From: a virus
Reading direction: 5' to 3' (one strand)
Length of the DNA: 64,000 nucleotides
IMG/VR virus record: IMGVR_UViG_3300046170_000502
Coordinates: 32,001-96,000 of that record
Positions 1 through 64,000 of this stretch are shown here, in pieces. The notes under the pieces were generated by a model that worked only from the letters and a program-made list of their open reading frames with translations, was not told where the DNA came from and did no database searches. The position numbers and the translations under genes were made by a program. How positions within the stretch are numbered: the stretch's first letter is position 1; each line of letters starts with the position of its first letter.

Positions 1-817
1 CAAGGACATTTGCACAGAAGATGAAGAAAAAGAAAGATATTAGAAGTTTCAAACAAGACCCAAGAGACGAGATTCCATTTTGAAGTACAACATTTCATAC
101 AAGGATAACGAAGAAGACAAACAAATAAACTTTCATACAGAGAAGAACATGATTACCTACTTAAATAAAAACATAAATTATTTAAATACATTAAATCATG
201 TTTACTTGAATTTCAAAACAATCAAACTTTCATTAAAACAAACTATATGGAGAAAAAAATAAATGCAAGAAATAATAAATAAAATATACGAGCGTATGGA
301 ATTTTGTGCAAACGCACACACAAATTGCCAAGCAGAAGAACAAGCATACATTTCAGAATTAAGTTGTCTGAACGAAATTTTAGATCAAATTGAAGGTTTT
401 CCTTGGGATCACTTACAAACAACAGAAGCTAATTAAACAAAAAAAACTATAAAATAACATGAGCAAAAAAGCAACAACAAGAAGAAATACTCCAAAAGAA
501 CAAAGTGCGAAACTCCATCAAGTTTCCAAGAAAGTATCTCATGGAGGTGCAAAGCCTCTTGTGCCACACATTGATATGCCAAATGTAATGGTTACTCAAA
601 AAGTTCGCAATGCACAAGATCGCAGAAGACAATCAAACTAATTTATTTCTACAATTAACCGAGCGTTGGCAAGATGGACAATATGCTCAAGTTGCAGATT
701 ATATCAGACATGACATTGTATTTTCAAATCGGGCTAATTTAATAGATTTTTGCTTGTATTTATCTAAACACTTAGGAATCAAAGAATTAAAAATTTTACA
801 AAAACTAATTTAAATGC

Positions 818-846
818 TTGACATCAAGCTAAAAATTTCGTATTAT
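818..846 (+). promoter_or_regulatory. sigma70-type promoter, leaderless start of ligase
   Basis: TTGACA-N17-TATTAT, then 7 nt to ATG 854. Confidence 0.8.
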
Positions 847-853
847 TATAACC

Positions 854-2044
854 ATGACGAAAACATTGCAGACATTATATAAAGTAGATACTAAAGGAAA
901 ATTGCGAGAATGGACAATGCACATTGATGGTGCATCCTTTTATGCAGTTAAAGGCTTGGTTGAGGGCAAGAAGACCCAAGATAAAGCTACAACCACAATC
1001 GCCAAGAATGTTGGGCGAAGCAATGAAACAACTCCCGAAGGTCAAGCAGAATTGCAAGCTCAAGCTAAATTCCAAAAGAAATTGGATAGTGGATATGCTC
1101 TCAACGAGATAGATGCACAGAAAAAAAAGTTTTATGAGCCAATGCTTGCACACAATTTTAAAGATCGTCAAGACGAATTGGTTGGGAATTATCCTCATTT
1201 TTCGCAACCAAAGCTAGATGGCATTCGTTGCGTTGTTCGCAAAGAAGGTGATACGCTCATTGGAAGGACTCGCAATGGTAAGGAGATAGAGTGCATACCT
1301 CATATCCTTAAAAGCCTAAATGGGTTCTTTCTCGCTCATCCAAACGCTATTCTCGATGGTGAACTATATAACCATGATTTGCGTGAAAACTTCAACAAGA
1401 TTACATCACTTGTTCGCAAGCAAAAACCAATCAAGTCAGCAAAAATGACTGATAAAGCATTTGCCAAAAAGCAAACTGAATATCAAGAACGACTCGCAGA
1501 AGCAGAAGATACTATTCAATATCATGTATATGATGCACCAAAGATCAATAATGTTGTAAATGAAAACCAACCTTTTGATTTTAGAATGGATGAACTAAAA
1601 GCTAAACTAATGACAAACAAACATATTATATTAGTTGAAACAAATGAAGTTTATTCTCTCGGCAATCTAAATAGTTTGTATGAACAATATCTTGAACAAG
1701 GATACGAAGGACAAATGGTTCGCAAATCACTATCTAAATATGATAACAAAAGAAGTACATCATTATTAAAAAGAAAAGAATTTATTGATGCAGAATATAA
1801 AGTTGTAGATATTGATGTTGGAAATGGTAATCGTAGTGGAACTGCAAAACATTTAGTGTGTTATTGTCCGACAACAAAAACTACATTCAATAGCAATATC
1901 AAAGGTTCATTTGACTACCTTAAAGAGATATATGATAATCGCAAAGATTATATTGGTAAATTAGCAACCATTAAGTATTTTCAACTTACTCCCGATGGAA
2001 TTCCAAGATTTCCATATGCAATAGCATTTAGAAACTACGAATAA
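854..2044 (+). CDS. lig: ATP-dependent DNA ligase
   Basis: Motif I QPKLDGIR, motif III LDGELY, EGQMVR, LLKRKEF and C-terminal OB-fold GIPRFP; sigma70 promoter directly upstream. Confidence 0.93.
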   Translation: MTKTLQTLYKVDTKGKLREWTMHIDGASFYAVKGLVEGKKTQDKATTTIAKNVGRSNETTPEGQAELQAQAKFQKKLDSGYALNEIDAQKKKFYEPMLAHNFKDRQDELVGNYPHFSQPKLDGIRCVVRKEGDTLIGRTRNGKEIECIPHILKSLNGFFLAHPNAILDGELYNHDLRENFNKITSLVRKQKPIKSAKMTDKAFAKKQTEYQERLAEAEDTIQYHVYDAPKINNVVNENQPFDFRMDELKAKLMTNKHIILVETNEVYSLGNLNSLYEQYLEQGYEGQMVRKSLSKYDNKRSTSLLKRKEFIDAEYKVVDIDVGNGNRSGTAKHLVCYCPTTKTTFNSNIKGSFDYLKEIYDNRKDYIGKLATIKYFQLTPDGIPRFPYAIAFRNYE

Positions 2045-2266
2045 ACATATAAAAAACATATATGTTACATATAAGTCAACATATCAAACAACTAAAAACA
2101 AGCATACCAAGGAATGCCCCATAGAAACCTCGTAAGATACCCTATTAATCATCTTTATATACTATAACACAATATACCATTCTATATAAGTAAAACAATA
2201 CAATATAATAAGAATATTAGTATAGTAAATAATAGATTAAAAATTAAAATAAAAAATATTAAAATG

Positions 2267-2291
2267 TGGGGTAAAATGGGTGATAGTGGGT
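2267..2291 (+). promoter_or_regulatory. three TGGGN direct repeats at 10-bp period (MraZ-box-like)
   Basis: TGGGG-TAAAA-TGGGT-GATAG-TGGGT in a very AT-rich intergenic region. Confidence 0.45.
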
Positions 2292-2352
2292 TGCACGACT
2301 TAAATATATAAAATAAAACATTCGATTATAACTTAATAACAAAAGAAAAATA

Positions 2353-2769
2353 ATGCAAATACAAATAAATAATTATAGAATTAGAAGATATGATAGTTTA
2401 AACTTGTGTGTTGAAGTAAAAAAAGAAAAACAACAAGCAAAAAATCCATATGGAAGGAACGGCAAGAGTGGTAGCGAGCCAATCGCACAAAATAATTCAT
2501 CAAATAATGTACAATATAAGTGGCATTTAATTGGATATTATTCTACATTAGATTATTGTTTAAAAAAATTAGTAGAAGATTGCTTGACAAATGATGAAGA
2601 TATTAATACAATACAAGAAATAATAAATAAAATAACGCAATTACATGAAAAAATTAATAAAATTAGTGCTGATAATGAGAGGTTTATTGAACAAAATATT
2701 TTATCAAGTTCTGCGGATCAAGAGGATCGAGTTAGCCAACTTGCCGAAGAAGCAATCAATCAAGCGTAA
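2353..2769 (+). CDS. hypothetical phage protein
   Basis: 138-aa ORF on the local coding strand. Confidence 0.7.
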   Translation: MQIQINNYRIRRYDSLNLCVEVKKEKQQAKNPYGRNGKSGSEPIAQNNSSNNVQYKWHLIGYYSTLDYCLKKLVEDCLTNDEDINTIQEIINKITQLHEKINKISADNERFIEQNILSSSADQEDRVSQLAEEAINQA

Positions 2770-3108
2770 TTCTCATGGATTTCCAACACTTTACAAAGAT
2801 TAATATAATAAGTCATTCATTCTTAATTATTTACAAAATTTTATAATTATTTACATTTATTCTTGACTTGTCTTTTATTATATTGTATAGTGTAATATAC
2901 ATATATGAAGAAGAGGAAGATAAAGTTAAGCATATAGATGTAGATCACAGATAACAATCTCCGAAATTGAATAGATGAAGATATGATCGAGCCTTCAACG
3001 AAAATATCTTAAAAAATCTTCCGAATGTTGACGGCAAGGATGAGATCGAGAAGAGCTTGAAAAATACAATACAAGAAATAAAAGATAAAAATAAAACATA
3101 ATACTTAA

Positions 3109-3327
3109 TTGCATAAAAAAATGGATGAATTACAAGAAATAAGTGCCGAAATAATAGAAATATTCAATACAAAGATAGGCGAACTATCTACAGAGCAAGC
3201 CGAAACCATAAATCTATGCAATAGTAGCATGAATTTTTACATGGAATTAGGCGAGCGAGAAAAAGCATTGTGGGAAGCCAAATATACATTACAATTATTA
3301 AATAATATAGTAAACAATGGCAAATAA
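3109..3327 (+). CDS. small helical protein, paralog of 3317-3544 (start possibly 3121)
   Basis: ORF; shares EII..N.S..F..E....A..EA pattern with the next ORF. Confidence 0.65.
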   Translation: MHKKMDELQEISAEIIEIFNTKIGELSTEQAETINLCNSSMNFYMELGEREKALWEAKYTLQLLNNIVNNGK

Positions 3328-3544
3328 ATATACTGATGAAGATGTATTACAATTATCATATGAAATAATACAATTAATTGAACAAAATATTTCTTGTTTT
3401 AATGATGATGAGACAGAGAATGTTATTACAAGTAATGAGAGTATCGCATTTCATGTAGAGAATGATAATATAGATAGAGCATATATAGAAGCACTCAATT
3501 TAAAAGAATATTTAATAAAATTAAAAAATAACAAATATAAATAA
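3317..3544 (+). CDS. small helical protein, paralog of 3109-3327
   Basis: ORF overlapping the previous stop; shared residue pattern. Confidence 0.65.
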   Translation: MANKYTDEDVLQLSYEIIQLIEQNISCFNDDETENVITSNESIAFHVENDNIDRAYIEALNLKEYLIKLKNNKYK

Positions 3545-3756
3545 TGCACGCACGAAGAGAAATAGATCATATATTAGATAATATTAATGAAATAATTGCA
3601 AAAAATAAAACATCAAATAAAGAAAGCGAAGATGATCGAGCAATGCTTGAACACTTGTACGCAACAATCAATCTCAAAACAAATGACGGCAAATATGCTA
3701 AAGGAATGTGGACTGACTCGCCCGAATTTAATTGTACAAATATTTTTATCAAATAA
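3544..3756 (+). CDS. hypothetical protein
   Basis: TAATG stop/start overlap with the upstream gene. Confidence 0.6.
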   Translation: MHARREIDHILDNINEIIAKNKTSNKESEDDRAMLEHLYATINLKTNDGKYAKGMWTDSPEFNCTNIFIK

Positions 3757-3758
3757 TC

Positions 3759-3835
3759 GGGGTAGTAGCTCAGTTGGTTAGAGTGTCTGCCTGTCACGCA
3801 GAAGGTCGCGAGTTCGAGTCTCGTCTATCCCGCCA
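3759..3835 (+). tRNA. trnD: tRNA-Asp (GTC) with encoded CCA
   Basis: Acceptor GGGGTAG/CTATCCC, D-arm AGCTCAGTTGGTTAGAG, anticodon stem TCTGC-CTGTCAC-GCAGA, T-loop GTTCGAGTC, 3' GCCA. Confidence 0.97.
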
Positions 3836-3893
3836 TTTGATTTTTTTTAAAAAAGGCTTGACAATCGCCAAATATTCTGCCATACTATTAATC

Positions 3894-4034
3894 ATGGACG
3901 AAATAACAAAGGAATTGCAAAAGATAAAAGACCAAATATCTATCTCAAATGGATACACAGATGATGTAAGAAAAGAATTATCTGATTTAAATAAAACACT
4001 AATGTTGATTGCCCAAATATTAAGAAATAAATAA
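3894..4034 (+). CDS. small hypothetical protein (true start 3894; the track's 3732 start runs through the tRNA)
   Basis: TTGACA-N17-CATACT at 3858-3886, 7 nt to ATG. Confidence 0.6.
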   Translation: MDEITKELQKIKDQISISNGYTDDVRKELSDLNKTLMLIAQILRNK

Positions 4035-4472
4035 ACAAATTTTTGCATGATATAAAATGCTTTATTATAGTATTTACTCTTATACAATATAATATACTAA
4101 ATAAACAATACAATTGCATGATATAAAAAGCAAAACAATATAACTTAAATAAATACTTAATTATATAAAATAAATTATAGAATATGATATACGAAATAAT
4201 ACATTCAATAGTAAGTTGCGTAGGAGCAATAACAATTCTAACATTAATATCTTTTGCAGTAGATAAAGCATATAGATTAATCGCAAATAAAATTTAATAA
4301 AATTATGAATCAAATAAACTCAAATAAATACTTAGTTGGAAAAAAGAAAAGCGGACGAGGAATGGTTGGACACAAGGGTGGATTAGCTACTCCAACGGGA
4401 GCATTCGGAGGAAAAAGTAAGTTCAACAAAAAAAAGCTTGACAACAAATCCTAATCTGATATACTTAGGGTT

Positions 4473-4724
4473 ATGAATTATTGCGAAGAACAACTTGAAT
4501 ATCTTGAGTGGCAAGCTCAAGTAGAAAAAGAAAAGAATACAAACCCATGCGATCTCGCAGAAGGAGTATATATGTTAGTAGATGATGCGAGTCCGAGCGA
4601 ATCGCCTATTTATTTTCGTTCACTTAAAGGTGCAGTTGATTGGGCAGAGAATGACGATCAATACATTTCTTATCAAGGACAAGAACAATGGTCTGTTTAT
4701 AGAGTTGGAGGAAAAGTACTATGA
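4473..4724 (+). CDS. hypothetical early protein
   Basis: TTGACA-N16-TATACT at 4438-4465, 7 nt to ATG. Confidence 0.75.
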   Translation: MNYCEEQLEYLEWQAQVEKEKNTNPCDLAEGVYMLVDDASPSESPIYFRSLKGAVDWAENDDQYISYQGQEQWSVYRVGGKVL

Positions 4725-4909
4725 CATTTCAAGAAATCGACATTAAAAATATTGACGGCATGATACCAAATGGTAGCGAACTCGCAGTTATTGACAGAAA
4801 AGATTTAATGAAAGATGATCTCGATCAAGCATTGATTCTCTATGGATGGGATGAAGTAGGAATGTTCGATCATGAATTTGATCTTCCAACATACGGATTC
4901 GTTTCTTAA
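4721..4909 (+). CDS. hypothetical protein
   Basis: ATGA overlap with the upstream gene. Confidence 0.65.
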   Translation: MTFQEIDIKNIDGMIPNGSELAVIDRKDLMKDDLDQALILYGWDEVGMFDHEFDLPTYGFVS

Positions 4910-5000
4910 AAAAAAGACTTGACAATATATTACATTCTGATATACTAGAATACATAAAACAAATTGCCGAAACTAATTAACCTAAAAATTATATAAAATT

Positions 5001-5222
5001 ATGAGTATTGCGAAAAATGCGAGAGCGAGCCAAGTAATGGCAGATATTAAAAGTGGTAAACATACACCTGCGAATAAGCAAGGTAAGTTTGCAAATTATG
5101 GATCAGTTGCCGAGGATAGTATATATTATTCCACCAAACTATCTCAAAAAGCAGATGCAGTTCGCATCGCACGAGTCGAAGCAAGTCGAGCAAGATTAAG
5201 ATTGAAAGGAATTTTTATTTAA
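5001..5222 (+). CDS. small basic hypothetical protein
   Basis: Promoter TTGACA-N16-TATACT at 4919-4946; ORF. Confidence 0.65.
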   Translation: MSIAKNARASQVMADIKSGKHTPANKQGKFANYGSVAEDSIYYSTKLSQKADAVRIARVEASRARLRLKGIFI

Positions 5223-5476
5223 TGATCGAGTCGCTATCCCCAAAAGTTTCTATGTTCGCCACAGAACAAGAACTCCGAGAAGAGTTAACTGAAAAAGAAT
5301 ATGTTTATGTTAAACTCGCCAAGCTAAACGAACATATCGCTGATCTTTATCATTGCACACAATATCCAAACAATAAAATAATTGATGCAAATAACTCATA
5401 CAAATATATTAACCAAATACAACAAGACCTATTAAGAATAAATAGAAGAGCAAATAATAAAATTACAAATAAATAA
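5222..5476 (+). CDS. hypothetical protein
   Basis: TAATG overlap with the upstream gene. Confidence 0.6.
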   Translation: MIESLSPKVSMFATEQELREELTEKEYVYVKLAKLNEHIADLYHCTQYPNNKIIDANNSYKYINQIQQDLLRINRRANNKITNK

Positions 5477-5485
5477 AAAAAGAAC

Positions 5486-5514
5486 TTGACTTTTAATCAA
5501 ATATAGAGTATAAT
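5486..5514 (+). promoter_or_regulatory. sigma70 promoter driving a non-coding transcript
   Basis: TTGACT-N17-TATAAT, no + strand ORF of 60 aa or more before the terminator at 5817. Confidence 0.8.
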
Positions 5515-5559
5515 ACTCGTATAACAATTGAGAAATAAACTCAATCAAATAAAATAAAT

Positions 5560-5571
5560 TGATCTTTAACA
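5560..5571 (+). promoter_or_regulatory. rrn-type boxA-like antitermination element preceded by a small hairpin (5527-5545)
   Basis: TGATCTTTAACA, 11/12 match to E. coli boxA TGCTCTTTAACA. Confidence 0.55.
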
Positions 5572-5584
5572 TTTTAAAAACTTT

Positions 5585-5794
5585 GGAGAGGTAGATATAC
5601 TTCTCCTGTGGGTGACCGAATAAGCCTGTCGTGAGCGGGCTAAAGTATGCAGATCCCTGTGGTAGGGTTGGTAGAGTTCAATCGAATGAGCCAAATGACA
5701 ATACCATGTCTAGTCTGTAGTTTGAAGTAGGTACACAATGAACTGATGTTCACGCCGAAAAATTGGAGGTATACAGTAGTCCTTCCCCACGCCA
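5585..5794 (+). ncRNA. candidate structured ncRNA of unknown family (about 210 nt)
   Basis: GC-richer island of successive hairpins (5585-5606; 5623-5641 with GTGA loop; CCCT/AGGG; GACA/TGTC; TGAAC/GTTCA); GTGGG 5608 can pair with CCCAC 5786; ends in GCCA; own promoter and terminator. Confidence 0.7.
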
Positions 5795-5816
5795 TTTTCT
5801 TAATCATGCATTCTAG

Positions 5817-5851
5817 CCTACTCAAGGTTTATTCCTTGGGTAGGTTTTTTT
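5817..5851 (+). terminator. intrinsic terminator
   Basis: CCTACTCAAGG-TTTATT-CCTTGGGTAGG followed by a T-run. Confidence 0.9.
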
Positions 5852-5888
5852 GTTTGACAATGATTCGAAATCTGTCATACTAGTATAC

Positions 5889-6143
5889 ATGAATACATTA
5901 AAAAACATTCTTGCGAACTACGGATATATAACCAAACCACAACTCGCCGAACTCAACGAACACTTTCCACACATGAAAGTAGTAATCAAGTGGGGAGGCA
6001 TGCCCCGTGATCGAGTTCCTGTTCGCCAAGCAGTGAAACTCATTAAAAATATTGAATCAAAAAACATCGACTATTGCAGAGAAGTATTCTTCGCATCAGA
6101 TGAAATGAGTAAGCTTAGAGAAGTATTTCACATTGCACAATAA
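5889..6143 (+). CDS. hypothetical early protein (start revised to 5889)
   Basis: TTGACA-N16-CATACT at 5854-5881, 7 nt to ATG. Confidence 0.7.
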   Translation: MNTLKNILANYGYITKPQLAELNEHFPHMKVVIKWGGMPRDRVPVRQAVKLIKNIESKNIDYCREVFFASDEMSKLREVFHIAQ

Positions 6144-6161
6144 CCATAAACAAAAAAACAT

Positions 6162-6737
6162 ATGATTAATCCAGCAGAAGTAACAAACTATAATAGAACA
6201 CAATACGAATTAGAAGAATTTATCTTGTTCTGTATTAATGTAGCAGGAAAGAAAAGTTCAATTGAAGCACCTAAATTAGAAGTGTTTATTGAAAGAGCAA
6301 AAGATATAACAAAAGAAACAAGTCCATTTAATTGTATAAGAAAATTGATTAAATTGGGCCGGCTCCAAGAGATCATGCATTGGGCAAAGCTTAGTCCATA
6401 TCAGCAAAGATACAACTCTTATGTTGCTGTATCAAAGATTCAAGACCTCCAAACCGTTACCCTGAACAGGTTATTGCAGGTTGCAGGCATCGGGCTCAAA
6501 ACAGCAAGATTCTTTCTTTCTCATAGCCGCGAAGACTTTGACGAACCAATGCTCGACACACATATCTTAAGGTTCCTTCGCGACCAAGGATACAGTGACG
6601 CCCCAAAGAGCACTCCTTCGAATGTCGGTATCTACAACTATTACGCTAATGTATTCAAAATGTTTGCAAGGACCTTAGGAAAGTCAGTTACTGATCTTGA
6701 TCTTGAAATTTGGAAAAAGTACTCGGGTACTGCTTAA
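6162..6737 (+). CDS. HhH-GPD superfamily DNA glycosylase/AP lyase (Ogg/EndoIII-like)
   Basis: LLQVAGIGLKTARFFL helix-hairpin-helix followed by LDTHILRFL with the catalytic Asp. Confidence 0.75.
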   Translation: MINPAEVTNYNRTQYELEEFILFCINVAGKKSSIEAPKLEVFIERAKDITKETSPFNCIRKLIKLGRLQEIMHWAKLSPYQQRYNSYVAVSKIQDLQTVTLNRLLQVAGIGLKTARFFLSHSREDFDEPMLDTHILRFLRDQGYSDAPKSTPSNVGIYNYYANVFKMFARTLGKSVTDLDLEIWKKYSGTA

Positions 6738-6966
6738 TGGATACTGCTACAATTATTATTGTTGCATTCATCATAGGCCTTGTCCGCGCCGTTCTAGAAA
6801 CAAAAAACGAGGATTTTTAGAAGCCAAATATTCTTCAGCCAAATAACACAACCAAATACCAATTATATATATTACAAATAAGGGGGAAACAAATAACAAT
6901 CCAAATAAATAAAGGAAGTAAAATGTAGATAAAATTAGAAAAAAAAGAATAAAATTAAAAATTACA

Positions 6967-7043
6967 TAAGTCGTTGTATATCAACAAGTTGCGGAAAATC
7001 CGCCTAGGCTTTTTTACGTAAGTCTTTGAAGCTCAACAACTTA
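6967..7043. repeat. 77-bp double-dyad element, copy 1
   Basis: TAAGTCGTTG-TATAT-CAACAAGTTG, 27-bp spacer with CCTAGG, TAAGTCTTTG-AAGCT-CAACAACTTA. Confidence 0.9.
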
Positions 7044-7108
7044 CAACTATATTCAATTAAATGAAAAAAAAGGTTGACTTGCGGTAAAAACCTGTCATAC
7101 TTGTATAC

Positions 7109-7507
7109 ATGATTAAGACAAAGCCTAACGAAAAAAGATATAAGATTGACTTTGGCAGTCCTGTTTTTGTTTACAAAAATCTTCACAAAAAATGTTGGAG
7201 CATCAAGCAAAACGGATTGGTCAAGGCTCATACTAAATTATTAGCAATGCATAGTTGCACCTTCAAGGTTAATAAAAATGGGCGACAAAGAGTTTTAAAA
7301 GAACAGCGTAAAAATGTTCATGCAGGAATCGAGGGCTATATAGAGAATTGGCAAATGGGTGATTGGAGAGAATCTCATCCCACCGCACGACCTGTTTCAT
7401 ACAACCCATATAAGTATGAGAATTTTGTTGACAAGGACACGGAACAAATGGTAGACTATGCTATTGCCGTAAGATTAGAACCCAAACAAGTATTAGCAGT
7501 ATTATGA
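7109..7507 (+). CDS. conserved hypothetical phage protein
   Basis: VYKNLHKKCWSI...GRQRVLKEQRKNVHA pattern recurring in phage early regions; promoter 7074-7101, 7 nt to ATG. Confidence 0.8.
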   Translation: MIKTKPNEKRYKIDFGSPVFVYKNLHKKCWSIKQNGLVKAHTKLLAMHSCTFKVNKNGRQRVLKEQRKNVHAGIEGYIENWQMGDWRESHPTARPVSYNPYKYENFVDKDTEQMVDYAIAVRLEPKQVLAVL

Positions 7508-7655
7508 ATGAAACACAAATGACCAAAACAAGTATCCAAAAAGAGATCATTGACCAATTTGACTATTTAAGTCCGAGAGAGTTAATGGTGATTTTCGAGT
7601 TAATCTTCGGAATGGGAGAGGTTCAACTAGATGAAGTAGATTGGAGTAAGTAATT

Positions 7656-7889
7656 ATGACACAAGCAAAAATTAGAGAAAACATTTTAAGCATCGTTCGA
7701 GGAGAAATGGCATACGCAGATCCAATGTCCAAGGTTTGCTTGGAGCAGAACGAGCGTCACCCCGAAAAGTTTCCACTTGGAAGTACATTTCAATCAGCCG
7801 AAGAAGTTTTAGAAGACATCATTTTAAGTTTGACATCATTGCAAAATGAGCTTAGAATAGAGTCTTCATTTCAATCAGCACAACTATAA
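7656..7889 (+). CDS. hypothetical protein
   Basis: ORF within the operon. Confidence 0.65.
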   Translation: MTQAKIRENILSIVRGEMAYADPMSKVCLEQNERHPEKFPLGSTFQSAEEVLEDIILSLTSLQNELRIESSFQSAQL

Positions 7890-7905
7890 ACACAAGGAAA
7901 AAATC

Positions 7906-8313
7906 ATGGGATTAGATCAATACGCATACGCACGACCACCACGCAAACGCAATTCAGACAACGATATTCAAGTTGCCGAGTGGAGAAAACACAATCGCTT
8001 ACAAGGTTGGATGGAACACCTTTGGCAAAGCAAAGGTTGTCCAAACGCAAATGAAGATGGTGATTTTAATTGTGCAGTATTACCACTCACATCTGAAGAT
8101 ATTGATTCTCTTGAAGATGCGATTCTTAACTTTGAGTTACCCCAAACGGACGGATTCTTTTTTGGTTCTGATTCTTATTTTTGGACTGACGAAAATGATG
8201 AACCTCATGCCGATAACGATTATTGGTACAAAGAATCTGACTTGACATTCATCAAAGAAGCAAGAAAAATGATTGAGAAAAAGCACAGAATTTTTTACTC
8301 TTCTTGGTATTAA
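7906..8313 (+). CDS. conserved hypothetical phage protein (MGLDQY/WRKHN type)
   Basis: MGLDQYAY...WRKHNRLQGWM...FYSSWY pattern; AAGGA upstream. Confidence 0.8.
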   Translation: MGLDQYAYARPPRKRNSDNDIQVAEWRKHNRLQGWMEHLWQSKGCPNANEDGDFNCAVLPLTSEDIDSLEDAILNFELPQTDGFFFGSDSYFWTDENDEPHADNDYWYKESDLTFIKEARKMIEKKHRIFYSSWY

Positions 8314-8351
8314 GGCTTGACTTTCGCTGAAAATCTGACAAACTATACATT

Positions 8352-8549
8352 ATGAGCATGACACTAGAAACACCACAACAAATTAACGCATTCCGATTAA
8401 GGACTCTCGCAAGAGGAATAAAATTGGAAATGAATGGATTAAAGATGTCGAGAGGTAGAAGTTGCTACTCGATTGTAAAATCTGAATTCGGATTCAAGGG
8501 CAACAAGCAATCTGTTCTTGACCAATTACTCAACCACATGGAGGGATAA
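8352..8549 (+). CDS. hypothetical early protein
   Basis: TTGACT-N16-CAAACT at 8317-8344, 7 nt to ATG. Confidence 0.75.
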   Translation: MSMTLETPQQINAFRLRTLARGIKLEMNGLKMSRGRSCYSIVKSEFGFKGNKQSVLDQLLNHMEG

Positions 8550-8551
8550 GG

Positions 8552-8761
8552 ATGAACGAATATATTGATGCAGTATGCGAGGGACAACCTCTTGACAAAC
8601 CAAGTTTCAACCAAGATTCAGAGCAATGGGAATTGTACTTTGAAGAGTCTGCCACGCCTTGGCATCCTTATGACTCAAGGGATTTAATCGCAGTAAGTTT
8701 TGACTCTGCCCAAGAAGCAGAACAATCTTACAACCACTATTCACAACCTAACCAAGGATAA
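8552..8761 (+). CDS. acidic hypothetical protein
   Basis: ORF 2 nt after the previous stop. Confidence 0.65.
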   Translation: MNEYIDAVCEGQPLDKPSFNQDSEQWELYFEESATPWHPYDSRDLIAVSFDSAQEAEQSYNHYSQPNQG

Positions 8762-8936
8762 GATATGCGAAATTCTCGAATTGAAAATCTTAGGAATAAA
8801 GTTCGCAATATGGGCTACGCTTTGGCTCAAGCTGAATTGCGAGGCTTGAGGGGAGAAGAATTGTTTGCTAAGAAATTGGCTCACAACCTACTTCTTGGCG
8901 AACTTTACTCTCTCGAAAAAAGGGTATAGTTAAAGG

Positions 8937-8966
8937 GGCGGGCTTGGGAAAACCCAAGCTCGCCTT
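8937..8966 (+). terminator. GC-rich hairpin, probable terminator abutting repeat copy 2
   Basis: GGCGGGCTTGGG-AAAA-CCCAAGCTCGCC. Confidence 0.65.
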
Positions 8967-9041
8967 AGCCTTTGTTATTCAACGACTTACGAAAAATCGC
9001 CCTGGCCGGTTTGGCCTAACTCATTGATACTAAGTAACTTA
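8965..9041. repeat. 77-bp double-dyad element, copy 2
   Basis: TTAGCCTTTG-N5-CAACGACTTA, N27, TAACTCATTG-N5-AAGTAACTTA. Confidence 0.85.
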
Positions 9042-9241
9042 CAACAATCTTTATTTTTATGAAAAAAAAGGGTTGACATTACATCATTTTCTGTCATACT
9101 TGTATACATAAGCGAGATAACTGAACTTAAAAAAAATTAGTCGAAACAAAAAAAACTTAATCGAAGAAAAAAAAGCTTGACAAAAACCAAAAACTTTAGT
9201 ATAATTAACCCATCAAAGACGATAAACCAACACTAAAAATT

Positions 9242-9979
9242 ATGAATAAAAAAATTGATCTCTCCGTATGTGGCACAAAAAGAATTGACTTTAGCGAAGT
9301 AAAGTCCGTACAGACTCCCGAAAAGACTGAGTCTTGGCAACCAATCGGTCATGCGTTCCTTGTTGATCGTGTGCAAAACCAAATCCAAGACAATGGTTGG
9401 GAAATTGTTGACACTTACCATTCTCTTCACCGATTCGGTCAGCGTTACTTCGGTCTCTTTCACATCAAAAACACAGGTTCCGATTCTGATGATCGTGGCA
9501 CAATTCTTGGTCTTCGCAACTCGCACGACAAATGCTTTCCAGCAGGTTTGTGCATGGGCAATGCTCCATTTGTTTGCTCCAACCTTATCTTCACTAACGA
9601 AGTGACTCTTGCAAGACGGCACACAAAAAACATTTTGACTGACTTGTCTCAAGTTATCGCTCGCACTCTCGGCAAGATGACTGAGACATGGGCAAGCGAT
9701 GAGAAACGCATCGAAGCATACAAGGAGTATGAACTTGGCAACGAGCAAGCTCATGACCTTGTTATCCGTGCATACCAAAATGGTGCGATCAGCAAGGGTA
9801 AAATCGCTGATGTAGTTGAGCAATGGCACAAACCCGAACATGATGACTTTTCTGCTCGGAATATGCACTCATTGTATAACGGCTTTACTCATGTCCTTAA
9901 AGGTGGAGTTCATGCCTTACCAAATCGTTCTCTCGCATTGCATGGTGTTCTTGACTCCGAAGTCGCACTTGTAAAGTAA
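9242..9979 (+). CDS. DUF932-like phage protein
   Basis: WQPIGH...LGLRNSHDK..AGLCMG..FVCSNL...RRHT...NMHSLYNGFT pattern; tandem promoters at 9073 and 9177. Confidence 0.7.
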   Translation: MNKKIDLSVCGTKRIDFSEVKSVQTPEKTESWQPIGHAFLVDRVQNQIQDNGWEIVDTYHSLHRFGQRYFGLFHIKNTGSDSDDRGTILGLRNSHDKCFPAGLCMGNAPFVCSNLIFTNEVTLARRHTKNILTDLSQVIARTLGKMTETWASDEKRIEAYKEYELGNEQAHDLVIRAYQNGAISKGKIADVVEQWHKPEHDDFSARNMHSLYNGFTHVLKGGVHALPNRSLALHGVLDSEVALVK

Positions 9980-10027
9980 TCATTCTTAATCAAAAACCAA
10001 AACACAAACCTAACAAAAATTAAAATT

Positions 10028-10258
10028 ATGAAAAATCAAGCAAAACTCAAAAATGTAGTTGATAGTCTCAAAGGTCGTTTCGTTTCTCTTCTTGTCAAGC
10101 AAGGTGAGCAACGCAAGGTCTTCTCTGCTAAAGTCAATAGCGTGACTTCTCGTCATGTTATGTTTTCGGACATGAATGGAGCAAATCGTCGAGTTAATCG
10201 TCGCCATGTTCTTCGTGCGACTTGTGCTAACAAATCTTTTAAGAGGTCAGTTGGTTAA
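10028..10258 (+). CDS. small basic beta-rich hypothetical protein
   Basis: ORF following DUF932, ends before a terminator. Confidence 0.7.
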   Translation: MKNQAKLKNVVDSLKGRFVSLLVKQGEQRKVFSAKVNSVTSRHVMFSDMNGANRRVNRRHVLRATCANKSFKRSVG

Positions 10259-10284
10259 TCGCAAGCTCGGAAACGAGTAGGCTC

Positions 10285-10310
10285 AAGCCTCCCTTCGGGG
10301 AGGCTTTTTT
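10285..10310 (+). terminator. intrinsic terminator
   Basis: AAGCCTCCC-TTCG-GGGAGGCTT plus T-run. Confidence 0.92.
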
Positions 10311-10331
10311 GCATCTTGAATTATTGTTTCG

Positions 10332-10408
10332 TAAGTCGTTGCAGGCCAGGCAGTTACGAAAAACGGGCCTAGGCTTTTTGGCGTAAGTTGTTGGATATCA
10401 ATGATATC
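10332..10408. repeat. 77-bp double-dyad element, copy 3
   Basis: TAAGTCGTTG-N5-CAGGCAGTTA, N27 with CCTAGG, TAAGTTGTTG-N5-CAATGATATC. Confidence 0.85.
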
Positions 10409-10481
10409 CGCAACAAAACTTTTTTTACTTTTTTTGCATTTAGGGGTTGACTTTGCACCTTATTCTGTCATAATGGAATAC

Positions 10482-11225
10482 ATGATTAAGACAACACTTC
10501 TCACATCAGGTAATCAAAAAATTCTCAAAGGCGAGAAATTAGGTTACATAACGAAAGGCATTCACTTTGCCCCAGCAAGTCTTTCAGGCTTCGAAGTTTG
10601 CCGTTGGCGTTCTAAAGGTTGCACGGCATCTTGCCTCAATACGGCAGGTCGTGGACAAATGAATTCAATTCAAGAATCTCGTGTCGCCAAGACAAAGTTG
10701 TTCTTCAATCATCAGTTAGACTTTCTTGCGAAGCTATCGAAAGAAATTTCTAATTCAATTAAGAGTGCAACGAAGAAAGGAATGAAATCGGTTTTCCGAC
10801 TTAATCTCACAAGTGATGTAATGTGGGAATCTGTTTTCTTTAACGAAGATCAGCCAAAGTCAATCTTTGATAAATTTTCGGATGTTCAGTTTTATGATTA
10901 TACGAAATCATTTAAAAGAATGTGTTCTTTTCTCGACAAGCCTTTTATTAAGGGCGAGGCAAAGTTTCCCTCTAATTACCACTTGACTTTTAGTCGCTCG
11001 GAAACAAACGATACAAAATGCGAGATGGTTCTTTCAATGGGTGGCAATGTTGCCGTTGTATTTCGCAATCAATTACCTAAAACATGGAAAGGTTTTGAGG
11101 TTGTCAATGGTGATGATAATGACCTTCGCTTTCTTGATAAGAAAGGTGTTGTTGTTGGGCTTATCGAAAAAGGCATGGCAAAGAAGGATTCAACGGGATT
11201 TGTTCAAGAAGGGGTAAATTCATGA
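10482..11225 (+). CDS. Gp88-like protein (start revised to 10482)
   Basis: CxxxxxGCxxxCLNTAGRG, FRLNLTSD, VQFYDYTK, NYHLTFS, GD.NDLRF motifs; promoter 10447-10474, 7 nt to ATG. Confidence 0.7.
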   Translation: MIKTTLLTSGNQKILKGEKLGYITKGIHFAPASLSGFEVCRWRSKGCTASCLNTAGRGQMNSIQESRVAKTKLFFNHQLDFLAKLSKEISNSIKSATKKGMKSVFRLNLTSDVMWESVFFNEDQPKSIFDKFSDVQFYDYTKSFKRMCSFLDKPFIKGEAKFPSNYHLTFSRSETNDTKCEMVLSMGGNVAVVFRNQLPKTWKGFEVVNGDDNDLRFLDKKGVVVGLIEKGMAKKDSTGFVQEGVNS

Positions 11226-11386
11226 GTGAAACATATTACGATTCAGCCGAAGATTTAATGATTAGTCAATCAAGAGCGTTTGATGAACTATCAAAGCATG
11301 GTTGCCAAGAGATACAGCAATTTCTTGAGGACATGGGAGATAAGGAGGAGTATGAAGCACAAAAAGTATTGGAATGGTTAGGTTAC

Positions 11387-11463
11387 TAAACGCTTGGTTA
11401 TGAACTAGTTAGGGCAAAAAGCCCTGGGCGATTTCGCGCAAGTCTTTGGCGATCAAGGCTTTA
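11387..11463. repeat. 77-bp double-dyad element, copy 4 (degenerate)
   Basis: TAAACGCTTG-N5-GAACTAGTTA, N27, CAAGTCTTTG-N5-CAAGGCTTTA. Confidence 0.75.
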
Positions 11464-11530
11464 CAACTATTTTCATTTTTTCTGCATTTAAGGGTTGACT
11501 TAGTTTGAGATTCTGACATACTAATACTTA

Positions 11531-11630
11531 CCAACACGATCAAACTAATCTGCAAATTAGTGGTGATTAAGAGAGGTGCGGATTGCAGTCCTAATTATAC
11601 TCTTGTGGGTTCGACTCCCTCCGTGTTTGG
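11531..11630 (+). ncRNA. tRNA-like RNA / degenerate tRNA-Cys remnant
   Basis: T-arm GGG-TTCGACT-CCC, GGA-TTGCAG-TCC arm, ends AACACG/CGTGTT pair; promoter TTGACT-N16-CATACT at 11495-11522 puts the start at the 5' end; no canonical D-arm or CCA. Confidence 0.55.
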
Positions 11631-11694
11631 TATCATTTTATTATTCACTAAAAAAACGCTTGACTTCACAAAAAATTCTGTCATACTATTAATT

Positions 11695-11820
11695 ATGAAA
11701 GCGAAAAAAATTAAGATAAGACAATCCATTCTCTTTACAAAAGCTCGCCCTTTCAAGATGAAAAACAAAATTCTTGATCGGAAACTAAAACACAAAACCA
11801 AATTGACTTATGTATCTTAA
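11695..11820 (+). CDS. small very basic peptide (start revised to 11695)
   Basis: TTGACT-N16-CATACT at 11660-11687, 7 nt to ATG. Confidence 0.6.
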   Translation: MKAKKIKIRQSILFTKARPFKMKNKILDRKLKHKTKLTYVS

Positions 11821-12052
11821 CGACCCAAACCACTTGCAAGTCCAAGATGTTGACTCGCTCGAAGCAAACGAATTAGTTATGGCATTCATCCATGACAATA
11901 TGATCGAGCCGATGACCGACAAGAATATGCTTGACAATGATCAACTTTCAATGTTAAATGTAGTTGGTAGTGCGTTAAAGTGCATTGCTCAAAAAGCTCA
12001 CGCTTACGAAACTCTCACAGAATCGCAAGACTCATCTCATTACAGAAACTAA
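11810..12052 (+). CDS. hypothetical protein
   Basis: ORF in the operon. Confidence 0.7.
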   Translation: MYLNDPNHLQVQDVDSLEANELVMAFIHDNMIEPMTDKNMLDNDQLSMLNVVGSALKCIAQKAHAYETLTESQDSSHYRN

Positions 12053-12253
12053 ATGAACAAAGAAAAACATTTAATTACGAAAAGCAAAGACGGATGCGTT
12101 GTCCTTATTAAAGCAGAGAAGAAGACTGAACAGACCGATGTCTTTATCTCGCAAGCAACATTCGAGAAGAACATCTCAAGTAAAACATTCGTAAAACACG
12201 CAACACTCACACACAACAACAATCCAATATATATCTACCATGAAGACCTTTGA
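12053..12253 (+). CDS. hypothetical protein
   Basis: Abuts the upstream stop. Confidence 0.65.
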   Translation: MNKEKHLITKSKDGCVVLIKAEKKTEQTDVFISQATFEKNISSKTFVKHATLTHNNNPIYIYHEDL

Positions 12254-12572
12254 TGACTTAAATTTTAACTCTCACCCAAGTGCAAAAGATTTGGGAGTCC
12301 AAGCAAGTATAACTTTCGATAATGGTTACGCTATTAGCGTTGTATCCAATGTGGATGGAGGTCAATGCTTCTATGGCAATCACCCCAACACTTACGAAGT
12401 CGCAGTATTCAATCAGCGTGGAGATTTTGTTCCATTGCAACCTTTTGACGATGTTCTTGGTTGGCAGGATAGAATGCAAGTTTCCAAGCTAATGAGTCAA
12501 TTTCAACAAGACGGAGTTAAACACGAAAAGCTTTTGCATTCAATCAAACAAGATAAACAAAACAATGACTAG
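12240..12572 (+). CDS. conserved hypothetical phage protein
   Basis: FDNGYAISVV...YG...YEVAVF pattern common in phage early regions. Confidence 0.7.
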   Translation: MKTFDDLNFNSHPSAKDLGVQASITFDNGYAISVVSNVDGGQCFYGNHPNTYEVAVFNQRGDFVPLQPFDDVLGWQDRMQVSKLMSQFQQDGVKHEKLLHSIKQDKQNND

Positions 12573-12829
12573 TTATCAAATACTTAAAAACGGAGAGCCT
12601 GCCGGAATTGTTGGCACGCTCGATTATATTGTCAACGCCATTCGTAATCTCGAATCAGATCTTGATCGAGTAACTGAACATTCACCTTATACAATTGAAT
12701 TGGTCAAACGAACGGCAAAAATGTAAATATCAAATACAATTCTGTGGGCAGCAAATACTAAATACTCAAATACCAAATATTTAAATAACAAATACAAATA
12801 CATAAATAAGGATTTGAGCTAAGAAATCC

Positions 12830-12906
12830 GAATGTGTTGAGTACCAACGACTTGCGAAAAAAAACCTAGGGCGGTTTTCCCTAGGTCATTGATAGTCAGC
12901 GACTTA
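12830..12906. repeat. 77-bp double-dyad element, copy 5, at the convergence of the two transcription arms
   Basis: GAATGTGTTG-N5-CAACGACTTG, N27 with CCTAGGG, TAGGTCATTG-N5-CAGCGACTTA. Confidence 0.85.
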
Positions 12907-12908
12907 TG

Positions 12909-13100
12909 TTAAAAGTCGTATTGATCGTGGTAGCCCCAGTCTACATCTTCATTTTCAGAGAATTCTTCTAGAGCCTTGCGGTCTGACTCTTCCAGTTCTT
13001 CCCTGGCAAGCTGGTCAAGCAGTGCTTGACGCTCATCGAGATCGACATCGGTAATGCCGTGGGCGTGAGAGAGGCGGGTGAGTGAGTCATTGTTTTCCAT
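12909..13100 (-). CDS. small acidic early protein
   Basis: TTGACA-N17-TAGATT at 13135-13107, 6 nt to ATG. Confidence 0.75.
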   Translation of the reverse strand: MENNDSLTRLSHAHGITDVDLDERQALLDQLAREELEESDRKALEEFSENEDVDWGYHDQYDF

Positions 13101-13155
13101 AATTCTAATCTAGCAAAATCGCAGATCTTTGTCAAACTTTTTTTTCATTTTGCTG

Positions 13156-13232
13156 TAAGTTGTTTACAACCAACGAGTTACGAAAAAACGACTTGGGCGG
13201 TTTTCCCTAAGTCATTGACTTGCAACAACTTA
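13156..13232. repeat. 77-bp double-dyad element, copy 6
   Basis: TAAGTTGTTT-N5-CAACGAGTTA, N27, TAAGTCATTG-N5-CAACAACTTA. Confidence 0.9.
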
Positions 13233-13350
13233 GGAAAAACTAAACTTTTCTCTTGCCTCACAAAGAGATTGTGCAATTAAAAAGCACAATCAGTTAAGCC
13301 CCTGAAGATTCCAATTAACGATGCGATTATCATAATTGTGACCAAATCCA

Positions 13351-13524
13351 CTAGGACATTGACCTTTCTAACTCTTGGATTTTGTTATCAATGTCGATTT
13401 GCACGGCTTGAATTTGGCTCGCTTCTTCTTGCTTGCCAAGTCTCAAGGCATTGACTCTTTGAATTGTCAACGCTTGAAGCGTGCTGATTAATGTATCAAT
13501 TTTTTCTGTTATTGCTTTGTTCAT
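13351..13524 (-). CDS. small coiled-coil protein (start revised to 13524)
   Basis: TCGACA-N17-TATAAT, then 6 nt to ATG (MNKAITEK). Confidence 0.65.
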   Translation of the reverse strand: MNKAITEKIDTLISTLQALTIQRVNALRLGKQEEASQIQAVQIDIDNKIQELERSMS

Positions 13525-13561
13525 GCTATTATTATACCATATTGAGGGCGACTTGTCGAGA

Positions 13562-13849
13562 TCAATCTTCAAAGATTGCTCGCATGGATGGGCTGACTGA
13601 CTCCATATCGTGGAGGTTCTCGTCATTGTCGAAGTCGTCATCCTCTTCGGCTTTATCTTCGGATGAAGCCAATTCGGAAACCTCGTCCTCAACATCTCTT
13701 TGAGTTGCTTCGAGCAAACCATGCTCAACGACCAATTCCTCAGCCATAATTTCGGCTTTCATGTCTTGAATGAAGTTAGACACACTTTTAGAAACAGGTG
13801 CATCTTTTGCGTTTTCGATTGCTTGGCGAATGAGATCAATGTTATTCAT
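13562..13849 (-). CDS. acidic hypothetical protein
   Basis: TTGACA-N17-CATAAT at 13886-13858; D/E-rich. Confidence 0.75.
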   Translation of the reverse strand: MNNIDLIRQAIENAKDAPVSKSVSNFIQDMKAEIMAEELVVEHGLLEATQRDVEDEVSELASSEDKAEEDDDFDNDENLHDMESVSPSMRAIFED

Positions 13850-13888
13850 ATTTTAGTATTATGGATTAATTATGTGAGTTTGTCAAAC

Positions 13889-14092
13889 TTATTTTGTAAA
13901 TTCTTTGAATATTTTTCTAAGCTCTTGAACCTTTTCAAGAAGTCCTTTGGTGGTCATTTCTTCGGTCAAGGTTCTGTCGGAATCCTTTTTTTCTGTTTGC
14001 ATATAATGAAGAAAGTCAATCGCTCCCTCCATTTGTGCAAGCTTAGTTCCGAAGTCGATTTCTTTTATTATTGTTTCTTTTGTCTTAATCAT
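13889..14092 (-). CDS. small helical protein, paralog family A copy 1 (start 14092)
   Basis: LAQMEGAIDFL...TLTEE pattern; promoter 14129-14101. Confidence 0.7.
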   Translation of the reverse strand: MIKTKETIIKEIDFGTKLAQMEGAIDFLHYMQTEKKDSDRTLTEEMTTKGLLEKVQELRKIFKEFTK

Positions 14093-14221
14093 ATACCTAC
14101 AAGGTAACACATAAAAAGGAGTTTGTCAAATTTTTTCTCACTTACCTTTCAACTATGTTTTTGCACAATTCGACTGCTATTTTCTTGCAAAGTTGGCACG
14201 GAATCTGTATCGATTTTGTTG

Positions 14222-14298
14222 TAAGTCGTTGCCGCTCAACGAGTTACGGAAAACTCCGGAGGGCGGTTTGCCCTAAGTCGTTGGTTACTAACACTTTA
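14222..14298. repeat. 77-bp double-dyad element, copy 7
   Basis: TAAGTCGTTG-N5-CAACGAGTTA, N27, TAAGTCGTTG-N5-TAACACTTTA. Confidence 0.9.
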
Positions 14299-14300
14299 CG

Positions 14301-14495
14301 CTAGTCAACCAAGATTAACGGGTCAGGCAGTGGAGTGCTAGCAATGTACGCCTCTAACTCGCTAACCTCTGCTTGTGCGATTCTGTCGAGATCTGCTTGA
14401 GCCGCTATTATGCACATTCTAGCTGATGAAGAACCATTTTCTGCGGCTTCGAGATTTTCGTCAATTATTTTTTGTAGTCTTTGTTTTTCTGTCAT
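14301..14495 (-). CDS. hypothetical early protein
   Basis: TTGACA-N17-TAGATT at 14530-14502, 6 nt to ATG. Confidence 0.75.
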   Translation of the reverse strand: MTEKQRLQKIIDENLEAAENGSSSARMCIIAAQADLDRIAQAEVSELEAYIASTPLPDPLILVD

Positions 14496-14543
14496 AAGTA
14501 TAATCTAATCTATTTTTTTGTTTCTGTCAAGCGTGAATGTGAA

Positions 14544-15089
14544 TTATTTTAAGAAATGATTGAATGCACTTTCAAGTTTACCTTTGTTGAGATTTTCTTT
14601 TCTGTCGCGAGGTACGAAATTTGACCAATGATTTCCTCCACCACTTTGTCGCTCTTGTATGTGATCAATGTTCCAAGCGTTGTCTACATTTTTATTTGTC
14701 CAATTAGACCAAGACTTGCCGTTTTCAAGTTGGACATCTAGGAATATTCTAAACTGATCCAATGAGCATCCTAAAGTTTTTTTATTTCCTCCGAGCATAC
14801 CAACTTTATCGGAGAATAATTTTCTTTCTTGTGATTCTGTCAACATTTTCACTTTTGGATCGTGGGCGATTTTGTTTCTTATTCTTTTGTATTTTTCTTT
14901 GATGTTTGCAATTTCTTTCTTTTTTACTTCGATCATCTTTTGCAATTTTTCGATTCCCTCAAGCTCTGATTGGATTTGTGCTTGCTCTGAGATTTTAAGC
15001 ATATCTCCGAGATCGAGATCTGTTCTGTTACTCTTTACAGAGTTTCTTCCGTGATGTTTATTCCAAGCGTCAGATATTTTAATTTTCAT
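14544..15089 (-). CDS. HNH endonuclease with N-terminal coiled coil
   Basis: LGCS...SWSNW...WNIDHIQERQSGGGNHWSNFVPRDRKENLNK beta-beta-alpha-metal motif. Confidence 0.75.
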   Translation of the reverse strand: MKIKISDAWNKHHGRNSVKSNRTDLDLGDMLKISEQAQIQSELEGIEKLQKMIEVKKKEIANIKEKYKRIRNKIAHDPKVKMLTESQERKLFSDKVGMLGGNKKTLGCSLDQFRIFLDVQLENGKSWSNWTNKNVDNAWNIDHIQERQSGGGNHWSNFVPRDRKENLNKGKLESAFNHFLK

Positions 15090-15372
15090 ATTTTTTATTT
15101 TTAGCAATTAACTTTATAGTATTTTATATTATAGTAATTTTATTTTGTGTCAAGCTTTTCTTTACTTACATCTGAAAAAAGATCGATTTTCTTTTCTGTC
15201 ATAGATTTATACATAAAGAAGAAAGCAGGAATAAAAGTTAAAAGAAGCAAGATGTCGTAATTCATAATTTATTTTTGTTATATTAATTTAATGTTATATA
15301 TACAATGTATCAGAAAATGAAGTAAAGTCAAGCGTTTTTTAAAAAAAAGATTAATTATTTTTACTTTTGTTG

Positions 15373-15449
15373 TAAGTCGCTGGCCATCAAGGAGTTGCGA
15401 AAAATCGCCTAGGAATTTTTTCCCTAAATCGTTGGCATTCAGCGACTTA
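15373..15449. repeat. 77-bp double-dyad element, copy 8
   Basis: TAAGTCGCTG-N5-CAAGGAGTTG, N27 with CCTAGG, TAAATCGTTG-N5-CAGCGACTTA. Confidence 0.9.
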
Positions 15450-15468
15450 GGAAAAACTGGAGTTTTGT

Positions 15469-15684
15469 TTACTTACTCGAGAGAATAGGAGACTTGTACT
15501 TTACGCTTAAACGATTGGCTATTTCAATAGCTTGTGCGTAAGTTCTTGCTCCGTCAATTAGCTCGCCATTAAAGACGACATTAAACCAATTTGAGAAATT
15601 CGGGTTTCTGAATACATTTATCATTTTATTATTAAAGCAAATTTTTGTTATTGTGTCAAACTTATTTGAGATTATTTTTCCCAA
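15469..15684 (-). CDS. hypothetical protein
   Basis: ORF on the local coding strand. Confidence 0.6.
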   Translation of the reverse strand: MGKIISNKFDTITKICFNNKMINVFRNPNFSNWFNVVFNGELIDGARTYAQAIEIANRLSVKYKSPILSSK

Positions 15685-15944
15685 ATTTGTTGAATGTAGT
15701 ATTGAGCATTGTCGCCATCTTTGCGTTGAATGCTTGTTTGGAATTGCAACTTTGGTTGAAGCGTCCGAATCATGCGAGCAACTTTTCGCCTTACTTCGTG
15801 CTTGTCTTCAGCTTGTATAGTAATTGTGTGATGTGTCTTGTCGATGTCAATGTACGACTTAGTGTTACTATTCCATAAGGAAATTGCTTCACCATCGAGG
15901 GAAGAGACATGAACGCTTGCAATGAATGTTTTATTCTTAATCAT
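15672..15944 (-). CDS. hypothetical early protein
   Basis: TTGACT-N17-TAGATT at 15979-15951, 6 nt to ATG. Confidence 0.75.
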   Translation of the reverse strand: MIKNKTFIASVHVSSLDGEAISLWNSNTKSYIDIDKTHHTITIQAEDKHEVRRKVARMIRTLQPKLQFQTSIQRKDGDNAQYYIQQIWEK

Positions 15945-16004
15945 ATATATAATCTAATCTAGTTTTGGTTGGAAGTCAAGTTTTATTTTACTTATTTTTA
16001 CTTA

Positions 16005-16202
16005 TTATTGAAAGACAACATTAAAACGAAACTGATTTAAACCTTCGTCTTTCATGATCTTATTAAGATGAGATTGACTTGATGCAGTCCGAACCCTTGG
16101 GCGATCATTGCCGTTTGAGTCGATGCCTTGATCGAAAATCTTTACTGACCAATGGGTTGACCATTCTTTAATGCGAACTTGTATTTTATTATTCTTAATC
16201 AT
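16005..16202 (-). CDS. hypothetical early protein
   Basis: TTGACT-N17-TAGATT at 16237-16209, 6 nt to ATG. Confidence 0.75.
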   Translation of the reverse strand: MIKNNKIQVRIKEWSTHWSVKIFDQGIDSNGNDRPRVRTASSQSHLNKIMKDEGLNQFRFNVVFQ

Positions 16203-16240
16203 ATGTATAATCTAATGGAATTATTTGCAAAAGTCAAACT

Positions 16241-16468
16241 TTATTTTTCATTATTTAGATCACGCATTGCTTGCAATGCTTTTCTTGCTATTTGAACAGC
16301 GTGTAATGCGTCCATGATTGTTTCAGCTTGCGTGAATGTACCTTGCCAATTGTCAGAATTTGATTCACGAACCAAGTGATTCAAGTTGCCTTCGGCTTTA
16401 GCTAAGCCCATTCCAAGGTCGATTTTTAAGTTTAATTCTTTTTTTATTTCTTCTTTTGTCTTAATCAT
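16241..16468 (-). CDS. small helical protein, paralog family A copy 2
   Basis: LAKAEGNLNHL...TFTQAE..DAL pattern; promoter 16503-16475, 6 nt to ATG. Confidence 0.75.
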   Translation of the reverse strand: MIKTKEEIKKELNLKIDLGMGLAKAEGNLNHLVRESNSDNWQGTFTQAETIMDALHAVQIARKALQAMRDLNNEK

Positions 16469-16544
16469 ATATACAATGTATCAGACAAAACGGCAAAAGT
16501 CAAGTATTATTTTGATTTATTTTAACTTTTTTTTCATTTTGTTG

Positions 16545-16621
16545 TAAGCTGTTGGTATTCAACGAGTTACGCGAAAACGGCTAGGGCGATTTGCCCTAAG
16601 TCGTTGATCTTGTGCTACTTA
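16545..16621. repeat. 77-bp double-dyad element, copy 9
   Basis: TAAGCTGTTG-N5-CAACGAGTTA, N27, TAAGTCGTTG-N5-GTGCTACTTA. Confidence 0.88.
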
Positions 16622-16927
16622 GAACACAAGAGGATCGGGTAATGAATTAGGCGATGCGAACCAATCGGATGAGTCAATTACTTGCCCGTTTAGTATAGGC
16701 TCGAATTTGAATTGGCAAACATCTGCATTCGCTATGCCGTTGACGCGTTCGCGTGTGGTGGGTGTGTTCCATCCTGCAAGCGACCATCTGACCAAGCCGT
16801 CAGCGTCACGCTTGACAATCGCGTTGCCATGTAACCAAACGGTGTTGCCGTCTGTGGTGGTGTTGCCAACTGTCTTGGCTTCGCCGCGTTCAAATGCTTG
16901 TTTAATTTGTTGTGTTACTTTTCGCAT
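16619..16927 (-). CDS. conserved hypothetical phage protein
   Basis: MRKVT..I..AF...GNT...LHGNAI...AGWNTPTTRERVNG pattern; promoter 16982-16955. Confidence 0.8.
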   Translation of the reverse strand: MRKVTQQIKQAFERGEAKTVGNTTTDGNTVWLHGNAIVKRDADGLVRWSLAGWNTPTTRERVNGIANADVCQFKFEPILNGQVIDSSDWFASPNSLPDPLVF

Positions 16928-16985
16928 GATTCTTTTATTGCTGTTATGATTCCTATTATGAATGATATTATTATAATGTCAAGCA

Positions 16986-17207
16986 TTATTTCAAGCCGTC
17001 TCTTAATTCGCTTAACTCTTTTGTTACCTTGCTGAATTCTTTATGAGCTTGTTGCAATGCGTTTAATGCGTCGGCAACGGCTTCACCTTGCGTAAGGGTT
17101 GCCATGTCAGATTCAGCAAGAAACTTTAGGTTGCCTTTAGCTTTGGACATTGCAAGCGAGCATTCGAGAGTCGGATATCTTTTTATTTTTTTATTTGTTT
17201 CTGTCAT
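16986..17207 (-). CDS. small helical protein, paralog family A copy 3
   Basis: MSKAKGNLKFL...TLTQGE..DAL pattern; promoter 17243-17215. Confidence 0.75.
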   Translation of the reverse strand: MTETNKKIKRYPTLECSLAMSKAKGNLKFLAESDMATLTQGEAVADALNALQQAHKEFSKVTKELSELRDGLK

Positions 17208-17507
17208 AGTATAGAGAGTAAAGAGTTTTTATTGATGCGTCAAGCTTTAAGCGAATAAAGGATGAATTCTAATGTTGCGAGGATGCCAAGCCATTGTTTT
17301 CTGTGATCTATACAGACGACAAAGCACTTGTTTACCTAGGCGATCATCTGTAAACTCTTTGATCACTTGGTAAGTATTATTATCTCTTGCGAGTACGACA
17401 TCATTTTTTTTATACATATTTTATATTGGTTATTTAATTAATCTTATATATACAATCTAACACATTCTGACCAAAAGTCAAGCCCATAGCAAAAAAACTT
17501 TGTGTCG

Positions 17508-17532
17508 TAAACTATTGATTATTATATACTTA
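17508..17532. repeat. single degenerate dyad (half of the 77-bp element)
   Basis: TAAACTATTG-ATTAT-TATATACTTA at the outer edge of the early region. Confidence 0.45.
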
Positions 17533-17585
17533 TGAAAACATAGAAAAAAAAGTTAAAAAAAGTTTTAATTATTAGTTATTCTGTA

Positions 17586-17611
17586 CCCCCTACCCCCTTA
17601 TGACCCTACCC
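17586..17611 (-). other. G-quadruplex-forming motif
   Basis: Minus strand GGG-TA-GGG-TCATAA-GGGGG-TA-GGGGG. Confidence 0.55.
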
Positions 17612-17773
17612 ATTAAATGAATTCATTTTTCGATCGCATTGTGCAATAGCCGCCGGGGGTGCCTTTTTTCAATATGAAATGCAACCTAATAAATTATAAT
17701 ATATTGCTCAAGCCAAAAAAAATCCAGCCACTATATAAAAACAACTTAAATAAGTGTATAATATATTAGTAAA

Positions 17774-18506
17774 ATGGCTCGAAAACGTAAAAAAACCGAG
17801 ATAACAGATGAAGATGAGATCAAAAAGATCGCATCTTCTCTGCACAAAAGAAATGTCAAGCTGAAAAAACTAAGCCTTAACTGACAAACAAATGGCTTTA
17901 TTAAAGATAATATTTGATAAAGAAACCAGTATTGTATTCATTAGTGGCCCTGCGGGCACAAGTAAAACTTATATAGCAATATATGGAGCATTACAATTAT
18001 ATAATATGAATAATGATCGCGGCATCACATATGTACGCACAATCGCAGAAAGTGGCGAAAAAAGCCTTGGCGCACTTCCTGGAGAAATGGCTGAGAAGAT
18101 CAATCCATATATGATGCCTATGAATGAAAAGCTTGATGAGCTTTTGGTTCCTGGCCAAGCCAGTATTTTAAAAGAAAAGGATATTGTAAAAGGTATGCCT
18201 GTAAATTACCTTCGCGGAGCCAGTTGGATGGACGAAATCGTAATCGCGGACGAATCTCAGAATTTCACATTCAAAGAGCTTACTACTTTAATGACCCGAC
18301 TTGGTCGCGGCAGTAAATTAATCATTTGTGGCGATCCAATGCAAAGCGACATCAATGGAAAAAGTGGATTTGCAGATATGTATTCTATTTTTGATGATCA
18401 AGAAAGCAAACAACGAGGTGTACATACATTTCATTTTGGAGCAGAAGATATAATGAGAAGTGAAATACTAAAATTTGTAATAACAAAAATACAAAATAAA
18501 AAATAA
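17774..18506 (+). CDS. phoH: PhoH-family ATPase; 5' part (17774-17884) is out of frame by +1 with the main ORF (17892-18506)
   Basis: GPAGTSKT, RGASW, IADESQN, TRLG..SKLIICGDPMQSD, RSEI motifs; LTDKQ lies in the main frame upstream of ATG 17892. Confidence 0.88.
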
Positions 18507-18521
18507 AAAAAAATATAAAAA

Positions 18522-18794
18522 ATGAGTAACAGTTTAAGCGAAACAGCGACAGAAGTATCGGAATTAAATTCGCAATTAGAGCTAATAGAATCGAGAGTAC
18601 CTAGAGTAATTATTAAAAATGGCGTTGGAGCCCCATCCCAACATAGCGATGGAACTGCTTTAAAGAAAGGAGATATATGGATATGGAGCGGCTTTTATAC
18701 TGACACATATTTATATATGTATATTGGCGGTTCTACTTCAAATCTTGCGCCGAATGGGTGGATACGAATTGGATATGCAGATGCCACTACCTAA
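18522..18794 (+). CDS. hypothetical protein, possibly virion/fibre-like
   Basis: GAPS...KGDIWI pattern seen in fibre proteins. Confidence 0.55.
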   Translation: MSNSLSETATEVSELNSQLELIESRVPRVIIKNGVGAPSQHSDGTALKKGDIWIWSGFYTDTYLYMYIGGSTSNLAPNGWIRIGYADATT

Positions 18795-18806
18795 AAATGG
18801 TTTATT

Positions 18807-19121
18807 GTGCAATTAATCATTGAATCTTTTTTGACTGAGCCACCTAGCGAAATCTCTTGTTTTCGCGATATTACATTATATGCAAAAACTTATATTTTTG
18901 ATGATATTTTACTTTTATGTCCGACTGGAACTCGCGGCGCATATTGGAATTGGATAAAACAACATGGTGTGCACGATTTTATTTCTCAATTAATAATAGA
19001 ACATGAAAAAGAGCCTGGATGTACGATTGGCGTATCTCCAGGCTCTAATATAGTTACAGATCGTATAACCTGCAACAATTTAAATCAAATTATTAATTCG
19101 CTGATTGAGTTTCGGGCTTAA
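18807..19121 (+). CDS. hypothetical protein
   Basis: 104-aa ORF. Confidence 0.6.
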   Translation: MQLIIESFLTEPPSEISCFRDITLYAKTYIFDDILLLCPTGTRGAYWNWIKQHGVHDFISQLIIEHEKEPGCTIGVSPGSNIVTDRITCNNLNQIINSLIEFRA

Positions 19122-19410
19122 CTTGATCAACAGCCTCCTGAGCAAGCTCTTCAGCTTTCTTGTTCGCGGCTTCTATAATTTCACTAACTTGTTCATCTTT
19201 AAGTTTTTCAACTTCATTTTTAGCTTGTTCTAGGGCTTTATTTTGAGATAACTGAATTATAGCATTTAGAGATACTTGAGATAATGCTTCTCCGAGTGTA
19301 GCTCTTGATAGAAATTCATTTGCTATGATCATCGCAGCATTTTGGCGTTCAGGTGAAACTTCAGGGTCTTTCGATTCTGTATTTTGTGATTCTGTATTTT
19401 GATCTGTCAT
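19093..19410 (-). CDS. hypothetical acidic helical protein
   Basis: 105-aa ORF. Confidence 0.7.
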   Translation of the reverse strand: MTDQNTESQNTESKDPEVSPERQNAAMIIANEFLSRATLGEALSQVSLNAIIQLSQNKALEQAKNEVEKLKDEQVSEIIEAANKKAEELAQEAVDQVKPETQSAN

Positions 19411-19459
19411 ATTGTATATTATGTATATTTTTTTAGATTTAAAGTTTTTTAATAAAAAT

Positions 19460-19651
19460 TTAGTTTTTCTTTTTTATAGAGTTGAAAATTAAAAGATCAT
19501 AATACAATTGTTTTTGCAGTGTATTATTTTCTTGATTCAATTGTTTTATTTGTTGGTTTTGTTTTTTGATTGTTTCAAACTGTTCCCATATAAGCCAAGT
19601 TCCGTAAAAAAACAACAGTAAAATGCTTATTTTTGTTAATGGTTGATTCAT
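19460..19651 (-). CDS. small membrane-anchored coiled-coil protein
   Basis: N-terminal hydrophobic segment, then heptad pattern. Confidence 0.55.
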   Translation of the reverse strand: MNQPLTKISILLLFFYGTWLIWEQFETIKKQNQQIKQLNQENNTLQKQLYYDLLIFNSIKKKN

Positions 19652-19792
19652 GTATATACAATAATATTAAAATATTTTATATATTCAAAATATGATATAG
19701 TTTTGTTTCAAAAGATACAATAAGTAAAAATAAAATAAATTATGCAGAAATTCTGCAATCATCTTTTAATAACTTTAGTGTATTCTATAGAA

Positions 19793-20362
19793 ATGGCAAA
19801 TATTAGTATATCAGACCTCGATCCTCTTCCGGGCGGTTATTTATCAACAGACCTCGTAGTGGTACAAAGGGATACCCAGGCATACAAACTCCCTATATCT
19901 GACCTTTCTAGCGCTGTAAATGCGGCAAGTAGATACGTTGATCAAGCTTCGATTAGCATATCCGCACATAATCTTAGCGAATTTAAAAGCGGAAAGAGGA
20001 TCTCGTTTAGAAAAAATGGACTACTTAACCAAGGTTCCTCGTTTGTAATTCAAATGAATTTTGACAATGGCGGAATGGCACTAGTTAAAAATGTAAATAC
20101 AAGCGAAATAAATGGAGTTGGAGGTTTGATTCCTTCCAATAGGCCTTATCAAATTTTATTTAAAACTTTAAGCGGAGACGTATATGCGGATATCATTATT
20201 GATAGCGCAAGCGATTCTGTAAGCTTCGAAAATATATATGTAAAGTCAGGGGTAACCACAAGTTATCAAGCTTCGTCTATCGCAGACTCATTAAATACAT
20301 CTTCATTAAGATCTAGCGATACTCAATTAAGCGCATCAATTATAGCGTCAATTGTATCCTAA
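19793..20362 (+). CDS. putative virion structural protein (start revised to 19793)
   Basis: MANISISDLDPLP N-terminus typical of fibre/structural proteins; GTGTA motif 10 nt upstream. Confidence 0.6.
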   Translation: MANISISDLDPLPGGYLSTDLVVVQRDTQAYKLPISDLSSAVNAASRYVDQASISISAHNLSEFKSGKRISFRKNGLLNQGSSFVIQMNFDNGGMALVKNVNTSEINGVGGLIPSNRPYQILFKTLSGDVYADIIIDSASDSVSFENIYVKSGVTTSYQASSIADSLNTSSLRSSDTQLSASIIASIVS

Positions 20363-20559
20363 TTGGATTTTCTCTTTTTACTTTTTATTCTTTTGATTTC
20401 TTCTGGGAGAATTTTTATAACCTCCTCAGTTTCATTTTCCATCATCATTTCAGCCGGAGTCAAACCGTTTAACTGCGCATTTTCAGTCTTTAACCAGCAG
20501 GTTGATTGATACGAATTTAAATTTTTACTCAAAAGTTCAAGAATAGATTTTTGCGACAT
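20359..20559 (-). CDS. stand-alone Xre/MbcA/ParS-type antitoxin C-terminal domain
   Basis: WLKTENAQLNGLTPAEMM...EEVIKIL fits the WLxxPNxxLxGxTPxxLL pattern. Confidence 0.65.
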   Translation of the reverse strand: MSQKSILELLSKNLNSYQSTCWLKTENAQLNGLTPAEMMMENETEEVIKILPEEIKRIKSKKRKSN

Positions 20560-20613
20560 GTAATATATTACACTAAAAAATATTTTTTTAAATTTGGGAG
20601 TGTATATATAGCA

Positions 20614-21048
20614 ATGGGGCCGATATTGAATACAATTATTGGGGCAGGAATAAAATTAGCCTGCAATTTTATAAATGCATGGTTAGAGCAAAAAAGGCAA
20701 GATCAACTGGCATTGGCTGCGAGAGACGATAAAATGCTTCAAGCTTTAATTGATCAACAAACGAAAACCGCTAGTGATCCATTTGTTAAAGTTACTCGTA
20801 GGATACTTTTTATGAGCATTACTTTTACGATGTGTTTTTTGATGATTTATTACGCAATGAATCCGCATATAACTTACAATTTGATTGTCCCAAAGGGAGA
20901 TAATGCAAAATGGGGTTTCTTCTCTTGGATTCTAGGAGGCAAAGATTGGGAGATAGTGCAAATGACTGGAGGCTTAATGCTTGCATCGTTTATGGATTTA
21001 TGTTTTATGGTGGTAGGCTTCTACGCGATACCAAGTAAAAGAAGATGA
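20614..21048 (+). CDS. membrane protein, holin-like (start revised to 20614)
   Basis: Several hydrophobic segments; DPFVKVTRRIL and GFYAI patterns resembling 3TM holins; GTGTA 9 nt upstream. Confidence 0.5.
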   Translation: MGPILNTIIGAGIKLACNFINAWLEQKRQDQLALAARDDKMLQALIDQQTKTASDPFVKVTRRILFMSITFTMCFLMIYYAMNPHITYNLIVPKGDNAKWGFFSWILGGKDWEIVQMTGGLMLASFMDLCFMVVGFYAIPSKRR

Positions 21049-21308
21049 GGGTTTTAGGTTGCTTTTTTATATTGTTCTTAAGTTCTTGCTCATCTAAGCT
21101 AAGGAATATAAAGCTAAATCCAGCGCCAGTTAAAAATGAATTTAATTCAATAGATTCAAATAGTGATTTGACTATTTCTCCAGACGAGTACAATTTTTAC
21201 AAGCAGGCTGAATACAATTCAATCGATCCTATTGGATGGTTTTTTATTATTTTTGGATTAGTATTTCTATTTTCTGTTGTTTTAGGGTATTTTGTAAAGA
21301 GTAAATGA
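21045..21308 (+). CDS. lipoprotein with EF-hand-like loop and C-terminal TM
   Basis: Lipobox LSSC, DSNSDLTISPDE loop, hydrophobic C-terminus. Confidence 0.6.
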   Translation: MRVLGCFFILFLSSCSSKLRNIKLNPAPVKNEFNSIDSNSDLTISPDEYNFYKQAEYNSIDPIGWFFIIFGLVFLFSVVLGYFVKSK

Positions 21309-21895
21309 GTACAAGTTTAGATATTATTACCGTGCTAACAGGCGTTGTCTCTGCCGCAACTGCCGTATTAGGTGTTTGGTTGAAAGTGAAGTATGACGAG
21401 AGAAAACATAAGCAATTAAACTACGATCCGAGTTTACACAGCAATGTCGTTACCGCCTTGGAGTTCATCGTGAGGGAAACTAGTGCGGATAGAGCTTATA
21501 TACTAGAATTTCACAATGGAGAGCAATATTTTTCAGGCAGGGGGCAACAAAAATTAAGCTGCACATATGAATGTGTGAATGACGGAATAAGCGTTGAGTG
21601 TCAAAATCTCCAAAATATAAGGGTGTCAAATTTTCACGGATTAATGAATTCTATTTCCAGGCAAGAAACATTTTCGTGTCCAGATACAGAAGAGTATATA
21701 GGCGATTTTACGTTCAAGTCCTTGCTTCAGTCTAAAGGTGTAGAAAGTATGTTTGCCAGACCAATAAAAACTTTGAATGGAAAAATTATAGGAATACTTT
21801 GCTTGGAGTATGTAAAAGAAAAGCGTAAGTGGGGGCATGATTCCGAGGAATTTATAAAAAAGCAAGCGAATCTCGTTAGTGGGTATTTGATATAA
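21305..21895 (+). CDS. N-terminal TM + GAF-like domain protein (T4 holin T-like architecture)
   Basis: One TM, then ADRAYILEFHNG...SCTYE...IGILCLEY. Confidence 0.6.
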   Translation: MSTSLDIITVLTGVVSAATAVLGVWLKVKYDERKHKQLNYDPSLHSNVVTALEFIVRETSADRAYILEFHNGEQYFSGRGQQKLSCTYECVNDGISVECQNLQNIRVSNFHGLMNSISRQETFSCPDTEEYIGDFTFKSLLQSKGVESMFARPIKTLNGKIIGILCLEYVKEKRKWGHDSEEFIKKQANLVSGYLI

Positions 21896-21922
21896 TTACA
21901 TTTTTAGCTATAATATATTATT

Positions 21923-22294
21923 ATGGCTTTTTCTTATTGTCCTCATTGTGGTTTTAAAAATATGTACTCCTTGCAAGCGCCAAAATTTTGCGGCGGCTGC
22001 GGGGAAGGTTTGAGTTTATTAAGCGCTTCCAAGCAAATAAAAACAGCGACTTCTGTCCCAACAACTCAAAGTAAACAAAAACGAAAAGCGCTTAGTCGAG
22101 CTCCTATAGAGCTGGAAGACGATCCTGATGGATTAGATATTTACGAAATTCCAGATATAACTAAATTATCTTATTCTATCCAAATTGATAAAAATAAATT
22201 CAACTTAAAGGATATAATCCCCCTTGAGGATTTAGAAAATTTCAAAGAAGAGCCCAAAAAGAAAAAGAGCCGTGGCCGACCAAGAAAAAAGTAA
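21923..22294 (+). CDS. zinc-ribbon protein
   Basis: CPHCG...FCGGCG N-terminus. Confidence 0.75.
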   Translation: MAFSYCPHCGFKNMYSLQAPKFCGGCGEGLSLLSASKQIKTATSVPTTQSKQKRKALSRAPIELEDDPDGLDIYEIPDITKLSYSIQIDKNKFNLKDIIPLEDLENFKEEPKKKKSRGRPRKK

Positions 22295-23015
22295 TTATAC
22301 TTACGAGGATAAGGCGAAAGAAATTGACCAAGAAATAAAAAAGAGAAGAGGCAAATGGTTTCTAGATTCATTGGCCTGGTTTGACTTTGAAGATGTAGAG
22401 CAAATTATAAAAGCTCACATATATAAAAAATGGCATCAATGGGATCAAAGCCGATCCCTTAAGCCTTGGATGAATAAGATTATAACCAATCAAATGAAGA
22501 ATATTCTGCGCAATAATTACAGTAACTTTGTTAGACCCTGTCTTAACTGCCCGTTTAATCAGTCTTGCGCCACAAAAGACGGAGGGGAGGCTTCGTTATG
22601 CGGATTCACGAAGAGTGGCTTGCAGGATTCATCGTGCCCTCTTTACTTGAAGTGGGAAAAAACCAAAAAGTCCGCTTACGGCATAAAGATGGCGCTAGCT
22701 TTAGATAATCATAGTCACGAGGTTCAAGCTATGGAGGATAATAATTTTGACATTATGGAGTCTCAGGGGAAACTTAATAAATGCATGAAGCGAGAATTAT
22801 CCAAAAAGCAGTATCTTGTTTACGAGTTATTATTCATCAAGCATATCGACGAAGAAGAGGTCGCTCAAAAGATGGGGTACAAAACAAGCGAAAAGGGCAG
22901 GAAAGCTGGGTATAAGCAAATAAAAAACCTTAAAAAAATCTTCAAGCAAAAAGCTCAAGAAATTTTAAAAAATGAAGATATTATTTCTGTCAGGGGAGTT
23001 ATACCATGGAGCTAA
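22272..23015 (+). CDS. phage-encoded sigma70/ECF-like RNA polymerase sigma factor
   Basis: Region 2-like DFEDVEQ...LKPWMNKIITNQMKN and region 4-like LSKKQYLVYEL...EEVAQKMG; Cys-rich insert. Confidence 0.75.
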   Translation: MADQEKSNYTYEDKAKEIDQEIKKRRGKWFLDSLAWFDFEDVEQIIKAHIYKKWHQWDQSRSLKPWMNKIITNQMKNILRNNYSNFVRPCLNCPFNQSCATKDGGEASLCGFTKSGLQDSSCPLYLKWEKTKKSAYGIKMALALDNHSHEVQAMEDNNFDIMESQGKLNKCMKRELSKKQYLVYELLFIKHIDEEEVAQKMGYKTSEKGRKAGYKQIKNLKKIFKQKAQEILKNEDIISVRGVIPWS

Positions 23016-24058
23016 CCGACGAGCAAAAAACATTAATTCAGGAGAGCTCTAAGACTATATCGGATCTAACCGAGTTAACTAGATTAGCTTTTCCCGAGTC
23101 AGCAAAAATTGACGGCAGAAGTAAACAGGGTCGGTCGGTTCGAGCATTTTTAGCTCAAAATAAAATCGACTACGAAACTAAACATTTGGAGCCGAAAGAA
23201 ATTATCGCTCTAAATGAAGAACAAAAAGAATTCACCACCCAATCGATAAAAGACGGTATGAATTGCGCGCAGATTGCAACCATACTATTCCCAGAAGTGA
23301 GGGTAACTAAAGTAAGTAAAGAATATCTTGCTGTTTTTCAATTTGTAGATGCATCTCAAGAAATAAAGGTACCGTCCATCGAAGACGCTGTGCACAAAAA
23401 GTATTCACCGCCTAAAGCAGAAAGCAAAATAATTAAAAAAATTAATGATTGTTGCCAAAAAACGATAAATGAAAATAAATTATCAATGATGGAGAGAAAA
23501 AGCATTGAGGCTTTGGCGACTTTTCTAGCTTCACCGAGATTTATTCAAATTATTAATAATTACGATAGCTCAGAAGATAGAGATCTATTTGAAGCAGAAT
23601 TTGTTCGGGCAACATGGGATAAGCCTGATTTAAGTAATGATGAAATTAATTTATATATTAATGTCTGCATGGATTATATTCACTTAAAAAACATCCAAGG
23701 AGCGATCAATAAACTAAATAGAATGTTTGACGACGCCGAAGATCAACAGGATTTAACTGTTCGCCTGGCCGAACTTTTGAAAACAAAAAGCGAAGAATAC
23801 AATCAATGCGAAAAAAGAATGGAATCTTTAATTCAAAAATTACAGGGAGACCGTTCGAAAAGGGTGTCTTCTCAACACAAACAAAATGCAAGCATTCTTT
23901 CTCTCGTGCAGCTATTTCAAGAGGAGGAGGAGCGAAAGGTCATGATTAAAATCGCTCAGCTGCAGAAAAAAGCCGCAAAGGATGAAGCTGATAAACTTGA
24001 ATCTATGCCAGACTGGAAAGCTAGAGTTTTGGGAATATCTAAAGAAGATGCAATATAA
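23006..24058 (+). CDS. hypothetical helical protein in the packaging cluster
   Basis: 350-aa ORF coupled to the sigma gene. Confidence 0.7.
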   Translation: MELTDEQKTLIQESSKTISDLTELTRLAFPESAKIDGRSKQGRSVRAFLAQNKIDYETKHLEPKEIIALNEEQKEFTTQSIKDGMNCAQIATILFPEVRVTKVSKEYLAVFQFVDASQEIKVPSIEDAVHKKYSPPKAESKIIKKINDCCQKTINENKLSMMERKSIEALATFLASPRFIQIINNYDSSEDRDLFEAEFVRATWDKPDLSNDEINLYINVCMDYIHLKNIQGAINKLNRMFDDAEDQQDLTVRLAELLKTKSEEYNQCEKRMESLIQKLQGDRSKRVSSQHKQNASILSLVQLFQEEEERKVMIKIAQLQKKAAKDEADKLESMPDWKARVLGISKEDAI

Positions 24059-24063
24059 ATTCT

Positions 24064-24738
24064 ATGAAAACAATAACCATAGAAAAACAATATTTCAAGC
24101 CCACATCTACAGAAAAACAAGAATCTAAATTCATAGATAAAAGCGCACTCGGGTTTGGGTGGAGGCCCGGTCAGGAAAGGTTTAAGTTGATCATTAGATC
24201 GTGCTTTATTGATGGCACAGGAGTTTCTGAAGCGCTAAAGCTTTCTTTTTGTCGAGATGTGGAGGTGCAAGATTGCGAATTCCTAGGTGGTTATGAAGAT
24301 TGCGTTGATATTGTGCGCGGAGAAAATATATCTTTCAAAAATTGCCATTTTATATCCCAAAATTCTCGACAACACATAACGTGCAAAGGGGGCGCAAGAA
24401 ATATAAGTTTTACGAATTGCAAATTTACTGGGGCGTTTAAAAATTGGTGGAATGGAGCTTGCATTGATTTAGGTAATTGGACAGATTATGATGACGTAGA
24501 TCGACCAAGGGTTAGGGGTGTGAGAATTAAAAATTGCATTATGAAGGATGTGTGCACTCAAGTTTTATATAGAAAACTTTATTCTGAAAAACCTGAAGTT
24601 GAGAATAGTTATGGTATTAAATTGAATATTCCAAATGTATTTGTGAAAGTGTTTTGGGCATTGCAAAGAATGAAGCTGCTTGGAGAAAGAAGAACATTCG
24701 ATGAGGATTGGTTAAAAGTTTATGATTTCGAATTATGA
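24064..24738 (+). CDS. right-handed beta-helix (pectin lyase-like) protein
   Basis: Repeating xIxNCxF units (VQDCEF, FKNCHF, FTNCKF, IKNCIM). Confidence 0.7.
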   Translation: MKTITIEKQYFKPTSTEKQESKFIDKSALGFGWRPGQERFKLIIRSCFIDGTGVSEALKLSFCRDVEVQDCEFLGGYEDCVDIVRGENISFKNCHFISQNSRQHITCKGGARNISFTNCKFTGAFKNWWNGACIDLGNWTDYDDVDRPRVRGVRIKNCIMKDVCTQVLYRKLYSEKPEVENSYGIKLNIPNVFVKVFWALQRMKLLGERRTFDEDWLKVYDFEL

Positions 24739-25652
24739 TCGCTTGCAAAATATGTTCAAAAAAATTCGAGACCGAAAAAGAATTACATTTTCATTTGAAG
24801 TCTCACAAGATTACTCTTGCGGAATATTATGTGAAATATTATCCTCGATATAATTTATTGACAGAAGAACCTCTACCGTTCAAGACAAAAGAACAATATT
24901 TTAGTAAAGATTTTAGCTACAGGAAACAATTACTTCAATGGTGCGAACAAGAAGATTGTAATACAGTGAGAGAATATATTCTTAATATGCTTAAAAAAAG
25001 AATTAAGCATAAAGAATTAAAATTTGCACCATTTCATTTGGAATTAGTTGTCAATGATTTTCCAGGAGTAGACATTTACCAAAAACATTTCGGATCGTAC
25101 ACTCAGGCATGCCAAGAAGCTGGGGTCGAACCTATGTTTGATTGCAGGTTGCCTGCTGAGTGGAAAAATGAAGTTAAATCAAATTTAGAAATATTTATTG
25201 ACACTCGAGAACAGCAACCTTTATATTTTAAAAATTCTAAATCATTAAAGTTAGATTTTGGGGATTATGCGGTTGGTGGAGATGATTATGATTATACATA
25301 TGTAGATCGAAAAGGAGAGCAAGATTTTAAGTCAACTTTAAGTAAAAATAATTATCAAAGATTTAAAGCCGAGTTGCAAAGAGCAAGAGATATGGACAGT
25401 TATTTATTTGTAGTTACAGAAAGTGATTTATTCCAAATAGATAAAAACAATAAATGGTCGCCGCACCGCTCAAATTTAAAATATATATATCACAATATGA
25501 GAGTTCTTGCGCACGAATTTGCAGGTCACTGTCAATTCATTTTTAGCGGAAGCAGGGGCCAATCAGAAGAATTAATTCCAAAAATTTTAACATTAGGTAA
25601 AAAATTATGGAAAGTTGATTTACAATATTACATCGACAATAAACTTATATAA
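24735..25652 (+). CDS. C2H2 zinc finger + ERCC4/XPF-type nuclease
   Basis: CKIC...HLKSH; IDTREQQP, LDFGDY, VDRKGEQDF, ELQRA motifs. Confidence 0.8.
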   Translation: MIACKICSKKFETEKELHFHLKSHKITLAEYYVKYYPRYNLLTEEPLPFKTKEQYFSKDFSYRKQLLQWCEQEDCNTVREYILNMLKKRIKHKELKFAPFHLELVVNDFPGVDIYQKHFGSYTQACQEAGVEPMFDCRLPAEWKNEVKSNLEIFIDTREQQPLYFKNSKSLKLDFGDYAVGGDDYDYTYVDRKGEQDFKSTLSKNNYQRFKAELQRARDMDSYLFVVTESDLFQIDKNNKWSPHRSNLKYIYHNMRVLAHEFAGHCQFIFSGSRGQSEELIPKILTLGKKLWKVDLQYYIDNKLI

Positions 25653-27523
25653 TGAGCTGGGAACCAGGAAGACAAATATCTAGAAAATCTGAAAGCGATT
25701 TTAATGAAGAAATTTTAAAGAAAGAGGGGTTTATAGAAGAGAAGGAAGCTAAGCTTTTATTATACCAGTTTCTAAGAGAAAATATAACATTTTCTGCAGA
25801 TTTGATCAGCGGAGTAAAATTGTTCCCCTTTCAGCATATGGCTATCAAGGCCATGTTCGAGACGGATTATTTTATGGGGGTTTGGAGTCGTGGGATGAGT
25901 AAATCTTTTACTACCGCGATTTATGCTTATATGGATGCTATTTTAAATCAAGGTGTTGAAATTGGTATTCTCTCAAAGTCATTTAGGCAGGCAAAAATGA
26001 TATTTAAAAAGATCGAGGATATTGCTTCAAAGCCTGGTGCGTTATACTTATCTCAATGTATCACTCATAAATCGAAAAGCAACGACGAATGGTTGCTTGA
26101 AATAGGCTCTAGTAGAATTCGAGCTTTACCTCTTGGTGATGGTGAAAAACTTCGTGGATTTCGATTTCATAGAATCATTATTGATGAGTTTGCTTTGATG
26201 CCAGAAAGAATTTATAATGAGGTTATTATTCCGTTCTTGAGTGTTGTTGAGAACCCAACCCAAAGGGAAGAGCTTTATAATTTAGAAACAGAATTGATCA
26301 CAAAGGGCGAAATGCAAGAAAGTGAAAGGCATATTTGGCCTAATAATAAACTTATAGCTCTTTCTTCTGCAAGTTATAAATTTGAATACATGTACAAAGC
26401 TTACGAGCAATTCGAAAATTTGATTAAAGTAGGAGGAGACAAGGAGTCGGATGCTCATAGAATAATTATGCAATTTAGTTATGACTGCGCCCCAAAGCAA
26501 TTGTATGATAAGAATCTTTTAGAGCAAGCTAAATCGACCATGAGTCAGAGTCAATTTGACCGAGAGTTTAATTCGATATTTACCGATGATAGTAGCGGCT
26601 ATTTCAAAACATCGAAAATGGCAACCTGCACTTTGCCAGACGGAGAATCGCCAAGTATAGAGGTTGCTGGAGACCCTGGGGCTAAATACATTTTAGCTTT
26701 CGATCCAAGTTGGGCTGAAAGTGAAAGTAGTGATGATTTCGCGATGATGATCTTGAGATTAGATGATGAAAAAAAGATTGGAGTCGTTGTCCACAGTTAT
26801 GCATTAAGTGGAGCAAATTTAAAACAACATATTTATTATTTTTATTATTTGTTAAAACATTTTAATATTGTATCTATTATTGGCGATTATAATGGTGGAG
26901 TTCAATTTATAAATGCTGCAAATGAGAGTAGTTTATTCAAGGAAAATAAAATAAATATAAAATGCTTGAATACAAATTTTGACGATATAGAAAATTATCA
27001 AGACAAATTAAAGGAGGGAAAAAAAGAATACAACCTGGAGAATAATACGATTTGTTATTTACGTAAACCGACCAGTCAATGGATACGCCGAGCAAATGAA
27101 TTACTTCAAGCTAATTTTGATCATAAAAGAATATTCTTCGGGTCAAGAGCAATTAATGACTCTTATAACGAGCAAAGAAATAAAAAAATACCAATTCAGG
27201 ATATACATTTTTTAAGAACTTCTCAGAGCTTAGGCAAGCAAACCAATAGCGCCAAAATGATTGACTTCGTGGAGCATCAATTTGATATGTTAAATCTAAC
27301 AAAAACAGAGTGCTCTTTAATTCAAATCACAACCTCTTCTGGAGGTACGCAAAACTTCGATTTGCCACCAAGTTTAAAGCGGCAAACTGGCCCGGAGAAA
27401 GCGAGGAAAGATAGCTATTCCGCCCTAGTACTTGGAAATTGGATGATAAAACTTTATTATGATATAGTGAATGTCAAGATAGAAAACGCGAATTACTCCT
27501 TTACTCCCATGTTTATAAACTAA
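25652..27523 (+). CDS. terL: terminase large subunit
   Basis: SRGMSKS Walker A variant, LRGFRFHRIIIDE Walker B, ALSSA motif III, RNase H-like LAFDP...DDF and KDSYSAL. Confidence 0.9.
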   Translation: MSWEPGRQISRKSESDFNEEILKKEGFIEEKEAKLLLYQFLRENITFSADLISGVKLFPFQHMAIKAMFETDYFMGVWSRGMSKSFTTAIYAYMDAILNQGVEIGILSKSFRQAKMIFKKIEDIASKPGALYLSQCITHKSKSNDEWLLEIGSSRIRALPLGDGEKLRGFRFHRIIIDEFALMPERIYNEVIIPFLSVVENPTQREELYNLETELITKGEMQESERHIWPNNKLIALSSASYKFEYMYKAYEQFENLIKVGGDKESDAHRIIMQFSYDCAPKQLYDKNLLEQAKSTMSQSQFDREFNSIFTDDSSGYFKTSKMATCTLPDGESPSIEVAGDPGAKYILAFDPSWAESESSDDFAMMILRLDDEKKIGVVVHSYALSGANLKQHIYYFYYLLKHFNIVSIIGDYNGGVQFINAANESSLFKENKINIKCLNTNFDDIENYQDKLKEGKKEYNLENNTICYLRKPTSQWIRRANELLQANFDHKRIFFGSRAINDSYNEQRNKKIPIQDIHFLRTSQSLGKQTNSAKMIDFVEHQFDMLNLTKTECSLIQITTSSGGTQNFDLPPSLKRQTGPEKARKDSYSALVLGNWMIKLYYDIVNVKIENANYSFTPMFIN

Positions 27524-27534
27524 GTGTAACATTT

Positions 27535-29163
27535 ATGGAAATGGATATACCATATAAATACAAGACTACTTTTGATAATATCATTGTCGCATCTAGTGAT
27601 TTTGAAAATTTAAATATCAGCAAGGCTTCACTCGAGCCCCTTAGACCTTTAATCCCGGAAGATATTAATCTTGACAGAAATATCGATCTACTCGGAATTG
27701 CATTTAATGCCGCCGTTGTGAATAAATTCAATAAAAACGGAGATGGCATTGATAGCGAAACTGCGGTAGCTGTAAAAGATTACTTTATTCACAAGCCAAC
27801 TAATATCGAGCATAATCGAGATAAAATTGTTGGACATATCGTTTCTGCGGGATTTTCAAAATATGGAGATTCCTCAGATTTATTATCGAATGAAGAGGCT
27901 CTTTTGGAGGAAAATGCATATAATATAGCTTTAGCAGCAGTAATTTACAAAACCGCCAGTAAGGAATTTGCAGATTTAGCGATCAATTCGACAGATGAAT
28001 CTAGTGATTACTATAATACAGTTTCTGCAAGTTGGGAAGTTGGTTTTAATGATTATGTAATCGCCGTTGGTGGCGACGATCTGTATAAATCTTCAATCGT
28101 CTCAGACCCTCAAGAAATAGAAGCTTATTCTCCATATTTAAAATCTCTTGGAGGCAAAGGTTGCTTGAGTGACGGCAGAAAAGTTAATAGGCTTATTGTC
28201 GGCGATATATACCCCCTAGGAATTGGGTTCACTTCAAATCCAGCTGCAGATGTGCAAGGTATTATAGCGGAAGATCAACAGAATTCGACCCCATCGCGAA
28301 GCCCGCGAGAATCTATCGAGAAGATTATCGTAAAAAGTAAAAAAATTTCCCATTCATCCAAAGAGGATGTATTAAACAAAGAACCTAATAATAATTTAAT
28401 TATGGATAAAGATCAACTCATTAACGAATTCCGAGCAGCTTTAGATGAAAAGCTTGGCAAGCAAGATTTTTCTGAAGAAAGCGTCGCTAGCATCTCCAAG
28501 GTGTTTATCGAGGCTATCAGAGAAAAAGGCGAACAGTATGTTGCCGACCTTGAAAAAGCTAAAGCTGAAAAAGAAGAAGCTGTTCAGGCTCAAAGCTCTT
28601 TACAAGACAAAGTAAATCAAGTAGAAGAGCAACTCTTATCAACCAAACAAAAACTTGAAGCCCTTGAGCAAGAGAACACCGCTCGTGAAGCTGAAGTTCG
28701 TTTCAATGCACGCATGGAAATGCTCAATGAGATTTATCAATTAGATGAAGATGATTCTAAAATCGTCGCCTCAGAGCTTTCCTCGCTTGATGCAACCGAA
28801 GAAGGTTTCTCAGAGTATCAAGAAAAACTTTCAAAAGTTTGGAAGCATAAAAACAAAGAATTTATCGCAGCTGAACAAAAAGCGTTTGAAGATCGCGTAA
28901 CTCAAGAAGTTGAAAAACGTCTCGAGACCGTTCAAGCTACAGAAGAGACTTTAGAAGAAGATTCTCAGGAAGATTCGGTTGAAGTCTCTGAAGCCTCACA
29001 AACTGAAAATGAAGAATCTTCGGACGAAGTTGAAGAAACTCTCGACAATCTTCAAGTTGAAGAAGCGGCAATCGTTAACAATAACGAAAGCTCTTCCGAA
29101 GGAGAATCTCTTCGTGATCGATTCGCGAAGACCTTCAAAGAATCAGTTAAAATTTCATACTAA
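27535..29163 (+). CDS. prohead protease fused to acidic coiled-coil scaffold
   Basis: NIEH, SASWEVGF, GIGFTSNPAAD protease-like N-half; E/K-rich C-half; lies between terL and capsid. Confidence 0.8.
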   Translation: MEMDIPYKYKTTFDNIIVASSDFENLNISKASLEPLRPLIPEDINLDRNIDLLGIAFNAAVVNKFNKNGDGIDSETAVAVKDYFIHKPTNIEHNRDKIVGHIVSAGFSKYGDSSDLLSNEEALLEENAYNIALAAVIYKTASKEFADLAINSTDESSDYYNTVSASWEVGFNDYVIAVGGDDLYKSSIVSDPQEIEAYSPYLKSLGGKGCLSDGRKVNRLIVGDIYPLGIGFTSNPAADVQGIIAEDQQNSTPSRSPRESIEKIIVKSKKISHSSKEDVLNKEPNNNLIMDKDQLINEFRAALDEKLGKQDFSEESVASISKVFIEAIREKGEQYVADLEKAKAEKEEAVQAQSSLQDKVNQVEEQLLSTKQKLEALEQENTAREAEVRFNARMEMLNEIYQLDEDDSKIVASELSSLDATEEGFSEYQEKLSKVWKHKNKEFIAAEQKAFEDRVTQEVEKRLETVQATEETLEEDSQEDSVEVSEASQTENEESSDEVEETLDNLQVEEAAIVNNNESSSEGESLRDRFAKTFKESVKISY

Positions 29164-29182
29164 TATATAAAAGAAAAAAATT

Positions 29183-29800
29183 ATGGCAAAAAGAATACTA
29201 CCATACCGTGACTACAGTGAACATGACGTTTTGAATCTGTTCTCTCTCGACACCAGCGCTTATACTATCGCTAACGCGAAGTCTGACGCTGCTGCAGGAG
29301 AGGCATTTGATTCAGGTGTTGTGGTCAAAGTAAAAACAGGTGAACTGCCCGGTGATATGAACAACGCAGATAGCGGTCTCGCGACCTCAGGTGATCTTAG
29401 AGATTACTTGGGAGCAAGTCCAACAAGTGCGCACATCGGATACAATGCATACCCCTATAACGGTATGACAGTTGAACCTGCTGACGCTGGCGAAGTAGCC
29501 GTAGGAATCACATTACGTGAAACCTTGGCATACGACGAAAATGGAGAAAAACTTCTCTATTATAAACAAAAATTGGACGAAGCTCAAGCAGTTCTTCCCG
29601 GTCAAACAGTTCCTGTTTTGACAAGAGGGTTAGTTCTTCTTGATTCTAATGCAGTAACAGGCGATCCTGCTGTCGGCGCACAACTTGAAGTTGCTACTGA
29701 TGGAACTTTGGTTGCAGACACATCAGCAGGCAATGCAATGGTCGCTACTGTTTTAGCAAAAAGCGGTTCCGATAAATTCCTCTGCAAAATCAGCTTCTAA
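29183..29800 (+). CDS. head decoration/minor capsid protein
   Basis: Position before MCP; AVLPGQTVPVLTRG beta-rich pattern. Confidence 0.65.
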   Translation: MAKRILPYRDYSEHDVLNLFSLDTSAYTIANAKSDAAAGEAFDSGVVVKVKTGELPGDMNNADSGLATSGDLRDYLGASPTSAHIGYNAYPYNGMTVEPADAGEVAVGITLRETLAYDENGEKLLYYKQKLDEAQAVLPGQTVPVLTRGLVLLDSNAVTGDPAVGAQLEVATDGTLVADTSAGNAMVATVLAKSGSDKFLCKISF

Positions 29801-29818
29801 GAAAGGAAATTTAATATA

Positions 29819-30940
29819 ATGAAAATTACTTTAGACAGAACACCCGAGCAAGTCGAGCTTATCAAAGCTATGGCTTCGAAAAACAGAGAAGTTGCTTACG
29901 AAGCTCAAACTGCATTGGCTGAATTTATTGGTCCAGTTTTAGCGGAAGTTGTTAACACAGCTCCTACAGTAAGTAACATGTTTACTAGCCTTCAGTTCAA
30001 CAGCGATGAGAGCCCAAGTATTCCTTTGGATCTTTATCACGACATTACTGACGAAGATTACATTCAAGTTTGGAGTCAATCCGTTCCAGGAGGTCTTCCT
30101 ACTAACCAAGTCGCTCCTTCACAAAGCGAGCTTAAGTTCACAACTTATACTCTCGACAGTGCATTAAGCTTCGATAAGCGCTACGCTTCTCGTTCAAGAC
30201 TTGACGTTGTAAGCAAGACTTTCACACGTATGGCTCAAGAAGTTCTTCTTAAACAAGAAAAAACTTCTGCCAGTATGATTATGACTGCTTTGGCTAACGC
30301 AACCACAAATAATGACAAGCACGTTATTCGTTCCGCTCAAGCTGGAAGGTTCTTACTTTCAGACTTGAATAAGCTGTTTACTAGAGCAAAAAGAATTAAT
30401 ACTTCTTGGACTGGTGGAACACCTGCTGATCGTCGTGGGCGCGGAATTACCGATATCTTGGTTTCTCCTGAAATCGTAGAAGAAATTCGCGGTCTAGCTT
30501 ATAACCCCATCAACACCCAAGGCTCTAACACCGATATCGCTGGTACAGACAGCATGCGCGACGCTATCTTTAATAGTGCTGGCATTCCTGAGTTCTATGG
30601 CGTATCCATTCAAGAGTATAATGAAATGGGTATTGATCAAGCGTGGAATAAAGTCTTCGACTCTTCCTCGAGTGGTTCTTATGACGACCATTATTCGGTT
30701 GCAACTAGCCCCGCAAAGACAACCTTTACGCAGGCAGAAGAGCAAATCCTTGTCGGTGTTGATCTTAGCCGTGAGTCTATGATTCGCGCAGTAGCTACCG
30801 ATTCCGAGTCCGGAGACGAGTTTAGTCTTGTATCCGATGACCAATTCGTAACACGTCAATCTAAGATTGGTTACTACGGTTCTCTTGAAGAGGGACGTAT
30901 GATCATCGACGACCGCGTATTACTTGGTCTGATCGTTTAA
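29819..30940 (+). CDS. major capsid protein
   Basis: 373 aa; follows protease/scaffold and decoration genes; strong terminator downstream. Confidence 0.85.
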   Translation: MKITLDRTPEQVELIKAMASKNREVAYEAQTALAEFIGPVLAEVVNTAPTVSNMFTSLQFNSDESPSIPLDLYHDITDEDYIQVWSQSVPGGLPTNQVAPSQSELKFTTYTLDSALSFDKRYASRSRLDVVSKTFTRMAQEVLLKQEKTSASMIMTALANATTNNDKHVIRSAQAGRFLLSDLNKLFTRAKRINTSWTGGTPADRRGRGITDILVSPEIVEEIRGLAYNPINTQGSNTDIAGTDSMRDAIFNSAGIPEFYGVSIQEYNEMGIDQAWNKVFDSSSSGSYDDHYSVATSPAKTTFTQAEEQILVGVDLSRESMIRAVATDSESGDEFSLVSDDQFVTRQSKIGYYGSLEEGRMIIDDRVLLGLIV

Positions 30941-30963
30941 TTTAAATAGAATTAACGTTTTAT

Positions 30964-30998
30964 AAAAGTCCACCTCAGGCAACTGGGGTGGATTTTTT
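30964..30998 (+). terminator. intrinsic terminator
   Basis: GTCCACCTCAG-GCAA-CTGGGGTGGAT plus T-run. Confidence 0.9.
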
Positions 30999-31052
30999 AT
31001 TTAAAATCATTATTATATAGTGTATTAAAATACAAAGGAACAAGGTACAATT

Positions 31053-31460
31053 ATGGCAAATAAAAAAACAACTAAAAAAACGAGCAAAGCTGCGGCCAAA
31101 AAGGCCCCAAAGCTTGAAGAACTCAACCAAACAAACGGAAAGAGCTATGAGGATCAAGTAGCCAAAGCTAAGGAGTTGGAAGAAATTTTGGGCATCGCTA
31201 AGATAAACCCTTTTAAAACAAATGACAAAAGAATCTTTAAAGATATGCTTGAGGATATGAATTTGACTGATCTCCAGGCTTTTGCGGTAAAAGTTGGGGT
31301 ATTTCCCTCCGGAAATAAAACTGTATTGAGAAATAAAATAAAAAAAGCTTTTGATTCTAGTTTACATGGGCAAGGAAGTGTTCAAATTATGGGGGAACCT
31401 ATTAATCTTGACCCTAGAAACCCAAAACACAAAGAGGTTATTGATTATTTGAAAGGTTAA
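31053..31460 (+). CDS. hypothetical late protein
   Basis: ORF after capsid; GTGTA upstream. Confidence 0.7.
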   Translation: MANKKTTKKTSKAAAKKAPKLEELNQTNGKSYEDQVAKAKELEEILGIAKINPFKTNDKRIFKDMLEDMNLTDLQAFAVKVGVFPSGNKTVLRNKIKKAFDSSLHGQGSVQIMGEPINLDPRNPKHKEVIDYLKG

Positions 31461-31462
31461 TT

Positions 31463-31981
31463 ATGGTCTCGGGTCAATATAGCGATACAATTGTTGGGGC
31501 ATTTGCTGAAAAGGTTTATGATGAAGAAATTGGTTTTCATTTATCGGGAGACGCAAGAGATGTCGAAATAGGTTTAATTGCAAACTGGGTTGAGGGTCAC
31601 TTCGGGGAATTAAATAATTTAATCTTCACGTCCTTGAGTGGTTATAGTCCAGTTGAATTTAATCTAGAAGAACAATCAATTATGCGAGAATTGTATTTAT
31701 CTGAATATAATAGGAAAGCAGAAAGGCAAGTGCTAAGAGGTATCGACGGAAGTAATGGGCAAAATGAGTTTCAAGTTATACGAGAAGGGGATTCTATGAT
31801 CCAGAAGTCAAACAAAAATATTACTGCAAAAAATTATCATGCAGCTTATAGAGCTTCACAGGAAAGGGTCAAAGAATTAGTTCACTCTTACAACCTGTAT
31901 GGCGCGATACCAAACCAAGTTGCCGGAAAAGACGCGCCGATTAGCGGCAGTAATGGAGAAATAGGTGGATATTATTCTTAA
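31463..31981 (+). CDS. hypothetical late protein (possible head-tail adaptor)
   Basis: Position and size only. Confidence 0.55.
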   Translation: MVSGQYSDTIVGAFAEKVYDEEIGFHLSGDARDVEIGLIANWVEGHFGELNNLIFTSLSGYSPVEFNLEEQSIMRELYLSEYNRKAERQVLRGIDGSNGQNEFQVIREGDSMIQKSNKNITAKNYHAAYRASQERVKELVHSYNLYGAIPNQVAGKDAPISGSNGEIGGYYS

Positions 31982-31999
31982 AGCGGTGTAATAAATATT

Positions 32000-32512
32000 A
32001 TGAAAGAACCTCTAAAAGAAAAATCATCTGCAGACACAAAATTCAACAATAAAAAAGTAAAATCTGAGTTATTTCACATCTGGAAAAAAGCCAGGGTCAT
32101 GTATGATATGATTAAAGATGACCAGGAATTGGAAACTTGGCAAAAAAACAATATCCGCGAGGCTCACGATTTGTTAAACGAAACAGCTACCTACACGGAG
32201 TATCAGAAAATTTTTCCAACACAAAAAGAAGATGACCCCGATGAAAACAAAAATAACTTTTTATCAAATGAAGATAAAAGGTATCCCGTCCCTGTGGATC
32301 AAGAAAACGGGGATCAGTTTATAACTAGATGTATATTGGACGCTAATATGAAAAACAGATATCCTGTTCAATCTGACAGATTTCAAGCTTGCATGACTAT
32401 TTTTAACGAAAAAAAACAAATTACTCATTCAAATCCTGGAGAAAAGTTTGAAGACCCTATGAAAAAAAAGGAGGATGATGATATTAATCCAGTTAAGCCT
32501 CTTCTTCCTTAA
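32000..32512 (+). CDS. hypothetical late protein
   Basis: GTGTA 9 nt upstream of ATG. Confidence 0.65.
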   Translation: MKEPLKEKSSADTKFNNKKVKSELFHIWKKARVMYDMIKDDQELETWQKNNIREAHDLLNETATYTEYQKIFPTQKEDDPDENKNNFLSNEDKRYPVPVDQENGDQFITRCILDANMKNRYPVQSDRFQACMTIFNEKKQITHSNPGEKFEDPMKKKEDDDINPVKPLLP

Positions 32513-34970
32513 TATCGTACTCTATATTACCTCTCAGGTATTTAAATTTAATTAAGGACCCGTCTTGAAGGGTCTTGCTCAAAATTAATCTACTTAATTC
32601 GTTTTCAATACTCTTTTGAAGAATTCTTTTTATCGGCCTTGCTCCCATTTTTTCTTTTATTGCTTGTTCAGATATATGTTTAACTAAAGAAGGGGTTGCG
32701 GAAAACGAAATCCCTTTTTTGTGCAATTTGCAGGCAAGTTTTTTGAGCTCTAGCTTTGTTATTTTTGAAATTTGATCTAGCTCGAAATCGTTAAACAATA
32801 TTATATCATTTAACCTATTCAGGAATTCTGGTCGAAAGAATAACTTTAGTTCAGCTTTTAGTTTATCATCAGCAATACTTTTTGCGTCATAATTACCAAA
32901 CCCCATGTTAGGCTTCGCTGCTTTTTCGCTACCTATGTTGCCTGTTAATATTATTATACAATTTGTAAAATCAATCTTTCTTCCAGAGTTATCTGTCAAT
33001 ACCCCTTCTTCAAGAATTTGTAATAATATATTTAAAACTTCTGGGTGAGCTTTCTCTACTTCATCAAACAATATCACACTGTAGGGATTTCTTCGAACTT
33101 TTTCGGTAAGCTCTCCACCTTCTTCATACCCGACATAACCCGGGGCTGCTCCAGTTAATCTAGTTGATGAAATCTTTTCGGAAAATTCACTCATATCTAT
33201 TTGAATCAAAGATTTTTTAGAGCCGTATATAAATTCAGCGATACATTTAGCTGTATAAGTTTTACCCACGCCACTTGCACCAACCAATAAAAAACTTCCC
33301 ACTGGCTTACCTGAATCCTGTAGGCCGGATTTTGATCGCAGTATTGATTCTGATATCTCCTCTAAAGCTTCTTCTTGTCCAACAATCTTGTTCTTTAGAT
33401 TTTTTAATAATCCAAGCATTTTTTCGGATTCTTTTTTGGATATTTCAGAAAGGGGTATTCCTGTTCTAGAAGACATTACTTCATATATATCTTTTTTAGT
33501 TACAGGTATCTTTGATTTCATGGCTTTATTTGCCCAATCGGTAATTATTTGATCGTATTCTTCTAACAAATAAATTTGCTCATCTTCGATATCTGAACGC
33601 GATACGCCTATTATTTGAAGTTTAGATTCTTTCAAAGCTAGTTGCTCTAATTGATTTTCAATATCTTTGGCCTTCTGGGGACGTTCGATGTTTTTTATCT
33701 TTACTTTTGAACCTGCTTGATCCATAATATCTATAGCTTTATCTGGAAATTGTTTATCAAGAATATATTTTGATGAAAGGTCTACAATAAGATCTAAAAC
33801 TTCTTCTGGATAACAAATTGTATGAAATGATTCATATTTCGGCCTAATTCCATCCAGAATTTGCCTAGTTTCCTGCTTGTTTGGCTCTAAAACTTTTACT
33901 GATTGAAATCTTCTGTCGAGCGCACCATCTTTTAGTATACTTTTTTTGTATTCATCTTGAGTGGTGGCGCCGATACACTTCAACTCTCCTCTCGCCAGCA
34001 AAGGCTTTAACAGATTTGCAGCATCCATGCTTCCTTCGGCACTTCCTGCCCCAACTAAGGTATGAATTTCGTCGATAAATAATATTACATCTTTATTCTT
34101 TTTAGCTTCTTCTATAATCCCTTTTAATCTTTCTTCGAATTGCCCTCTATACTTTGTTCCAGCAATTAGAGACCCTAGATCAAGGGAGAATATCATTTTA
34201 CTGATTAAGAAGTCAGAACTTTCTCCCTTTACTATCTTATGAGCCAGGCCTTCAACGATTGCAGTTTTTCCAACACCGGGTTCCCCTAGAAGAACTGGGT
34301 TGTTTTTAGTTTTTCTGCATAAAATTTCGCACACTTGATATATTTCTTCTTCTTTGCCGATGATATTATCAAATTTTCCTTGCTGTGCTAGTACGTTTAA
34401 GTTTGTTGCAAATTTTTCTAGATTTGTTAATTTTTGCTCTTTAATTTTTGGTTTTTTTGTGAATGATTTAATTCTGTCTTGTTTTGGTATTTTATGCTCT
34501 TTTGATAAGTGCAAATACTCTCTAACTTCTGCTATGATATCTTCGCCAGTAGCGTTGAATGATTGAAAATATTTTGGTATATTCGATTCTTCATATTTTA
34601 ACAAGGCGAGAAGCATGTGTTCAAGGCCCACATATTCATGGCCAAGCTTTTCGCTAATAGAAGCAGAAACCTTTAATACGAGATGAAAGTGTTCATCGTA
34701 AATAGGTTCAAACGAATCTACTTCAAAAGCTTGGTTTTCTATCGAGTCGAAGTTAAAAAGGTGATGCTCTATTTCAGATTTTAGAGCTTGTTTGTCTATC
34801 TCTAATAAAAAAAGAATTTCACATAATATTCCGGCACTCAAGTTTACCATGCCGAAAAATAGGTGATCCAGGGTGATGATTTCATTTGCGTATTTTAATG
34901 CAGCCTTTTTTGCTTCGTTAATCGCTTGTTGCGCACGTGGCGTAAAGTTAGGTTTTGGAGTCATTTTCAT
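32493..34970 (-). CDS. clpC: ClpC/ClpA-type AAA+ Clp protease ATPase subunit
   Basis: Clp N-domain (FTPRAQQ, GLEHMLLALL), GEPGVGKT, FIDEIH, GASGVGKT, GYVGYEEGG, FRPEFLNR; MGF ClpP-docking-like loop. Confidence 0.9.
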   Translation of the reverse strand: MKMTPKPNFTPRAQQAINEAKKAALKYANEIITLDHLFFGMVNLSAGILCEILFLLEIDKQALKSEIEHHLFNFDSIENQAFEVDSFEPIYDEHFHLVLKVSASISEKLGHEYVGLEHMLLALLKYEESNIPKYFQSFNATGEDIIAEVREYLHLSKEHKIPKQDRIKSFTKKPKIKEQKLTNLEKFATNLNVLAQQGKFDNIIGKEEEIYQVCEILCRKTKNNPVLLGEPGVGKTAIVEGLAHKIVKGESSDFLISKMIFSLDLGSLIAGTKYRGQFEERLKGIIEEAKKNKDVILFIDEIHTLVGAGSAEGSMDAANLLKPLLARGELKCIGATTQDEYKKSILKDGALDRRFQSVKVLEPNKQETRQILDGIRPKYESFHTICYPEEVLDLIVDLSSKYILDKQFPDKAIDIMDQAGSKVKIKNIERPQKAKDIENQLEQLALKESKLQIIGVSRSDIEDEQIYLLEEYDQIITDWANKAMKSKIPVTKKDIYEVMSSRTGIPLSEISKKESEKMLGLLKNLKNKIVGQEEALEEISESILRSKSGLQDSGKPVGSFLLVGASGVGKTYTAKCIAEFIYGSKKSLIQIDMSEFSEKISSTRLTGAAPGYVGYEEGGELTEKVRRNPYSVILFDEVEKAHPEVLNILLQILEEGVLTDNSGRKIDFTNCIIILTGNIGSEKAAKPNMGFGNYDAKSIADDKLKAELKLFFRPEFLNRLNDIILFNDFELDQISKITKLELKKLACKLHKKGISFSATPSLVKHISEQAIKEKMGARPIKRILQKSIENELSRLILSKTLQDGSLIKFKYLRGNIEYDIKEEEA

Positions 34971-34985
34971 AAATTACACTCTATT

Positions 34986-37544
34986 TTACTTTACTTCAGA
35001 CATTTTCATATATATTTTTTCATCCATAACCCTTATGGAATCCAGAAAAATAATATCCTCAGCCTTTCTTCCGTAAGCGACGACAATATTTTTCTTAGAG
35101 GGTGCTTTTTTATTTTGTTGAAAATATCTGTCATAAAAATTACCCCTTCTTGAGTTTAACAACATTGCACTGTATCTTCCGTTTTCGTCTGCGATTTGAA
35201 GTTTAATATATTTATTTCCGTTTCGAGAGGTTGCTTTTAGCGAATCTTCTATTACTCCTATAAACTTACCTTTTTCGTCCAAGTCCATTAATTCTAAGTC
35301 TGTCGAGTCCTTTAAATCTTTATACAAGTCTATGAAGCAACTTTTTAATTTCGAGCTATGACTATATCCTAGTAGTTCATTTTCAAAATACCAATTCGCA
35401 AAAGTTTCGTATTTTTTATTTTTATCATAAATTGACTTGTACAAGTCATATTTCTTCTTGAATGTCTTGAACCTTGACTCCTTCATTAGTGGTTTTCCAT
35501 CATCTCCTACCATAGACTGATTTTTTGCATCAGAAATACAGTTTAATAATTTATATTCATATTCTTCTCCAAGAAAGATAAAGTTTCTCTTTTCCCTTTC
35601 TGTTAGCAGGTTAAAAGCCTGCGCTTCGAGCGCCATAAGCGACCTATTTGAACCTTTGCTTTCTAGTGCGCCAGCTTGAATCAAAGAGGAAAGAACTCCT
35701 ATGTTAAGACCAGCCTGTTTTGCGGCCAAGAAGATGTCGTATTTTGTTGGGGTATCACTAGATCTAAAGTCCCTCAGTGATTCCAAAGATTTTTCGCTAA
35801 CCCCTTTTATGCTGTTTAAGCCAAAGCGGATGTTTTTTCCCTCTATCGAGAAGTCCATTTTTGATTTTGCTAAATCTGGAGATAGTAGCTTTATTCCGAA
35901 ATTAGCCAGCTCTTTTGACACGGAGGAAATTTCTTCCTGCGGGGCAGGCTCATATTTAGTCATCCTTAATAAAGAAAGGAAAAACTGCTGTGGGTGATTG
36001 AACTTAAGATAAGACGTCCACGCCGCTAATGTTGCATAAGCTAGTGAGTGTGATTTATTAAAAGAATAATTCGCACTGTCCTCCGCTACGCTCCATAAAA
36101 TATCTCCGACTTCCGTAGGAAGATCATTATCAATAATCTTCTGTTGAATCTTTGCTTGCCAAGCAGGCATCTGATCCACTTTTTTCTTCCCGACAATCCT
36201 CCTTAGTTGCTCCGATTCATCTAAAGTAAAACCAACTTTTACCGCCATTTGCATAAGTTGCTCTTGGTACAAAGGAATTCCTCCTGTATAGTCTAAAACG
36301 TCCCTGAAGAATTCATGAATTACTTGAGGCTCTTTTGTCTGCGAATAAGTGGCGTAATCACCCAAAAAATCTAGTGCCCCTGGCCTGCCAATAGCGATAA
36401 CCGCACTAAGCTCCTCAAGATCTTTCGGCTTAATCTTTTTGCAAACTCTGAAATTAGTGTCAGATTCGAGCTGGAATAATCCATGGGGCGAACGCAACGA
36501 CTGAAGTGGCTTGAATATACTTCCATTACTTAAGTCGAGGTCCGATATATCCTCATTAATGTTTTTACATACATCATAAATAACACTCAACGTTCTTAAT
36601 CCAAGGATATCAAACTTCACCATCAATTCTGAGACCCAATTCATATCATAGCCAGTTACTAATGCTCCGTCATTTGTTTTTTGAACGGGGCAAATATCAG
36701 TAATTTTTTGAAAAGAAATAGCTATTCCACTTGGGTGAACTCCTGTATTTTTATTTAAACCTTCAATCTTTAAGGCTATCTCAAAAACATCTGGATGTTC
36801 TGCGGCCCAATCCGCAAATTTTTCGCTTTCTACAATAGCAGTCGAGATGGGAACGACAACTCCAAACTTTTTTGGAATAGTTGAACTTACTAGATTTACG
36901 TCCTGTTCGGAAAGATCGCCTACGATTTTCCCGCATTCTTTTACGCATAATTTTCCACTCAGGGTATTTAATGTTAAAATTTTTGCAGTTCTAGAGGGGT
37001 GTTTTCTTTCGATATATTCAATAACCTCGATTCTTCTTTCGTAAGCGATATCATTATCTACATCAGCCAGAAGGCTTCCGTCGAGATAGGTTATTCCACC
37101 TTTTTCTATCTTTTTCGCTCTACTCTTAGATACAAACCTCTCAAAAAACAAATTATATTTAACAGGGTCTACATTTGTGACCCCGATTAAATAAAGAACC
37201 AGCGACCCTGCTGCAGACCCTCTACCTGGACCTGTTGGGATATCATTTTCATGGCAAAAATTAATAATGTCCCAATTCAAAAGAATATAATCAATGAAAC
37301 CTAGTTCATTTAATATTTTTAATTCTGATTTTGCACGATCAAAATAATCTTTTTTATTTTTAAATTTATCTATTCCTTTATCCTTCACCCCTTTGTGACA
37401 TAACTTACGAAGGAAGTCGTAATTAGATATAGTGTTATCTGCTTCAAGCACATCGTAATACTTTTGCTCGATTTCAATCTCAGGAAGTCTAACTCCTGGA
37501 GGGCAGCACTCTTTGTATTCTGTAAATTGATCTGTAAAACTCAT
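34986..37544 (-). CDS. dnaE: DNA polymerase III alpha catalytic core lacking the PHP domain (start probably 37544)
   Basis: GPGRGSAAGSLV, FERF, ADVDND, HPSG, VKFDILGL, YSFNKSHS, IRFGL..IKG; C-terminal OB fold. Confidence 0.93.
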   Translation of the reverse strand: MSFTDQFTEYKECCPPGVRLPEIEIEQKYYDVLEADNTISNYDFLRKLCHKGVKDKGIDKFKNKKDYFDRAKSELKILNELGFIDYILLNWDIINFCHENDIPTGPGRGSAAGSLVLYLIGVTNVDPVKYNLFFERFVSKSRAKKIEKGGITYLDGSLLADVDNDIAYERRIEVIEYIERKHPSRTAKILTLNTLSGKLCVKECGKIVGDLSEQDVNLVSSTIPKKFGVVVPISTAIVESEKFADWAAEHPDVFEIALKIEGLNKNTGVHPSGIAISFQKITDICPVQKTNDGALVTGYDMNWVSELMVKFDILGLRTLSVIYDVCKNINEDISDLDLSNGSIFKPLQSLRSPHGLFQLESDTNFRVCKKIKPKDLEELSAVIAIGRPGALDFLGDYATYSQTKEPQVIHEFFRDVLDYTGGIPLYQEQLMQMAVKVGFTLDESEQLRRIVGKKKVDQMPAWQAKIQQKIIDNDLPTEVGDILWSVAEDSANYSFNKSHSLAYATLAAWTSYLKFNHPQQFFLSLLRMTKYEPAPQEEISSVSKELANFGIKLLSPDLAKSKMDFSIEGKNIRFGLNSIKGVSEKSLESLRDFRSSDTPTKYDIFLAAKQAGLNIGVLSSLIQAGALESKGSNRSLMALEAQAFNLLTEREKRNFIFLGEEYEYKLLNCISDAKNQSMVGDDGKPLMKESRFKTFKKKYDLYKSIYDKNKKYETFANWYFENELLGYSHSSKLKSCFIDLYKDLKDSTDLELMDLDEKGKFIGVIEDSLKATSRNGNKYIKLQIADENGRYSAMLLNSRRGNFYDRYFQQNKKAPSKKNIVVAYGRKAEDIIFLDSIRVMDEKIYMKMSEVK

Positions 37545-38188
37545 ATTTCTATTTCCCATAGCATTTTCTTGAAAACTTCATAATTAACCTTTATATCGTA
37601 TAATGCATCATGCAGTTTAGTTGCGTCAAAAGGAACATCAAAGTCCTTGCAACACTGCTTGAGATTGCAAGATAGACCCCGTTCAATCAAATGATTTAAT
37701 CTATATTGCCAGGCCAGGAAATTATCTTCCTTGTTTATTTTAATTCTTTTCTTTAGTGCTTTGGCCAGGCAAAGTGTGTCGACTAATTTCTCTGAATAAC
37801 TAAAGTCCGACTCAGCTTTAGGGTTAATTAGTTTTCTATGCAGGTTATGCATGTAAACATCAAATCCTAATAAATTGTGCCCAACCTTAATGTAAGTATC
37901 ATCATACAAATATTTCTCAAAATGATCTAGTGCTCCTTTTGGGTCTACTGCGTTTTTTTTGTATTTGGCCTGAGTAAATCCTGTAATTTTTGCAGCTTCT
38001 GGAGACACCTTAAGGTCGTCCCATTTTAACCAATAATCTTTTTCTTCGACAATTTTATCCCCTTCTATGACGAGGAATGCTAATTGCCATGGTTTATTTT
38101 CTCCAGAAATTAAATTAAGATTGCAGGTCTCATAATCAAAAAGTAAATATTTTTGTTTGTTTTTAAATCTAAGTAATGTTTCTTTCAT
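37541..38188 (-). CDS. dnaQ: DEDDh 3'-5' exonuclease (DnaQ/epsilon-like)
   Basis: FDYET, GHNLLGFD, HDALYD motifs. Confidence 0.88.
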   Translation of the reverse strand: MKETLLRFKNKQKYLLFDYETCNLNLISGENKPWQLAFLVIEGDKIVEEKDYWLKWDDLKVSPEAAKITGFTQAKYKKNAVDPKGALDHFEKYLYDDTYIKVGHNLLGFDVYMHNLHRKLINPKAESDFSYSEKLVDTLCLAKALKKRIKINKEDNFLAWQYRLNHLIERGLSCNLKQCCKDFDVPFDATKLHDALYDIKVNYEVFKKMLWEIEI

Positions 38189-38200
38189 TTATTTATTTAT

Positions 38201-38959
38201 TTATTTATTTTCTTTCCAGCTTTCGAAACTAAATTCGCTACTACCGAAATGATCTAGGTTAGGTTTTGATAAGGTTTTATTACCGAAGCTGCGACTAGTA
38301 ATACATTTATATGTTTGTAGCGCGGATACATCATTCCTACTTTTGTAATAAATACTTTTTACGGATTCTACATTAGATTCATTCTCTTCTGCATATTTTA
38401 TAACCCTGGATCTTAATAGCAAGTCGAAGGGTAGGTTATTATTTTCTAGAAAAAATGTAGGCTTGGCAAACGAAAAATTAGGTGTGCAATTGCTGAATTT
38501 CATAGTATTATTGAATATAAACGAGTCGTAAAAAGGTATTGCTAGCGAAAGGTTCTTGTTGCTCCAGTGTTTTTTTAGTATTTTTTGATCTACCGCATTG
38601 AATGATTCAGAAAAAGCTTCGCTAGATATCGCATTAAGTAATGCGCAACCTTTTGAGTTTTTGGCGAAAATAACAATCTTATGCCTTGAACTATTAGATT
38701 CTTCTTTTGGATTAATCCTTGCATTTTCGCACATATCTAATCTCAAGCCAAAAATTAATTTTACTCCCATAGAATCCGAGACTTTTTTGGCTTGAAGGAA
38801 GCCTGTTAACGAATCTTCTACGAGAATGACTTCTTTAAGATTACTTTCTTTGACTATCGAAAAAACGCTATCAGATTTACCTTCTTTTTGTGACGAAGGA
38901 TCGTCCAGCGTTAGTATGCTTTTTCCTATTGAAAAATGACTTTTAAATAATGGTAACAT
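38201..38959 (-). CDS. stand-alone PHP domain of DnaE
   Basis: KSHFSIGKS, EDSLTG, KLIFG, HKIVIFAKN..G...L echo the DnaE N-terminus; TTGACA-N17-TAAAAT promoter 6 nt from ATG. Confidence 0.8.
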   Translation of the reverse strand: MLPLFKSHFSIGKSILTLDDPSSQKEGKSDSVFSIVKESNLKEVILVEDSLTGFLQAKKVSDSMGVKLIFGLRLDMCENARINPKEESNSSRHKIVIFAKNSKGCALLNAISSEAFSESFNAVDQKILKKHWSNKNLSLAIPFYDSFIFNNTMKFSNCTPNFSFAKPTFFLENNNLPFDLLLRSRVIKYAEENESNVESVKSIYYKSRNDVSALQTYKCITSRSFGNKTLSKPNLDHFGSSEFSFESWKENK

Positions 38960-39004
38960 GCGTATATTTTAGCATAAATAAATTACAATGTCAAGCGTAT
39001 AAAC

Positions 39005-39027
39005 AAAAAAGCCGCCCGAGGGCGGCT
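39005..39027 (-). terminator. intrinsic terminator after nrdB
   Basis: AGCCGCC-CGAG-GGCGGCT with an A-run on + (T-run on -). Confidence 0.85.
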
Positions 39028-39048
39028 GGCCATAACTAATAACCAAAA

Positions 39049-40062
39049 TCAAAAATCGTCGTCAAGCGAGCCGCTTTGTTGGTACTCCCGAACCCTTCTC
39101 TCGAAAAAGTTGCCCATTGCTTGAACATCTACAACTTCACCCAACCAAGGGAAGGGGTTTTTGTCACTCGGAAACCTATAGTCTAACCCTATAGCTTCTA
39201 GTCTCCTATTACCTATGTAATGCATATAGTCAACAAACATATCCGCATTAAGCCCTAAAATTCCTGTAGGTAAAACGTCGTGAGCATAAGCAATTTCAAG
39301 TTCTACTGCTTTTTTCATATGCTCTACAAATTCATCTTGCATTTTCTTGGTCCAAATAGAGGGCTCTTGTTCGATGATTGTATTAATAATATAAGTTCCG
39401 AAAGCTATATGTGAGCTCTCATCCCTCAATGTATACTTTATTTGGTCAGATATCCCTTGAAGTTTATTTTGCCTACCTAAGGCTAAGAGCATAGCGAACC
39501 CGCTAAAGAAAAAAGTACCTTCGCAAACAATCCAGTATGTTAAAAAATTTCTAAGTATTTCTTGTTTCCCTTCTTTTGTGTTTGCATTAAAATCTTGAGC
39601 GCTAATATCATTCGTAATCTGCATTAAGAAGTCGTCTTTAGCTTTGATACTTGGGATCGTTTCGTATGCAGCGAATACCTCTTCTATATCAAGGTCAAGG
39701 CTATCACAAATATAAACTACCGTAAGGTTGTGAAGGCTTTCTTCAAACGCTTGCCGCAGGATATACTGACGACATTCAGCATCCGTAACATAGCGAAAGG
39801 CAGATAACAAAAGATTATTACCAACCAAAGACTCAGATCCAGCAAAAAACCCAAGGCAGCGTTTAACAAGTAATTTTTCATCTTCTGTAATTTCATTATT
39901 TTTCCATTGTTTAATGTCGTTCTGCATGCTGATTTCTGTTGGCATCCAGTTATTTGCGCAACTTTTTAAAAATAAATCCCATGCGTATTTATGTTTATGT
40001 GGTAAAATTCTATTTACCCCCGCTATATCTTTAGTTAGTAATTTTCCTGTTTTATCTTCCAT
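39049..40062 (-). CDS. nrdB: ribonucleotide reductase R2 subunit, class Ic-like
   Basis: SESLVGNN, QAFEESLH, CEGTFF.SGF, RDESSH, NFFERRV.EY. Confidence 0.93.
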   Translation of the reverse strand: MEDKTGKLLTKDIAGVNRILPHKHKYAWDLFLKSCANNWMPTEISMQNDIKQWKNNEITEDEKLLVKRCLGFFAGSESLVGNNLLLSAFRYVTDAECRQYILRQAFEESLHNLTVVYICDSLDLDIEEVFAAYETIPSIKAKDDFLMQITNDISAQDFNANTKEGKQEILRNFLTYWIVCEGTFFFSGFAMLLALGRQNKLQGISDQIKYTLRDESSHIAFGTYIINTIIEQEPSIWTKKMQDEFVEHMKKAVELEIAYAHDVLPTGILGLNADMFVDYMHYIGNRRLEAIGLDYRFPSDKNPFPWLGEVVDVQAMGNFFERRVREYQQSGSLDDDF

Positions 40063-40113
40063 GTTTATAGTATATCATTATAATATAACGAAGTCAATGT
40101 TAAAAAAGATCAG

Positions 40114-42573
40114 TTATTGACAACTTTCGCAAGTTTCTCCATTTTTCATAGCTTCAATACTGCATGCAGAGGCTTCCGTTTCGTTTTCTGAATCTCCTGT
40201 AGATTTTTCAACTTTTGATGCTGCCCTATTTCTTAAGTAATAAGTTGTTTTTAATCCAGCTTCCCAGCAAGCCATATACATATCGTTTAAATATTTTAAA
40301 GACGTTCCTTTATTGTATAAATTAAAACTTATAGCCTGATCAATCCATTTTTGCCTGACCGAATTGCATTCTATTAATTTAAACATATCTCTATCAAAAG
40401 CTGTTTTGTATTTTAATTTTATCCACTCGGGCACCTCACCATTTAATACTGATAAATCTCCATCAGCATCTTTAATTAATTTTGAGTTGTTTGGGTTCCA
40501 CAGCCCTTCTTTTTTCATATCATTTATAAAGTGTTGGTTGGTGATATAAAAATTACCGCTTTTGTTCTCATAAACAAAAAGAACAGAAAAATTAGGCTCA
40601 ATACTTTGCTCTACTCCATTAATATAACCTATCGTTGCAGTAGGAGCGATAGCCATGACATTTGAGTTTCTCATTCCAAATTCACCAACGTGAGTCCTGA
40701 TTTTTTCCCACTCATCAAAAGTTTGACCTTTGCCAGTAAGAGGCTTACCTGTAACGGACTGTTTAGGAGCTTTTTGTTTGCCCCTGTAAGCCATTAAGTT
40801 GTTGTAAGAATCAATTGGGAATACACCTTTGCTCCAGAGTGACCCTTCGTAAGTTTCGTATTGACCTCGCTCCGCAGCTAGTAATGAACTAGCATAAATT
40901 GCGTGCATAGAGTAAAACTCAAATAATTTATCATTAAACTTTGCAGCTTCGTCGCTATCTATATTTATATTAACTTTATGAAGAATATCGTGAAGAGCCA
41001 TCATGCCTAGACCAATAGGGCGATGTCTTAAATTACTGTTTTCCGCCTCTTTTGTGGGGTAAAAATTAAGATCTATAACGTTGTCTAGCGCTCTGATTGC
41101 TGTATGAATTGTTCGCTCTAATTTTACATAATCAAGATCGGTTTCATCTTCATTTATGTGGTTTAACAAGTTAACTGATCCAAGGTTACATACTGCGGTT
41201 TCTCCAATTTCTGTTTTATAACCCTTGTTGTATTTTGAAGCTTTTGTGTGAAGGGTAATTTCTGTGCATAAATTACTGCTATGTACAACCCCTTCGTGCT
41301 GGTTTGTATAGCGCATGTTACATGGGTCTTTAAATGTAGCCCATGGATGAGAAGTTTCAAACAAAACTTTTAACATTTTTTTCCATAACTCTTTTGCGGG
41401 AGTTATTCTATAGTTTTTAATTAACCCTTCCTCTGCTTGGCTACAAAGCTCATTATATTTTTCGTCGAACTCAACCCCAAAACAATCGTGTAAATCAGCT
41501 TCTGTTGGGTCAAAGAAGTACCAAACATCTTCGTTTTGTACTCTTCTCATGAATTCATCAGGAATCCAAGATGCCGTGTTCATATCGTGGCACCGTAACC
41601 TGTCGTCTCCAGTGTTTCTCCGAAGGTTTAAAAAGTCTTCAAAGTCTAAATGCCAAGGCTCTAAATACGCACAGCCTGCGCCTGGTCGTTTTCCTCCTTG
41701 ATTGACTGCAACAAGCAAGTCGTTGTAAATTTTTAACCAAGGAATTAAACCTCCAGAAATTCCATTTGTTCCCTTTATGTGAGAACCTGCAGATCTAAAT
41801 GGGGTTACATCAAAGCCAAGGCCTCCGGCATACTTGCTTTTTCTAGCTTCCTGCCAAGCTCCATCAAAAATTCCATCAATACTGTCGTCAAAAGTGTTTA
41901 AATAGCAAGAGCTTAATTGAGAATGTGTTGTTCCGCTATTAAATAAAGTCGGGGTAGAAGATGTATACAAAAACTGACTAAACATATCATAAAACTTAAT
42001 AGCCCACTCTTCTTTATTTTCTTCGTTAATTGCCAAACCCATCGCGACTCTCATCCAAAAGCATTGTGGGGCTTCCATTATTTTATCTTCATGTCTAATG
42101 AAATATCTATCGGTTAAAATTTGAATGCCTAAATATTTAAAAGATTGATCTCTCCTTATCTTTAAAGCTTCAGATAATTTATTAAGATCAAATTCAAGCA
42201 TTTTAGAGTTAAGCTTTTCTAGCTTTACTAATTTTTTTACATTTTGTATAAAGCTTTTTCTATATTGAAGCTTGAACGTGTCTGAATCGACCCCCTCTTT
42301 AAAGACTTCTTTATATACGGTATTCAAAAGCAATCTTGCAGCAACAAAGCTGTAGTTCGGTTCTTTTTCTATTTTTTCTCTAGCAGAAAGGATTAAAGCT
42401 GTATCTATTTCGCTAGTCGTTATCTTGTCGAATAGTTGGAGTTGTGCATCTAGTAAAACCTCACTGACTGAGGCGTCTTCGATTCCCTCACATGCTCGTT
42501 CTACATTTGCGTTTATTTTTTCTACCAAAAAAGGTTGGAGTCTACCGTTTCGTTTTTTTACGTTGATATTCAT
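40114..42573 (-). CDS. nrdA: ribonucleotide reductase R1 subunit with ATP cone
   Basis: VKKRNG ATP cone, STPTLFNSG, LSSCYL, SSNLCTEI, VCNLGS, IAPTA, LKTTYYLR, C-terminal CxxC. Confidence 0.95.
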   Translation of the reverse strand: MNINVKKRNGRLQPFLVEKINANVERACEGIEDASVSEVLLDAQLQLFDKITTSEIDTALILSAREKIEKEPNYSFVAARLLLNTVYKEVFKEGVDSDTFKLQYRKSFIQNVKKLVKLEKLNSKMLEFDLNKLSEALKIRRDQSFKYLGIQILTDRYFIRHEDKIMEAPQCFWMRVAMGLAINEENKEEWAIKFYDMFSQFLYTSSTPTLFNSGTTHSQLSSCYLNTFDDSIDGIFDGAWQEARKSKYAGGLGFDVTPFRSAGSHIKGTNGISGGLIPWLKIYNDLLVAVNQGGKRPGAGCAYLEPWHLDFEDFLNLRRNTGDDRLRCHDMNTASWIPDEFMRRVQNEDVWYFFDPTEADLHDCFGVEFDEKYNELCSQAEEGLIKNYRITPAKELWKKMLKVLFETSHPWATFKDPCNMRYTNQHEGVVHSSNLCTEITLHTKASKYNKGYKTEIGETAVCNLGSVNLLNHINEDETDLDYVKLERTIHTAIRALDNVIDLNFYPTKEAENSNLRHRPIGLGMMALHDILHKVNINIDSDEAAKFNDKLFEFYSMHAIYASSLLAAERGQYETYEGSLWSKGVFPIDSYNNLMAYRGKQKAPKQSVTGKPLTGKGQTFDEWEKIRTHVGEFGMRNSNVMAIAPTATIGYINGVEQSIEPNFSVLFVYENKSGNFYITNQHFINDMKKEGLWNPNNSKLIKDADGDLSVLNGEVPEWIKLKYKTAFDRDMFKLIECNSVRQKWIDQAISFNLYNKGTSLKYLNDMYMACWEAGLKTTYYLRNRAASKVEKSTGDSENETEASACSIEAMKNGETCESCQ

Positions 42574-42677
42574 ATTGATGTTATTATAATAGCATTTTAT
42601 TGACCAAGTGTCAACGCAAAACCTCTTATGTCAATAACTTTTACTTAGCTCAAGAGAACTAGGTTACACCTATAATT

Positions 42678-43976
42678 TTAAGACAGTATGTCGAAAAGGG
42701 GAGTTCCTTTGTTCGCTACAGTAAAAGGTCTTCCAGATGGGGAATATTGTACATCATTCAACTTTAAACCCAATAAGTAGCCTATTGTTGCATTTAAATC
42801 CTCGGGCTTAATTGGCTTTCCCTCTTTAGGAGATCTACCTTGGTCGTCTGCCTCTCCGTAAGAAAAGCCTCCTTTAACCCCTCCTCCAGCCATAAATGCG
42901 GTAAAGCAATATGGCCAATGATCTCTTCCGTCTCTACCATTGATATTAGGAGTTCTCCCAAATTCAGAAGTTAATACGACCAAAGTTTCATTTAATAAAC
43001 CTCTCATTTCAAGGTCGATCAATAAAGCGCTCAAGGCTCCATCTATATCCGCACAATTTTCACCAACCCTATCGAAGTTATTATCATGGGTATCCCATCC
43101 ACCCCTGGTCACTTCTACATACCTCACTCCGTTTTCAACTAATCTTCTTGCGAGTAAGCACCCCTGTCCGAAATTCGAAGCGCCGTATTGTTTGTGTATA
43201 TTTTCTGGTTCTTTAGATATATCAAAAGCTTTTAAGTCTTGACTATTCATTAGCTTAATTGCGTCTTTGTATAAATCTGAATATGCTCTTATTTGTTTCT
43301 GAGGGAATTCTGTAGAGAAGTTTGTGTTCAACTTTTCTATCAAAGATATTCTTCCTTGAAAATGCTCTTTATCTAGATATCCCGCTAGTTTACTATTTGC
43401 AAGTCCTGACTTTGGGTTATTTATGGATAGTGGACCATATTTTGACTCAAGAAATCCAGCTCCCAGCCCTCCGCCACCAATTTTAATATTAGATGGAATT
43501 GTTTCGTTGATTGCTCCAGACAATTTAGATACCCAACTCCCAAAAGTGGGGTGAACTATAGTACCCCTTTTTAAGTAGCTCGTATGCATTAGGTAGCTAG
43601 CTTGCTCATGCGCTCCTTGGCTCGTTACCATTGTCTTGATTATTGATGCCTGATGCATTAATTGTGCAGTTTTAGGTAAATGCTCAGAAAGTAATATTCC
43701 GTCGGCGCTGGTAGCGATAGATTTAGTTGGCCCTTGAATATCAGGGCAATCAGGTTTAGTTCCAAAAGTATCTAAATGAGACATAGCTCCTGCCATGTTG
43801 AGATAAATCACATGCCTTGCAGAAGCTAATCTAGCCCCCACTTCAAGAGCTTGAGCATTGTTATGTATATAGGCTCCAGCCATAGGCATCAACCCAACGC
43901 CAAAACACGCCTTTGCCGCGTGTGCGATAAATTCTCTTCTTCCTAATTCATCTATATTATTAAAATTTGTTTTCAT
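42678..43976 (-). CDS. DUF1501-like protein with Tat signal
   Basis: GRREFI twin-arginine, GAMSHLDTF, FGQGCLLARRLVE.GVR, GGWDTH, SEFGRTP, RDHWP, GGGVKGG. Confidence 0.85.
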   Translation of the reverse strand: MKTNFNNIDELGRREFIAHAAKACFGVGLMPMAGAYIHNNAQALEVGARLASARHVIYLNMAGAMSHLDTFGTKPDCPDIQGPTKSIATSADGILLSEHLPKTAQLMHQASIIKTMVTSQGAHEQASYLMHTSYLKRGTIVHPTFGSWVSKLSGAINETIPSNIKIGGGGLGAGFLESKYGPLSINNPKSGLANSKLAGYLDKEHFQGRISLIEKLNTNFSTEFPQKQIRAYSDLYKDAIKLMNSQDLKAFDISKEPENIHKQYGASNFGQGCLLARRLVENGVRYVEVTRGGWDTHDNNFDRVGENCADIDGALSALLIDLEMRGLLNETLVVLTSEFGRTPNINGRDGRDHWPYCFTAFMAGGGVKGGFSYGEADDQGRSPKEGKPIKPEDLNATIGYLLGLKLNDVQYSPSGRPFTVANKGTPLFDILS

Positions 43977-43992
43977 ATATTTTTTCCTTTTA

Positions 43993-46239
43993 TTATTTTA
44001 TAAAGATGTATTCATGCGAATTTACTAAAGCCCATATTATTTCTTTATATATATCTTTTTTGTTTATTAGTGCGTCTTTGAATAATTTTAACTCTGCTAT
44101 AGAGGGTTTTCTATTTAAAATAGATTTAAAACCGACTTTTATTTTATCATCTAATGTTTTTTGTTCTTTTATTAATTTTACTATCTCTGAGTTTTTATTG
44201 TTTATAACTTTTGTTTCAATAAAACCATTAATTAAATTAAGAACTTGTGTTGTTGATGGGTCTGTATTTGAGTTTTCAATTTGTTCACGATCTGAGCCTC
44301 CAAATTCTCTAACTATATGACCTACGGGAGCTGGAGAACTTAATTCTGATGCTCGAACGGAGTTTCTATCTTTTACGAAATTATTCTTATCTTGCTGTTT
44401 TTTCTGAGAATTAAATTTTTCTACGCAAGACTTACAGCAGAACGCAAGAGTTTCTCCGTTTTCGTTTAGCGCTAATAAAGTTGGGTCAATAGCTCGACCA
44501 GGTTTGATTGGGCAGTCTATATTAATTGGGTTTCCAAATTTTTGATTGGTCTTGGGTTTTTGCGTTTTATTTATTCGAGACAATAATTCTTCAAGCAGCC
44601 CTTCTCCTGTCATGCTAGAAAACCTCTCAAAATCCTGATAGCCTGAATTTTTTGGCTGAAGTCTTCGAGAGTCTATATCCTTAAAATTCAAAGAGACTAA
44701 TGAATCCCACAGTTGCTCGCCACTCATCCTTTGCAAAATGGGGCCCTGATAGAAAAACGGAACTGCATTGAAAGATTGTTTTTCAACATTTGGTCCAGCA
44801 ATCACCCATTCAACGCCCACTGGCATAACAGTATCTTTTTCGTCTCTAGGTACAATATCTCTAGAAACAGATTGTCTTTGAAAGGTTTTTGTGTTGTAAA
44901 GTATTCTTAAGAACTCCTTTATGTCAAAATTTAATGCAACCATAACTTTTTCTAAATGAAGCTGTAATACTGGATCTGTTGCCATAGTCTCGTCAAACAT
45001 ATTATCTATTGGCTCAATTAGAGCTAACCCAAAAACCTCTTTCCATAATCTATTAACAATGACAGATGTAAATCTTGGGTTTTTTTCTGACGCCAACCAG
45101 TTTGCGTATAGCTCTCTTGAGCCAGTACCTTTGGCAAGTTCTATTTCTCGACCAAAAAGAGTTTTTCCTAAAAGGGATTCGTTTGGTTTTGCGTTGTCGT
45201 ATTGATAATCTTTAGGTAAATTGATTTTACCTGACCCTGGCTGATCTAGCCCCGCTTGCAATATATCTTGTATTGACCTTGAAGCATTTCTAACTTGAGG
45301 TACTTTTTGAGGCTCCCCAGCTTCCTCCAACCTTTTCTGTTCTTCTCTGACTAGTTTATTGAATTGGTTGAGATTGTCAACCCCTTTTCTTCTAAGATTT
45401 GTAGAACCACTGGTAAACGCAGCCATCTCATAAAATTCTTTTTGTGTCCATCTATCAAATGGATGATCGTGGCATTGCGCGCATTCTAAACTTGTGCCAA
45501 GGAAGATTCGGACGGTGTTAGCCATATTATCTAAAGGCATACCTGCATCTCTTGCAAAATAACCTACCCCTTCACTGCCTTTCTTCCATATAGGACCAGA
45601 AGAAGAGAGCATTTCTCTTACCCATTTATCATATGGTCTATTTTCAGATATAAATTGTTTGACATAATTTTTATATGGAATTCCTGATATTCTATTAGTT
45701 AATCTATCTTTTAATCTTAATATATCTGCCCAAAAGTTAAACCAATGACTATTGTATCCCTCGCTAGCTAATAAATCGTCTATGAGTTTTGTTCTTTTAT
45801 TCTTGTCTCTATTTTCGATAAAGCTATTCACTTCCTTGTAAGAAGGTGTTCTGCCTATTATTTTTAGATACGCTCTTCTAGAAAACGAAGAATCATTAAT
45901 TTCTTTATTAGGTCTTTGATTATAAGATCTTAATTTATTTTCGATTAGTTGATCTATGTACCTTGAATTTTTAATTAAATCTTGATCGGATAATGGTTTT
46001 TTAAATTTTGGTAAATTTTCGTGACCTGGGGCGAAGTTATTTTTCACATAAGCTTGATTGTCTTTTGTTAATAGTTTAAGAGGTATTCTAAAAAGTTGGA
46101 AGTCATCTTCTCTTTTGACAACAACATGCGTGCTGTTAGATTCTATTATTTCCCCTCTAATATTATTTCCATCATTAAAATATAAAACATCTCCAGAACA
46201 AAATAAAGATGATAAAATTAATAAAAATAAGTGTTTCAT
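43993..46239 (-). CDS. secreted SHD1-like + DUF1549 + DUF1553 protein with YHS/TRASH-like insert (start revised to 46239)
   Basis: Signal peptide MKHLFLL; RRAYLKIIGRTP; FLGTSLECAQCHDHPFD (CxxCH); NPRF..VIVNRLW; CPI...FCCKSC; LNLING; WALVNSHEY. Confidence 0.85.
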   Translation of the reverse strand: MKHLFLLILSSLFCSGDVLYFNDGNNIRGEIIESNSTHVVVKREDDFQLFRIPLKLLTKDNQAYVKNNFAPGHENLPKFKKPLSDQDLIKNSRYIDQLIENKLRSYNQRPNKEINDSSFSRRAYLKIIGRTPSYKEVNSFIENRDKNKRTKLIDDLLASEGYNSHWFNFWADILRLKDRLTNRISGIPYKNYVKQFISENRPYDKWVREMLSSSGPIWKKGSEGVGYFARDAGMPLDNMANTVRIFLGTSLECAQCHDHPFDRWTQKEFYEMAAFTSGSTNLRRKGVDNLNQFNKLVREEQKRLEEAGEPQKVPQVRNASRSIQDILQAGLDQPGSGKINLPKDYQYDNAKPNESLLGKTLFGREIELAKGTGSRELYANWLASEKNPRFTSVIVNRLWKEVFGLALIEPIDNMFDETMATDPVLQLHLEKVMVALNFDIKEFLRILYNTKTFQRQSVSRDIVPRDEKDTVMPVGVEWVIAGPNVEKQSFNAVPFFYQGPILQRMSGEQLWDSLVSLNFKDIDSRRLQPKNSGYQDFERFSSMTGEGLLEELLSRINKTQKPKTNQKFGNPINIDCPIKPGRAIDPTLLALNENGETLAFCCKSCVEKFNSQKKQQDKNNFVKDRNSVRASELSSPAPVGHIVREFGGSDREQIENSNTDPSTTQVLNLINGFIETKVINNKNSEIVKLIKEQKTLDDKIKVGFKSILNRKPSIAELKLFKDALINKKDIYKEIIWALVNSHEYIFIK

Positions 46240-46275
46240 GATAAATAGTAAATAAAAGTAAGGATATTTACACAC

Positions 46276-46301
46276 AAAAAAGCCGCCAAAAGGCGGCTTT
46301 T
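46276..46301 (-). terminator. intrinsic terminator (possibly bidirectional)
   Basis: AAGCCGCC-AAAA-GGCGGCTT flanked by A- and T-runs. Confidence 0.85.
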
Positions 46302-46320
46302 CGTTTTGTGCAGAATTTAT

Positions 46321-46560
46321 CTACTCTTTTGGAGAATTTGGTTTTAAAAGCGCAACTAGAAGAAGTAATGTAATTACTCCCGCCAAGGATGCGCCTTGAC
46401 CAACAAATCCTGTCACGACATCCTGTAGGTTGCCGATTACGTTAATAGGAGCTCCCTCGCCAAAGACGACTTGAGCTACGACCAAAAGGCCGATGATTGA
46501 CAGAAGCACGCTTGTAACGCCTCCTGCATATGATTTAATCGTATCGATTGTATTTTTCAT
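46321..46560 (-). CDS. small two-TM membrane protein
   Basis: Two hydrophobic helices. Confidence 0.75.
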   Translation of the reverse strand: MKNTIDTIKSYAGGVTSVLLSIIGLLVVAQVVFGEGAPINVIGNLQDVVTGFVGQGASLAGVITLLLLVALLKPNSPKE

Positions 46561-46573
46561 AATATTATTTTAA

Positions 46574-47227
46574 TTAGAATTGCGTTGAGATTCCCAATCC
46601 AACCACATATTCTTCACCAATAGTCTCTGAATCAACCCTAAAGAGATCTAATCCAATAGATGATTTTTCACCTAAAGATCTGGATGCCTCTAGTCCGATA
46701 GTATAGTATGTGTTATCAGTGGAGTTGGATGCATCGGTGTTACCTAATGAACCTAAAACATTTAGATCGCACACTTGCAGATCAAAACTATGTGATATAG
46801 ATAGTTCGTAGGTGTAGAGAGAGTCATCCAGCTGCCTGAATAAGCTAAAAGATGGGTTAAGTAAGGTGTCAATACCGACACCAATATGACCTTCCAATGC
46901 AGCTGATCCAGTAACATTTTCTACATGATTCAATCCAACATAAAAATCTAAAAGCGAATCCAAAAAGCTCTTAGAAACTCCTCCAGCGAGAACGTATGAA
47001 TCTACTCCTGAATTAACAGATTGGTTTGTGAATGCTCCTACAGAATAATCTAGTCCGGAAACTTTTCCACTCATGCCTAAATCTACTTGAATAGATTCTT
47101 GAGCTTGTAGTGTGCCTCGATAAAAATAATCGGAAGCGTATTTTGTTCCTAGAGAAAAACTCTCCGCAGAAGCGACGTTGATAAAAAGCCCCAAGAGGGC
47201 TGTGATAATTAATTTTGTTGTCTTCAT
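46574..47227 (-). CDS. outer-membrane beta-barrel protein (TorF/putative porin-like)
   Basis: Signal peptide, ASDYFYRG motif, alternating aromatic strands, terminal Phe. Confidence 0.75.
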   Translation of the reverse strand: MKTTKLIITALLGLFINVASAESFSLGTKYASDYFYRGTLQAQESIQVDLGMSGKVSGLDYSVGAFTNQSVNSGVDSYVLAGGVSKSFLDSLLDFYVGLNHVENVTGSAALEGHIGVGIDTLLNPSFSLFRQLDDSLYTYELSISHSFDLQVCDLNVLGSLGNTDASNSTDNTYYTIGLEASRSLGEKSSIGLDLFRVDSETIGEEYVVGLGISTQF

Positions 47228-47268
47228 AATATTAAAGAACCATATTGTATACTATATTCTAGTGAATG

Positions 47269-47664
47269 TCAAGTTATTTTTATTCTTGAACTTGTTTTAT
47301 TTTTAATTTTAGGTATTTTTATATTCAATAATCCATTATTCATGGTTGCGGATACATTTTTTGAATCCATGTCGTTTTGTAGTTTGTATTTATTTTCAAA
47401 AGAACCAAATGATATTTGTTGCTGTGAATATTTTGTATCATCTTTTATTTTGTTTTCGTATGATACATGTAATATATTTTCTTTTACTTGTATATCTATA
47501 TCTTTTTTATTTAATCCTACTGCTTCAATTTGAATTAAGATATGATCTTCTTCTTTTATAATGTTGGATTTTCTTTTAGGGTTTAAATCTTCATAGTAGA
47601 TATCATCTAATAAAGAATTAAAAAATGAATCTAAAGAATTATTGTTTTTAATATAATATGACAT
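47269..47664 (-). CDS. small heat-shock protein Hsp20 (start revised to 47664)
   Basis: IEAVGLNKKDIDI, GSFENKYKL, ATMNNGLLNIKIPK; AAGGAG SD before ATG. Confidence 0.9.
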   Translation of the reverse strand: MSYYIKNNNSLDSFFNSLLDDIYYEDLNPKRKSNIIKEEDHILIQIEAVGLNKKDIDIQVKENILHVSYENKIKDDTKYSQQQISFGSFENKYKLQNDMDSKNVSATMNNGLLNIKIPKIKNKTSSRIKIT

Positions 47665-47751
47665 ATTGTCTCCTTGTTTTGATTGTGGTTTATGTAGTGT
47701 GTAAATGTGTCTCAATAAAGACTGTATTATTGAATTTACAATACTATATTT

Positions 47752-47767
47752 GCTATAATCGTGCCAA
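47752..47767 (-). promoter_or_regulatory. sigma54-type -24/-12 promoter upstream of hsp20
   Basis: TGGCACGATTATAGCA = GG-N10-GC. Confidence 0.55.
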
Positions 47768-47799
47768 AAAAAACCCCGCCAGAATAAAGCGGGGTTTTA
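47767..47799 (-). terminator. intrinsic terminator
   Basis: AAACCCCGC-N9-GCGGGGTTT with an A-run. Confidence 0.8.
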
Positions 47800-47820
47800 G
47801 GGTTTTAAATTGTTAAATTT

Positions 47821-49233
47821 TTAAGCCTTGGGCTTCTCGTGAGTATATCCCATTTTCTTCATTTTTAAATGATCTTCCATGGTTTTGGCTTTGTAACCTT
47901 TTCCTGTTTTTGGATCATACATAATATGAGGTTTGAATTCTTCTTTAGCATAATCTTTTTTCATTTTCTTAGACTGTGCTTTTTTAATAGCGTCCTTAGA
48001 TGGGTAATCCTTATCGCCGGGCTTAGTAGGTTTGTAATTTTTGCCCATTCTTTTTTTCTTTTTTTGAATATTTTCCCAAAGACCAGCCTCAGAAGTCTCA
48101 CCTTGTTTTTTTAAGATAACATCTTGCAAAGCTTTTGGTAGCTTTTTTTGTTTTTCTGTAAGGCCAGCATCAGATTTCTCATAAAGAGAAGACTTCATTT
48201 TTTTATACTGCATTTTGCAGGTGGCATATGTTTTATCTTTATCCATTCCTGATGTACTTACTAGATCTTCGTCATAAGAAGCACAATGACTCATGAAAAC
48301 TTTTTCAATTTCATCAGAAGGCGAAGCTTCAGAAATTTTATCTTCTACATTCGGCGATTCTTGTATCTCTTCGCCTTTTGTCATATTGGTGACACTTTTT
48401 TTGCTCCACATTTTACAGCTCCAATATCTAGCTTTTGTTTTTGGCCCAGGGTTCGCACAATTATGTCGAGCCCTAAAGTTTTTCCTGCGATTTGGGTCGT
48501 CGCGTTTTATTTCCATGTTAGGATCTCCGAAATTAACTTTTACCACATTACCTTTTTCATTTTTAACGTAAACAGAAAATTTCTTTGGCCCTTTCGGGGT
48601 TCTGAATGGTTTATTTAATTTTTTTCCTTTATTAGCTTCTGAGGCCCAACTCTCTTCATCGATATATTCTTCAAAGCCCAATTCATCGACATCAATAAAA
48701 ATTGTGCTCCACATCTCTTCGGTAAATTCTGGATCTTCTTGGAGTTGATAATTATGAATATCTAGTTTTGCGGCAATAAGATCTTCTTCTGTGAATAAAT
48801 TAAGTTCATTCCTAATTCCGTCATCAATTAAAACTCCTGCAGAGGCTTTAGCTACATCTTGGTCAGCTTTTCTGTAACTATCTTTTACTTTTCCTCCTCG
48901 AACCATTTTTAAAAACATATTGACCCTTGCCATCGCCCACTGACCCCTGCTTTTCCCAGGTCTATGACTAGAAGAGAAAGCTCCTGCGCCCCTGCGATAT
49001 ACCTTTTTTAATTGAGATAGAGTAACTTTTTTCTTTGATTTAGAATTATGATCTTTAACTTTAGACTTCAAAGACTCAAGCACTCTGTCAGAGAAAGTTA
49101 TTTTTCCACCTTTTTCTCCTGCGCTTCCAGGTTTATTTTTACTAGAACCTTTTTTTTGTTCAGATTTCTTTGCGGGTGTTTGAGCTGAACTCTTTGGTCC
49201 AGAGCGTTTGGCTGAATAAGATTTTTTTTCCAT
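47821..49233 (-). CDS. lysine-rich mosaic protein of short repeated phage modules
   Basis: VYRRGAGAFSSSHRP..QWAMARV; FRARHNC...ARYWSC; GLWENI; KPHIMYDPKTG modules; GTGTA 10 nt upstream. Confidence 0.75.
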   Translation of the reverse strand: MEKKSYSAKRSGPKSSAQTPAKKSEQKKGSSKNKPGSAGEKGGKITFSDRVLESLKSKVKDHNSKSKKKVTLSQLKKVYRRGAGAFSSSHRPGKSRGQWAMARVNMFLKMVRGGKVKDSYRKADQDVAKASAGVLIDDGIRNELNLFTEEDLIAAKLDIHNYQLQEDPEFTEEMWSTIFIDVDELGFEEYIDEESWASEANKGKKLNKPFRTPKGPKKFSVYVKNEKGNVVKVNFGDPNMEIKRDDPNRRKNFRARHNCANPGPKTKARYWSCKMWSKKSVTNMTKGEEIQESPNVEDKISEASPSDEIEKVFMSHCASYDEDLVSTSGMDKDKTYATCKMQYKKMKSSLYEKSDAGLTEKQKKLPKALQDVILKKQGETSEAGLWENIQKKKKRMGKNYKPTKPGDKDYPSKDAIKKAQSKKMKKDYAKEEFKPHIMYDPKTGKGYKAKTMEDHLKMKKMGYTHEKPKA

Positions 49234-49257
49234 AGATATTAATTACACGAATTTTGT

Positions 49258-50295
49258 TTATTTTTGCCTTGTTAGAAGCATGTAATCACTTTGATACATT
49301 TTTTTGACAAGTCCTGCAAAGTCCGTTTTTCTCTTCCACCCCATTTCTTTTTCCGCAAGAGATGGATCTCCGCATAGTTCGTGAACTTCTGCAGGCCTGT
49401 AAAATTTAGGGTCAACTTCAAAAAATAATCTTCCGTCAGTCGTATGATACTTTTCTTCGACTTCGGTTCCAGAAGTTTCGAATTGAATGTTTGCATTGTT
49501 CAAGGATTCGTTAAGGAATTCTCTAACTGTGTGCATTTCTCCACTCCCAAGCACATAATTTTTTGGCGTTTTCTGGTTAAGCATTAGCCAAACCCCTTCC
49601 ATAAAATCCTCTGCATCACTCCAATCTCTTTGGGCCTCTATATTTCCAAGCTTTAATATGGGTAATTTTTGACCTTTCTCTATAGCAATTTTAATTCTAG
49701 CAATTGTGTGAGTTATTTTTCGAGTTACAAAATCAAGACCCCTTCGACTGCCTTCGTGATTAAACAGCCAACCTTGGATGGCGTATATTTTATAGGACTC
49801 TCTGTATACGCGAACAATATGTCTTGCCCCGCATTTTGCGGCACCATAAGGCGATTGAGGTCGAAGTGGGTGCTCTTCATTTTGAGGTGAATAAATGACA
49901 TCCCCAAACTCTTCACTTGATCCGGCATTGTAAAATCTACATTGCGGCGCGAATCGACGAATAGATTCAAGAATGTGGAGCACAGCATTAGCATCTGTGT
50001 CCCATGTTTGAATCGGATAATTCCAACTGCCTGCAACAAAAGATTGCGCTGCGAAATTTATAAAGTAGTCTGGCTGAATATCCAATATTATATCACGCAT
50101 GCTATGCGCATCATTCAAATCCATATCAATTAGATGAAATCGCGACTCATTTTCTAGATGCAAAATGTTTTCGTGATTTTTAACACTCAACCTTCTTACT
50201 GAGCCATATATTTCATGGCTAGTATTTTTTAATAGATAATCAACCATATGACTTCCGTCTTGGCCGGTGACTCCTGTTACTATTATTTTTTTCAT
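49258..50295 (-). CDS. gmd: GDP-mannose 4,6-dehydratase
   Basis: TGVTGQDGSH, FAAQSFV, YNAGSSEEFG, SPYGAAK, FNHEG, RDWSDA, FYRPAEV. Confidence 0.95.
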   Translation of the reverse strand: MKKIIVTGVTGQDGSHMVDYLLKNTSHEIYGSVRRLSVKNHENILHLENESRFHLIDMDLNDAHSMRDIILDIQPDYFINFAAQSFVAGSWNYPIQTWDTDANAVLHILESIRRFAPQCRFYNAGSSEEFGDVIYSPQNEEHPLRPQSPYGAAKCGARHIVRVYRESYKIYAIQGWLFNHEGSRRGLDFVTRKITHTIARIKIAIEKGQKLPILKLGNIEAQRDWSDAEDFMEGVWLMLNQKTPKNYVLGSGEMHTVREFLNESLNNANIQFETSGTEVEEKYHTTDGRLFFEVDPKFYRPAEVHELCGDPSLAEKEMGWKRKTDFAGLVKKMYQSDYMLLTRQK

Positions 50296-50313
50296 TTTAA
50301 ATTATATATTTAG

Positions 50314-50940
50314 TTAAAGTTTTTTATAAACATCATCTATATGTAGTTTTTGTATCTTTTCGTATCCCAAAGATTCCAGAAATTTAGTAATACTTGTTTT
50401 GTTGTAGTTGTTCTCAATCAATAAAACGTCGATAGACACTTTGTCAAAATCAATTCCATGAATGATTTGTTCTTCCGATCCTTCTGTGTCAATGGAGCAA
50501 AAGTCGATTTTACTTATATTATGTTTCTCTAGCAAGCTTTGTAGGGTTGTAGTTTTTACTTTAATAACCTCAGAACCATTGTTGCGAGGGTTTTGTATTT
50601 CAAATTTTATTCTCTGTTGATGAATAGGATCATACTTGTCGACCAAACCGCTTAAACCCTTGCCGTAGCCAGAAATATCAAGAAAGTCACATTCTCCATC
50701 TCTATCTGATACAGCTACATTTTCGCAGATACAATTTCTGTTTTTTTCCAACAACTTATATCTCATTGGGCTTGCTTCAATACATAATCCTGTCCAACCT
50801 AATTCCTCAAAAAGTTTTGTGTTGCTTTTATCGACACCATCATCGGCGCCAATTTCTACAAATACCCCATTTTCTTTATCAGAAAAAATATTTTCAAATA
50901 ACCATGTATCTTGATTGTATTGACTGTATGTTTTCATGAT
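50314..50940 (-). CDS. FkbM-family SAM methyltransferase
   Basis: YSQYNQD, FVEIGADDG..SNT, IDFCSIDTEGSE. Confidence 0.88.
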   Translation of the reverse strand: MMKTYSQYNQDTWLFENIFSDKENGVFVEIGADDGVDKSNTKLFEELGWTGLCIEASPMRYKLLEKNRNCICENVAVSDRDGECDFLDISGYGKGLSGLVDKYDPIHQQRIKFEIQNPRNNGSEVIKVKTTTLQSLLEKHNISKIDFCSIDTEGSEEQIIHGIDFDKVSIDVLLIENNYNKTSITKFLESLGYEKIQKLHIDDVYKKL

Positions 50941-51725
50941 AATATATTGTGTATCGTTGACCAAATATTATATTTGTTTAATATCAAATTTCTAGCTTCT
51001 TGCATAGCTTTAATTTCTTGATTGGAAATAGGTTTACCTGCAATTTCCATAATTTGATCGGGTTGATCAAGATTGATTGATCGATACGACCCCTCTGGGA
51101 AGAATTGGTCAATGTTCGGACATCCCCAATATAAGGGCATGCACCATGATAGTATTGAATCTGTTATTTTTTCTGTGAAGTAGTTTTCTTGCGAGCAATT
51201 TTCAATACAAATAGACATGGAGTACTGGGAAAAAGCATTCCACCTTTGTTCGGAAGTTACAGATTTACCTGTGAAGATATTACCAAAATAATCAACATGA
51301 TCTGCAAAATTAGCAATGATTGATTTAATGAATAATGTTCTATGTAGGTGTTTGCTGCTTGAAACTGCACTTATGTGTTTATATTTTTTTGTATAACTTT
51401 CTGTTTCGAGTAAGCTATACGAGCTAGGTGTTCTTGTGCAGACATGATATTTGTCTACTGAGGAGTAGTCAAAATTACTGAAGAAAGATGTCGGAGCATT
51501 CCAAGGTTTTATAATATTAGGCTCGCGGCGAAAATGTACTGAATTTGCGCGACTAATTGACGGTATATCAAGGCAAACAATGTAGTCTGATAGTTGTATA
51601 TCTTGCGCACCAATAATATTTTTCCATACGCCTGAATTATTAGGTGTTAATTGAGAATATTGATTTAATAAGACTTGCGGTTTATCCCCCCAAGAAGATA
51701 TAAATCCTACTCGCGTGTCAGTCAT
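50934..51725 (-). CDS. glycosyltransferase family 10 (fucosyltransferase-like)
   Basis: YSMSICIENCSQENYFTEKI.D....CMPLYWGCPNI alpha-1,3-FucT motif. Confidence 0.82.
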   Translation of the reverse strand: MTDTRVGFISSWGDKPQVLLNQYSQLTPNNSGVWKNIIGAQDIQLSDYIVCLDIPSISRANSVHFRREPNIIKPWNAPTSFFSNFDYSSVDKYHVCTRTPSSYSLLETESYTKKYKHISAVSSSKHLHRTLFIKSIIANFADHVDYFGNIFTGKSVTSEQRWNAFSQYSMSICIENCSQENYFTEKITDSILSWCMPLYWGCPNIDQFFPEGSYRSINLDQPDQIMEIAGKPISNQEIKAMQEARNLILNKYNIWSTIHNILS

Positions 51726-53694
51726 TACTGATAGAACCGATCAATCGAACGTCTTCAATATCTTTTGGCTCATTGCGTTTTTGTTTTAGTTTTTTAATAA
51801 TTTCTAATGAAGCAAATTTAATATCATTGAAGCAAAAATGATTAAAGTTATTGTATAAGATGTCATGTTTGTGTGTTGGGTAGAAAGATAATTCTTGTTC
51901 GTGAGAATTTATCGAATTAATTCCTTGTATGATGTGCGATGAATTTTGATGTATATAGTCTAGGTCTCTTGCGTTTCTTAATCCAAACAATTGTAATACT
52001 GCGCTACCTGTGACACAAAAATTTTCAGATAGCAAATTTGCCTCCTTGAGTATTTTTCTATAAGTTATCAATAGCTTCCAGAAGTCGCTAGAAAGATCGA
52101 TTGTTGCATGATTCATAAAATGAATACAATTGTTGTTAAAGGCAGCTCTAACAGCTCTAACAGTTTGTTCGTGCGTATCATTTATGTGGACCGAAGGTTT
52201 CCCAATTTTGTAAAGATCTCTGATTTGACTTTTTAAAGCATTAGCTAAATCTATATCTGCACACTCAATTAAATATGCTTTTACCGTAGATTTACCCAAA
52301 CACTTTTGGGTTTGATGTTTTATACCTGCCAATGGGTCTTGTTGTGTAGAAATCCAAGGTTCGCCAAAATACATTTGACTAATATAGTTATGCAAGCCGT
52401 TTTCATTTAATGGTAGATTTTTTTCATAAACTACAGGAACGGATTGTTTGATTATTCGATCCACTGCGCTTGCTTGATCTGAGCTTTCATTTCTGGCAGG
52501 ATATAATGTTAAAAGTTTGCAGTTAGGTTTAATATACGCATATTCTGTTGCAATTACATCAAGATACTTTTCTGTAAGTTTTGCAGATTTAAAATAATAG
52601 CTACTACAGTTTTTCTGCCCAGCTTGAGGTTCATTTGTAGTGATCACCGAAGGAACTCTGTTATGAAAAATCGAAGCGGATATTCTGTGCGAGCCATTCA
52701 AAAGATTGCCTGCGCTATCAACTGGAACAGGAAATTGTTCGTCAAAGCCGTTTGTTTTTATTGAATCTAGCACGTTATTAAAGTCTTGCTTGTATTTATC
52801 GTAACTATTTTTTTCTGGCTGATCATATTCAATAAATTTATTACTTGTAAAAGATCTTAGATGTTCTTTATAGACATCTTCTGCAAAATTACTTTGGATA
52901 TTGAATTCTCTATATTTCGCATACAACAATTTGGCGATAATGTCAAATCTTAATGGAGTTAGATACTGTGCTGCAATGTTGATTGGGTGATATGGTTTTT
53001 TGCTTCTCGCAAAGTTTGCGCATTTATTTTGCTCTGCAGCAGAAACCTTATGATCATTTATTGGATTGCCTTCGTTATATATGTAATTGATTTGCGGAGT
53101 AAATTTAATATGTTTGTGGGTTGCCATTTCAACCATAGGAAACATAAAAAAAGTATCACCTCCGCGTTTAGCATACCATCCAGTCTCATCAAAAAGATCT
53201 TGTTGTGCAATTTTCCTCCATAAAAAAACTCTCCAAGATCGTAAAGCGCATAAGCCGAAATGCGAAGTTCGCGGGCTTGTTTCTGGGGTTATAGCTTTTG
53301 CAAATCCAGCTCGACCATCACTATACTGGAATTGTCCGTATGTTAACCAGGTGTCGGGGTTTTTATATTCTTTAGATATTCTTTCGAATACTAAATTATC
53401 TGGCAGCCAATCATCCCCATCTACTTGAATCGCGATATCATCGTCAGAAACTCTGTCAGATCTCAAAATTTGATCATAGTTGCCTGGTTGGTATAATTTT
53501 TTTGTATTATTTACAATGATAAATCTCCCATCTTTTTTCGAAATTTCTTCCGCTGCTTGTAATGTGCCGTCGGTTGATAAATCATTAAGAATATAACACT
53601 CGAAGTTTTTGAATGTTTGATCTTGGATAGAGTGAAGACATTTTTGTATCCATGTCTCGCAATTGTATGCAGTTGTCAGTACTATGATTTTCAT
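51718..53694 (-). CDS. GT2 glycosyltransferase fused to ParB-like and nucleotidyltransferase-like domains
   Basis: TTAYNCE..I, NDLSTDGT, VDGDDWL; then LLNGSHRIS; then VTGSAVL...ARDLDY. Confidence 0.75.
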   Translation of the reverse strand: MKIIVLTTAYNCETWIQKCLHSIQDQTFKNFECYILNDLSTDGTLQAAEEISKKDGRFIIVNNTKKLYQPGNYDQILRSDRVSDDDIAIQVDGDDWLPDNLVFERISKEYKNPDTWLTYGQFQYSDGRAGFAKAITPETSPRTSHFGLCALRSWRVFLWRKIAQQDLFDETGWYAKRGGDTFFMFPMVEMATHKHIKFTPQINYIYNEGNPINDHKVSAAEQNKCANFARSKKPYHPINIAAQYLTPLRFDIIAKLLYAKYREFNIQSNFAEDVYKEHLRSFTSNKFIEYDQPEKNSYDKYKQDFNNVLDSIKTNGFDEQFPVPVDSAGNLLNGSHRISASIFHNRVPSVITTNEPQAGQKNCSSYYFKSAKLTEKYLDVIATEYAYIKPNCKLLTLYPARNESSDQASAVDRIIKQSVPVVYEKNLPLNENGLHNYISQMYFGEPWISTQQDPLAGIKHQTQKCLGKSTVKAYLIECADIDLANALKSQIRDLYKIGKPSVHINDTHEQTVRAVRAAFNNNCIHFMNHATIDLSSDFWKLLITYRKILKEANLLSENFCVTGSAVLQLFGLRNARDLDYIHQNSSHIIQGINSINSHEQELSFYPTHKHDILYNNFNHFCFNDIKFASLEIIKKLKQKRNEPKDIEDVRLIGSISND

Positions 53695-54545
53695 TATAAT
53701 TGATTAATTTTATCCCAAAAAATTTGCGGAGCATTCATACAGTTGTGTGCGAATTTTTCTTTCCCAAGGCGTTGATACTCTTGTAGAGACCCTATTTTGG
53801 ATTCGTCACCCCGAAACTCTTTCACTCCACACAAAATTGCTTCGGCAACCATTCTACAAAATGGCTCATTGACAATTGGGCTGTGAAATATTGTTCTCGA
53901 TTTTTGATATACATCCGCAGTTGATGCATGGTCTATGCGCCCATTGTATTTTATGTTTGAGTGAGGCTCAATTAGGTTTTCAAAATCAAAAGATGACCAT
54001 CCAAAGATATCTACTTTTCTGTTGCAATTCTCTTTTGCGAATTTTATTAAATTATGCAAGCCTTTTAATTCGTGTATAAATCCACAATATACGACATCAT
54101 ATATTTTGTCTTGAGGTTGTGTTTTAAATATGTCCGTGTCGATTGGGTCGGGTACAATTTCTATATTCGGAAAAATGTCTCCATACATCGAGCGAAAAAA
54201 TGAAACATGAAATTCAGACAGAAAGAAATTAATTTTAGTTGATGCAAAGAGTTGCTTGCGTAAATTTACCCCAAGGTAAAGGCACGAGTCATGCTCTAGT
54301 CTGACATGCCTCGGGTGTTTAAGTATGAAGTCTAATTTGTCTGGAGTTTTATTGTAGATGATTTCTAGGTTCGAGCTAACAATCAAGTCGTATGAACACA
54401 AGAAGTCTGTATATGGGCTATCAAAATTGTGGAGTACAATTTCGTGACCTAGATCTTTGCCTTTTTTTATTATAGCGTCGTTGCTAACCTGGGCTCCCCC
54501 GCCATTATGCTCCAAGTTAAAGTCGCTAATAAATAATACTTTCAC
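53694..54545 (-). CDS. GT4/GT-B glycosyltransferase
   Basis: YCGFIHELKG, EPFCRMVAEAILCG. Confidence 0.8.
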   Translation of the reverse strand: MKVLFISDFNLEHNGGGAQVSNDAIIKKGKDLGHEIVLHNFDSPYTDFLCSYDLIVSSNLEIIYNKTPDKLDFILKHPRHVRLEHDSCLYLGVNLRKQLFASTKINFFLSEFHVSFFRSMYGDIFPNIEIVPDPIDTDIFKTQPQDKIYDVVYCGFIHELKGLHNLIKFAKENCNRKVDIFGWSSFDFENLIEPHSNIKYNGRIDHASTADVYQKSRTIFHSPIVNEPFCRMVAEAILCGVKEFRGDESKIGSLQEYQRLGKEKFAHNCMNAPQIFWDKINQL

Positions 54546-54952
54546 TTAAGTTTTAGTATAATTTTTTTCGCCTCTTTTGTCATTGGCGTTGGTAGAGAGT
54601 TTTTATCAAGCCTAAAAAACCCCCACTCTTCATGTTCAATCGCGTCGACAGCTTTAGTGTCTGGAAAAATTAAATCCTCTATCTTCATGGAGTATGCTGC
54701 AAAAAAATTACAACCACTTATTTTAAAGTCTCCCAAGAAATTAACTTGACCGTTGGGCTTAACTCCCGTTTCTTCGTAAAACTCTCTAATGGCCGCGTCC
54801 TTAGGCTCTTCTCCAATTTCAATCATCCCGCAGGGCATTGACCAATTACCGGGAAGGTTAAGGCACTTCGACGACCTTTTCCCAAGCAAAACAAGATTTC
54901 CGAGTTGAGCTACTAACCCTGCTGCTGTATATTTCTTAGTCGAGGAAATCAT
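54542..54952 (-). CDS. NUDIX hydrolase
   Basis: PCGMIEIGEEPKDAAIREFYEETG Nudix box. Confidence 0.88.
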   Translation of the reverse strand: MISSTKKYTAAGLVAQLGNLVLLGKRSSKCLNLPGNWSMPCGMIEIGEEPKDAAIREFYEETGVKPNGQVNFLGDFKISGCNFFAAYSMKIEDLIFPDTKAVDAIEHEEWGFFRLDKNSLPTPMTKEAKKIILKLK

Positions 54953-56012
54953 CTAAAACTTTTTTATTTTGCCAGTGGGGACAACCTTCATATTTCATTT
55001 TAAAAACTTTAGTTCCATCTTCAATAATTAATTCATCTTTATTTTCTGGGAATGCAGTTTTTTTTACGTTTCCTGCTTGGTCTATTAGGGCGTAATATTC
55101 TCTAGGCTTTCTGAATGGGCAGATGAATGCCTTGATTGGATCTCCATTTTTATCAAGAACAGGTTGACCTCTAGATATTTTATAACCATCTTTTCCGCAT
55201 GCTAAAGGCCCTCCAAACGTCCCATCTTTTGGGTAGTCTTGGTTCGCTGCAAGATTACTCCTTGCGGAATCTTCACTAAAATTGTCGAGGTAATTCTGAA
55301 ATTGAGTTAATTGATACTCAAAACCATCAAGCTCTTTTGCGCTTATTTTGTCCATTTTAATGAAACCTTTGCCTGTGTTACCTAATAGGTCGCGATCTAG
55401 ATCAAATCTTAAAAACAAAAACTCAGACCTAGGTTCCGTTTCCGGCATCAAATGCTTAACGGCTAGACTGTAGATTAAGTTTTGCAAATTGTCTGTGATT
55501 TCTTTCCCTTTAAATACTGACTTGCTACTCTTGAAGTCTCGAATAATCACAGAATTATCTTTATAAACGAAAAGTTTATCGATGTAACCCCTAATAGCAT
55601 ACCTTATTCCATTCTCTGGCTTGTTTATTTCCAGATCAAAAAATCTTTCAGATTCCGCTAGGACAGGACTTTCTTCAGAGTCCCCAAAAAAATCACATCT
55701 TAATCCATTTACGATCATTTCATCTATTAGGTCAAGGTTTTCTTGGTTATTAACATTTAATTCAATAGCTTCCTGTTTTACTTGCTTAGCTACAACGCTC
55801 GTATTCCATATAGTGCCCTCTTTGATTATTTTATTAAATTCTCTTTTATGTTTGTCTCCCAAAAGTTCAAATACATTGTGACATATTGTTCCCCTACTCG
55901 ATCCATCATTACCAGAATCAGGCAGTTTTAGTTTGTAATTGCACCAATAGGTCCAACTGCATGTTTGCGCAGTTTTTATTCTACTTGCGGAAAGTTTTGT
56001 TATTTCACTCAT
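54936..56012 (-). CDS. PD-(D/E)XK exonuclease (RecB/AddB/Cas4-like)
   Basis: LSASRIK..QTC, GTICH, RGYIDKL, IRDFKSSK; scattered Cys. Confidence 0.82.
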   Translation of the reverse strand: MSEITKLSASRIKTAQTCSWTYWCNYKLKLPDSGNDGSSRGTICHNVFELLGDKHKREFNKIIKEGTIWNTSVVAKQVKQEAIELNVNNQENLDLIDEMIVNGLRCDFFGDSEESPVLAESERFFDLEINKPENGIRYAIRGYIDKLFVYKDNSVIIRDFKSSKSVFKGKEITDNLQNLIYSLAVKHLMPETEPRSEFLFLRFDLDRDLLGNTGKGFIKMDKISAKELDGFEYQLTQFQNYLDNFSEDSARSNLAANQDYPKDGTFGGPLACGKDGYKISRGQPVLDKNGDPIKAFICPFRKPREYYALIDQAGNVKKTAFPENKDELIIEDGTKVFKMKYEGCPHWQNKKVLDDFLD

Positions 56013-57042
56013 TATTTATTATTTTTTTATTTTTTAAAAGAGACTTCGGTAAAGATTTACTTATTTCGTTTACCTTATCTATTATAAAATTTTGTTGATT
56101 TTTTGTATTGAGATTTTTTAATTTTTTATTCCAATTTTTAAAGTCGGATGAAGTCATGTCTCCAAAATCTTTTTTTGTCGGAAGGCAGATGGAGATCTTA
56201 TCTGGGTTGTAATAATTTAAAAGCTTGAGGTAATTTTTTATACTAGCATTTAACCCTCTATTTTCAGGAGAATTTTGGTCGTTATTTAAGGATATTATTA
56301 TTCTTTTCACATTCAAGGATAAAGTTGCGCAAATCAATTTTGTGGATATATCAAGGCCAAATGTAACTAGGACATTCTTGTACCCATATTGATTTAAGTT
56401 TAGGAGGTCTCCAATACTTTCTACGAAGATAATTTCTCCAGAATCTTCTATAGATTTTTTAAATTCTTCGTTTACATATAAGGGATAAACCCAATTCTTT
56501 TTTCTGCCTATATGCTTCCATTTCGGTCTATTTCCGTAAGACGCCATATCTCTACCGGAGAAGCCATATATTTGATTATATTGATTGTAAATTGGGAAAA
56601 TAAATCTACTATTTAATTTTCCACTTGTGGCGTATCCACCTTTAAGTGATTGAAGTATTTCTGAGTCAATACCTTTATCATTATAGAATTTATAATGAGG
56701 TAGTAGTTTTTTAAGGCAATCTTCTGGGTATATTTCTTCCATTTCTATTTTTTCTGAATAGTTAACTTTGTTATAATTTAATCCCAAATCTTCTTCTTCA
56801 AGGAATTTCGACAATTGATTGGGGTCGTTGGTTCCTAGTGTAATTTCTACAAGCCTTTTTAAGGGAGAGAATGGGCTGTTTTCTACATGATCTTTCCAGA
56901 CCCCTGTATTTTTGTATATTTGTATTGCTGTTTTGTTATCGCCATTCCTGAATACAGCATTAGTTTGCCAATACGAACCTCTATCTTGCAGTTTGTATCC
57001 AAGATTAAGTAAGCAATCTTTGATTTTTTCTTGAGATATCAT
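56005..57042 (-). CDS. dnaG: DNA primase (TOPRIM)
   Basis: FIFPIYN..GFSGRD..KWKH, FVESIGD, LNND, DFGD. Confidence 0.82.
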   Translation of the reverse strand: MISQEKIKDCLLNLGYKLQDRGSYWQTNAVFRNGDNKTAIQIYKNTGVWKDHVENSPFSPLKRLVEITLGTNDPNQLSKFLEEEDLGLNYNKVNYSEKIEMEEIYPEDCLKKLLPHYKFYNDKGIDSEILQSLKGGYATSGKLNSRFIFPIYNQYNQIYGFSGRDMASYGNRPKWKHIGRKKNWVYPLYVNEEFKKSIEDSGEIIFVESIGDLLNLNQYGYKNVLVTFGLDISTKLICATLSLNVKRIIISLNNDQNSPENRGLNASIKNYLKLLNYYNPDKISICLPTKKDFGDMTSSDFKNWNKKLKNLNTKNQQNFIIDKVNEISKSLPKSLLKNKKIINNE

Positions 57043-58553
57043 ATATTCGGCAACTCTTCCATAAAGCCTTGAACCGCTTCAACCCCTTCTGACTCCATGT
57101 GGGATACACAATCTTGAAGGTCACCCCTCTCTTCTATGTTAAAGTTCTCCATATGTAGGTTTATGTAATTTTTTCTTTTTGTTCCATCTGGCATTTCGAT
57201 TGGCTGAAGGGCTCTATGAACGTTTTCGCCGAGCCATCTGTATTTCAAGCATATGAATTTGTGGGTCCCAAAACCTTCCGCCTCAGACTGAATTTCATCC
57301 ATTGTCTTTTGCCTAAGCAAAAAAAGATGAGAGCAAAACTGGGTTATTTGATCGGATAAAGAGACTATGCTTTCATCGTCAACCACGTTGTCCGAGTTCC
57401 TGTTATTTGTAATCCCCAACCTGTTACTCTGGACGCTCGTTAGCATTGATACTACAGGGCCTTCATTAAAGCACAACTCTTTTTGAATGAGCTGCTTAAA
57501 CTTATCAACCATTCTTCCGACCGTCTCCCATGAACTCACCCCATTTTGTCTTTCGTAACTAGTTTTAATATAATCAAAACTAAATATCATTTCTTTTCCT
57601 CTACCTATTTCGGAAAAGTAGAACCTTCTAATTATATTTAGCATGCTGTCAACCGAGTGTCCGGCTACATTATAGTAGTAGAATTTAAAATTTTTTATTT
57701 TCTTCCACGTTTCCCTAACTTTATTTATTACTTCTTCCCCTGCCTGCCTCCATCTTCCGGTTTCTAGTAAATTCATAGGCACCCCAGATAAAGCTGAGCA
57801 TTGGCGTATAATCAATTCCTCTTTGCTCATTTCTCCGTTGTCGAAGTGTAGGATTGGAACATTATTGTTTCTTGCTGATACTTTAGTACAAAAGTCCATA
57901 CAGAATTGTGTTTTACCAACTCCTGCGCGAGCTACAACAACCGTTATGTTGCCAGGCCTTAAAAGAGATCCATATAATTCATTAACTCTCTGATGAGGAC
58001 CCATTAGACCAAATTGGGTTATTGGGTTATTTCCTCTTTCTTCAATAAAATCTTCCATTTCATCGAATAAATTTTCGGGTTGATTTGAGCCTATTTCGTA
58101 TAAATTAATTTTATCGTTATATATTTTATCCGCCTCGCTAACTATATCGTCAAATGATGCGCCAGAGGAGATAGATTTCATATTTTTGGCAACATCAATT
58201 GATGCGTCATGTATTTCTCTTCTTACAGTAATTTTTTTTAGTTCCTTGGCGGCTTTGATTACTCCGTCTTTTGAGATTTGCCTCATAGATAAAGCTTTGA
58301 TGTAATCCGATATATTTATATTATCCTCAAAGGAAATATTTAATGACTGAACTCTTTGAGATAATAAAACTTCATCTAAAATTTCTGAAGATTCTAAAGA
58401 CTGCCTTAGGACGCAATAAATTGTTTTATTTACTATGGAGTTTTTGTCAAAAAAGTCTTTGTCTTCTATGAATGCTGCAATTAATGGATATGTCTCAGGG
58501 AACTTTATTAATCCAGCTATTAAGTGTTGTTCTAATTCGTAGGAATATATCAT
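57039..58553 (-). CDS. dnaB: DnaB-like replicative helicase
   Basis: ARAGVGKT, FDYIK, QSNR; promoter TTGACT-N17-TATTAT 6 nt from ATG. Confidence 0.9.
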   Translation of the reverse strand: MIYSYELEQHLIAGLIKFPETYPLIAAFIEDKDFFDKNSIVNKTIYCVLRQSLESSEILDEVLLSQRVQSLNISFEDNINISDYIKALSMRQISKDGVIKAAKELKKITVRREIHDASIDVAKNMKSISSGASFDDIVSEADKIYNDKINLYEIGSNQPENLFDEMEDFIEERGNNPITQFGLMGPHQRVNELYGSLLRPGNITVVVARAGVGKTQFCMDFCTKVSARNNNVPILHFDNGEMSKEELIIRQCSALSGVPMNLLETGRWRQAGEEVINKVRETWKKIKNFKFYYYNVAGHSVDSMLNIIRRFYFSEIGRGKEMIFSFDYIKTSYERQNGVSSWETVGRMVDKFKQLIQKELCFNEGPVVSMLTSVQSNRLGITNNRNSDNVVDDESIVSLSDQITQFCSHLFLLRQKTMDEIQSEAEGFGTHKFICLKYRWLGENVHRALQPIEMPDGTKRKNYINLHMENFNIEERGDLQDCVSHMESEGVEAVQGFMEELPNI

Positions 58554-58584
58554 TATTCCATAATATCATAAACAACCTTTAAAG

Positions 58585-58866
58585 TCAAGGGTTTTCTTCG
58601 TCGCCTAAGTCTTTGGGGAAATTTAGTTCTATCTCTTGCGCGGAGAGCTGCTCAATGTACTGCGTCAGGGATTGACGTAACCCTAGTTCTATGATCGCAG
58701 AATTAGTTTTTGTTATAATCGACGGTATTCCATCTTGGTTGACATAAGACAATATGAAACCGCTATCCCCTTGTCCTGATCCAGTCAACTCAAAGAGTTG
58801 GGATATAATGCTCTCTGGGAGAGAGAATTTAGATAAGTTTTCTGGATCAATAAAATCTTCGCTCAT
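58585..58866 (-). CDS. hypothetical protein
   Basis: GTGTA 9 nt upstream. Confidence 0.65.
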   Translation of the reverse strand: MSEDFIDPENLSKFSLPESIISQLFELTGSGQGDSGFILSYVNQDGIPSIITKTNSAIIELGLRQSLTQYIEQLSAQEIELNFPKDLGDEENP

Positions 58867-58883
58867 AATATATTATACACCAA

Positions 58884-59294
58884 TTAAAGATTAACACCAA
58901 AAGTTTTAAATATTTCTTCATCAAGCTCGCTTTCTTTATACACCTCTACCAAGTGGATGCCGTTGAGTTCGCAAAATCTAAGTTTATCAGAGTCTCTTCT
59001 GAGTTGATTTATATAGTTAATTTTATTGCCTCCATGAAAAAATGGTACATACCTCGTGTGTTGTTGCCCTTGAACTTCTATCGCTATTTTTTTATTAGCA
59101 TTATAAAAATCAAGAGATAGCTTGGTCCCTGCAATAGGAAACTCTTCAAAGACTATATGCTTAATCCAATATTTTTTTAAAAACTGCTTCGTATTAAACT
59201 GTATTTTACTCCTACTCTTGCCGTCCCAGTCTATTAAGAATTTTTTAGACTTTTTTACTGTTCTTTCTGCTCCGGTTAAGGTTTTAAAGCGCAT
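58884..59294 (-). CDS. DUF559/Vsr-like endonuclease
   Basis: EEF...LDFY...IAIEVQGQQH...D..K. Confidence 0.75.
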   Translation of the reverse strand: MRFKTLTGAERTVKKSKKFLIDWDGKSRSKIQFNTKQFLKKYWIKHIVFEEFPIAGTKLSLDFYNANKKIAIEVQGQQHTRYVPFFHGGNKINYINQLRRDSDKLRFCELNGIHLVEVYKESELDEEIFKTFGVNL

Positions 59295-60390
59295 TAGTTA
59301 ATTTTTTAAAATCCTCATAAAGGAAGCTAGACAGCTCTTCATTATCTTCCAGGAAATCTATAACTCTTTGCTCTCCTTGAAACTTTTCATTTATCTCTAG
59401 ACCTTTTTCTTTTAATTCTTTTATTAAATCTTCTGAAACAGATATCCATGCTCCCTTTTTTTGTATTAAGTTGAATAAATAAAGCATGTCTATAATTTCC
59501 CTGGCCCTCCAGATGGATTTACCACATTTTTGTCCGTACTTTATTGGGTACCTCACAGTTGAGCCAGTTCTTTCGTTAACGCTTTTTCTGAATTTTATCT
59601 TACAATAATGCCCTATAGGCTCACCTTTGGCTTCTAGAGTGGTGGCAGTAGGATTTTTAAACATCATATCAGAAGTGTATCTTTCTTGAAACTCAAGAAT
59701 GAAGTTTGCGTAATGCTTTACGGCATTACCTCCAGCTTCCTTTGTTTTTGGCCCACCTCTTGAGGCGTAAGGGTTTGTTGCCACTTCAACTCTAACTTGG
59801 CTTGTTAGTATCATTGTGTGACCCATTTTTGTTATCGGTAAGACCATTTTCTTTAAAAAAACAGAAGTTATTAGCGCTCCCCCTGCAACTTGCTCGGATT
59901 CCGCAAAAGGTTTGTCTATATCACCAATTCGACATAAAGCATCGACGCTATCGATGATAAACATGTATTTCTTGTCGTCTTCATTATTGAACACAAGTTC
60001 CCTGATCAGCTCAAAAACTTTTTCAAAGATATTACAATCGAAGACGAAGAATTTTTCAGGGTTAGTGTCAATTCCGGACCTCTCTATCATTTCTGGACTA
60101 AATCTTCCTTCGCTTTTAATGTAGATTATCATTCCGTTTTTATGAAAATGTTTTTGAAAGTTTCTTGCGAAGGCCATTGCACAACTCGTCTTTCCTCCTT
60201 CGTTTATGCCCGTAAACCTATGGGCGCCACTGGGTAGACCTCCTCCTAGCGCTATGTCTAAATTTAGGCTCCCGCTAGAGATTTTATAATCTTCGCTATC
60301 ATGAAAATTGTAATGATATTTTTTATTATCTTTATCCTCGAGGAATTTTGTAATCTGATCTGTTGTTTTTATTTCTTTTATTTTAGTCAT
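59284..60390 (-). CDS. recA: RecA/UvsX-like recombinase
   Basis: SGSLNLDIALGGGLP, GGKTS, IIDSVDAL, SQVR, GGNAVKHYA. Confidence 0.9.
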   Translation of the reverse strand: MTKIKEIKTTDQITKFLEDKDNKKYHYNFHDSEDYKISSGSLNLDIALGGGLPSGAHRFTGINEGGKTSCAMAFARNFQKHFHKNGMIIYIKSEGRFSPEMIERSGIDTNPEKFFVFDCNIFEKVFELIRELVFNNEDDKKYMFIIDSVDALCRIGDIDKPFAESEQVAGGALITSVFLKKMVLPITKMGHTMILTSQVRVEVATNPYASRGGPKTKEAGGNAVKHYANFILEFQERYTSDMMFKNPTATTLEAKGEPIGHYCKIKFRKSVNERTGSTVRYPIKYGQKCGKSIWRAREIIDMLYLFNLIQKKGAWISVSEDLIKELKEKGLEINEKFQGEQRVIDFLEDNEELSSFLYEDFKKLTNAL

Positions 60391-60715
60391 CTATAAATTG
60401 TCGTATTGTTTTTGCCTTTTTCGATAAGATCTTATCTCTACCGGTTTTTTCCTTCAGAATAATTTCTTGTTTTTCGGGTATTTTGTAATTGAATTCTCTA
60501 TACTTTCTTCTAAGAATAAACAAACCTTTTTCGGATCTTATAACCGCTAAAGATGGAACTTTGCGTATTCTAACTTTCTCCCAGAAGCCTAAATTAGGAA
60601 AAATTTCAATAAGAGAATTTAAAAGCTTCATTTCTCGAGCCCAGAAAAATCTTTTTTCTTTTTTTGGCTCAACTACTAATCTTTTAATTAAGTTTTTCTT
60701 ATTTATTTTCTTCAC
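60383..60715 (-). CDS. basic hypothetical protein
   Basis: TTGACT-N17-TAAAAT 6 nt before GTG. Confidence 0.7.
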   Translation of the reverse strand: MKKINKKNLIKRLVVEPKKEKRFFWAREMKLLNSLIEIFPNLGFWEKVRIRKVPSLAVIRSEKGLFILRRKYREFNYKIPEKQEIILKEKTGRDKILSKKAKTIRQFIDD

Positions 60716-60746
60716 CCAGATATTTTAGGGTAAAACAGGAGCAAAG

Positions 60747-62717
60747 TCAAGCAATAAATTTGTAATCCGGTGCAAATGTTCTATATTTAGAGTTATCCAT
60801 CCTTTGATCGATAATTTTTTTTATTTTTAAAATGTAGGTGTTTTGCATCGCTTCGGGGTTTAAGTCTGAGTGGTTTGACTCAAGTTCTCCGCTTATCTTT
60901 GCAAACAGATCAATCTGTTCTCGGGTATAGTCTTCTAGCTTTGTATACTGGTGAAAGCCTTTAGTTTTGCAAGGTATTTTTAATATAAATGTATTTGATC
61001 CAGTTTTTTCTATTTTTATTAGAAATATTTTTTTATTTTTTAATTCTATATTTTCTTCCAGTAGTTGATTCTTTTGGTCTATGAGTTGGGATATTTTATT
61101 TTTAAGGGCTGGATTCGGATCAGGTTCTTGGCGGTTTTTTAACCTTTTGTTTTCAGACTCTATTTCTGAGATCTGGTCTTTTATAGATCTAAACCTGTTT
61201 GTGTTCGCTAGCATTTCAGACTTTATTGACTCTATTATATTTTTGCTTTTTTCATGTTTTTGGAAAACTTCTTTTATTTCACCAGCGCTCTTAATCGCTT
61301 CTTCCGCCCTATTTAGAATGTTTAGTTTTTCAGCTTTAATATATTCTATATCTTTTTTGATATTAAGCTTTTGATCTTCGAGGGACTTGATTTCTGATAA
61401 AATTTCAGAAGTATCTTCTTTTTCTAAAATTTCTTTTTCAGATTTTAACTTCAATTTTCTTAATACCTCTTTATTTTCTGATATCTTTTCTTTGTATTTT
61501 TTGATTTGATCTTCTTGCAGTTCTATTATCTCATTCTCTTGTTTGATATCTTTTTTTCTCTCCTCAATATCAGACTCTTCTTGGTTTAGTATTTTTTTTG
61601 TTATTTCTAATTCCGACTGTTTCTTGATGGCTTCTTTTTCACTGATGGTAAATTTTGGAAATCGCCTTGATAAACTAATGTGCGCAGCCAAAACTAAAAG
61701 AATTGCAAGTGGGTCAAAAACAAAAATTAATATTATTATTACTATTCTAACAGCTTTTCCTACGTCGAATTGCATTCCTGTGAAATCAGATATGAGCTCG
61801 GCCACATATTTTATTGGACCAACTTCCGCTTCAAGCTGCCTTGCTCCGTCGTTATGATTAAACTTTTCTTGTTCTAGTTCGTCGATTTCATCTAAGGTCT
61901 TACTTATGTTTTCGTTATAAACTTGAACTTTCGACTCAGAATCTCCAGGCCTCTCAAATCCTATAGATTGATATTCTTGCACCCTTTCTCTTATTTTTGA
62001 TATAAGGTCTGAGGTCTCTTCTCTGTGTTTCGATATTCTTAAGTCTGCCGCATTAATTTTAGATGTCAAGCTTTCTCTTTCAAGTTTTTGTTCTAGAATT
62101 TTTGCTTCTAAATCTTTTTTCTTGCTTGAGAATAGTCCGCCTGATTTATTTTTTATCTTATCTAAATCTTCATTTAATTGAGATAGTCTATTATTTAGCG
62201 ATGCGATAATTTTGTTGTCAATCTCTATATCTTTTTCTAATTGAGATGAAAGTTGTTCTATTTTTTCTTGCTCAATCTTTATGTTTTCTGCGGTTTTGTC
62301 TCCTAGATTTTCGGAGCTCGCCTCTTTTTTTTGAATTAATTCTTTTTGCCTTTTTATATATTCGTTTTTTCTTTCTATTTTATTTTCAATTTGAGCAACT
62401 AGCGCTTTTGATTTTTCCGCGGTTTGCTCATGTTCAATATGAGATTTTGATAAAAATCCAAAAATACCCATGCTTGTTATGCCCATTAGTACTAATATTG
62501 CTGAGAATAAATAGAATTTAATTAATCTTGGGGCAGATTTCCAGTTCCTGTGGAGCCATATCGAGGCTATTATTTTACCCACTTCTAGCACAGAGCCCAT
62601 AGCTATTACTGCGTACATAGAACCCGGGAATATTGTGGCAAGTCCGATTATGCTAAAATAGGCGGCTATTAATGAAATACTTAAAGCCGAAATCAATGTT
62701 GTTATTGCAAAAATCAT
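60747..62717 (-). CDS. membrane-anchored long coiled-coil protein
   Basis: N-terminal TMs (AAYFSIIGL, LEVGK, GIFGFLSK), EVGPIKY and FDPLAI motifs, long heptads; pattern common in large phages. Confidence 0.75.
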   Translation of the reverse strand: MIFAITTLISALSISLIAAYFSIIGLATIFPGSMYAVIAMGSVLEVGKIIASIWLHRNWKSAPRLIKFYLFSAILVLMGITSMGIFGFLSKSHIEHEQTAEKSKALVAQIENKIERKNEYIKRQKELIQKKEASSENLGDKTAENIKIEQEKIEQLSSQLEKDIEIDNKIIASLNNRLSQLNEDLDKIKNKSGGLFSSKKKDLEAKILEQKLERESLTSKINAADLRISKHREETSDLISKIRERVQEYQSIGFERPGDSESKVQVYNENISKTLDEIDELEQEKFNHNDGARQLEAEVGPIKYVAELISDFTGMQFDVGKAVRIVIIILIFVFDPLAILLVLAAHISLSRRFPKFTISEKEAIKKQSELEITKKILNQEESDIEERKKDIKQENEIIELQEDQIKKYKEKISENKEVLRKLKLKSEKEILEKEDTSEILSEIKSLEDQKLNIKKDIEYIKAEKLNILNRAEEAIKSAGEIKEVFQKHEKSKNIIESIKSEMLANTNRFRSIKDQISEIESENKRLKNRQEPDPNPALKNKISQLIDQKNQLLEENIELKNKKIFLIKIEKTGSNTFILKIPCKTKGFHQYTKLEDYTREQIDLFAKISGELESNHSDLNPEAMQNTYILKIKKIIDQRMDNSKYRTFAPDYKFIA

Positions 62718-62768
62718 ATTTAAAGGTGTTGAATGTTAATTTTAGGTATTAATTTAAGATTACACCTA

Positions 62769-62945
62769 TTAGTCAAAATATTCTGATAATTTTACAGTTA
62801 TAGTTTGTCCATTCTGTAGGCTTATTACAGCAAATACAGCTCCATCGTGCGCCCCCCCAATTTCTTCGTATTGGTTTAGTATTTCCCCAATCATTTCGCC
62901 GTGATTTGTGTGAACTATACATATTTTTTTCTTTTCATCTGACAT
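62769..62945 (-). CDS. small hypothetical protein (start revised to 62945)
   Basis: GTGTA 9 nt upstream of ATG. Confidence 0.6.
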   Translation of the reverse strand: MSDEKKKICIVHTNHGEMIGEILNQYEEIGGAHDGAVFAVISLQNGQTITVKLSEYFD

Positions 62946-63038
62946 ACAAAAGTATACACTACTCAGTTTTTCCAAAAAGCCCAAAGTTGACTTTAGACTT
63001 TTATTAGACTTTACTTTGACTTTTGTGTACCATAATAG

Positions 63039-64000
63039 ATGAGTAAAAGAAAATACGTAAAACGCTCGAACTATTGGGATAAGTTTAATAAAGCCAATTC
63101 AAAAGATATTAGCGATTTTATAAAATCACAAGAAGTTGCTCCCAGTTCTCATGGAGAGCCTTACTACGCTGAGTCTAAGGCTAGTTATAATAGAAGTTCT
63201 TCTAAGTCAGAAGAATTTGTGTCTAGGAGGAATTCTACTCATAAAGCTGATAAGAAATTTAGGTTTTCTCACATATCCGGAGGTATGCTTCCATATAATT
63301 ATGGATCGGATGGAGTTAATGTTAGGGATTCTATAGAGTTGTGCCAAAAGGCTTATGCGAATATATCTGTATTTAGGAATGCTATTGACGTGATGTCAGA
63401 GTTTGCTAATTCTAATATTTATCTAGAAGGTGGGACTCAAAAGTCTAGAGATTTTATATACAAGTGGTTTGATAAAATTAAATTATGGAATTTGAAAGAC
63501 CAATACTTTAGGGAATATTACAGAAGTGGAAATATATTTTTATACAGAGTTGATGGAAAATTCTCGCAAACAGATTTTGATAGGCTTACGAAAGTATACG
63601 GCTCAAGTTTAGCTTTAAAGTCGGGTAACTTACCATTGAGATATATTTTGCTAAATCCTTATGATGTTGTAGCTAGCAAAGGCTCCTCTTTTGAGACTAG
63701 TCTTTATGAGAAAATTCTTTCAGAATATGATATAGAGAGATTAAGAAACCCAAAAACAGATTATGATATACAGGTATTTGAGTCTTTAGATGACCAAACT
63801 AAAGAAAAAATCAAAACAGGAAAATTTAACTCCGATGGAATAAGGATTAAACTTGACCCAGGCTTATTGGTATACTCATTTTACAAGAAGCAAGATTATG
63901 AACCTTTTGCGATTCCGTTCGGCTACCCCGTTCTGGATGACATTAATTTCAAGCTTGAATTGAAGCAGATCGATCAAGCTATATGCAGGACAATAGAGAA
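63039..64000 (+). CDS. portal protein, 5' part (truncated by the window end; absent from the ORF track)
   Basis: Open frame from ATG 63039 to the edge; VFRNAIDVM, YFREYYRSGNIF, KQDYEPFAIP patterns; GTGTA 9 nt upstream. Confidence 0.7.
   Translation, partial: MSKRKYVKRSNYWDKFNKANSKDISDFIKSQEVAPSSHGEPYYAESKASYNRSSSKSEEFVSRRNSTHKADKKFRFSHISGGMLPYNYGSDGVNVRDSIELCQKAYANISVFRNAIDVMSEFANSNIYLEGGTQKSRDFIYKWFDKIKLWNLKDQYFREYYRSGNIFLYRVDGKFSQTDFDRLTKVYGSSLALKSGNLPLRYILLNPYDVVASKGSSFETSLYEKILSEYDIERLRNPKTDYDIQVFESLDDQTKEKIKTGKFNSDGIRIKLDPGLLVYSFYKKQDYEPFAIPFGYPVLDDINFKLELKQIDQAICRTIE

Follow-up and report, generated by a model that had tools for sequence, protein, structure and literature searches.

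A manA-family RNA with its own promoter, rRNA-operon-like leader and terminator in an uncultured marine phage

The DNA analyzed here, hereafter the window, is a stretch of 64,000 nucleotides (positions 32,001 to 96,000 of the IMG/VR virus record IMGVR_UViG_3300046170_000502; one strand, 5' to 3'), which encodes a DnaE-type polymerase, a class I ribonucleotide reductase, an ATP-dependent ligase and the large terminase subunit. No close relative of this phage was found among the 50,697 deposited phage records of INPHARED: blastn with 4 kb and with the 301-nt RNA described below returned chance hits of 66 nt or nothing, tblastn with the putative capsid protein gave no match, and the polymerase encoded in the window shares no more than 33% identity with phage polymerases of the DnaE type. 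The locus under study comprises a promoter, a leader, a structured RNA and a terminator, followed by the promoter and open reading frame (ORF) of the next gene. The promoter, leader hairpin, boxA-like sequence, loop and terminator each lie exactly where an earlier note on this DNA had placed them. The features are as follows:

5486..5514, + strand: sigma70-type promoter, TTGACT-17-TATAAT, 11/12 matches; TTGAC-N16-20-TAnnnT is found at the same place in 35/38 homologous leaders
5527..5545, + strand: leader hairpin ATTGAG / AAATAAA / CTCAAT in a boxB-like position; the stem covaries in relatives
5559..5577, + strand: boxA-like element TTGATCTTTAACATTTTAA, with its core at 5561-5571
5560-5571, + strand: boxA-like 12-mer TGATCTTTAACA, as read in the sequence
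5585..5795, + strand: manA RNA, type-B variant, assigned from the RF01745 match and covariation
5608..5612, + strand: 5' strand GUGGG of the closing helix, pairing with CCCAC at 5786-5790, after which comes GCCA at 5791-5794
5659..5664, + strand: loop L5, GUGGUA, complementary to L7
5701..5706, + strand: loop L7, AUACCA, complementary to L5
5770..5780, + strand: loop L9, UAUACAGUAGU (DNA TATACAGTAGT), the best-conserved block in the family
5815..5853, + strand: intrinsic terminator, a 13-bp stem at 5815-5846 plus a T-run; its 11-bp core has about -17 kcal/mol
5854..5881, + strand: next-gene promoter, TTGACA-16-CATACT with TG, conserved immediately behind the terminator of most relatives
5889..6143, + strand: downstream 84-aa ORF, given as context only; its ATG lies 7 nt past the -10 hexamer

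The 84-aa ORF (5889..6143) matched no Pfam or PHROG family.

To assign the RNA, the entire window was scanned with Rfam 15 at the curated thresholds, which resulted in two matches, a manA RNA and one tRNA. The former occupies positions 5585-5795 (+) and covers the full length of the RF01745 model (1-192/192) with 83.5 bits, well above the cut-off of 55.2 (E 9e-20), and a permissive Rfam scan of the full window found no family beyond manA and the one tRNA. The earlier note had taken the RNA to be of an unknown class and had held that it would lose its novelty if it matched a known Rfam family; the full-length match to manA refutes the former claim and, by the note's own reasoning, takes away the novelty of the class. 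The conserved manA blocks, namely GUGACYGAAUAA, the GUGGU loop, the ACCA loop and GGUAUACAGUARUCC, are all present in the window. The description of the stretch as GC-richer and rich in hairpins held, with a G+C content of 46.4% in 5585-5795 compared with 35.2% for the window (top 2% of 211-nt windows) and 18% for the leader, and with the predicted transcript, 5521-5850, folding better than 100 of 100 shuffles (z = -3.6).

The manA RNA was rated a probable riboswitch by Weinberg et al. in 2010 on the basis of its fold complexity and 5'-UTR position, and was found to be nearly confined to marine metagenomes, T4-like cyanophages and two gamma-proteobacteria, usually in 5' UTRs upstream of genes with unrelated functions (PMC2864571). 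Its alignment was re-imported in Rfam 14.3, with 48 significant base pairs (PMC7779021), and it has been listed as cis-regulatory, without a test, in papers on cyanophages (PMC9964418). In Rfam and the literature the class remains cis-regulatory. Like the manA RNAs described in 2010 (PMC2864571), the one in the window belongs to a marine phage and has the same helices and conserved blocks. The published members are copies from T4-like cyanophages, Photobacterium or metagenomes and were described as 5'-UTR elements, whereas the RNA in the window lies in a phage with a DnaE-type polymerase, carries an rrn-like leader and its own terminator, and is followed by a gene with a promoter of its own, which separates the two. 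Its P6 is longer, P8 is altered and the P1 hairpins are alternative. The phage itself is an uncultured marine one and is non-T4-like, unlike the T4-like cyanophages in which manA was known. The RNA is a structural and contextual variant of the known manA family rather than a new RNA class; what is previously undescribed is its gene-like setting, the RNA itself being already catalogued.

Relatives were gathered from IMG/VR with two pattern scans and a subsequent nhmmer search, which resulted in 48 close homologues on marine viral contigs, 43 of them distinct (hereafter type B), and 17 distinct cyanophage-style manA copies (type A). RNAalifold, run on 37 type-B sequences, recovered the Rfam helices independently, with compensatory change in 21 of the 43 predicted pairs. 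When the Rfam-derived structure was adapted to type B and evaluated over 37 relatives, 88% of the cells were paired, compared with 81% in shuffles (0/500 as high) and 38-55% in slid controls, and both-sided compensatory change was observed in 27 of 59 pairs. Covariation among homologues, the absence of which the earlier note had named as grounds for abandoning its proposal, is thus present. The closing helix GUGGG/CCCAC is invariant across type B and reads GGGAG/CUCCC in type A, which amounts to two compensatory pairs; accordingly, the closing stem proposed before (5608-5612 / 5786-5790) stands, whereas the GCCA trailing it is present in the window but is not conserved. The outer helix of P8 in the Rfam model fits type B poorly, and 5723-5762 is its single clearly covarying pair. 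The pseudoknot that had been suggested between the loop at 5770-5780 and CTGTA at 5715-5719 did not survive, because CTGTA lies within the 3' strand of the covarying helix P4 (5649-5654 / 5713-5718) and is therefore not a free partner; moreover, the site is not conserved as a complement, with relatives reading UUGUA, UUGUG or GCGUA.

The leader of type-B copies usually consists of a hairpin, an A-rich tract and the boxA, with the promoter located about 45 nt upstream of the boxA. The motif G[AT]TCTTT[AT]A[CT]A is present in 39 of the 43 type-B leaders; three of the four leaders without it are cut by contig ends or have short upstream sequence, and one is a true absence. Flanking positions that were not forced by the search pattern are conserved as well, with a T two bases ahead of the motif in 97% and TTTT after it in 88-100%, and both the motif and the following TTTT have been kept as the remaining leader sequence drifted. 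In the window, TGATCTTTAACATTTTAAAA and the E. coli rrsH leader TGCTCTTTAACAATTTATCA are the same at 16 of 20 positions, which, together with the 39 of 43 leaders, bears out the resemblance to an rRNA-operon boxA leader that had been pointed out before. The core in the window, GATCTTTAACA, agrees at 10 of 11 positions with GYTCTTTAANA, with A in place of Y, this consensus being that of gamma-proteobacterial boxA (PMC5725501) and possibly not that of the host. Position 2 of the motif is A in most copies. Six relatives read GTTCTTTAATA, an 11/11 match to the same consensus, which, again, is gamma-proteobacterial and may differ from the host's. A functional boxA of Legionella is GTTCTTTAAAA (PMC7862264).

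The leader hairpin displays compensatory changes among relatives (TTAAG/CTTAA, TCGAG/CTCGA and CTGAG/CTCAG), and in a second leader subtype its loop pairs with a segment just 5' of the boxA (GGAT/ATCC, GAGGC/GCCTC and GGGC/GCCC). In three relatives the hairpin is missing and the promoter abuts the boxA. Most loci have 41-63 nt between the boxA-like motif and the -10 hexamer, and those lacking the hairpin have 12-19 nt. Between the motif and manA there are 12-15 nt in 23 loci; in another 16, in which unrelated stem-loops are inserted, there are 62-219 nt. Because the distance is kept to the promoter and not to the RNA, the motif represents a promoter-proximal module outside the manA fold. A search of 1.14 Mb of retrieved phage DNA for the extended motif gave 40 occurrences, 38 of them upstream of manA; one extra copy heads a different hairpin-rich RNA (L113:~11760) with no Rfam match. 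Within the window, the boxA 12-mer is not enriched (4 hits with at most 1 mismatch, 1.75 expected). Upon inspection, none of an IHF site, a Dam site or a leader peptide was found to be conserved across the leader variants. Neither was an rRNA-like leader-trailer helix retained as a candidate: the minimum free energy fold pairs 5527-5535 with 5795-5803, yet own and cross energies are alike, the own duplex being better in 18 of 33 comparisons and the mean difference being -0.11 kcal/mol, with no signal of leader-trailer covariation.

The leader shares with the rrn antitermination leader (boxB-boxA-boxC; NusA/B/E/G, SuhB) a hairpin near the promoter and, behind it, a boxA-like sequence of 11-12 nt, and, as in the rrn leader and the boxA of suhB and CRISPR arrays (PMC5725501, PMC7862264), it heads an untranslated structured transcript. 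It differs from the rrn leader in being phage-encoded and heading an RNA of roughly 210 nt, and neither a boxC nor a leader-trailer helix was detected. The resemblance to an rrn boxA leader is well supported, and the leader may bind Nus factors. A competing explanation, which we judge unlikely, though less so than the other rivals, holds that the motif is not a Nus-binding boxA and was either inherited or serves as a DNA signal, such as a tandem promoter (TTGAGA-16-TAAAAT, 5528-5555) or a protein operator. Indeed, this promoter-like site, with 10/12 matches, overlaps the hairpin and the A-rich tract; the loci are all homologous, so that conservation of the motif alone is not independent evidence; position 2 differs from the consensus in the literature; and the 12-mer is not enriched in the window. 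Nevertheless, the motif and TTTT remain conserved (88-100%) between diverged flanks and outlast insertions of 50-200 nt ahead of manA, the compensatory changes in the hairpin and the loop-to-downstream pairings argue for selection acting on the RNA, and the further copy of the motif at L113:~11760 is found in front of an RNA of a different kind.

Type A and type B differ in the layout of the entire locus. In type A (n = 17), the promoter abuts the first hairpin, the leader is absent and the boxA-like motif is found in 0/17 copies; 15 of 17 have a U-run immediately behind the closing strand, and a gene without a separate promoter follows 40-50 nt on. In type B (n = 43), the RNA is followed by a strong hairpin terminator with 5-8 U in 37 copies, and then by the next ORF with its TTGACA promoter. 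These terminators have stem energies between -11 and -29 kcal/mol, and the stem sequences of different lineages are unrelated; among the six type-B copies without a hairpin terminator, four have at least 5 U directly past the closing helix. The promoter of the next gene abuts or overlaps the T-run of the terminator, and the genes downstream vary among the type-B loci. The RNA in the window does not occupy the 5'-UTR position that goes with the Rfam type 'Cis-reg', with the terminator (5815-5853) and the promoter (5854-5881) intervening; that position is a contextual annotation of RF01745 and lies outside the covariance model.

This layout bears directly on the riboswitch interpretation, in which the manA fold is a ligand aptamer, with the hairpin at 5815-5846 as the expression platform that gates read-through to the 84-aa ORF and beyond. 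Such an arrangement would agree with the rating of 2010, based on fold complexity and 5'-UTR position (PMC2864571), with the textbook order of promoter, complex fold, terminator and gene, and with the type-A genes, which lie 40-50 nt downstream and have no separate promoter. However, the terminator lies beyond the fold, by 13-31 nt in most loci (spacer 5-93 nt overall), and does not overlap it. When the 5' arm of the terminator was paired with its own aptamer or with those of other loci, its own was better in 15 of 30 cases, with a mean difference of +0.28 kcal/mol, revealing no covariation, and this lack of terminator/antiterminator covariation makes the classical riboswitch reading weak here. 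In addition, a strong promoter of the downstream gene abuts the T-run, the downstream genes differ among loci and have unrelated functions in the literature, no manA ligand has been reported in 16 years in the literature searched, and cryo-EM has revealed oligomeric cages rather than a ligand pocket (10.64898/2026.07.01.735769). We consider the riboswitch interpretation improbable for this locus. Given its own terminator and the lack of both aptamer-terminator covariation and overlap, type-B manA is instead a promoter-to-terminator RNA gene, as had been proposed before in the form of a structured, non-coding phage RNA that is transcribed on its own, with its own promoter, an rrn-like hairpin and boxA leader, and its own terminator.

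The proposal that the RNA is tRNA-like and CCA-ended, being aminoacylated or acting as a decoy for tRNA-handling enzymes, is highly improbable. In the window, G-CCA (5791-5794) does follow the closing stem, and the tRNA gene upstream, identified by ARAGORN as tRNA-Asp (3759-3835), is 1.8 kb from the RNA gene. However, the CCA is not conserved, with relatives reading ACCA, ACTAA, ACCAA, ACCTA or ATCTA and type A reading CCCTTT; the transcript runs about 55 nt beyond the CCA to the terminator; and at the RNA gene ARAGORN found no tRNA or tmRNA and Rfam no tRNA-like family. The claim of a CCA-ended, aminoacylatable RNA made in the earlier note was consequently dropped. The least credible interpretation of all, that the stretch encodes small proteins in the plus-strand ORFs 5631-5720, 5647-5730 and 5746-5883 or the minus-strand ORF 5640-5825, can point to the presence of ORFs of 27-61 codons and is contradicted by indels and paired compensatory substitutions that preserve helices and not frames, by the lack of an apparent ribosome-binding context and by the strong covariance-model match of the same stretch.

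Transcription of the RNA was assessed in metatranscriptomes. In 18 RNA runs from many studies, the share of matching query words was consistent with the RNA part alone. Four of the 18 runs were examined, all as contigs, which give no ends, strand or level, and marine RNA-library contigs were indeed found to contain manA RNA. In one metatranscriptome, a 195-nt contig corresponds exactly to 5596-5790. In another, a 342-nt contig, consisting of the leader hairpin, 111 inserted nt and 5604-5786 without a difference, had a depth of 144.6, compared with 6.5 for a contig of a neighboring gene in the same run. An RNA-library contig of low depth extends over the promoter (5423-5754), implying read-through from upstream or DNA carry-over. 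Uncovered parts and an adapter-ended contig at 5786 were excluded as evidence on the RNA ends. The presence and depth of these contigs tentatively suggest that the RNA is abundant.

A preprint of July 2026 by Ren et al. reported the cryo-EM structures of manA RNAs, one of which assembles into an icosahedral T=1 cage of 60 subunits, whereas others form decamers or octamers (10.64898/2026.07.01.735769). All these oligomers are pentamer-based and held together by intermolecular kissing loops, in which L5-L7' is combined either with L8-L9' or with both L3-L8' and a GNRA-receptor contact (10.64898/2026.07.01.735769). The assembly was observed in vitro at about 3 mg/mL RNA and 10 mM Mg with type-A-like or Photobacterium constructs; the preprint is silent on the biology of manA and keeps the cis-regulatory label (10.64898/2026.07.01.735769). 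As in the self-assembling manA (Ren et al. 2026), the complementary L5 and L7 loops of the pentamer contact are kept in the RNA from the window, where they can form 5 bp (UGGUA/UACCA). Complementarity of 4-5 bp between L5 and L7 is found in 40 of 44 distinct family members and includes a C-G / U-A switch, UGGC always occurring with GCC and UGGU with ACC, although the five UGGC sequences may represent one clade; the complementarity, being derived from sequence, fits intermolecular and intramolecular pairing alike. The L8 and L9 loops are complementary in type A (ACUGUA/UACAGU), whereas in the window they share just CUG/CAG(U); across type B the complementarity is 3-4 bp, and a loop change from CAGU to CAGG is uncompensated. 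In comparison with the 60-mer former of Ren et al., the L8-L9 complementarity is weak in the window.

ROOL and GOLLD are large ornate structured RNAs, often found in prophages, and studies of 2024-2025 reportedly showed that they form RNA-only multimeric cages. The RNA in the window is likewise phage-borne, free-standing and highly structured and comes from a family with self-assembling quaternary structure. It is, however, far smaller (about 210 nt), unrelated to ROOL and GOLLD in sequence and fold, and without an Rfam match to either. A free-standing, strongly promoted and terminator-bounded gene would be what an RNA that forms multimeric particles needs.

Taken as a whole, we consider it probable, with some reservation, that 5486-5853 is a free-standing early phage gene for a stable RNA, manA, with Nus loading and self-association as its conjectural parts. 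According to this model, host sigma70 RNA polymerase would start at about 5521 and produce a transcript consisting of a roughly 64-nt A/U-rich leader, with the hairpin and the boxA-like element, and the 211-nt manA fold; transcription would stop at the constitutive intrinsic terminator, the next gene using its own promoter. As in rRNA operons and CRISPR arrays, the boxA could recruit NusB/NusE-type factors of the host, a step that would guard the untranslated transcript from Rho and might aid its folding. By analogy with the manA structures solved by cryo-EM, the product would act as RNA itself, with L5-L7 kissing leading to pentamer-based closed oligomers, and would sense no metabolite for the downstream gene. 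A bolder version of this model, which we regard as doubtful, is that manA is an rRNA-style, high-output phage gene and was never a riboswitch, that the cages and decamers form in infected cells as a compartment or scaffold, and that boxA and Nus factors provide Rho resistance and co-transcriptional folding.

Since 2010, manA has been an orphan 'riboswitch candidate', and a promoter-to-terminator manA gene behind an rRNA-like leader in a large, abundant group of marine phages argues for a stable RNA product. The boxA leader, the defined ends and the presence in metatranscriptomes provide an expression context in which to ask if RNA cages exist in cells. Furthermore, a phage non-coding RNA joins the short list of non-rRNA transcripts that apparently use boxA.

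Among bacterial records, the leader-manA unit was found in two metagenome-assembled genome (MAG) contigs only, assigned to Rickettsiales MED606 and Neomarinimicrobiota, with the same phage-type leader in both; these contigs are probably binned phage DNA. In small genomes that are relatives of one such MAG, the rrn leaders read TGATGTTTGAAAA, a poorer match to the motif, and the phage leader motif is nearer to the gamma-proteobacterial boxA than to the inspected rrn leaders of the MAGs or their relatives.

In 16 of the 39 boxA-bearing leaders of type B (the window's manA RNA relatives), the interval between boxA and manA holds stem-loop modules of 50-200 nt that are mutually unrelated (named loci: L029, L102, L112, L059, L055, L067, L100, L004, L043, L111, L012, L106, L096 and L074), and the high-depth contig of one estuary metatranscriptome is a relative with a 111-nt insert at this position. 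Downstream of manA and before the terminator, three loci share a further conserved element of ~100 nt, which has no match in Rfam and looks like an additional RNA module co-transcribed with manA:

L104:236-350, also in L026 and L122: conserved ~100-nt element (GCAAATATGCGGAGG...GCCTCTAGT.ACTATCATCGC...GGGTAACTCAATAAAAGCC)

Within the RNA itself, the first hairpin, P1 (columns 1-25 of the type-B alignment A1/A2), has one of three sequences that bear no relation to each other (GGAGAGGTAGATATAC..., TGGAAGGGCTTATAATCC... or GATGTTCTCGACGGAGAC...), and the spread of these versions is independent of similarity across the remaining RNA, as if P1 were exchanged as a module.

In a second leader subtype (L002, L039, L052, L055, L072, L100, L106, L111 and L113), the segment immediately 5' of boxA is complementary to the loop of the leader hairpin. 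This pairing covaries (GGAT/ATCC, GAGGC/GCCTC, GGGC/GCCC and GGGGC/GCCCC), suggesting that these leaders form a pseudoknot of the H type whose linker is A-rich. The leader in the window belongs to a subtype without this complementarity. One second-subtype contig, L113, carries another unit with a boxA-like leader 3 kb from its manA:

L113:11740-11960, +: second promoter and boxA-like leader (AGTTCTTTTACATTTT)

The RNA behind this leader differs from manA and has a 10-bp closing stem (GGAGTGAGTG...CACTCACTCC). Rfam holds no family that matches this RNA, which folds with a z-score of only -0.75.

Complete type-B units with phage-type leaders were also found in two bacterial MAG records, NZIN01000056.1 (L122; Rickettsiales MED606) and JAQXAG010000040.1 (L123; Neomarinimicrobiota). 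In both cases phage DNA has most likely been binned with a bacterial genome, and the records hence provide no evidence of the host.

Around the manA unit of the window, near-consensus sigma70-type promoters are densely spaced on the plus strand (3000-9000), and by sequence the early region looks split into many short units, each with its own promoter:

3759-3886: tRNA-Asp(GTC) gene region, directly after an ORF, without leader
4438, 4919, 5486 and 7830, +: sigma70-type promoters, 11/12 matches
3858, 4791, 5854 and 7428, +: sigma70-type promoters, 10/12 matches
5876-5881, +: -10 hexamer CATACT of the promoter of the 84-aa ORF that follows the manA unit

Unlike the manA unit with its boxA-like element, the tRNA-Asp(GTC) gene lacks boxA; on its 3' side lie a T-run and a TTGACA-17-CATACT promoter. 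The 84-aa ORF has no Shine-Dalgarno sequence ahead of it (5854-5891), its ATG (5889) lies 7 nt past the -10 hexamer, and its mRNA may be leaderless; the same -10-to-ATG spacing recurs in L068 and other loci.

Follow-up and report, generated by a model that had tools for sequence, protein, structure and literature searches.

Repeated double-palindrome modules with candidate IHF/HU-type sites in the early region of an uncultured large phage

Background

Among described systems, the promoter-early stem-loop (PeSL) cassettes of T4-type phages come closest to the elements reported here (Arbiol et al. 2010, PMC2839356; Comeau et al. 2014, PMC4122927). In either case, a module recurs in the intergenic spaces of an early region rich in ORFans. 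Modules of both kinds have a GC-rich stem-loop (GGGC...GCCC-type) upstream of a strong sigma70-like promoter, and at both, ORFan cassettes are inserted, lost or replaced exactly at the modules between relatives. A named analogue hence exists, whereas the original prediction knew of no named phage element with this architecture. However, PeSLs as described lack flanking conserved palindromes, whereas here two 25-bp dyads of a putative IHF type enclose the stem-loop at a constant length and form the best-conserved part of the element. Furthermore, PeSLs belong to T4-type myoviruses, whereas the present phage is not T4-like; its terminase is ~24% identical to those of Clostridium and Bacillus phages, and a search for close cultured relatives found none.

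A second comparison concerns the BIME-1, RIP and RIB repeats of enterobacteria, in which two inverted REP palindromes surround an IHF site. Like the elements, these are composite extragenic repeats of palindromes and an IHF-type site, located between transcription units, but the arrangement is reversed here, two candidate IHF-type sites surrounding a GC palindrome. Also unlike these repeats, the elements reside in a phage, are helically phased before promoters, and number tens rather than hundreds.

Thirdly, IHF sites as such have to be considered, IHF giving upstream architectural activation at lambda pL. The CAA-N4-TTR core and the TTG-N5-CAA centre are common to the elements and the IHF sites of lambda attP (H') and Mu Pe, and the dyads are found at positions like those of IHF sites, namely at phage early promoters, at tRNA/att-like sites, at IS ends and near dnaA. 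The Mu early promoter Pe is positively controlled by IHF, according to the work cited in PMC3820752 (references 35-36 therein). The lambda H' site reads ttgctTATCAAtttgTTG, i.e. TTG-N5-CAA-N4-TTG (PMC2709558), and the dyad centre GTTG-N5-CAAC has the same TTG-N5-CAA spacing. Known IHF sites are asymmetric, however, whereas the dyads are fully mirrored and carry extra conserved bases.

Lastly, the cultured Stenotrophomonas phage DLP6 contains 26 single half-sites, all on one strand and upstream of early promoters, most of them paired as direct repeats 25-26 bp apart. Such upstream pairs are visible in the terminator table of PMC5349666, a part of that paper in which they are not treated as a motif. 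DLP6 and the elements share an identical half-site of 11-13 nt, which is in helical phase and precedes a GC hairpin and a promoter, but the DLP6 half-sites are direct repeats that lie on the same side of the hairpin, whereas those described here form palindromes. Distances from half-site to -10 of 33-34, 43-44 or 54 nt in DLP6 indicate a half-site unit that is asymmetric and helically phased. Unlike the present phage, DLP6 is T4-like and infects a gamma-proteobacterium.

Results and discussion

Anatomy and position of the elements

The window, i.e. the whole 64-kb stretch of DNA analysed, contains exactly nine 77-bp elements, all within positions 6967-16621. Indeed, each copy reached 51-80 bits against a weight matrix of the remaining eight, compared with a maximum of 4 in shuffled sequence and ~3 for the best non-element site in the window. 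The nine copies align without gaps as 10-5-10 / 27 / 10-5-10 (25-27-25), as originally predicted, with start-to-start spacings of 1998, 1367, 1055, 1443, 326, 1066, 1151 and 1172 bp. Likewise, the predicted spacer composition (A-tract, GC-rich CTAG-like core, T-tract) was found, and the N5 centres of all 18 dyads differ from one another. The half copy proposed at 17508 does consist of one arm with one consensus match, but it is weak and was missed by the dyad HMM at E<1. The elements occupy gaps between small early genes and are restricted to the ORFan-rich region of the window, where none of 20 small ORFs located in the array or next to it (7656-20362) matched Pfam. A Pol III alpha-type polymerase is also encoded in the window. 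The features are as follows, with the strand where one applies.

6967-7043: element 1, past the stop-free gap upstream of gene 7109-7507; perfect WATCAANNNNTTR at 6979-6991
7074-7101, + strand: sigma70-like promoter, 30 nt past element 1 (family D3)
8965-9041: element 2; a separate canonical terminator (8935-8966) abuts its upstream side
9073-9100, + strand: sigma70-like promoter, 31 nt past element 2
10332-10408: element 3; canonical terminator (10285-10306) just upstream
10447-10474, + strand: sigma70-like promoter, 38 nt past element 3; GP88-family gene next
11387-11463: element 4; repeated homology breakpoint in relatives at 11387-11390
11495-11522, + strand: sigma70-like promoter, 31 nt past element 4
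12830-12906: element 5, at the convergence point of + and - gene blocks, without adjacent promoter
12907-13155, - strand: mobile cassette of ORFan 12909-13100 and its own promoter 13135-13107
13156-13232: element 6; - strand promoter 13135-13107 at 20 nt
14222-14298: element 7, abutting the stop of ORF 14301-14495 (- strand)
14129-14124, - strand: -35 of the next promoter after element 7, 92 nt from it
15373-15449: element 8; promoter 15331-15304 (- strand) at 41 nt
16545-16621: element 9, abutting the stop of ORF 16619-16927 (- strand); - strand promoter 16503-16475 at 41 nt
17508-17532: weak single-arm remnant, upstream of - strand promoter 17481-17454

Eight of the nine elements are located between a stop codon and a sigma70-like promoter of the TTGAC-N16/17-CATACT type, which starts 20-41 nt beyond the element (92 nt for element 7); element 5 is the one without a promoter. 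The dyad-to-(-35) distances in this lineage cluster at 20, 30-31 and 40-41 nt and their periodicity peaks at 10-10.5 bp, related and hence non-independent loci being counted in these statistics. At 38 nt, element 3 does not share this phase with its promoter, and element 7, at 92 nt, does so only roughly. Of the roles originally proposed, helical phasing to the next promoter favours transcription enhancement, whereas no evidence pointed to staged DNA entry or shielding from host defence.

On balance, the elements probably represent PeSL-like boundary and upstream-activator modules, built on predicted symmetric IHF/HU-type sites. The 77-bp element would then be a boundary module acting as double-stranded DNA, in which two 25-bp palindromes flank a GC-rich, hairpin-prone spacer, and each palindrome would be an IHF/HU-type bending site made symmetric, with CAA-N4-TTR in either arm, and occupied by one host HU/IHF-family dimer. 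Placed between the end of an early transcription unit and the next sigma70-like promoter, with a fixed helical orientation towards the -35, this module may act in three ways. Firstly, the sharply bent bound DNA would raise or condition the activity of the early promoter (upstream architectural activation). Secondly, the GC-rich spacer may assist in stopping or attenuating read-through. Thirdly, being repeated, the module would provide homology patches where ORFan-plus-promoter cassettes are inserted, lost or swapped.

Half-site conservation and candidate binding protein

Conservation was profiled over 972 half-sites, the relatives being 243 unique sequences from IMG/VR. The best-conserved bases in each arm are CAA-N4-TTR, the CAA positions carrying 1.25/1.88/1.34 bits and the TTR positions 1.93/1.94/1.50 bits, with lower values (0.66-1.29 bits) for the N4 positions. 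Together with the TTG-N5-CAA geometry, this profile fits a candidate IHF/HU-type bending site, and the 25-bp dyad is more plausibly a single symmetric site, to be bound by one dimer, than a pair of alternative IHF sites. The "WA" positions of the IHF consensus carry only ~0.1 bit, and the full WATCAANNNNTTR is matched by 193 of the 972 half-sites (20%) and by 2 of the 36 in the window. Perfect matches at 6979, 9017 and 17508, put forward originally, are real but are three of 12 in the window versus ~9 expected from base composition (a rough estimate), so that perfect matches alone are not significant. Bases outside the IHF consensus are conserved too, the third N being A in 87% and a G being present two bases beyond TTR in 90%, which may indicate a protein of greater specificity or of another kind.

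The exact dyad pattern also occurs in bacterial genomes, where 92 stretches matched versus ~4 expected. In Akkermansia, Fibrobacter, Treponema and a Verrucomicrobiae genome, the whole dyad is present 10-25 times per genome; its settings include positions upstream of dnaA and of other divergent promoters, and beside tRNA ends. In Akkermansia, 15 of 18 dyads contain the perfect IHF consensus (hand count). Dispersal through host chromosomes as a REP-like repeat had been named as an observation that would speak against a phage-built array; single dyads are indeed dispersed in bacterial chromosomes, but the 77-bp doublet was seen on phage-like contigs only, which touches on that objection without refuting the idea.

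Five dyad-bearing bacterial genomes contain 1-5 HU/IHF-family (PF00216) genes each, none of them scoring above the TIGR00987/TIGR00988 cut-offs for IhfA/IhfB equivalogs, unlike in the classical setting of IHF sites. This fits a homodimer on a symmetric site. To our knowledge, no IHF-like specificity has been described in the phyla that include Akkermansia and Fibrobacter. A search of three complete relatives of the phage yielded no HU/IHF gene, so that a host protein is likelier than a phage protein. Of the original idea of paired DNA-bending sites for host HU/IHF or a phage dimer, the former part is thus consistent with the IHF/HU-type fit and with the double-stranded-site behaviour described below, and the phage dimer has become less likely.

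A further-reaching reading, which is tentative, is that, in PVC, FCB and spirochaete bacteria, the dyad represents the high-affinity site of a hitherto uncharacterised HU/IHF-family homodimer. This protein would be site-specific and deeply conserved, and would be the counterpart of IHF outside the Proteobacteria, with functions at origins, at IS ends and at sites of integration. The length-locked pairs around a GC clamp in this phage clade would then be two-U-turn insulators for cassette switch-on and topological isolation, serving as exchange points phage-wide.

Somewhat more doubtful is a reading of the dyads as operators that serve a dedicated, sequence-specific regulator, either phage-encoded or a host protein other than HU/IHF, that shuts off or times early transcription or loops the early region, the likeness to IHF sites being incidental. 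The conserved bases past the IHF consensus and the low number of full-consensus matches would agree with this, as would the palindrome arms of 10-11 bp, which are typical of dimeric regulators; moreover, an element length that is fixed per lineage and different between lineages suggests co-evolution with a lineage-specific partner. However, the DLP6 half-site acts alone as direct repeats, which is unusual for a symmetric dimer, and PhoH and ribonucleotide reductase are the only genes that DLP6 shares with the window. In addition, the dyad is dispersed over housekeeping intergenic regions of several bacterial phyla, and none of the early ORFs that were scanned showed a DNA-binding domain.

Element length and cassette exchange among relatives

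Element length is constant within each contig and lineage-specific, with classes of 67, 75, 77 and 83 bp, and the dyad-to-dyad distance accordingly is 42, 50, 52 or 58 bp. The predictions that lengths never change and that dyad centres are 52 bp apart hence hold within this lineage, the former also within each related contig, but not between lineages, and no single bend-phasing rule accounts for the doublet.

Of 194 ends of homology blocks shared between relatives, 53 lie no more than 20 bp from an element, versus 17.8 expected (~3-fold enrichment, related and non-independent loci again being counted). Breakpoints fall at promoters too, as expected for homologous exchange. The cassette 12907-13155 is missing in the relatives L011, L037, L003 and L002, and elements 5 and 6 are fused through a common dyad in L011. 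The ORFan-plus-promoter cassette that a 97%-identical relative lacks lies exactly between two elements and is bounded by dyads. A role of the elements as cassette-exchange junctions had been missed by the original prediction. In the G002 lineage, genes were kept while elements decayed, indicating that the module is dispensable.

Such decay, together with the movement of cassettes at the elements, would also suit selfish repeats of a MITE- or REPIN-like kind, or their relics, that spread through transposition or recombination and bring no regulatory benefit. The multi-copy, palindromic doublet build points the same way, as do the dyad inside an IS of the Verrucomicrobiae genome, upstream of the DDE transposase of that IS, and a Treponema genome in which one exact dyad recurs identically 10 times (within a larger repeat unit in all cases where the flanks were read), alongside about a dozen copies of a variant dyad. 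This explanation is nevertheless unlikely, since the first five elements are syntenic across relatives (76-99% protein identity), the elements are helically phased to promoters, and conservation is centred on contact-like positions even where lineages and GC contents differ greatly. Furthermore, the window ORFs that were scanned included no transposase or RAYT-like gene.

Double-stranded site versus RNA hairpin

A function in RNA, with hairpins that terminate, stabilise or direct the processing of early transcripts, like the RNase III-type sites between the early genes of T7, was considered. The elements directly follow stop codons. Some copies fold more stably than shuffled sequences (z down to -5.5), and the spacer is prone to hairpins (mean z -1.4; -1.55 in the 77-bp class), forming a canonical GC hairpin with T-run in the 83-bp class (z -3.3). 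However, compensatory arm changes are absent from the nine copies and from the 243 unique relatives, same-copy complementarity equalling cross-copy complementarity in both sets, and in the relatives arm covariation is absent for all four possible pairings (z = 0.7, 0.06, 0.25 and -2.4). Mismatches are even conserved, a G-G clash at arm positions 4/7 being the most frequent state in dyad 1. The alifold covariation term is positive, i.e. a penalty, no Rfam family was matched, and the direct repeats of DLP6 cannot pair. With arms lacking covariation, the dyads behave as double-stranded protein sites, and a role as RNA hairpins appears very unlikely from the sequence comparisons.

Intrinsic terminators were considered separately. 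In the terminator scan, a GC-rich hairpin directly followed by a U-tract was found in one of the nine elements, namely in the core of element 5 on the - strand, and elements 2 and 3 are preceded by canonical terminators of their own.

Least credible of all are site-specific recombinase crossover sites in an integron-like cassette system, for although small cassettes are separated by structured palindromes and dyads form the exact borders of one cassette indel, no two copies agree in their central bases, the dyad length is odd, cassettes carry their own promoters in both orientations, folded-strand covariation is absent, breakpoints also fall at promoters, and no recombinase or integrase was seen among the window ORFs scanned, so that an integron attC array was rejected as well.

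Implications

If the elements are indeed PeSL-like modules, PeSL-mediated modular shuffling extends to non-T4-like phages. The occurrence of the dyad upstream of dnaA, in an IS, beside tRNA genes and at phage promoters would then indicate a possible conserved site for a DNA-bending protein outside the Proteobacteria, and the identical half-site in the cultured phage DLP6, together with its Stenotrophomonas host, offers a bench system for the mechanism. The elements would also allow early-gene boundaries and cassettes for host takeover to be recognised by sequence in a large clade of uncultured phages with genomes of roughly 100-220 kb. These genomes otherwise consist of nearly all ORFans.

The nine elements of the window

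The nine 77-bp elements of the original prediction, each consisting of two 25-bp dyads around a 27-nt spacer, were borne out in position and build. Numbered 1 to 9 from left to right (starts at 6967, 8965, 10332, 11387, 12830, 13156, 14222, 15373, and 16545), they could be aligned without gaps (10-5-10, 27-nt spacer, 10-5-10). In a leave-one-out matrix scan, they scored 51 – 80 bits, versus a maximum of 4 bits for shuffled windows and approximately 3 bits for the top-scoring site of the 64-kb window outside the elements. As these scores far exceed both maxima, there are exactly nine copies, all within 6967-16621; the presumed half copy at 17508 is just a single arm. No claim is made on element strand orientation relative to the genome axis, since the model derives from a single orientation, which makes the signal circular. 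The array had no Megablast match among GenBank phages, blastn of one element against them gave chance-level matches only, and an Rfam scan of the window retrieved a manA RNA and tRNA, with no match at the elements. No account of the motif came up in a full-text search on the arm sequences, which yielded one useful lead, a terminator table of the cultured Stenotrophomonas phage DLP6 (PMC5349666).

Related phages and length classes

No close cultured relative of the phage was found. Relatives were represented by IMG/VR contigs of up to approximately 220 kb, collected by two routes, a protein search with GP88 as query and a search for the exact pattern. Among these, nhmmer retrieved 243 unique elements of full length, spread over 102 loci, 44 of which contained three or more. 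Both dyads were strongly conserved across contigs with a GC content of 34 – 49%, and the spacer varied in sequence and length. Element length was essentially constant per contig (77, 83, 67, or 75 bp), so that the fixed geometry holds inside each contig but not between lineages, and a 52-bp dyad spacing of five helical turns is refuted as a universal rule by classes of 42, 50, and 58 bp. Some close relatives retained the genes, with decayed, one-armed elements. In two more distant relatives (L029 and L031), another GC-rich palindrome (GGGGGCCCCC-centred), without dyads, occupied the equivalent position 5' of the GP88 homologue; the boundary module thus appears replaceable.

Gene setting and promoters of the array

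Genes run rightward over approximately 7109-12726 and leftward from 17417 to 12909. Pfam gave no match for the 20 small ORFs scanned in or beside the array (7656-20362); a few larger genes matched phage families (L5 gp82, DUF932, GP88, and Kyano_Gp96), and a PhoH gene lies just beyond the array edge. The features concerned are:

5585-5795, + strand, manA RNA motif, matched over its full length (Rfam RF01745, 83.5 bits)
7092-7121, 9091-9120, 10465-10494, and others, promoter unit running into the gene (repeat family D8)
14106-14080, - strand, promoter unit running into the gene (repeat family D8)
10401-11225, + strand, GP88-family gene as longest ORF, its start falling inside element 3

The manA RNA is immediately left of the array and is followed by a strong terminator (5815-5846). 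A stop codon precedes each element in the direction of transcription, often 0 – 20 nt away, and a sigma70-like promoter follows eight of the nine (the exception being the element at 12830); numerous other promoters in this part of the window lack one. A distinct canonical terminator lies upstream of element 2 and another upstream of element 3, and the element is therefore not simply the terminator.

In the set of unique combinations of element and flank, TTGAC lies at preferred distances from the promoter-proximal dyad (clusters at 20, 30 – 31, and 40 – 41 nt), with a periodicity peak at 10 – 10.5 bp (R 0.74 for all values; R approximately 0.5, p approximately 0.02 when each distance was counted once). 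The distances in the window are 30, 31, 38, 31, 20, 92, 41, and 41 nt. This helical phasing to promoters makes transcription enhancement the best supported of the roles proposed at the outset; neither staged DNA entry nor shielding from host defence received support.

The promoter unit extends into the gene, with a conserved ATG-ATT-AAG-AC (Met-Ile-Lys-Thr) approximately 7 nt past the -10 box. Given the position of this ATG, many early cassettes may be leaderless or near-leaderless, with common first codons. Relatives of the GP88-family gene align only from about residue 28, so that its true start probably lies 3' of the promoter (10447-10474).

DNA site versus RNA structure

The spacers are GC-rich and prone to hairpins (mean z -1.4); those of the 83-bp class have the form of a canonical GC hairpin with a trailing T-run. 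As to the arms, complementarity within a copy was not above that across copies for any of the four possible pairings, both in the nine copies and in the 243 sequences. A G-G clash was the commonest state in dyad 1 of the 243 sequences, and the RNAalifold covariation term was positive, i.e., a penalty. Lacking a same-copy excess and incurring this penalty, the arms are conserved as sequence, not for pairing. Of a local and one long hairpin, RNAfold often favoured the long-range fold; covariation was seen in neither.

Resemblance to IHF sites

Across 972 half-sites (single dyad arms), information peaked at CAA and TTR, which form the IHF consensus core, the four intervening bases being less constrained. 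The lambda H' site reads TTG, N5, CAA, N4, TTG (quoted in PMC2709558). One dyad has the same geometry, with the consensus mirrored on the other side, and each 25-bp dyad is therefore read as one symmetric candidate site for one dimer. The WA positions of the IHF consensus were unconserved, only 20% of the half-sites were perfect, and the half-site profile had two conserved positions outside the consensus. The number of perfect IHF-consensus matches in the window was uninformative, as 12 were found versus approximately 9 expected from a rough base-composition estimate. The original proposal of IHF/HU-type sites, backed by the CAA/TTR peaks and the lambda H' geometry, is the best-supported reading, namely that of candidate bending sites with a putative role in transcription enhancement. 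No HU/IHF genes were found in three complete phage relatives.

The DLP6 genome, scanned because of the terminator table (PMC5349666), contained 26 half-site copies on a single strand. AA(A) precedes each, and each is therefore a full IHF consensus. Most form direct-repeat pairs with a separation of 25 – 26 bp, and after the pair come a GC hairpin and a promoter. The proximal half-site is 33 – 34, 43 – 44, or 54 nt from the -10 box, i.e., in steps of one helical turn. Judged from this arrangement of direct repeats, the predicted half-site unit operates without its mirror image in DLP6, in keeping with an asymmetric binder, heterodimeric IHF for instance. A shared phage-encoded binder was dropped as a candidate, the window and DLP6 having only PhoH and ribonucleotide reductase in common.

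Dyads in bacterial chromosomes

In species-representative genomes, the exact dyad pattern matched 92 stretches, versus approximately 4 expected. Most belonged to Verrucomicrobiota, Planctomycetota, Lentisphaeria, Fibrobacter, Bacteroidota, Gemmatimonadota, Latescibacterota, and Treponema; a few were clearly phage contigs binned into MAGs. With three mismatches allowed, Akkermansia contained 18 dyads, Fibrobacter 11, a Verrucomicrobiae genome 12, and Treponema 25 (reversed-pattern controls, 0 – 1). Chromosomal dyads were located in divergent promoter regions (the dnaA and argS regions among them), next to tRNA genes, approximately 110 nt 5' of a DDE transposase within a repeated IS, and, in Treponema, within a MITE-like repeat. 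Such contexts are typical of a host architectural protein. Five dyad-bearing genomes encoded one to five HU/IHF-family proteins each, none above the IhfA/IhfB cut-offs. A coherent Akkermansia regulon was rejected, as the flanking genes (argS, dnaA, an htrA-like protease, and a glycosyltransferase) had no common theme. Of the 12 loci read in one Akkermansia genome (L273-L284, G005), at least five have a second, different small palindrome of the GCATT-N3-AATGC type 10 – 15 nt beside the dyad, which suggests a composite chromosomal element.

Besides ribonucleotide reductase, the window encodes:

32493-34970, - strand, ClpB-like double AAA+ ATPase
34986-37559, - strand, Pol III alpha-type replicative polymerase, its neighbour
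43993-46275, - strand, phage-borne planctomycete-type PSCyt2/PSD1 (DUF1549/DUF1553) protein

The PSCyt2/PSD1 family is typical of Planctomycetes and Verrucomicrobia, a range in agreement with the phyla carrying chromosomal dyads, and the gene may be a pointer to the host.

Cassette exchange at the elements

When the window was compared with 18 relatives, 53 of 194 homology-block ends fell within 20 bp of an element, versus 17.8 expected, an excess whose significance is indicative only, since the loci are related; the majority of the remaining ends were at promoters. The locus L011, which shares 97% identity with the window, has a run of three dyads and two spacers in place of element 5, element 6, and the cassette between them (249 bp, with a 63-codon ORFan and its own promoter):

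L011:12430-12558, triple-dyad form (25-27-25-27-25)

One dyad can thus serve two elements. Such behaviour is described for the promoter-early stem-loop (PeSL) elements of T4-type phages, at which cassettes are gained and lost (PMC2839356, PMC4122927). Hence, a named analogue exists, where the original prediction knew of none. In two further related loci (L102 and L072), two 83-bp elements are merely 13 bp apart.

What the first reader, a model, noticed from the sequence alone, without database searches (positions are those of the whole stretch)
42678..46239. Phage carries a complete PVC-specific DUF1549/DUF1553 + DUF1501 secreted module
Seen: a Sec-signal protein with SHD1-like, DUF1549 (CxxCH motif CAQCH), DUF1553 and YHS/TRASH-like (CPI...FCCKSC) parts, followed by a Tat-signal DUF1501 protein. 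Both look intact and sit behind the phage GTGTA motif. Known: this gene pair is a highly expanded signature of Planctomycetes/Verrucomicrobia with unknown function. Inference: a lytic-looking phage keeping 3.5 kb of it under a phage promoter motif suggests a periplasmic heme/metal-dependent function useful during infection. This offers a tractable handle on an uncharacterised system and supports a PVC host.
Basis: partly seen in the sequence, partly recalled or inferred. Interest (0 to 1): 0.8.

Follow-up and report, generated by a model that had tools for sequence, protein, structure and literature searches.

The report
Phage-borne PSCyt2/PSD1 plus DUF1501 gene pair
An uncultured ~190-kb marine phage carries an intact, strongly conserved copy of a two-gene exported module of unknown function (a haem-motif helper protein and a phosphatase/sulfatase-fold enzyme) taken from marine Opitutales bacteria; related phages took or swapped the same one of the host's 15-30 paralogues several times, so it probably matters during infection.

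Summary
On the minus strand, 43993-46239 encodes a 748-aa Sec-signal protein: an SHD1-like barrel, PSCyt2/DUF1549 with an invariant CAQCHDH motif, PSD1/DUF1553, and one weak TRASH-like Cys motif. 42678-43976 encodes a full-length, twin-arginine DUF1501 protein. The window is phage DNA (terminase, split Pol III, RNR, DnaB, primase).

At least 57 related IMG/VR contigs carry the gene, always among replication and nucleotide genes. dN/dS is about 0.04-0.05 and GC3 matches the phage. The closest cellular relatives are marine Opitutales, at 73-78% for DUF1501. A single phage clade is rejected (AU p 1e-10); the trees show five phage clades.

Each candidate host genome has 15-30 DUF1501 matches, yet four of the five phage clades come from one single-copy subfamily. 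The host locus also holds a PSCyt1-LRR cytochrome gene and a multihaem cytochrome. Phages drop these, trim the TRASH repeats (2, then 1, then 0), and sometimes keep DUF1501 alone.

A related phage's pair is predicted to bind (ipSAE 0.85, best control 0.00). DUF1501 has an alkaline-phosphatase-superfamily fold without the sulfatase formylglycine motif. The biochemical function remains unknown.

This scan already found the same pair in at least 26 other phage genomes. I found no published report.

The parts
46278..46301 (.). GC-rich hairpin with T-runs on both sides. It acts as a terminator closing the upstream unit (orf217-orf79) and separates it from the pair.
46265..46273 (-). GTGTAAATA, which holds the phage GTGTA promoter-like motif, 34 nt upstream of the gene A ATG.
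   Evidence: The 5-mer is enriched upstream of genes (11 of 83 against about 2 expected). It recurs upstream of gene A in 15 of 18 phage relatives, at -14/-15 or -33/-35, and is absent upstream of 4 cellular orthologues.
43993..46239 (-). Gene A, 748 aa: Sec-type signal, SHD1-like barrel (aa 14-68), PSCyt2/DUF1549 (aa 95-277), PSD1/DUF1553 (aa 375-468 plus C-terminal helices 660-748). PSD1 is split by a low-confidence insert (aa 561-659).
   Evidence: AlphaFold model: mean pLDDT 83.3.
45469..45483 (-). CAQCH motif (aa 253-257), followed by D258 and H259. C253, A254, C256, H257 and H259 are invariant across 45 homologues. It is a candidate haem c attachment site or metal site.
44404..44514 (-). 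Single TRASH/YHS-like Cys motif, CPIKPGR...FCCKSC (aa 576-612). Cellular orthologues have two tandem copies and phage clade P2 has none.
   Evidence: E 0.035, below cut-off. Cellular orthologues give weak YHS and TRASH hits.
43977..43992 (-). 16-nt spacer with an AGGA ribosome-binding site between the gene A stop and the gene B ATG. There is no terminator, so the two genes are probably co-transcribed.
42678..43976 (-). Gene B, 432 aa: twin-arginine signal plus a full-length DUF1501 domain with an alkaline-phosphatase-superfamily fold.
   Evidence: Model pLDDT 84.8; VIA Z 20.8 to ENPP6, about 20 to PafA/NPP, about 19 to sulfatases.
43929..43943 (-). Twin-arginine motif G-R-R-E-F (aa 12-16). R13 and R14 are invariant in 35-46 homologues.
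42586..42614 (-). Sigma-70-like promoter (TTGACA, 17 nt spacer, TG-n-TATTAT) for the downstream RNR large-subunit gene. It marks the 3' limit of the cassette.

Best explanation
This is a host-derived auxiliary gene pair of a large marine phage that infects Opitutales (Verrucomicrobiota).

Gene A is exported through Sec and gene B through Tat. In the periplasm the C-terminal helices of A's PSD1 domain clamp the helical cap of the DUF1501 enzyme, forming a two-subunit complex. The phage expresses the pair from its own promoter motif. This sustains or boosts one particular host periplasmic reaction while host gene expression fails, much as cyanophages carry psbA.

B is the catalytic, dose-limiting part, because some phages keep B alone and would rely on the host's A.

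Shown here: homology, intactness, phage context, purifying selection, Opitutales origin, repeated capture or replacement of one paralogue subfamily, the alkaline-phosphatase-superfamily fold, and predicted binding in a related pair.

Inferred: export routes (from motifs), haem or metal binding, expression timing, and the reaction itself.

My best guess for the reaction, at about 35% odds, is metal-dependent cleavage of a phospho- or sulfo-ester of a small periplasmic organic substrate. That would release phosphate or sulfate for phage nucleotide and protein synthesis. The chemistry would not be classical, because the formylglycine motif is absent and part of the usual metal motif is replaced.
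For: - Domain calls.
- Phage context: terminase; Pol III alpha/PHP/exonuclease, RNR, DnaB, primase, PD-(D/E)XK nuclease; PhoH, ligase, RecA-like.
- 46 IMG/VR loci share the backbone and carry DUF1501. In an exonuclease-anchored scan about 32 of 38 close relatives have a DUF1501 in the same region.
- dN/dS medians are 0.040 (B) and 0.054 (A), with synonymous sites saturated.
- GC3 is 0.25 for A and 0.31 for B. Phage core genes give 0.30-0.33 and host orthologues 0.32-0.42.
- Cellular nearest relatives are Opitutales MAGs at 71-78%, on contigs without phage genes.
- The trees show five phage clades. P1 is sister to one Opitutales clade and P2 is nested in another. Phage monophyly is rejected (delta lnL 148, p-AU 1e-10).
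- Host genomes hold 15-30 DUF1501 matches, but only one copy each of the captured subfamily.
- Complex prediction on the P2 phage pair of L022: ipSAE 0.85 in three runs, best of three controls 0.00. Runs agree in at least 69% of contacts and partner pLDDT is at least 86. The mark was reached by 58 of 80 solved complexes and 2 of 110 mismatched pairs; these counts hold only roughly because my own alignments were used. The interface uses conserved residues: W702, N706 and E709 of A against R209 and helices 203-243 of B. Sequence searches with the window's A and B found no solved relative, so recall of a known complex is unlikely.
- Fold.
- Phage promoter motif.
Against: - No experiment or expression data exist.
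- The complex was predicted for a related phage pair (53% and 73% identical to the window's A and B), because the window's own pair exceeds the size limit.
- Signal peptides were judged by motif only.
- The CxxCH motif may not bind haem. No cytochrome-like fold was found for the core, and the extra invariant His suggests a possible Cys2His2 metal site.
- The host operon includes cytochrome genes, which hints at redox chemistry rather than simple hydrolysis.
- DUF1501 lacks the [CS]x[PA]xR motif in 35 of 35 members. A profile alignment puts E338-F339 where sulfatases have the D-H/N metal ligands, so the hydrolase analogy may fail.
- About 6 of 38 close relatives lack the gene in this region, so it is not essential.
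Confidence: 0.75

Rival explanations
1. The pair is part of a periplasmic redox enzyme, not a hydrolase. The CxxCH protein carries haem c and passes electrons between host cytochromes (the PSCyt1-LRR protein and the multihaem-TPR protein) and a metal centre in DUF1501. The phage boosts an oxidative or reductive step, such as oxidative cleavage or detoxification of a periplasmic compound.
For: - The CAQCH motif is invariant.
- In every Opitutales locus examined the pair is followed by a PSCyt1 cytochrome c + LRR gene and, where the flank is covered, preceded by a multihaem cytochrome-TPR gene.
- The Tat signal fits a cofactor-loaded enzyme (Kamneva et al. 2012, PMC3542564).
- The canonical hydrolase nucleophile motif is absent.
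Against: - Phages never carry the cytochrome partners.
- The CxxCH region is not at the predicted A-B interface.
- To my knowledge no redox enzyme is known in the alkaline phosphatase superfamily (own knowledge).
- The helper's core gave no cytochrome-like fold match.
Confidence: 0.2
2. The pair remodels the host envelope to block superinfection or alter receptors. DUF1501 would act as an LtaS/EptA-like transferase, moving a phospho-group onto a surface glycan or lipid.
For: - LtaS and LtaP are among the Foldseek matches (E about 2e-6).
- The phage carries a large glycosylation cluster nearby at 49258-54545 and exported or membrane proteins next door (orf217, orf79).
Against: - LtaS and EptA have membrane anchors, whereas DUF1501 is a soluble Tat substrate.
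- The captured gene is a conserved single-copy host housekeeping-type paralogue with a conserved host operon. A phage-specific exclusion factor would be expected to diverge fast, yet dN/dS is 0.04.
Confidence: 0.07
3. The pair is a neutral passenger or an assembly chimera with no role in infection.
For: - Some close relatives lack it in this region.
- Two relatives have shortened DUF1501 reading frames: L040 403 aa and L041 383 aa.
Against: - The same arrangement appears in dozens of independently assembled contigs from different samples.
- Codon composition matches the phage.
- dN/dS is 0.02-0.10 with saturated dS.
- The same subfamily was captured or replaced repeatedly.
- It is wired to a phage promoter motif.
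Confidence: 0.03

Closest known systems
The DUF1501 + PSCyt1/PSCyt2/PSD1 'conserved genetic module' of Planctomycetes, Verrucomicrobia and Lentisphaerae (Kamneva et al. 2012, PMC3542564; He et al. 2017, PMC5615132)
   Same: The two Pfam architectures and the gene order (helper first, DUF1501 second) are the same. The enzyme has a twin-arginine signal, the helper has a signal peptide and a CxxCH motif, and the function is unknown.
   Different: - It is carried by a phage and driven by a phage motif.
- It is reduced: no PSCyt1 domain or gene, one TRASH repeat instead of two, and no carbohydrate-binding module.
- It is single-copy rather than one of 15-30 paralogues.
The orthologous chromosomal locus of marine Opitutales MAGs (e.g. 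Candidatus Seribacter sulfatis, NZ_CAXLMO010000115; Opitutia UBA3151)
   Same: It belongs to the same orthologue subfamily: B is 73-78% identical and A 52-57%. Both have the SHD1-like N-terminus, the TRASH-like insert and the GAMSHLDT variant of the DUF1501 N-terminal motif.
   Different: - The host helper is about 841 aa with two TRASH repeats.
- The host locus continues with PSCyt1-LRR, a SufS-like gene, a sulfatase, a glyoxalase-family gene and an LMW phosphatase/ArsC-family gene. It is preceded by a multihaem cytochrome-TPR gene. None of these is in any phage.
DUF1800-DUF1501 operon pairs of Proteobacteria (Goncalves et al. 2016, PMC5122149)
   Same: Both pair a Tat-exported DUF1501 enzyme with an adjacent all-helical partner of unknown function. 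7 of 35 PSCyt2/PSD1 helpers give weak DUF1800 hits, best E 0.0018.
   Different: No PSCyt2 or CxxCH domain was reported for the DUF1800 partners. The homology between PSD1 and DUF1800 is only a weak lead here.
Alkaline phosphatase superfamily enzymes: NPP/ENPP6 phosphodiesterases, PafA phosphatase, formylglycine sulfatases
   Same: They share the core fold: VIA Z 20.8 (rmsd 3.0, 244 aligned) to ENPP6, about 20 to PafA/NPP and about 19 to sulfatases; Foldseek E 2.9e-9 to steroid sulfatase.
   Different: - Sequence identity is only 11-16%.
- There is no [CS]x[PA]xR formylglycine motif.
- E338-F339 align where sulfatases have the D-H/N metal ligands.
- The family has its own invariant set (T70, H123, WDTHD 294-298, GRDH 350-353).
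- It needs a dedicated helper subunit.
Phage auxiliary metabolic genes that replace a limiting host component (cyanophage psbA, pstS, phoA; own knowledge)
   Same: The gene is host-derived, under purifying selection and embedded in phage modules. It has been gained repeatedly and often reduced to the key subunit.
   Different: The reaction is unknown. The products are exported to the periplasm as a two-protein complex, and the host is Verrucomicrobial.

Membership tests
Pfam PSCyt2 (DUF1549, PF07583) | Profile match above the gathering score | tested here: met
   148.7 bits against 29.8, residues 95-277, profile positions 2-205 of 209
Pfam PSCyt2 (DUF1549, PF07583) | Conserved CxxCH motif | tested here: met
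   CAQCH at 253-257; C253, C256, H257 and H259 invariant in 45 sequences
Pfam PSD1 (DUF1553, PF07587) | Profile match above the gathering score | tested here: met
   87.4 bits against 28.5, in two stretches split by the TRASH-like insert
Pfam DUF1501 (PF07394) | Full-length profile match above the gathering score | tested here: met
   360.1 bits against 27, profile positions 1-389 of 390
Pfam DUF1501 (PF07394) | Twin-arginine (Tat) signal | tested here: met
   GRREFI with invariant R13 and R14, then a hydrophobic stretch. Judged by motif; no signal-peptide predictor was available.
PVC DUF1501 + PSCyt/PSD1 module (Kamneva et al. 2012) | Adjacent, co-oriented helper and DUF1501 genes | tested here: met
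   16-nt spacer with an RBS. The same adjacency holds in almost all of the cellular loci examined.
PVC DUF1501 + PSCyt/PSD1 module (Kamneva et al. 2012) | The two products work together physically | tested here: met
   Prediction only, on the related phage pair of L022: ipSAE 0.85, best control 0.00. The mark was reached by 58 of 80 solved and 2 of 110 mismatched pairs. This is not a measurement.
c-type cytochrome | Covalent haem bound at CxxCH | not testable with these tools
   The motif and Sec export fit. No cytochrome fold was matched for the core, which is inconclusive.
Alkaline phosphatase superfamily | Core alpha/beta fold | tested here: met
   VIA Z 19-20.8 over residues 50-432; Foldseek E down to 2.9e-9
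Formylglycine (type I) sulfatases | C/S-x-P/A-x-R motif carrying the formylglycine nucleophile | tested here: not met
   Absent from the window's protein and from all 35 aligned DUF1501 proteins
NPP/PafA-type phosphoesterases | Thr/Ser nucleophile and a two-metal site (Asp/His ligands) in canonical positions | tested here: inconclusive
E338-F339 align to the sulfatase D-H/N motif.
TRASH/YHS metal-binding domains | Profile match and Cys pattern | tested here: inconclusive
   The Cys pattern is present. TRASH_HVO_1752_C gives E 0.035, 14.7 bits against 27. Orthologues give YHS E 2.9e-5 and TRASH E 5.5e-5, all below their cut-offs. Model pLDDT is under 50 here.
SHD1 (Sla1 homology domain 1)-like barrel | Fold match to SHD1 | tested here: met
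   2hbp: VIA Z 7.3, rmsd 2.6, 61 of 66 aligned; Foldseek TMt 0.66. There is no Pfam SHD1 hit, and Hfq/Tudor barrels score close behind.
Phage auxiliary (host-derived) gene | Nested among cellular homologues, flanked by phage genes, under purifying selection | tested here: met

The most novel reading that the evidence does not exclude
The phage pair is a minimal, self-sufficient form of a new class of two-subunit periplasmic enzyme. In this class an alkaline-phosphatase-fold catalytic subunit has a remodelled active site and is clamped by a haem- or metal-bearing helical subunit. One specific paralogue is captured again and again because it supplies a nutrient, or removes a compound, that limits phage production in marine Verrucomicrobia. 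Solving this small version would reveal the chemistry of a family with many paralogues per genome across Planctomycetota and Verrucomicrobiota.
Probability: 0.3. Interest if true: 0.8.

Novelty: new variant of a known kind. Interest (0 to 1): 0.6.

Why it matters
The DUF1501 + PSCyt/PSD1 pairs are among the most expanded orphan gene families of Planctomycetes and Verrucomicrobia, and nothing is known of their chemistry.

Phages have picked one paralogue subfamily out of 15-30 per host genome. They stripped it to two genes, or to one, and keep it under strong selection. That points to the catalytic core and to a reaction that limits phage yield, and it gives a compact target for expression, structure and assays.

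The pair also names marine Opitutales as the probable host of an abundant group of roughly 185-215 kb ocean phages that have no cultured member.

Tried and rejected
- No whole genome is held for the window.
IMG/VR and GTDB loci were used instead.
- GenBank phage records hold no DUF1501 by tblastn.
- Sequence searches of the PDB found nothing for either protein. A DUF1501 profile reached only sulfatases, at E 3.5e-4 over the C-terminal third.
- Foldseek and the VIA wide search found no fold match for the helical PSCyt2/PSD1 core (best Z under 6). Only the SHD1-like N-terminus matched. For a 748-residue model this does not show a new fold.
- The 9-mer GTGTAAATA is not enriched in the window (20 matches against 23.5 expected). 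Only the 5-mer GTGTA, positioned upstream of starts, is enriched.
- ARAGORN found no tRNA upstream of DUF1501 in relatives. Rfam showed these sequences are tmRNA genes.
- orf217 and orf79 were considered as parts of the module and rejected. They are backbone genes, also present in relatives without DUF1501, and RNR genes separate them from the pair in clade P2.
- Literature searches (DUF1501, DUF1549, DUF1553, DUF1800, Opitutales phage, Seribacter) found no report of a phage-borne copy and no functional study.
- The window's own pair is too long for the complex tool (over 1000 residues even after trimming), so a related phage pair was used.
- Model coordinates are not exposed, so active-site geometry and the surroundings of the CxxCH motif could not be inspected.


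Full report
**What is there.** Two adjacent ORFs on the minus strand fill the stated interval. Gene A (43993-46239) starts at the ATG at 46239. Homologues align from that Met, while the longer GTG frame would run into the upstream terminator. Gene A encodes 748 aa with PSCyt2/DUF1549 (148.7 bits) and PSD1/DUF1553 (87.4 bits). Gene B (42678-43976) encodes 432 aa with a full-length DUF1501 domain (360.1 bits, profile 1-389 of 390). A 16-nt spacer with an AGGA ribosome-binding site joins them.

Upstream of gene A lie a strong hairpin terminator (46278-46301), then GTGTGTAAATA, then the start. Downstream of gene B a sigma-70-like promoter precedes the RNR large-subunit gene. The pair is therefore a self-contained cassette.

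- A's N-terminus is a typical Sec signal, judged by eye.
- Residues 14-68 fold as a small barrel that matches Sla1 homology domain 1 (VIA Z 7.3, rmsd 2.6, 61 aligned; Foldseek TMt 0.66).
- CAQCH sits at 253-257. C253, A254, C256, H257 and also H259 are invariant in 45 homologues.
- The TRASH/YHS-like part is a Cys pattern inside a low-confidence insert (residues 561-659, pLDDT under 50). Pfam support is below threshold in the phage protein (E 0.035) and weak in the orthologues.
- B begins with GRREFI. The two arginines are invariant.

**The window is phage DNA.** It encodes a large terminase. It also encodes a Pol III alpha core with separate PHP and exonuclease genes, class I RNR, ClpB-like and HSP20 chaperones, DnaB, primase, a PD-(D/E)XK nuclease and a glycosylation cluster, plus PhoH, DNA ligase and a RecA-like protein. 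Notes of this scan describe the genome as an uncultured marine phage of about 190 kb.

**Relatives.**
- A scan of IMG/VR with B gave 46 loci at 60-100% identity, on contigs of up to 214 kb.
- Nearly all share the window's backbone: DnaB, primase, nuclease, NUDIX, GDP-mannose dehydratase, DUF5824, HSP20, orf217, orf79, RNR, PHP, exonuclease, Pol III, ClpB. DUF1501 always lies in this replication and nucleotide region, but in different slots.
- A second scan was anchored on the exonuclease. About 32 of 38 close relatives with enough flank carry a DUF1501 there. Nine of those loci hold a much more divergent pair (clade P4: B 50-52%, A 36-41%). Two more distant relatives hold a distant lone DUF1501 (P5, 33%).
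- P4 alone has more than 120 distinct 90%-identity clusters at 70% identity or more. All are unnamed, and many lie on contigs of 185-216 kb.
- GenBank phages have no copy.

**Not a chimera, not decaying.**
- Pairwise dN/dS within the window's clade has medians of 0.040 (B) and 0.054 (A), with synonymous sites saturated.
- GC3 is 0.25 for A and 0.31 for B. Phage core genes give 0.30-0.33 and host orthologues 0.32-0.42.
- Two relatives have shortened B frames (L040, L041). I did not follow these up.

**Origin.**
- In GTDB genomes the nearest cellular homologues of B are marine Opitutales/Opitutia MAGs at 71-78%, including Candidatus Seribacter sulfatis. After these there is a drop to 51% or less.
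- Those contigs carry no phage genes, have 38-53% GC, and have the helper gene directly upstream.
- One 'Cellvibrionales' contig of 211 kb (L069) is a mis-binned phage.
- In an IQ-TREE tree the phage sequences form three clades. P1 (27 rows, including the window) is sister to one Opitutales clade. P2 is nested inside another. P3 is basal.
- With P4, P5 and wider cellular sampling the tree needs five label changes, and strongly supported branches force at least four.
- An AU test rejects a single phage clade (delta lnL 148, p 1e-10). The group was named after the tree was seen, which weakens that test.
- Helper identities are congruent with this. P2's helper is 72-76% identical to the clade that holds its B, so that pair moved together.
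- Independent capture and allelic replacement by recombination with the host cannot be told apart here.

**One paralogue out of many.** Five Opitutales genomes of 2.2-3.7 Mb each give 15-30 DUF1501 matches. Only one match per genome belongs to the captured subfamily; for example G001:C115 is the L064 locus, at 355 bits. P1-P4 all fall in that subfamily. Capture is therefore selective rather than random.

**What the phage left behind.**
- In every Opitutales locus the order is helper, DUF1501, a PSCyt1 (cytochrome c) + LRR protein, often a PAS-like gene, a SufS-like aminotransferase, a sulfatase, a glyoxalase-family gene and an LMW phosphatase/ArsC-family gene. A multihaem cytochrome-TPR gene lies upstream where the flank is covered. 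No phage locus holds any of these extra genes.
- Host helpers are about 841 aa with two tandem TRASH-like repeats. P1 phages keep one repeat and P2 phages keep none.
- A P1 subclade (L019, L020, L045), some P2 members, all of P3 and P5 carry DUF1501 alone. The enzyme is thus the part that phages retain.

**Structure and binding.**
- B's model (pLDDT 84.8) has the alkaline-phosphatase-superfamily fold. Matches are ENPP6, NPP and PafA at Z 20-20.8 and sulfatases at Z about 19, with Foldseek E down to 2.9e-9.
- B has no formylglycine motif (0 of 35 members). In a profile alignment E338-F339 stand where sulfatases have their D-H/N metal ligands.
- The family's own invariant residues (T70, H123, W294-D298, G350-H353) are all present in the phage copy.
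- A's model (pLDDT 83.3) is mostly helical and has no solved relative for the core.
- The window's pair is too long for the complex tool. I therefore folded the TRASH-less P2 pair of L022 (A residues 100-714, B residues 50-432) with paired alignments.
- The result was ipSAE 0.85 in all three runs, with 0.00 as the best of three controls. Runs agreed in at least 69% of contacts and partner pLDDT was at least 86. The mark was reached by 58 of 80 solved complexes and 2 of 110 mismatched pairs. These counts hold only roughly because my own alignments were used.
- The interface joins the last helices of PSD1, including the conserved W..L.NS.EF end (W736, N740, E743 in the window's numbering), to B's helical cap (residues 161-243, with invariant R209). 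The CxxCH motif is not at the interface.
- This is support from a model, not a demonstration of binding.

**Regulation.**
- GTGTA occurs within 80 nt upstream of 11 of 83 predicted genes, against about 2 expected. It often sits exactly 9-15 nt before the ATG.
- It lies upstream of gene A in 15 of 18 phage relatives, at -14/-15 or -33/-35, although the surrounding sequence differs. It is upstream of none of 4 cellular orthologues.
- The pair is therefore wired to a phage signal. I could not decide whether that signal is early or late.

**Interpretation.**
- The solid part: this is a host-derived, selected, exported two-protein module from Opitutales, kept by a large family of marine phages.
- The mechanism I favour: the phage tops up a dose-limiting periplasmic enzyme, with or without its clamp subunit, so that one host reaction keeps running during infection.
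- The fold, the Tat and Sec routing, the position next to nucleotide-synthesis genes and the presence of PhoH fit scavenging of phosphate or sulfate from an organic ester. I put this at about 35%.
- The cytochrome genes in the host locus and the remodelled active site keep a redox role open, at about 20%.
- Envelope modification and a neutral passenger are unlikely.

**Prior knowledge.**
- The module was described as a conserved orphan system by Kamneva et al. 2012 (PMC3542564) and He et al. 2017 (PMC5615132).
- DUF1800-DUF1501 operons in Proteobacteria look related (PMC5122149; weak DUF1800 hits in 7 of 35 helpers).
- I found no paper reporting phage copies.
- This scan has already noted the same pair in at least 26 other phage genomes, with similar conclusions. 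My tests reach the same reading independently.
- New here: the conserved host operon, the TRASH trimming series, the single-copy subfamily among 15-30 paralogues, and the mapped interface.

Noticed in passing
L069:7627-7992, L013:7228-7661, L031:2339-2705: Related phages encode a full-length tmRNA (Rfam RF00023, 102-132 bits) that ends about 10-45 nt upstream of the DUF1501 cassette. ARAGORN missed all three. The window itself has no tmRNA.
   Followed up: partly
window 46574-47227 (-) and 46321-46560 (-): orf217 has a signal peptide, a C-terminal Phe and a weak TorF-family porin hit (E 0.0044), so it is probably an outer-membrane beta-barrel. orf79 is a small protein with two predicted membrane helices. 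Both are backbone genes of this phage group, not part of the cassette.
   Followed up: partly
window, e.g. upstream of 20614, 27535, 32000, 34970(-), 49233(-), 58866(-): GTGTA(A/T)T sits 9-15 nt before the ATG of several genes. This leaves no room for a leader, so it looks like a promoter for leaderless or near-leaderless mRNAs.
   Followed up: partly
window 34986-38959 (-): The replicative polymerase is split into three ORFs: a PHP domain (38201-38959), an RNase T-like exonuclease (37541-38188) and a Pol III alpha core (34986-37559).
   Followed up: no
window 32493-34970 (-) and 47269-47715 (-): The phage encodes a ClpB/ClpA-type double AAA+ chaperone and an HSP20 small heat-shock protein.
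   Followed up: no
window 49258-54545 (-): A sugar-modification cluster: GDP-mannose 4,6-dehydratase, an FkbM methyltransferase, a GT10 fucosyltransferase-like gene, and GT2 and GT1 glycosyltransferases.
   Followed up: no
window 17892-18506 (+): A PhoH-like gene, common in marine phages. DNA ligase (854-2044), a GP88-family gene (10401-11225) and a RecA-like recombinase (59284-60390, -) are also present.
   Followed up: no
L069 (JAYQMT010000004.1, 210,818 bp, 'Cellvibrionales' MAG): This contig has 35% GC and carries the phage backbone genes orf217 and orf79, the tmRNA and a phage-clade DUF1501. It is a near-complete phage genome binned into a bacterial MAG.
   Followed up: partly
L138, L149, L153, L162, L163, L164, L173, L186, L187 (clade P4); L175, L177 (P5): Close backbone relatives carry a different, much more divergent helper + DUF1501 pair (B 50-52% identical) in the same region. 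That clade has more than 120 protein clusters with no named cellular relative among them. Two further phages carry a lone DUF1501 from another subfamily (33%).
   Followed up: partly
L040:10089-11300, L041:10001-11152: Two relatives have shortened DUF1501 reading frames (403 aa and 383 aa). These may be frameshifts, assembly errors or decaying copies.
   Followed up: no
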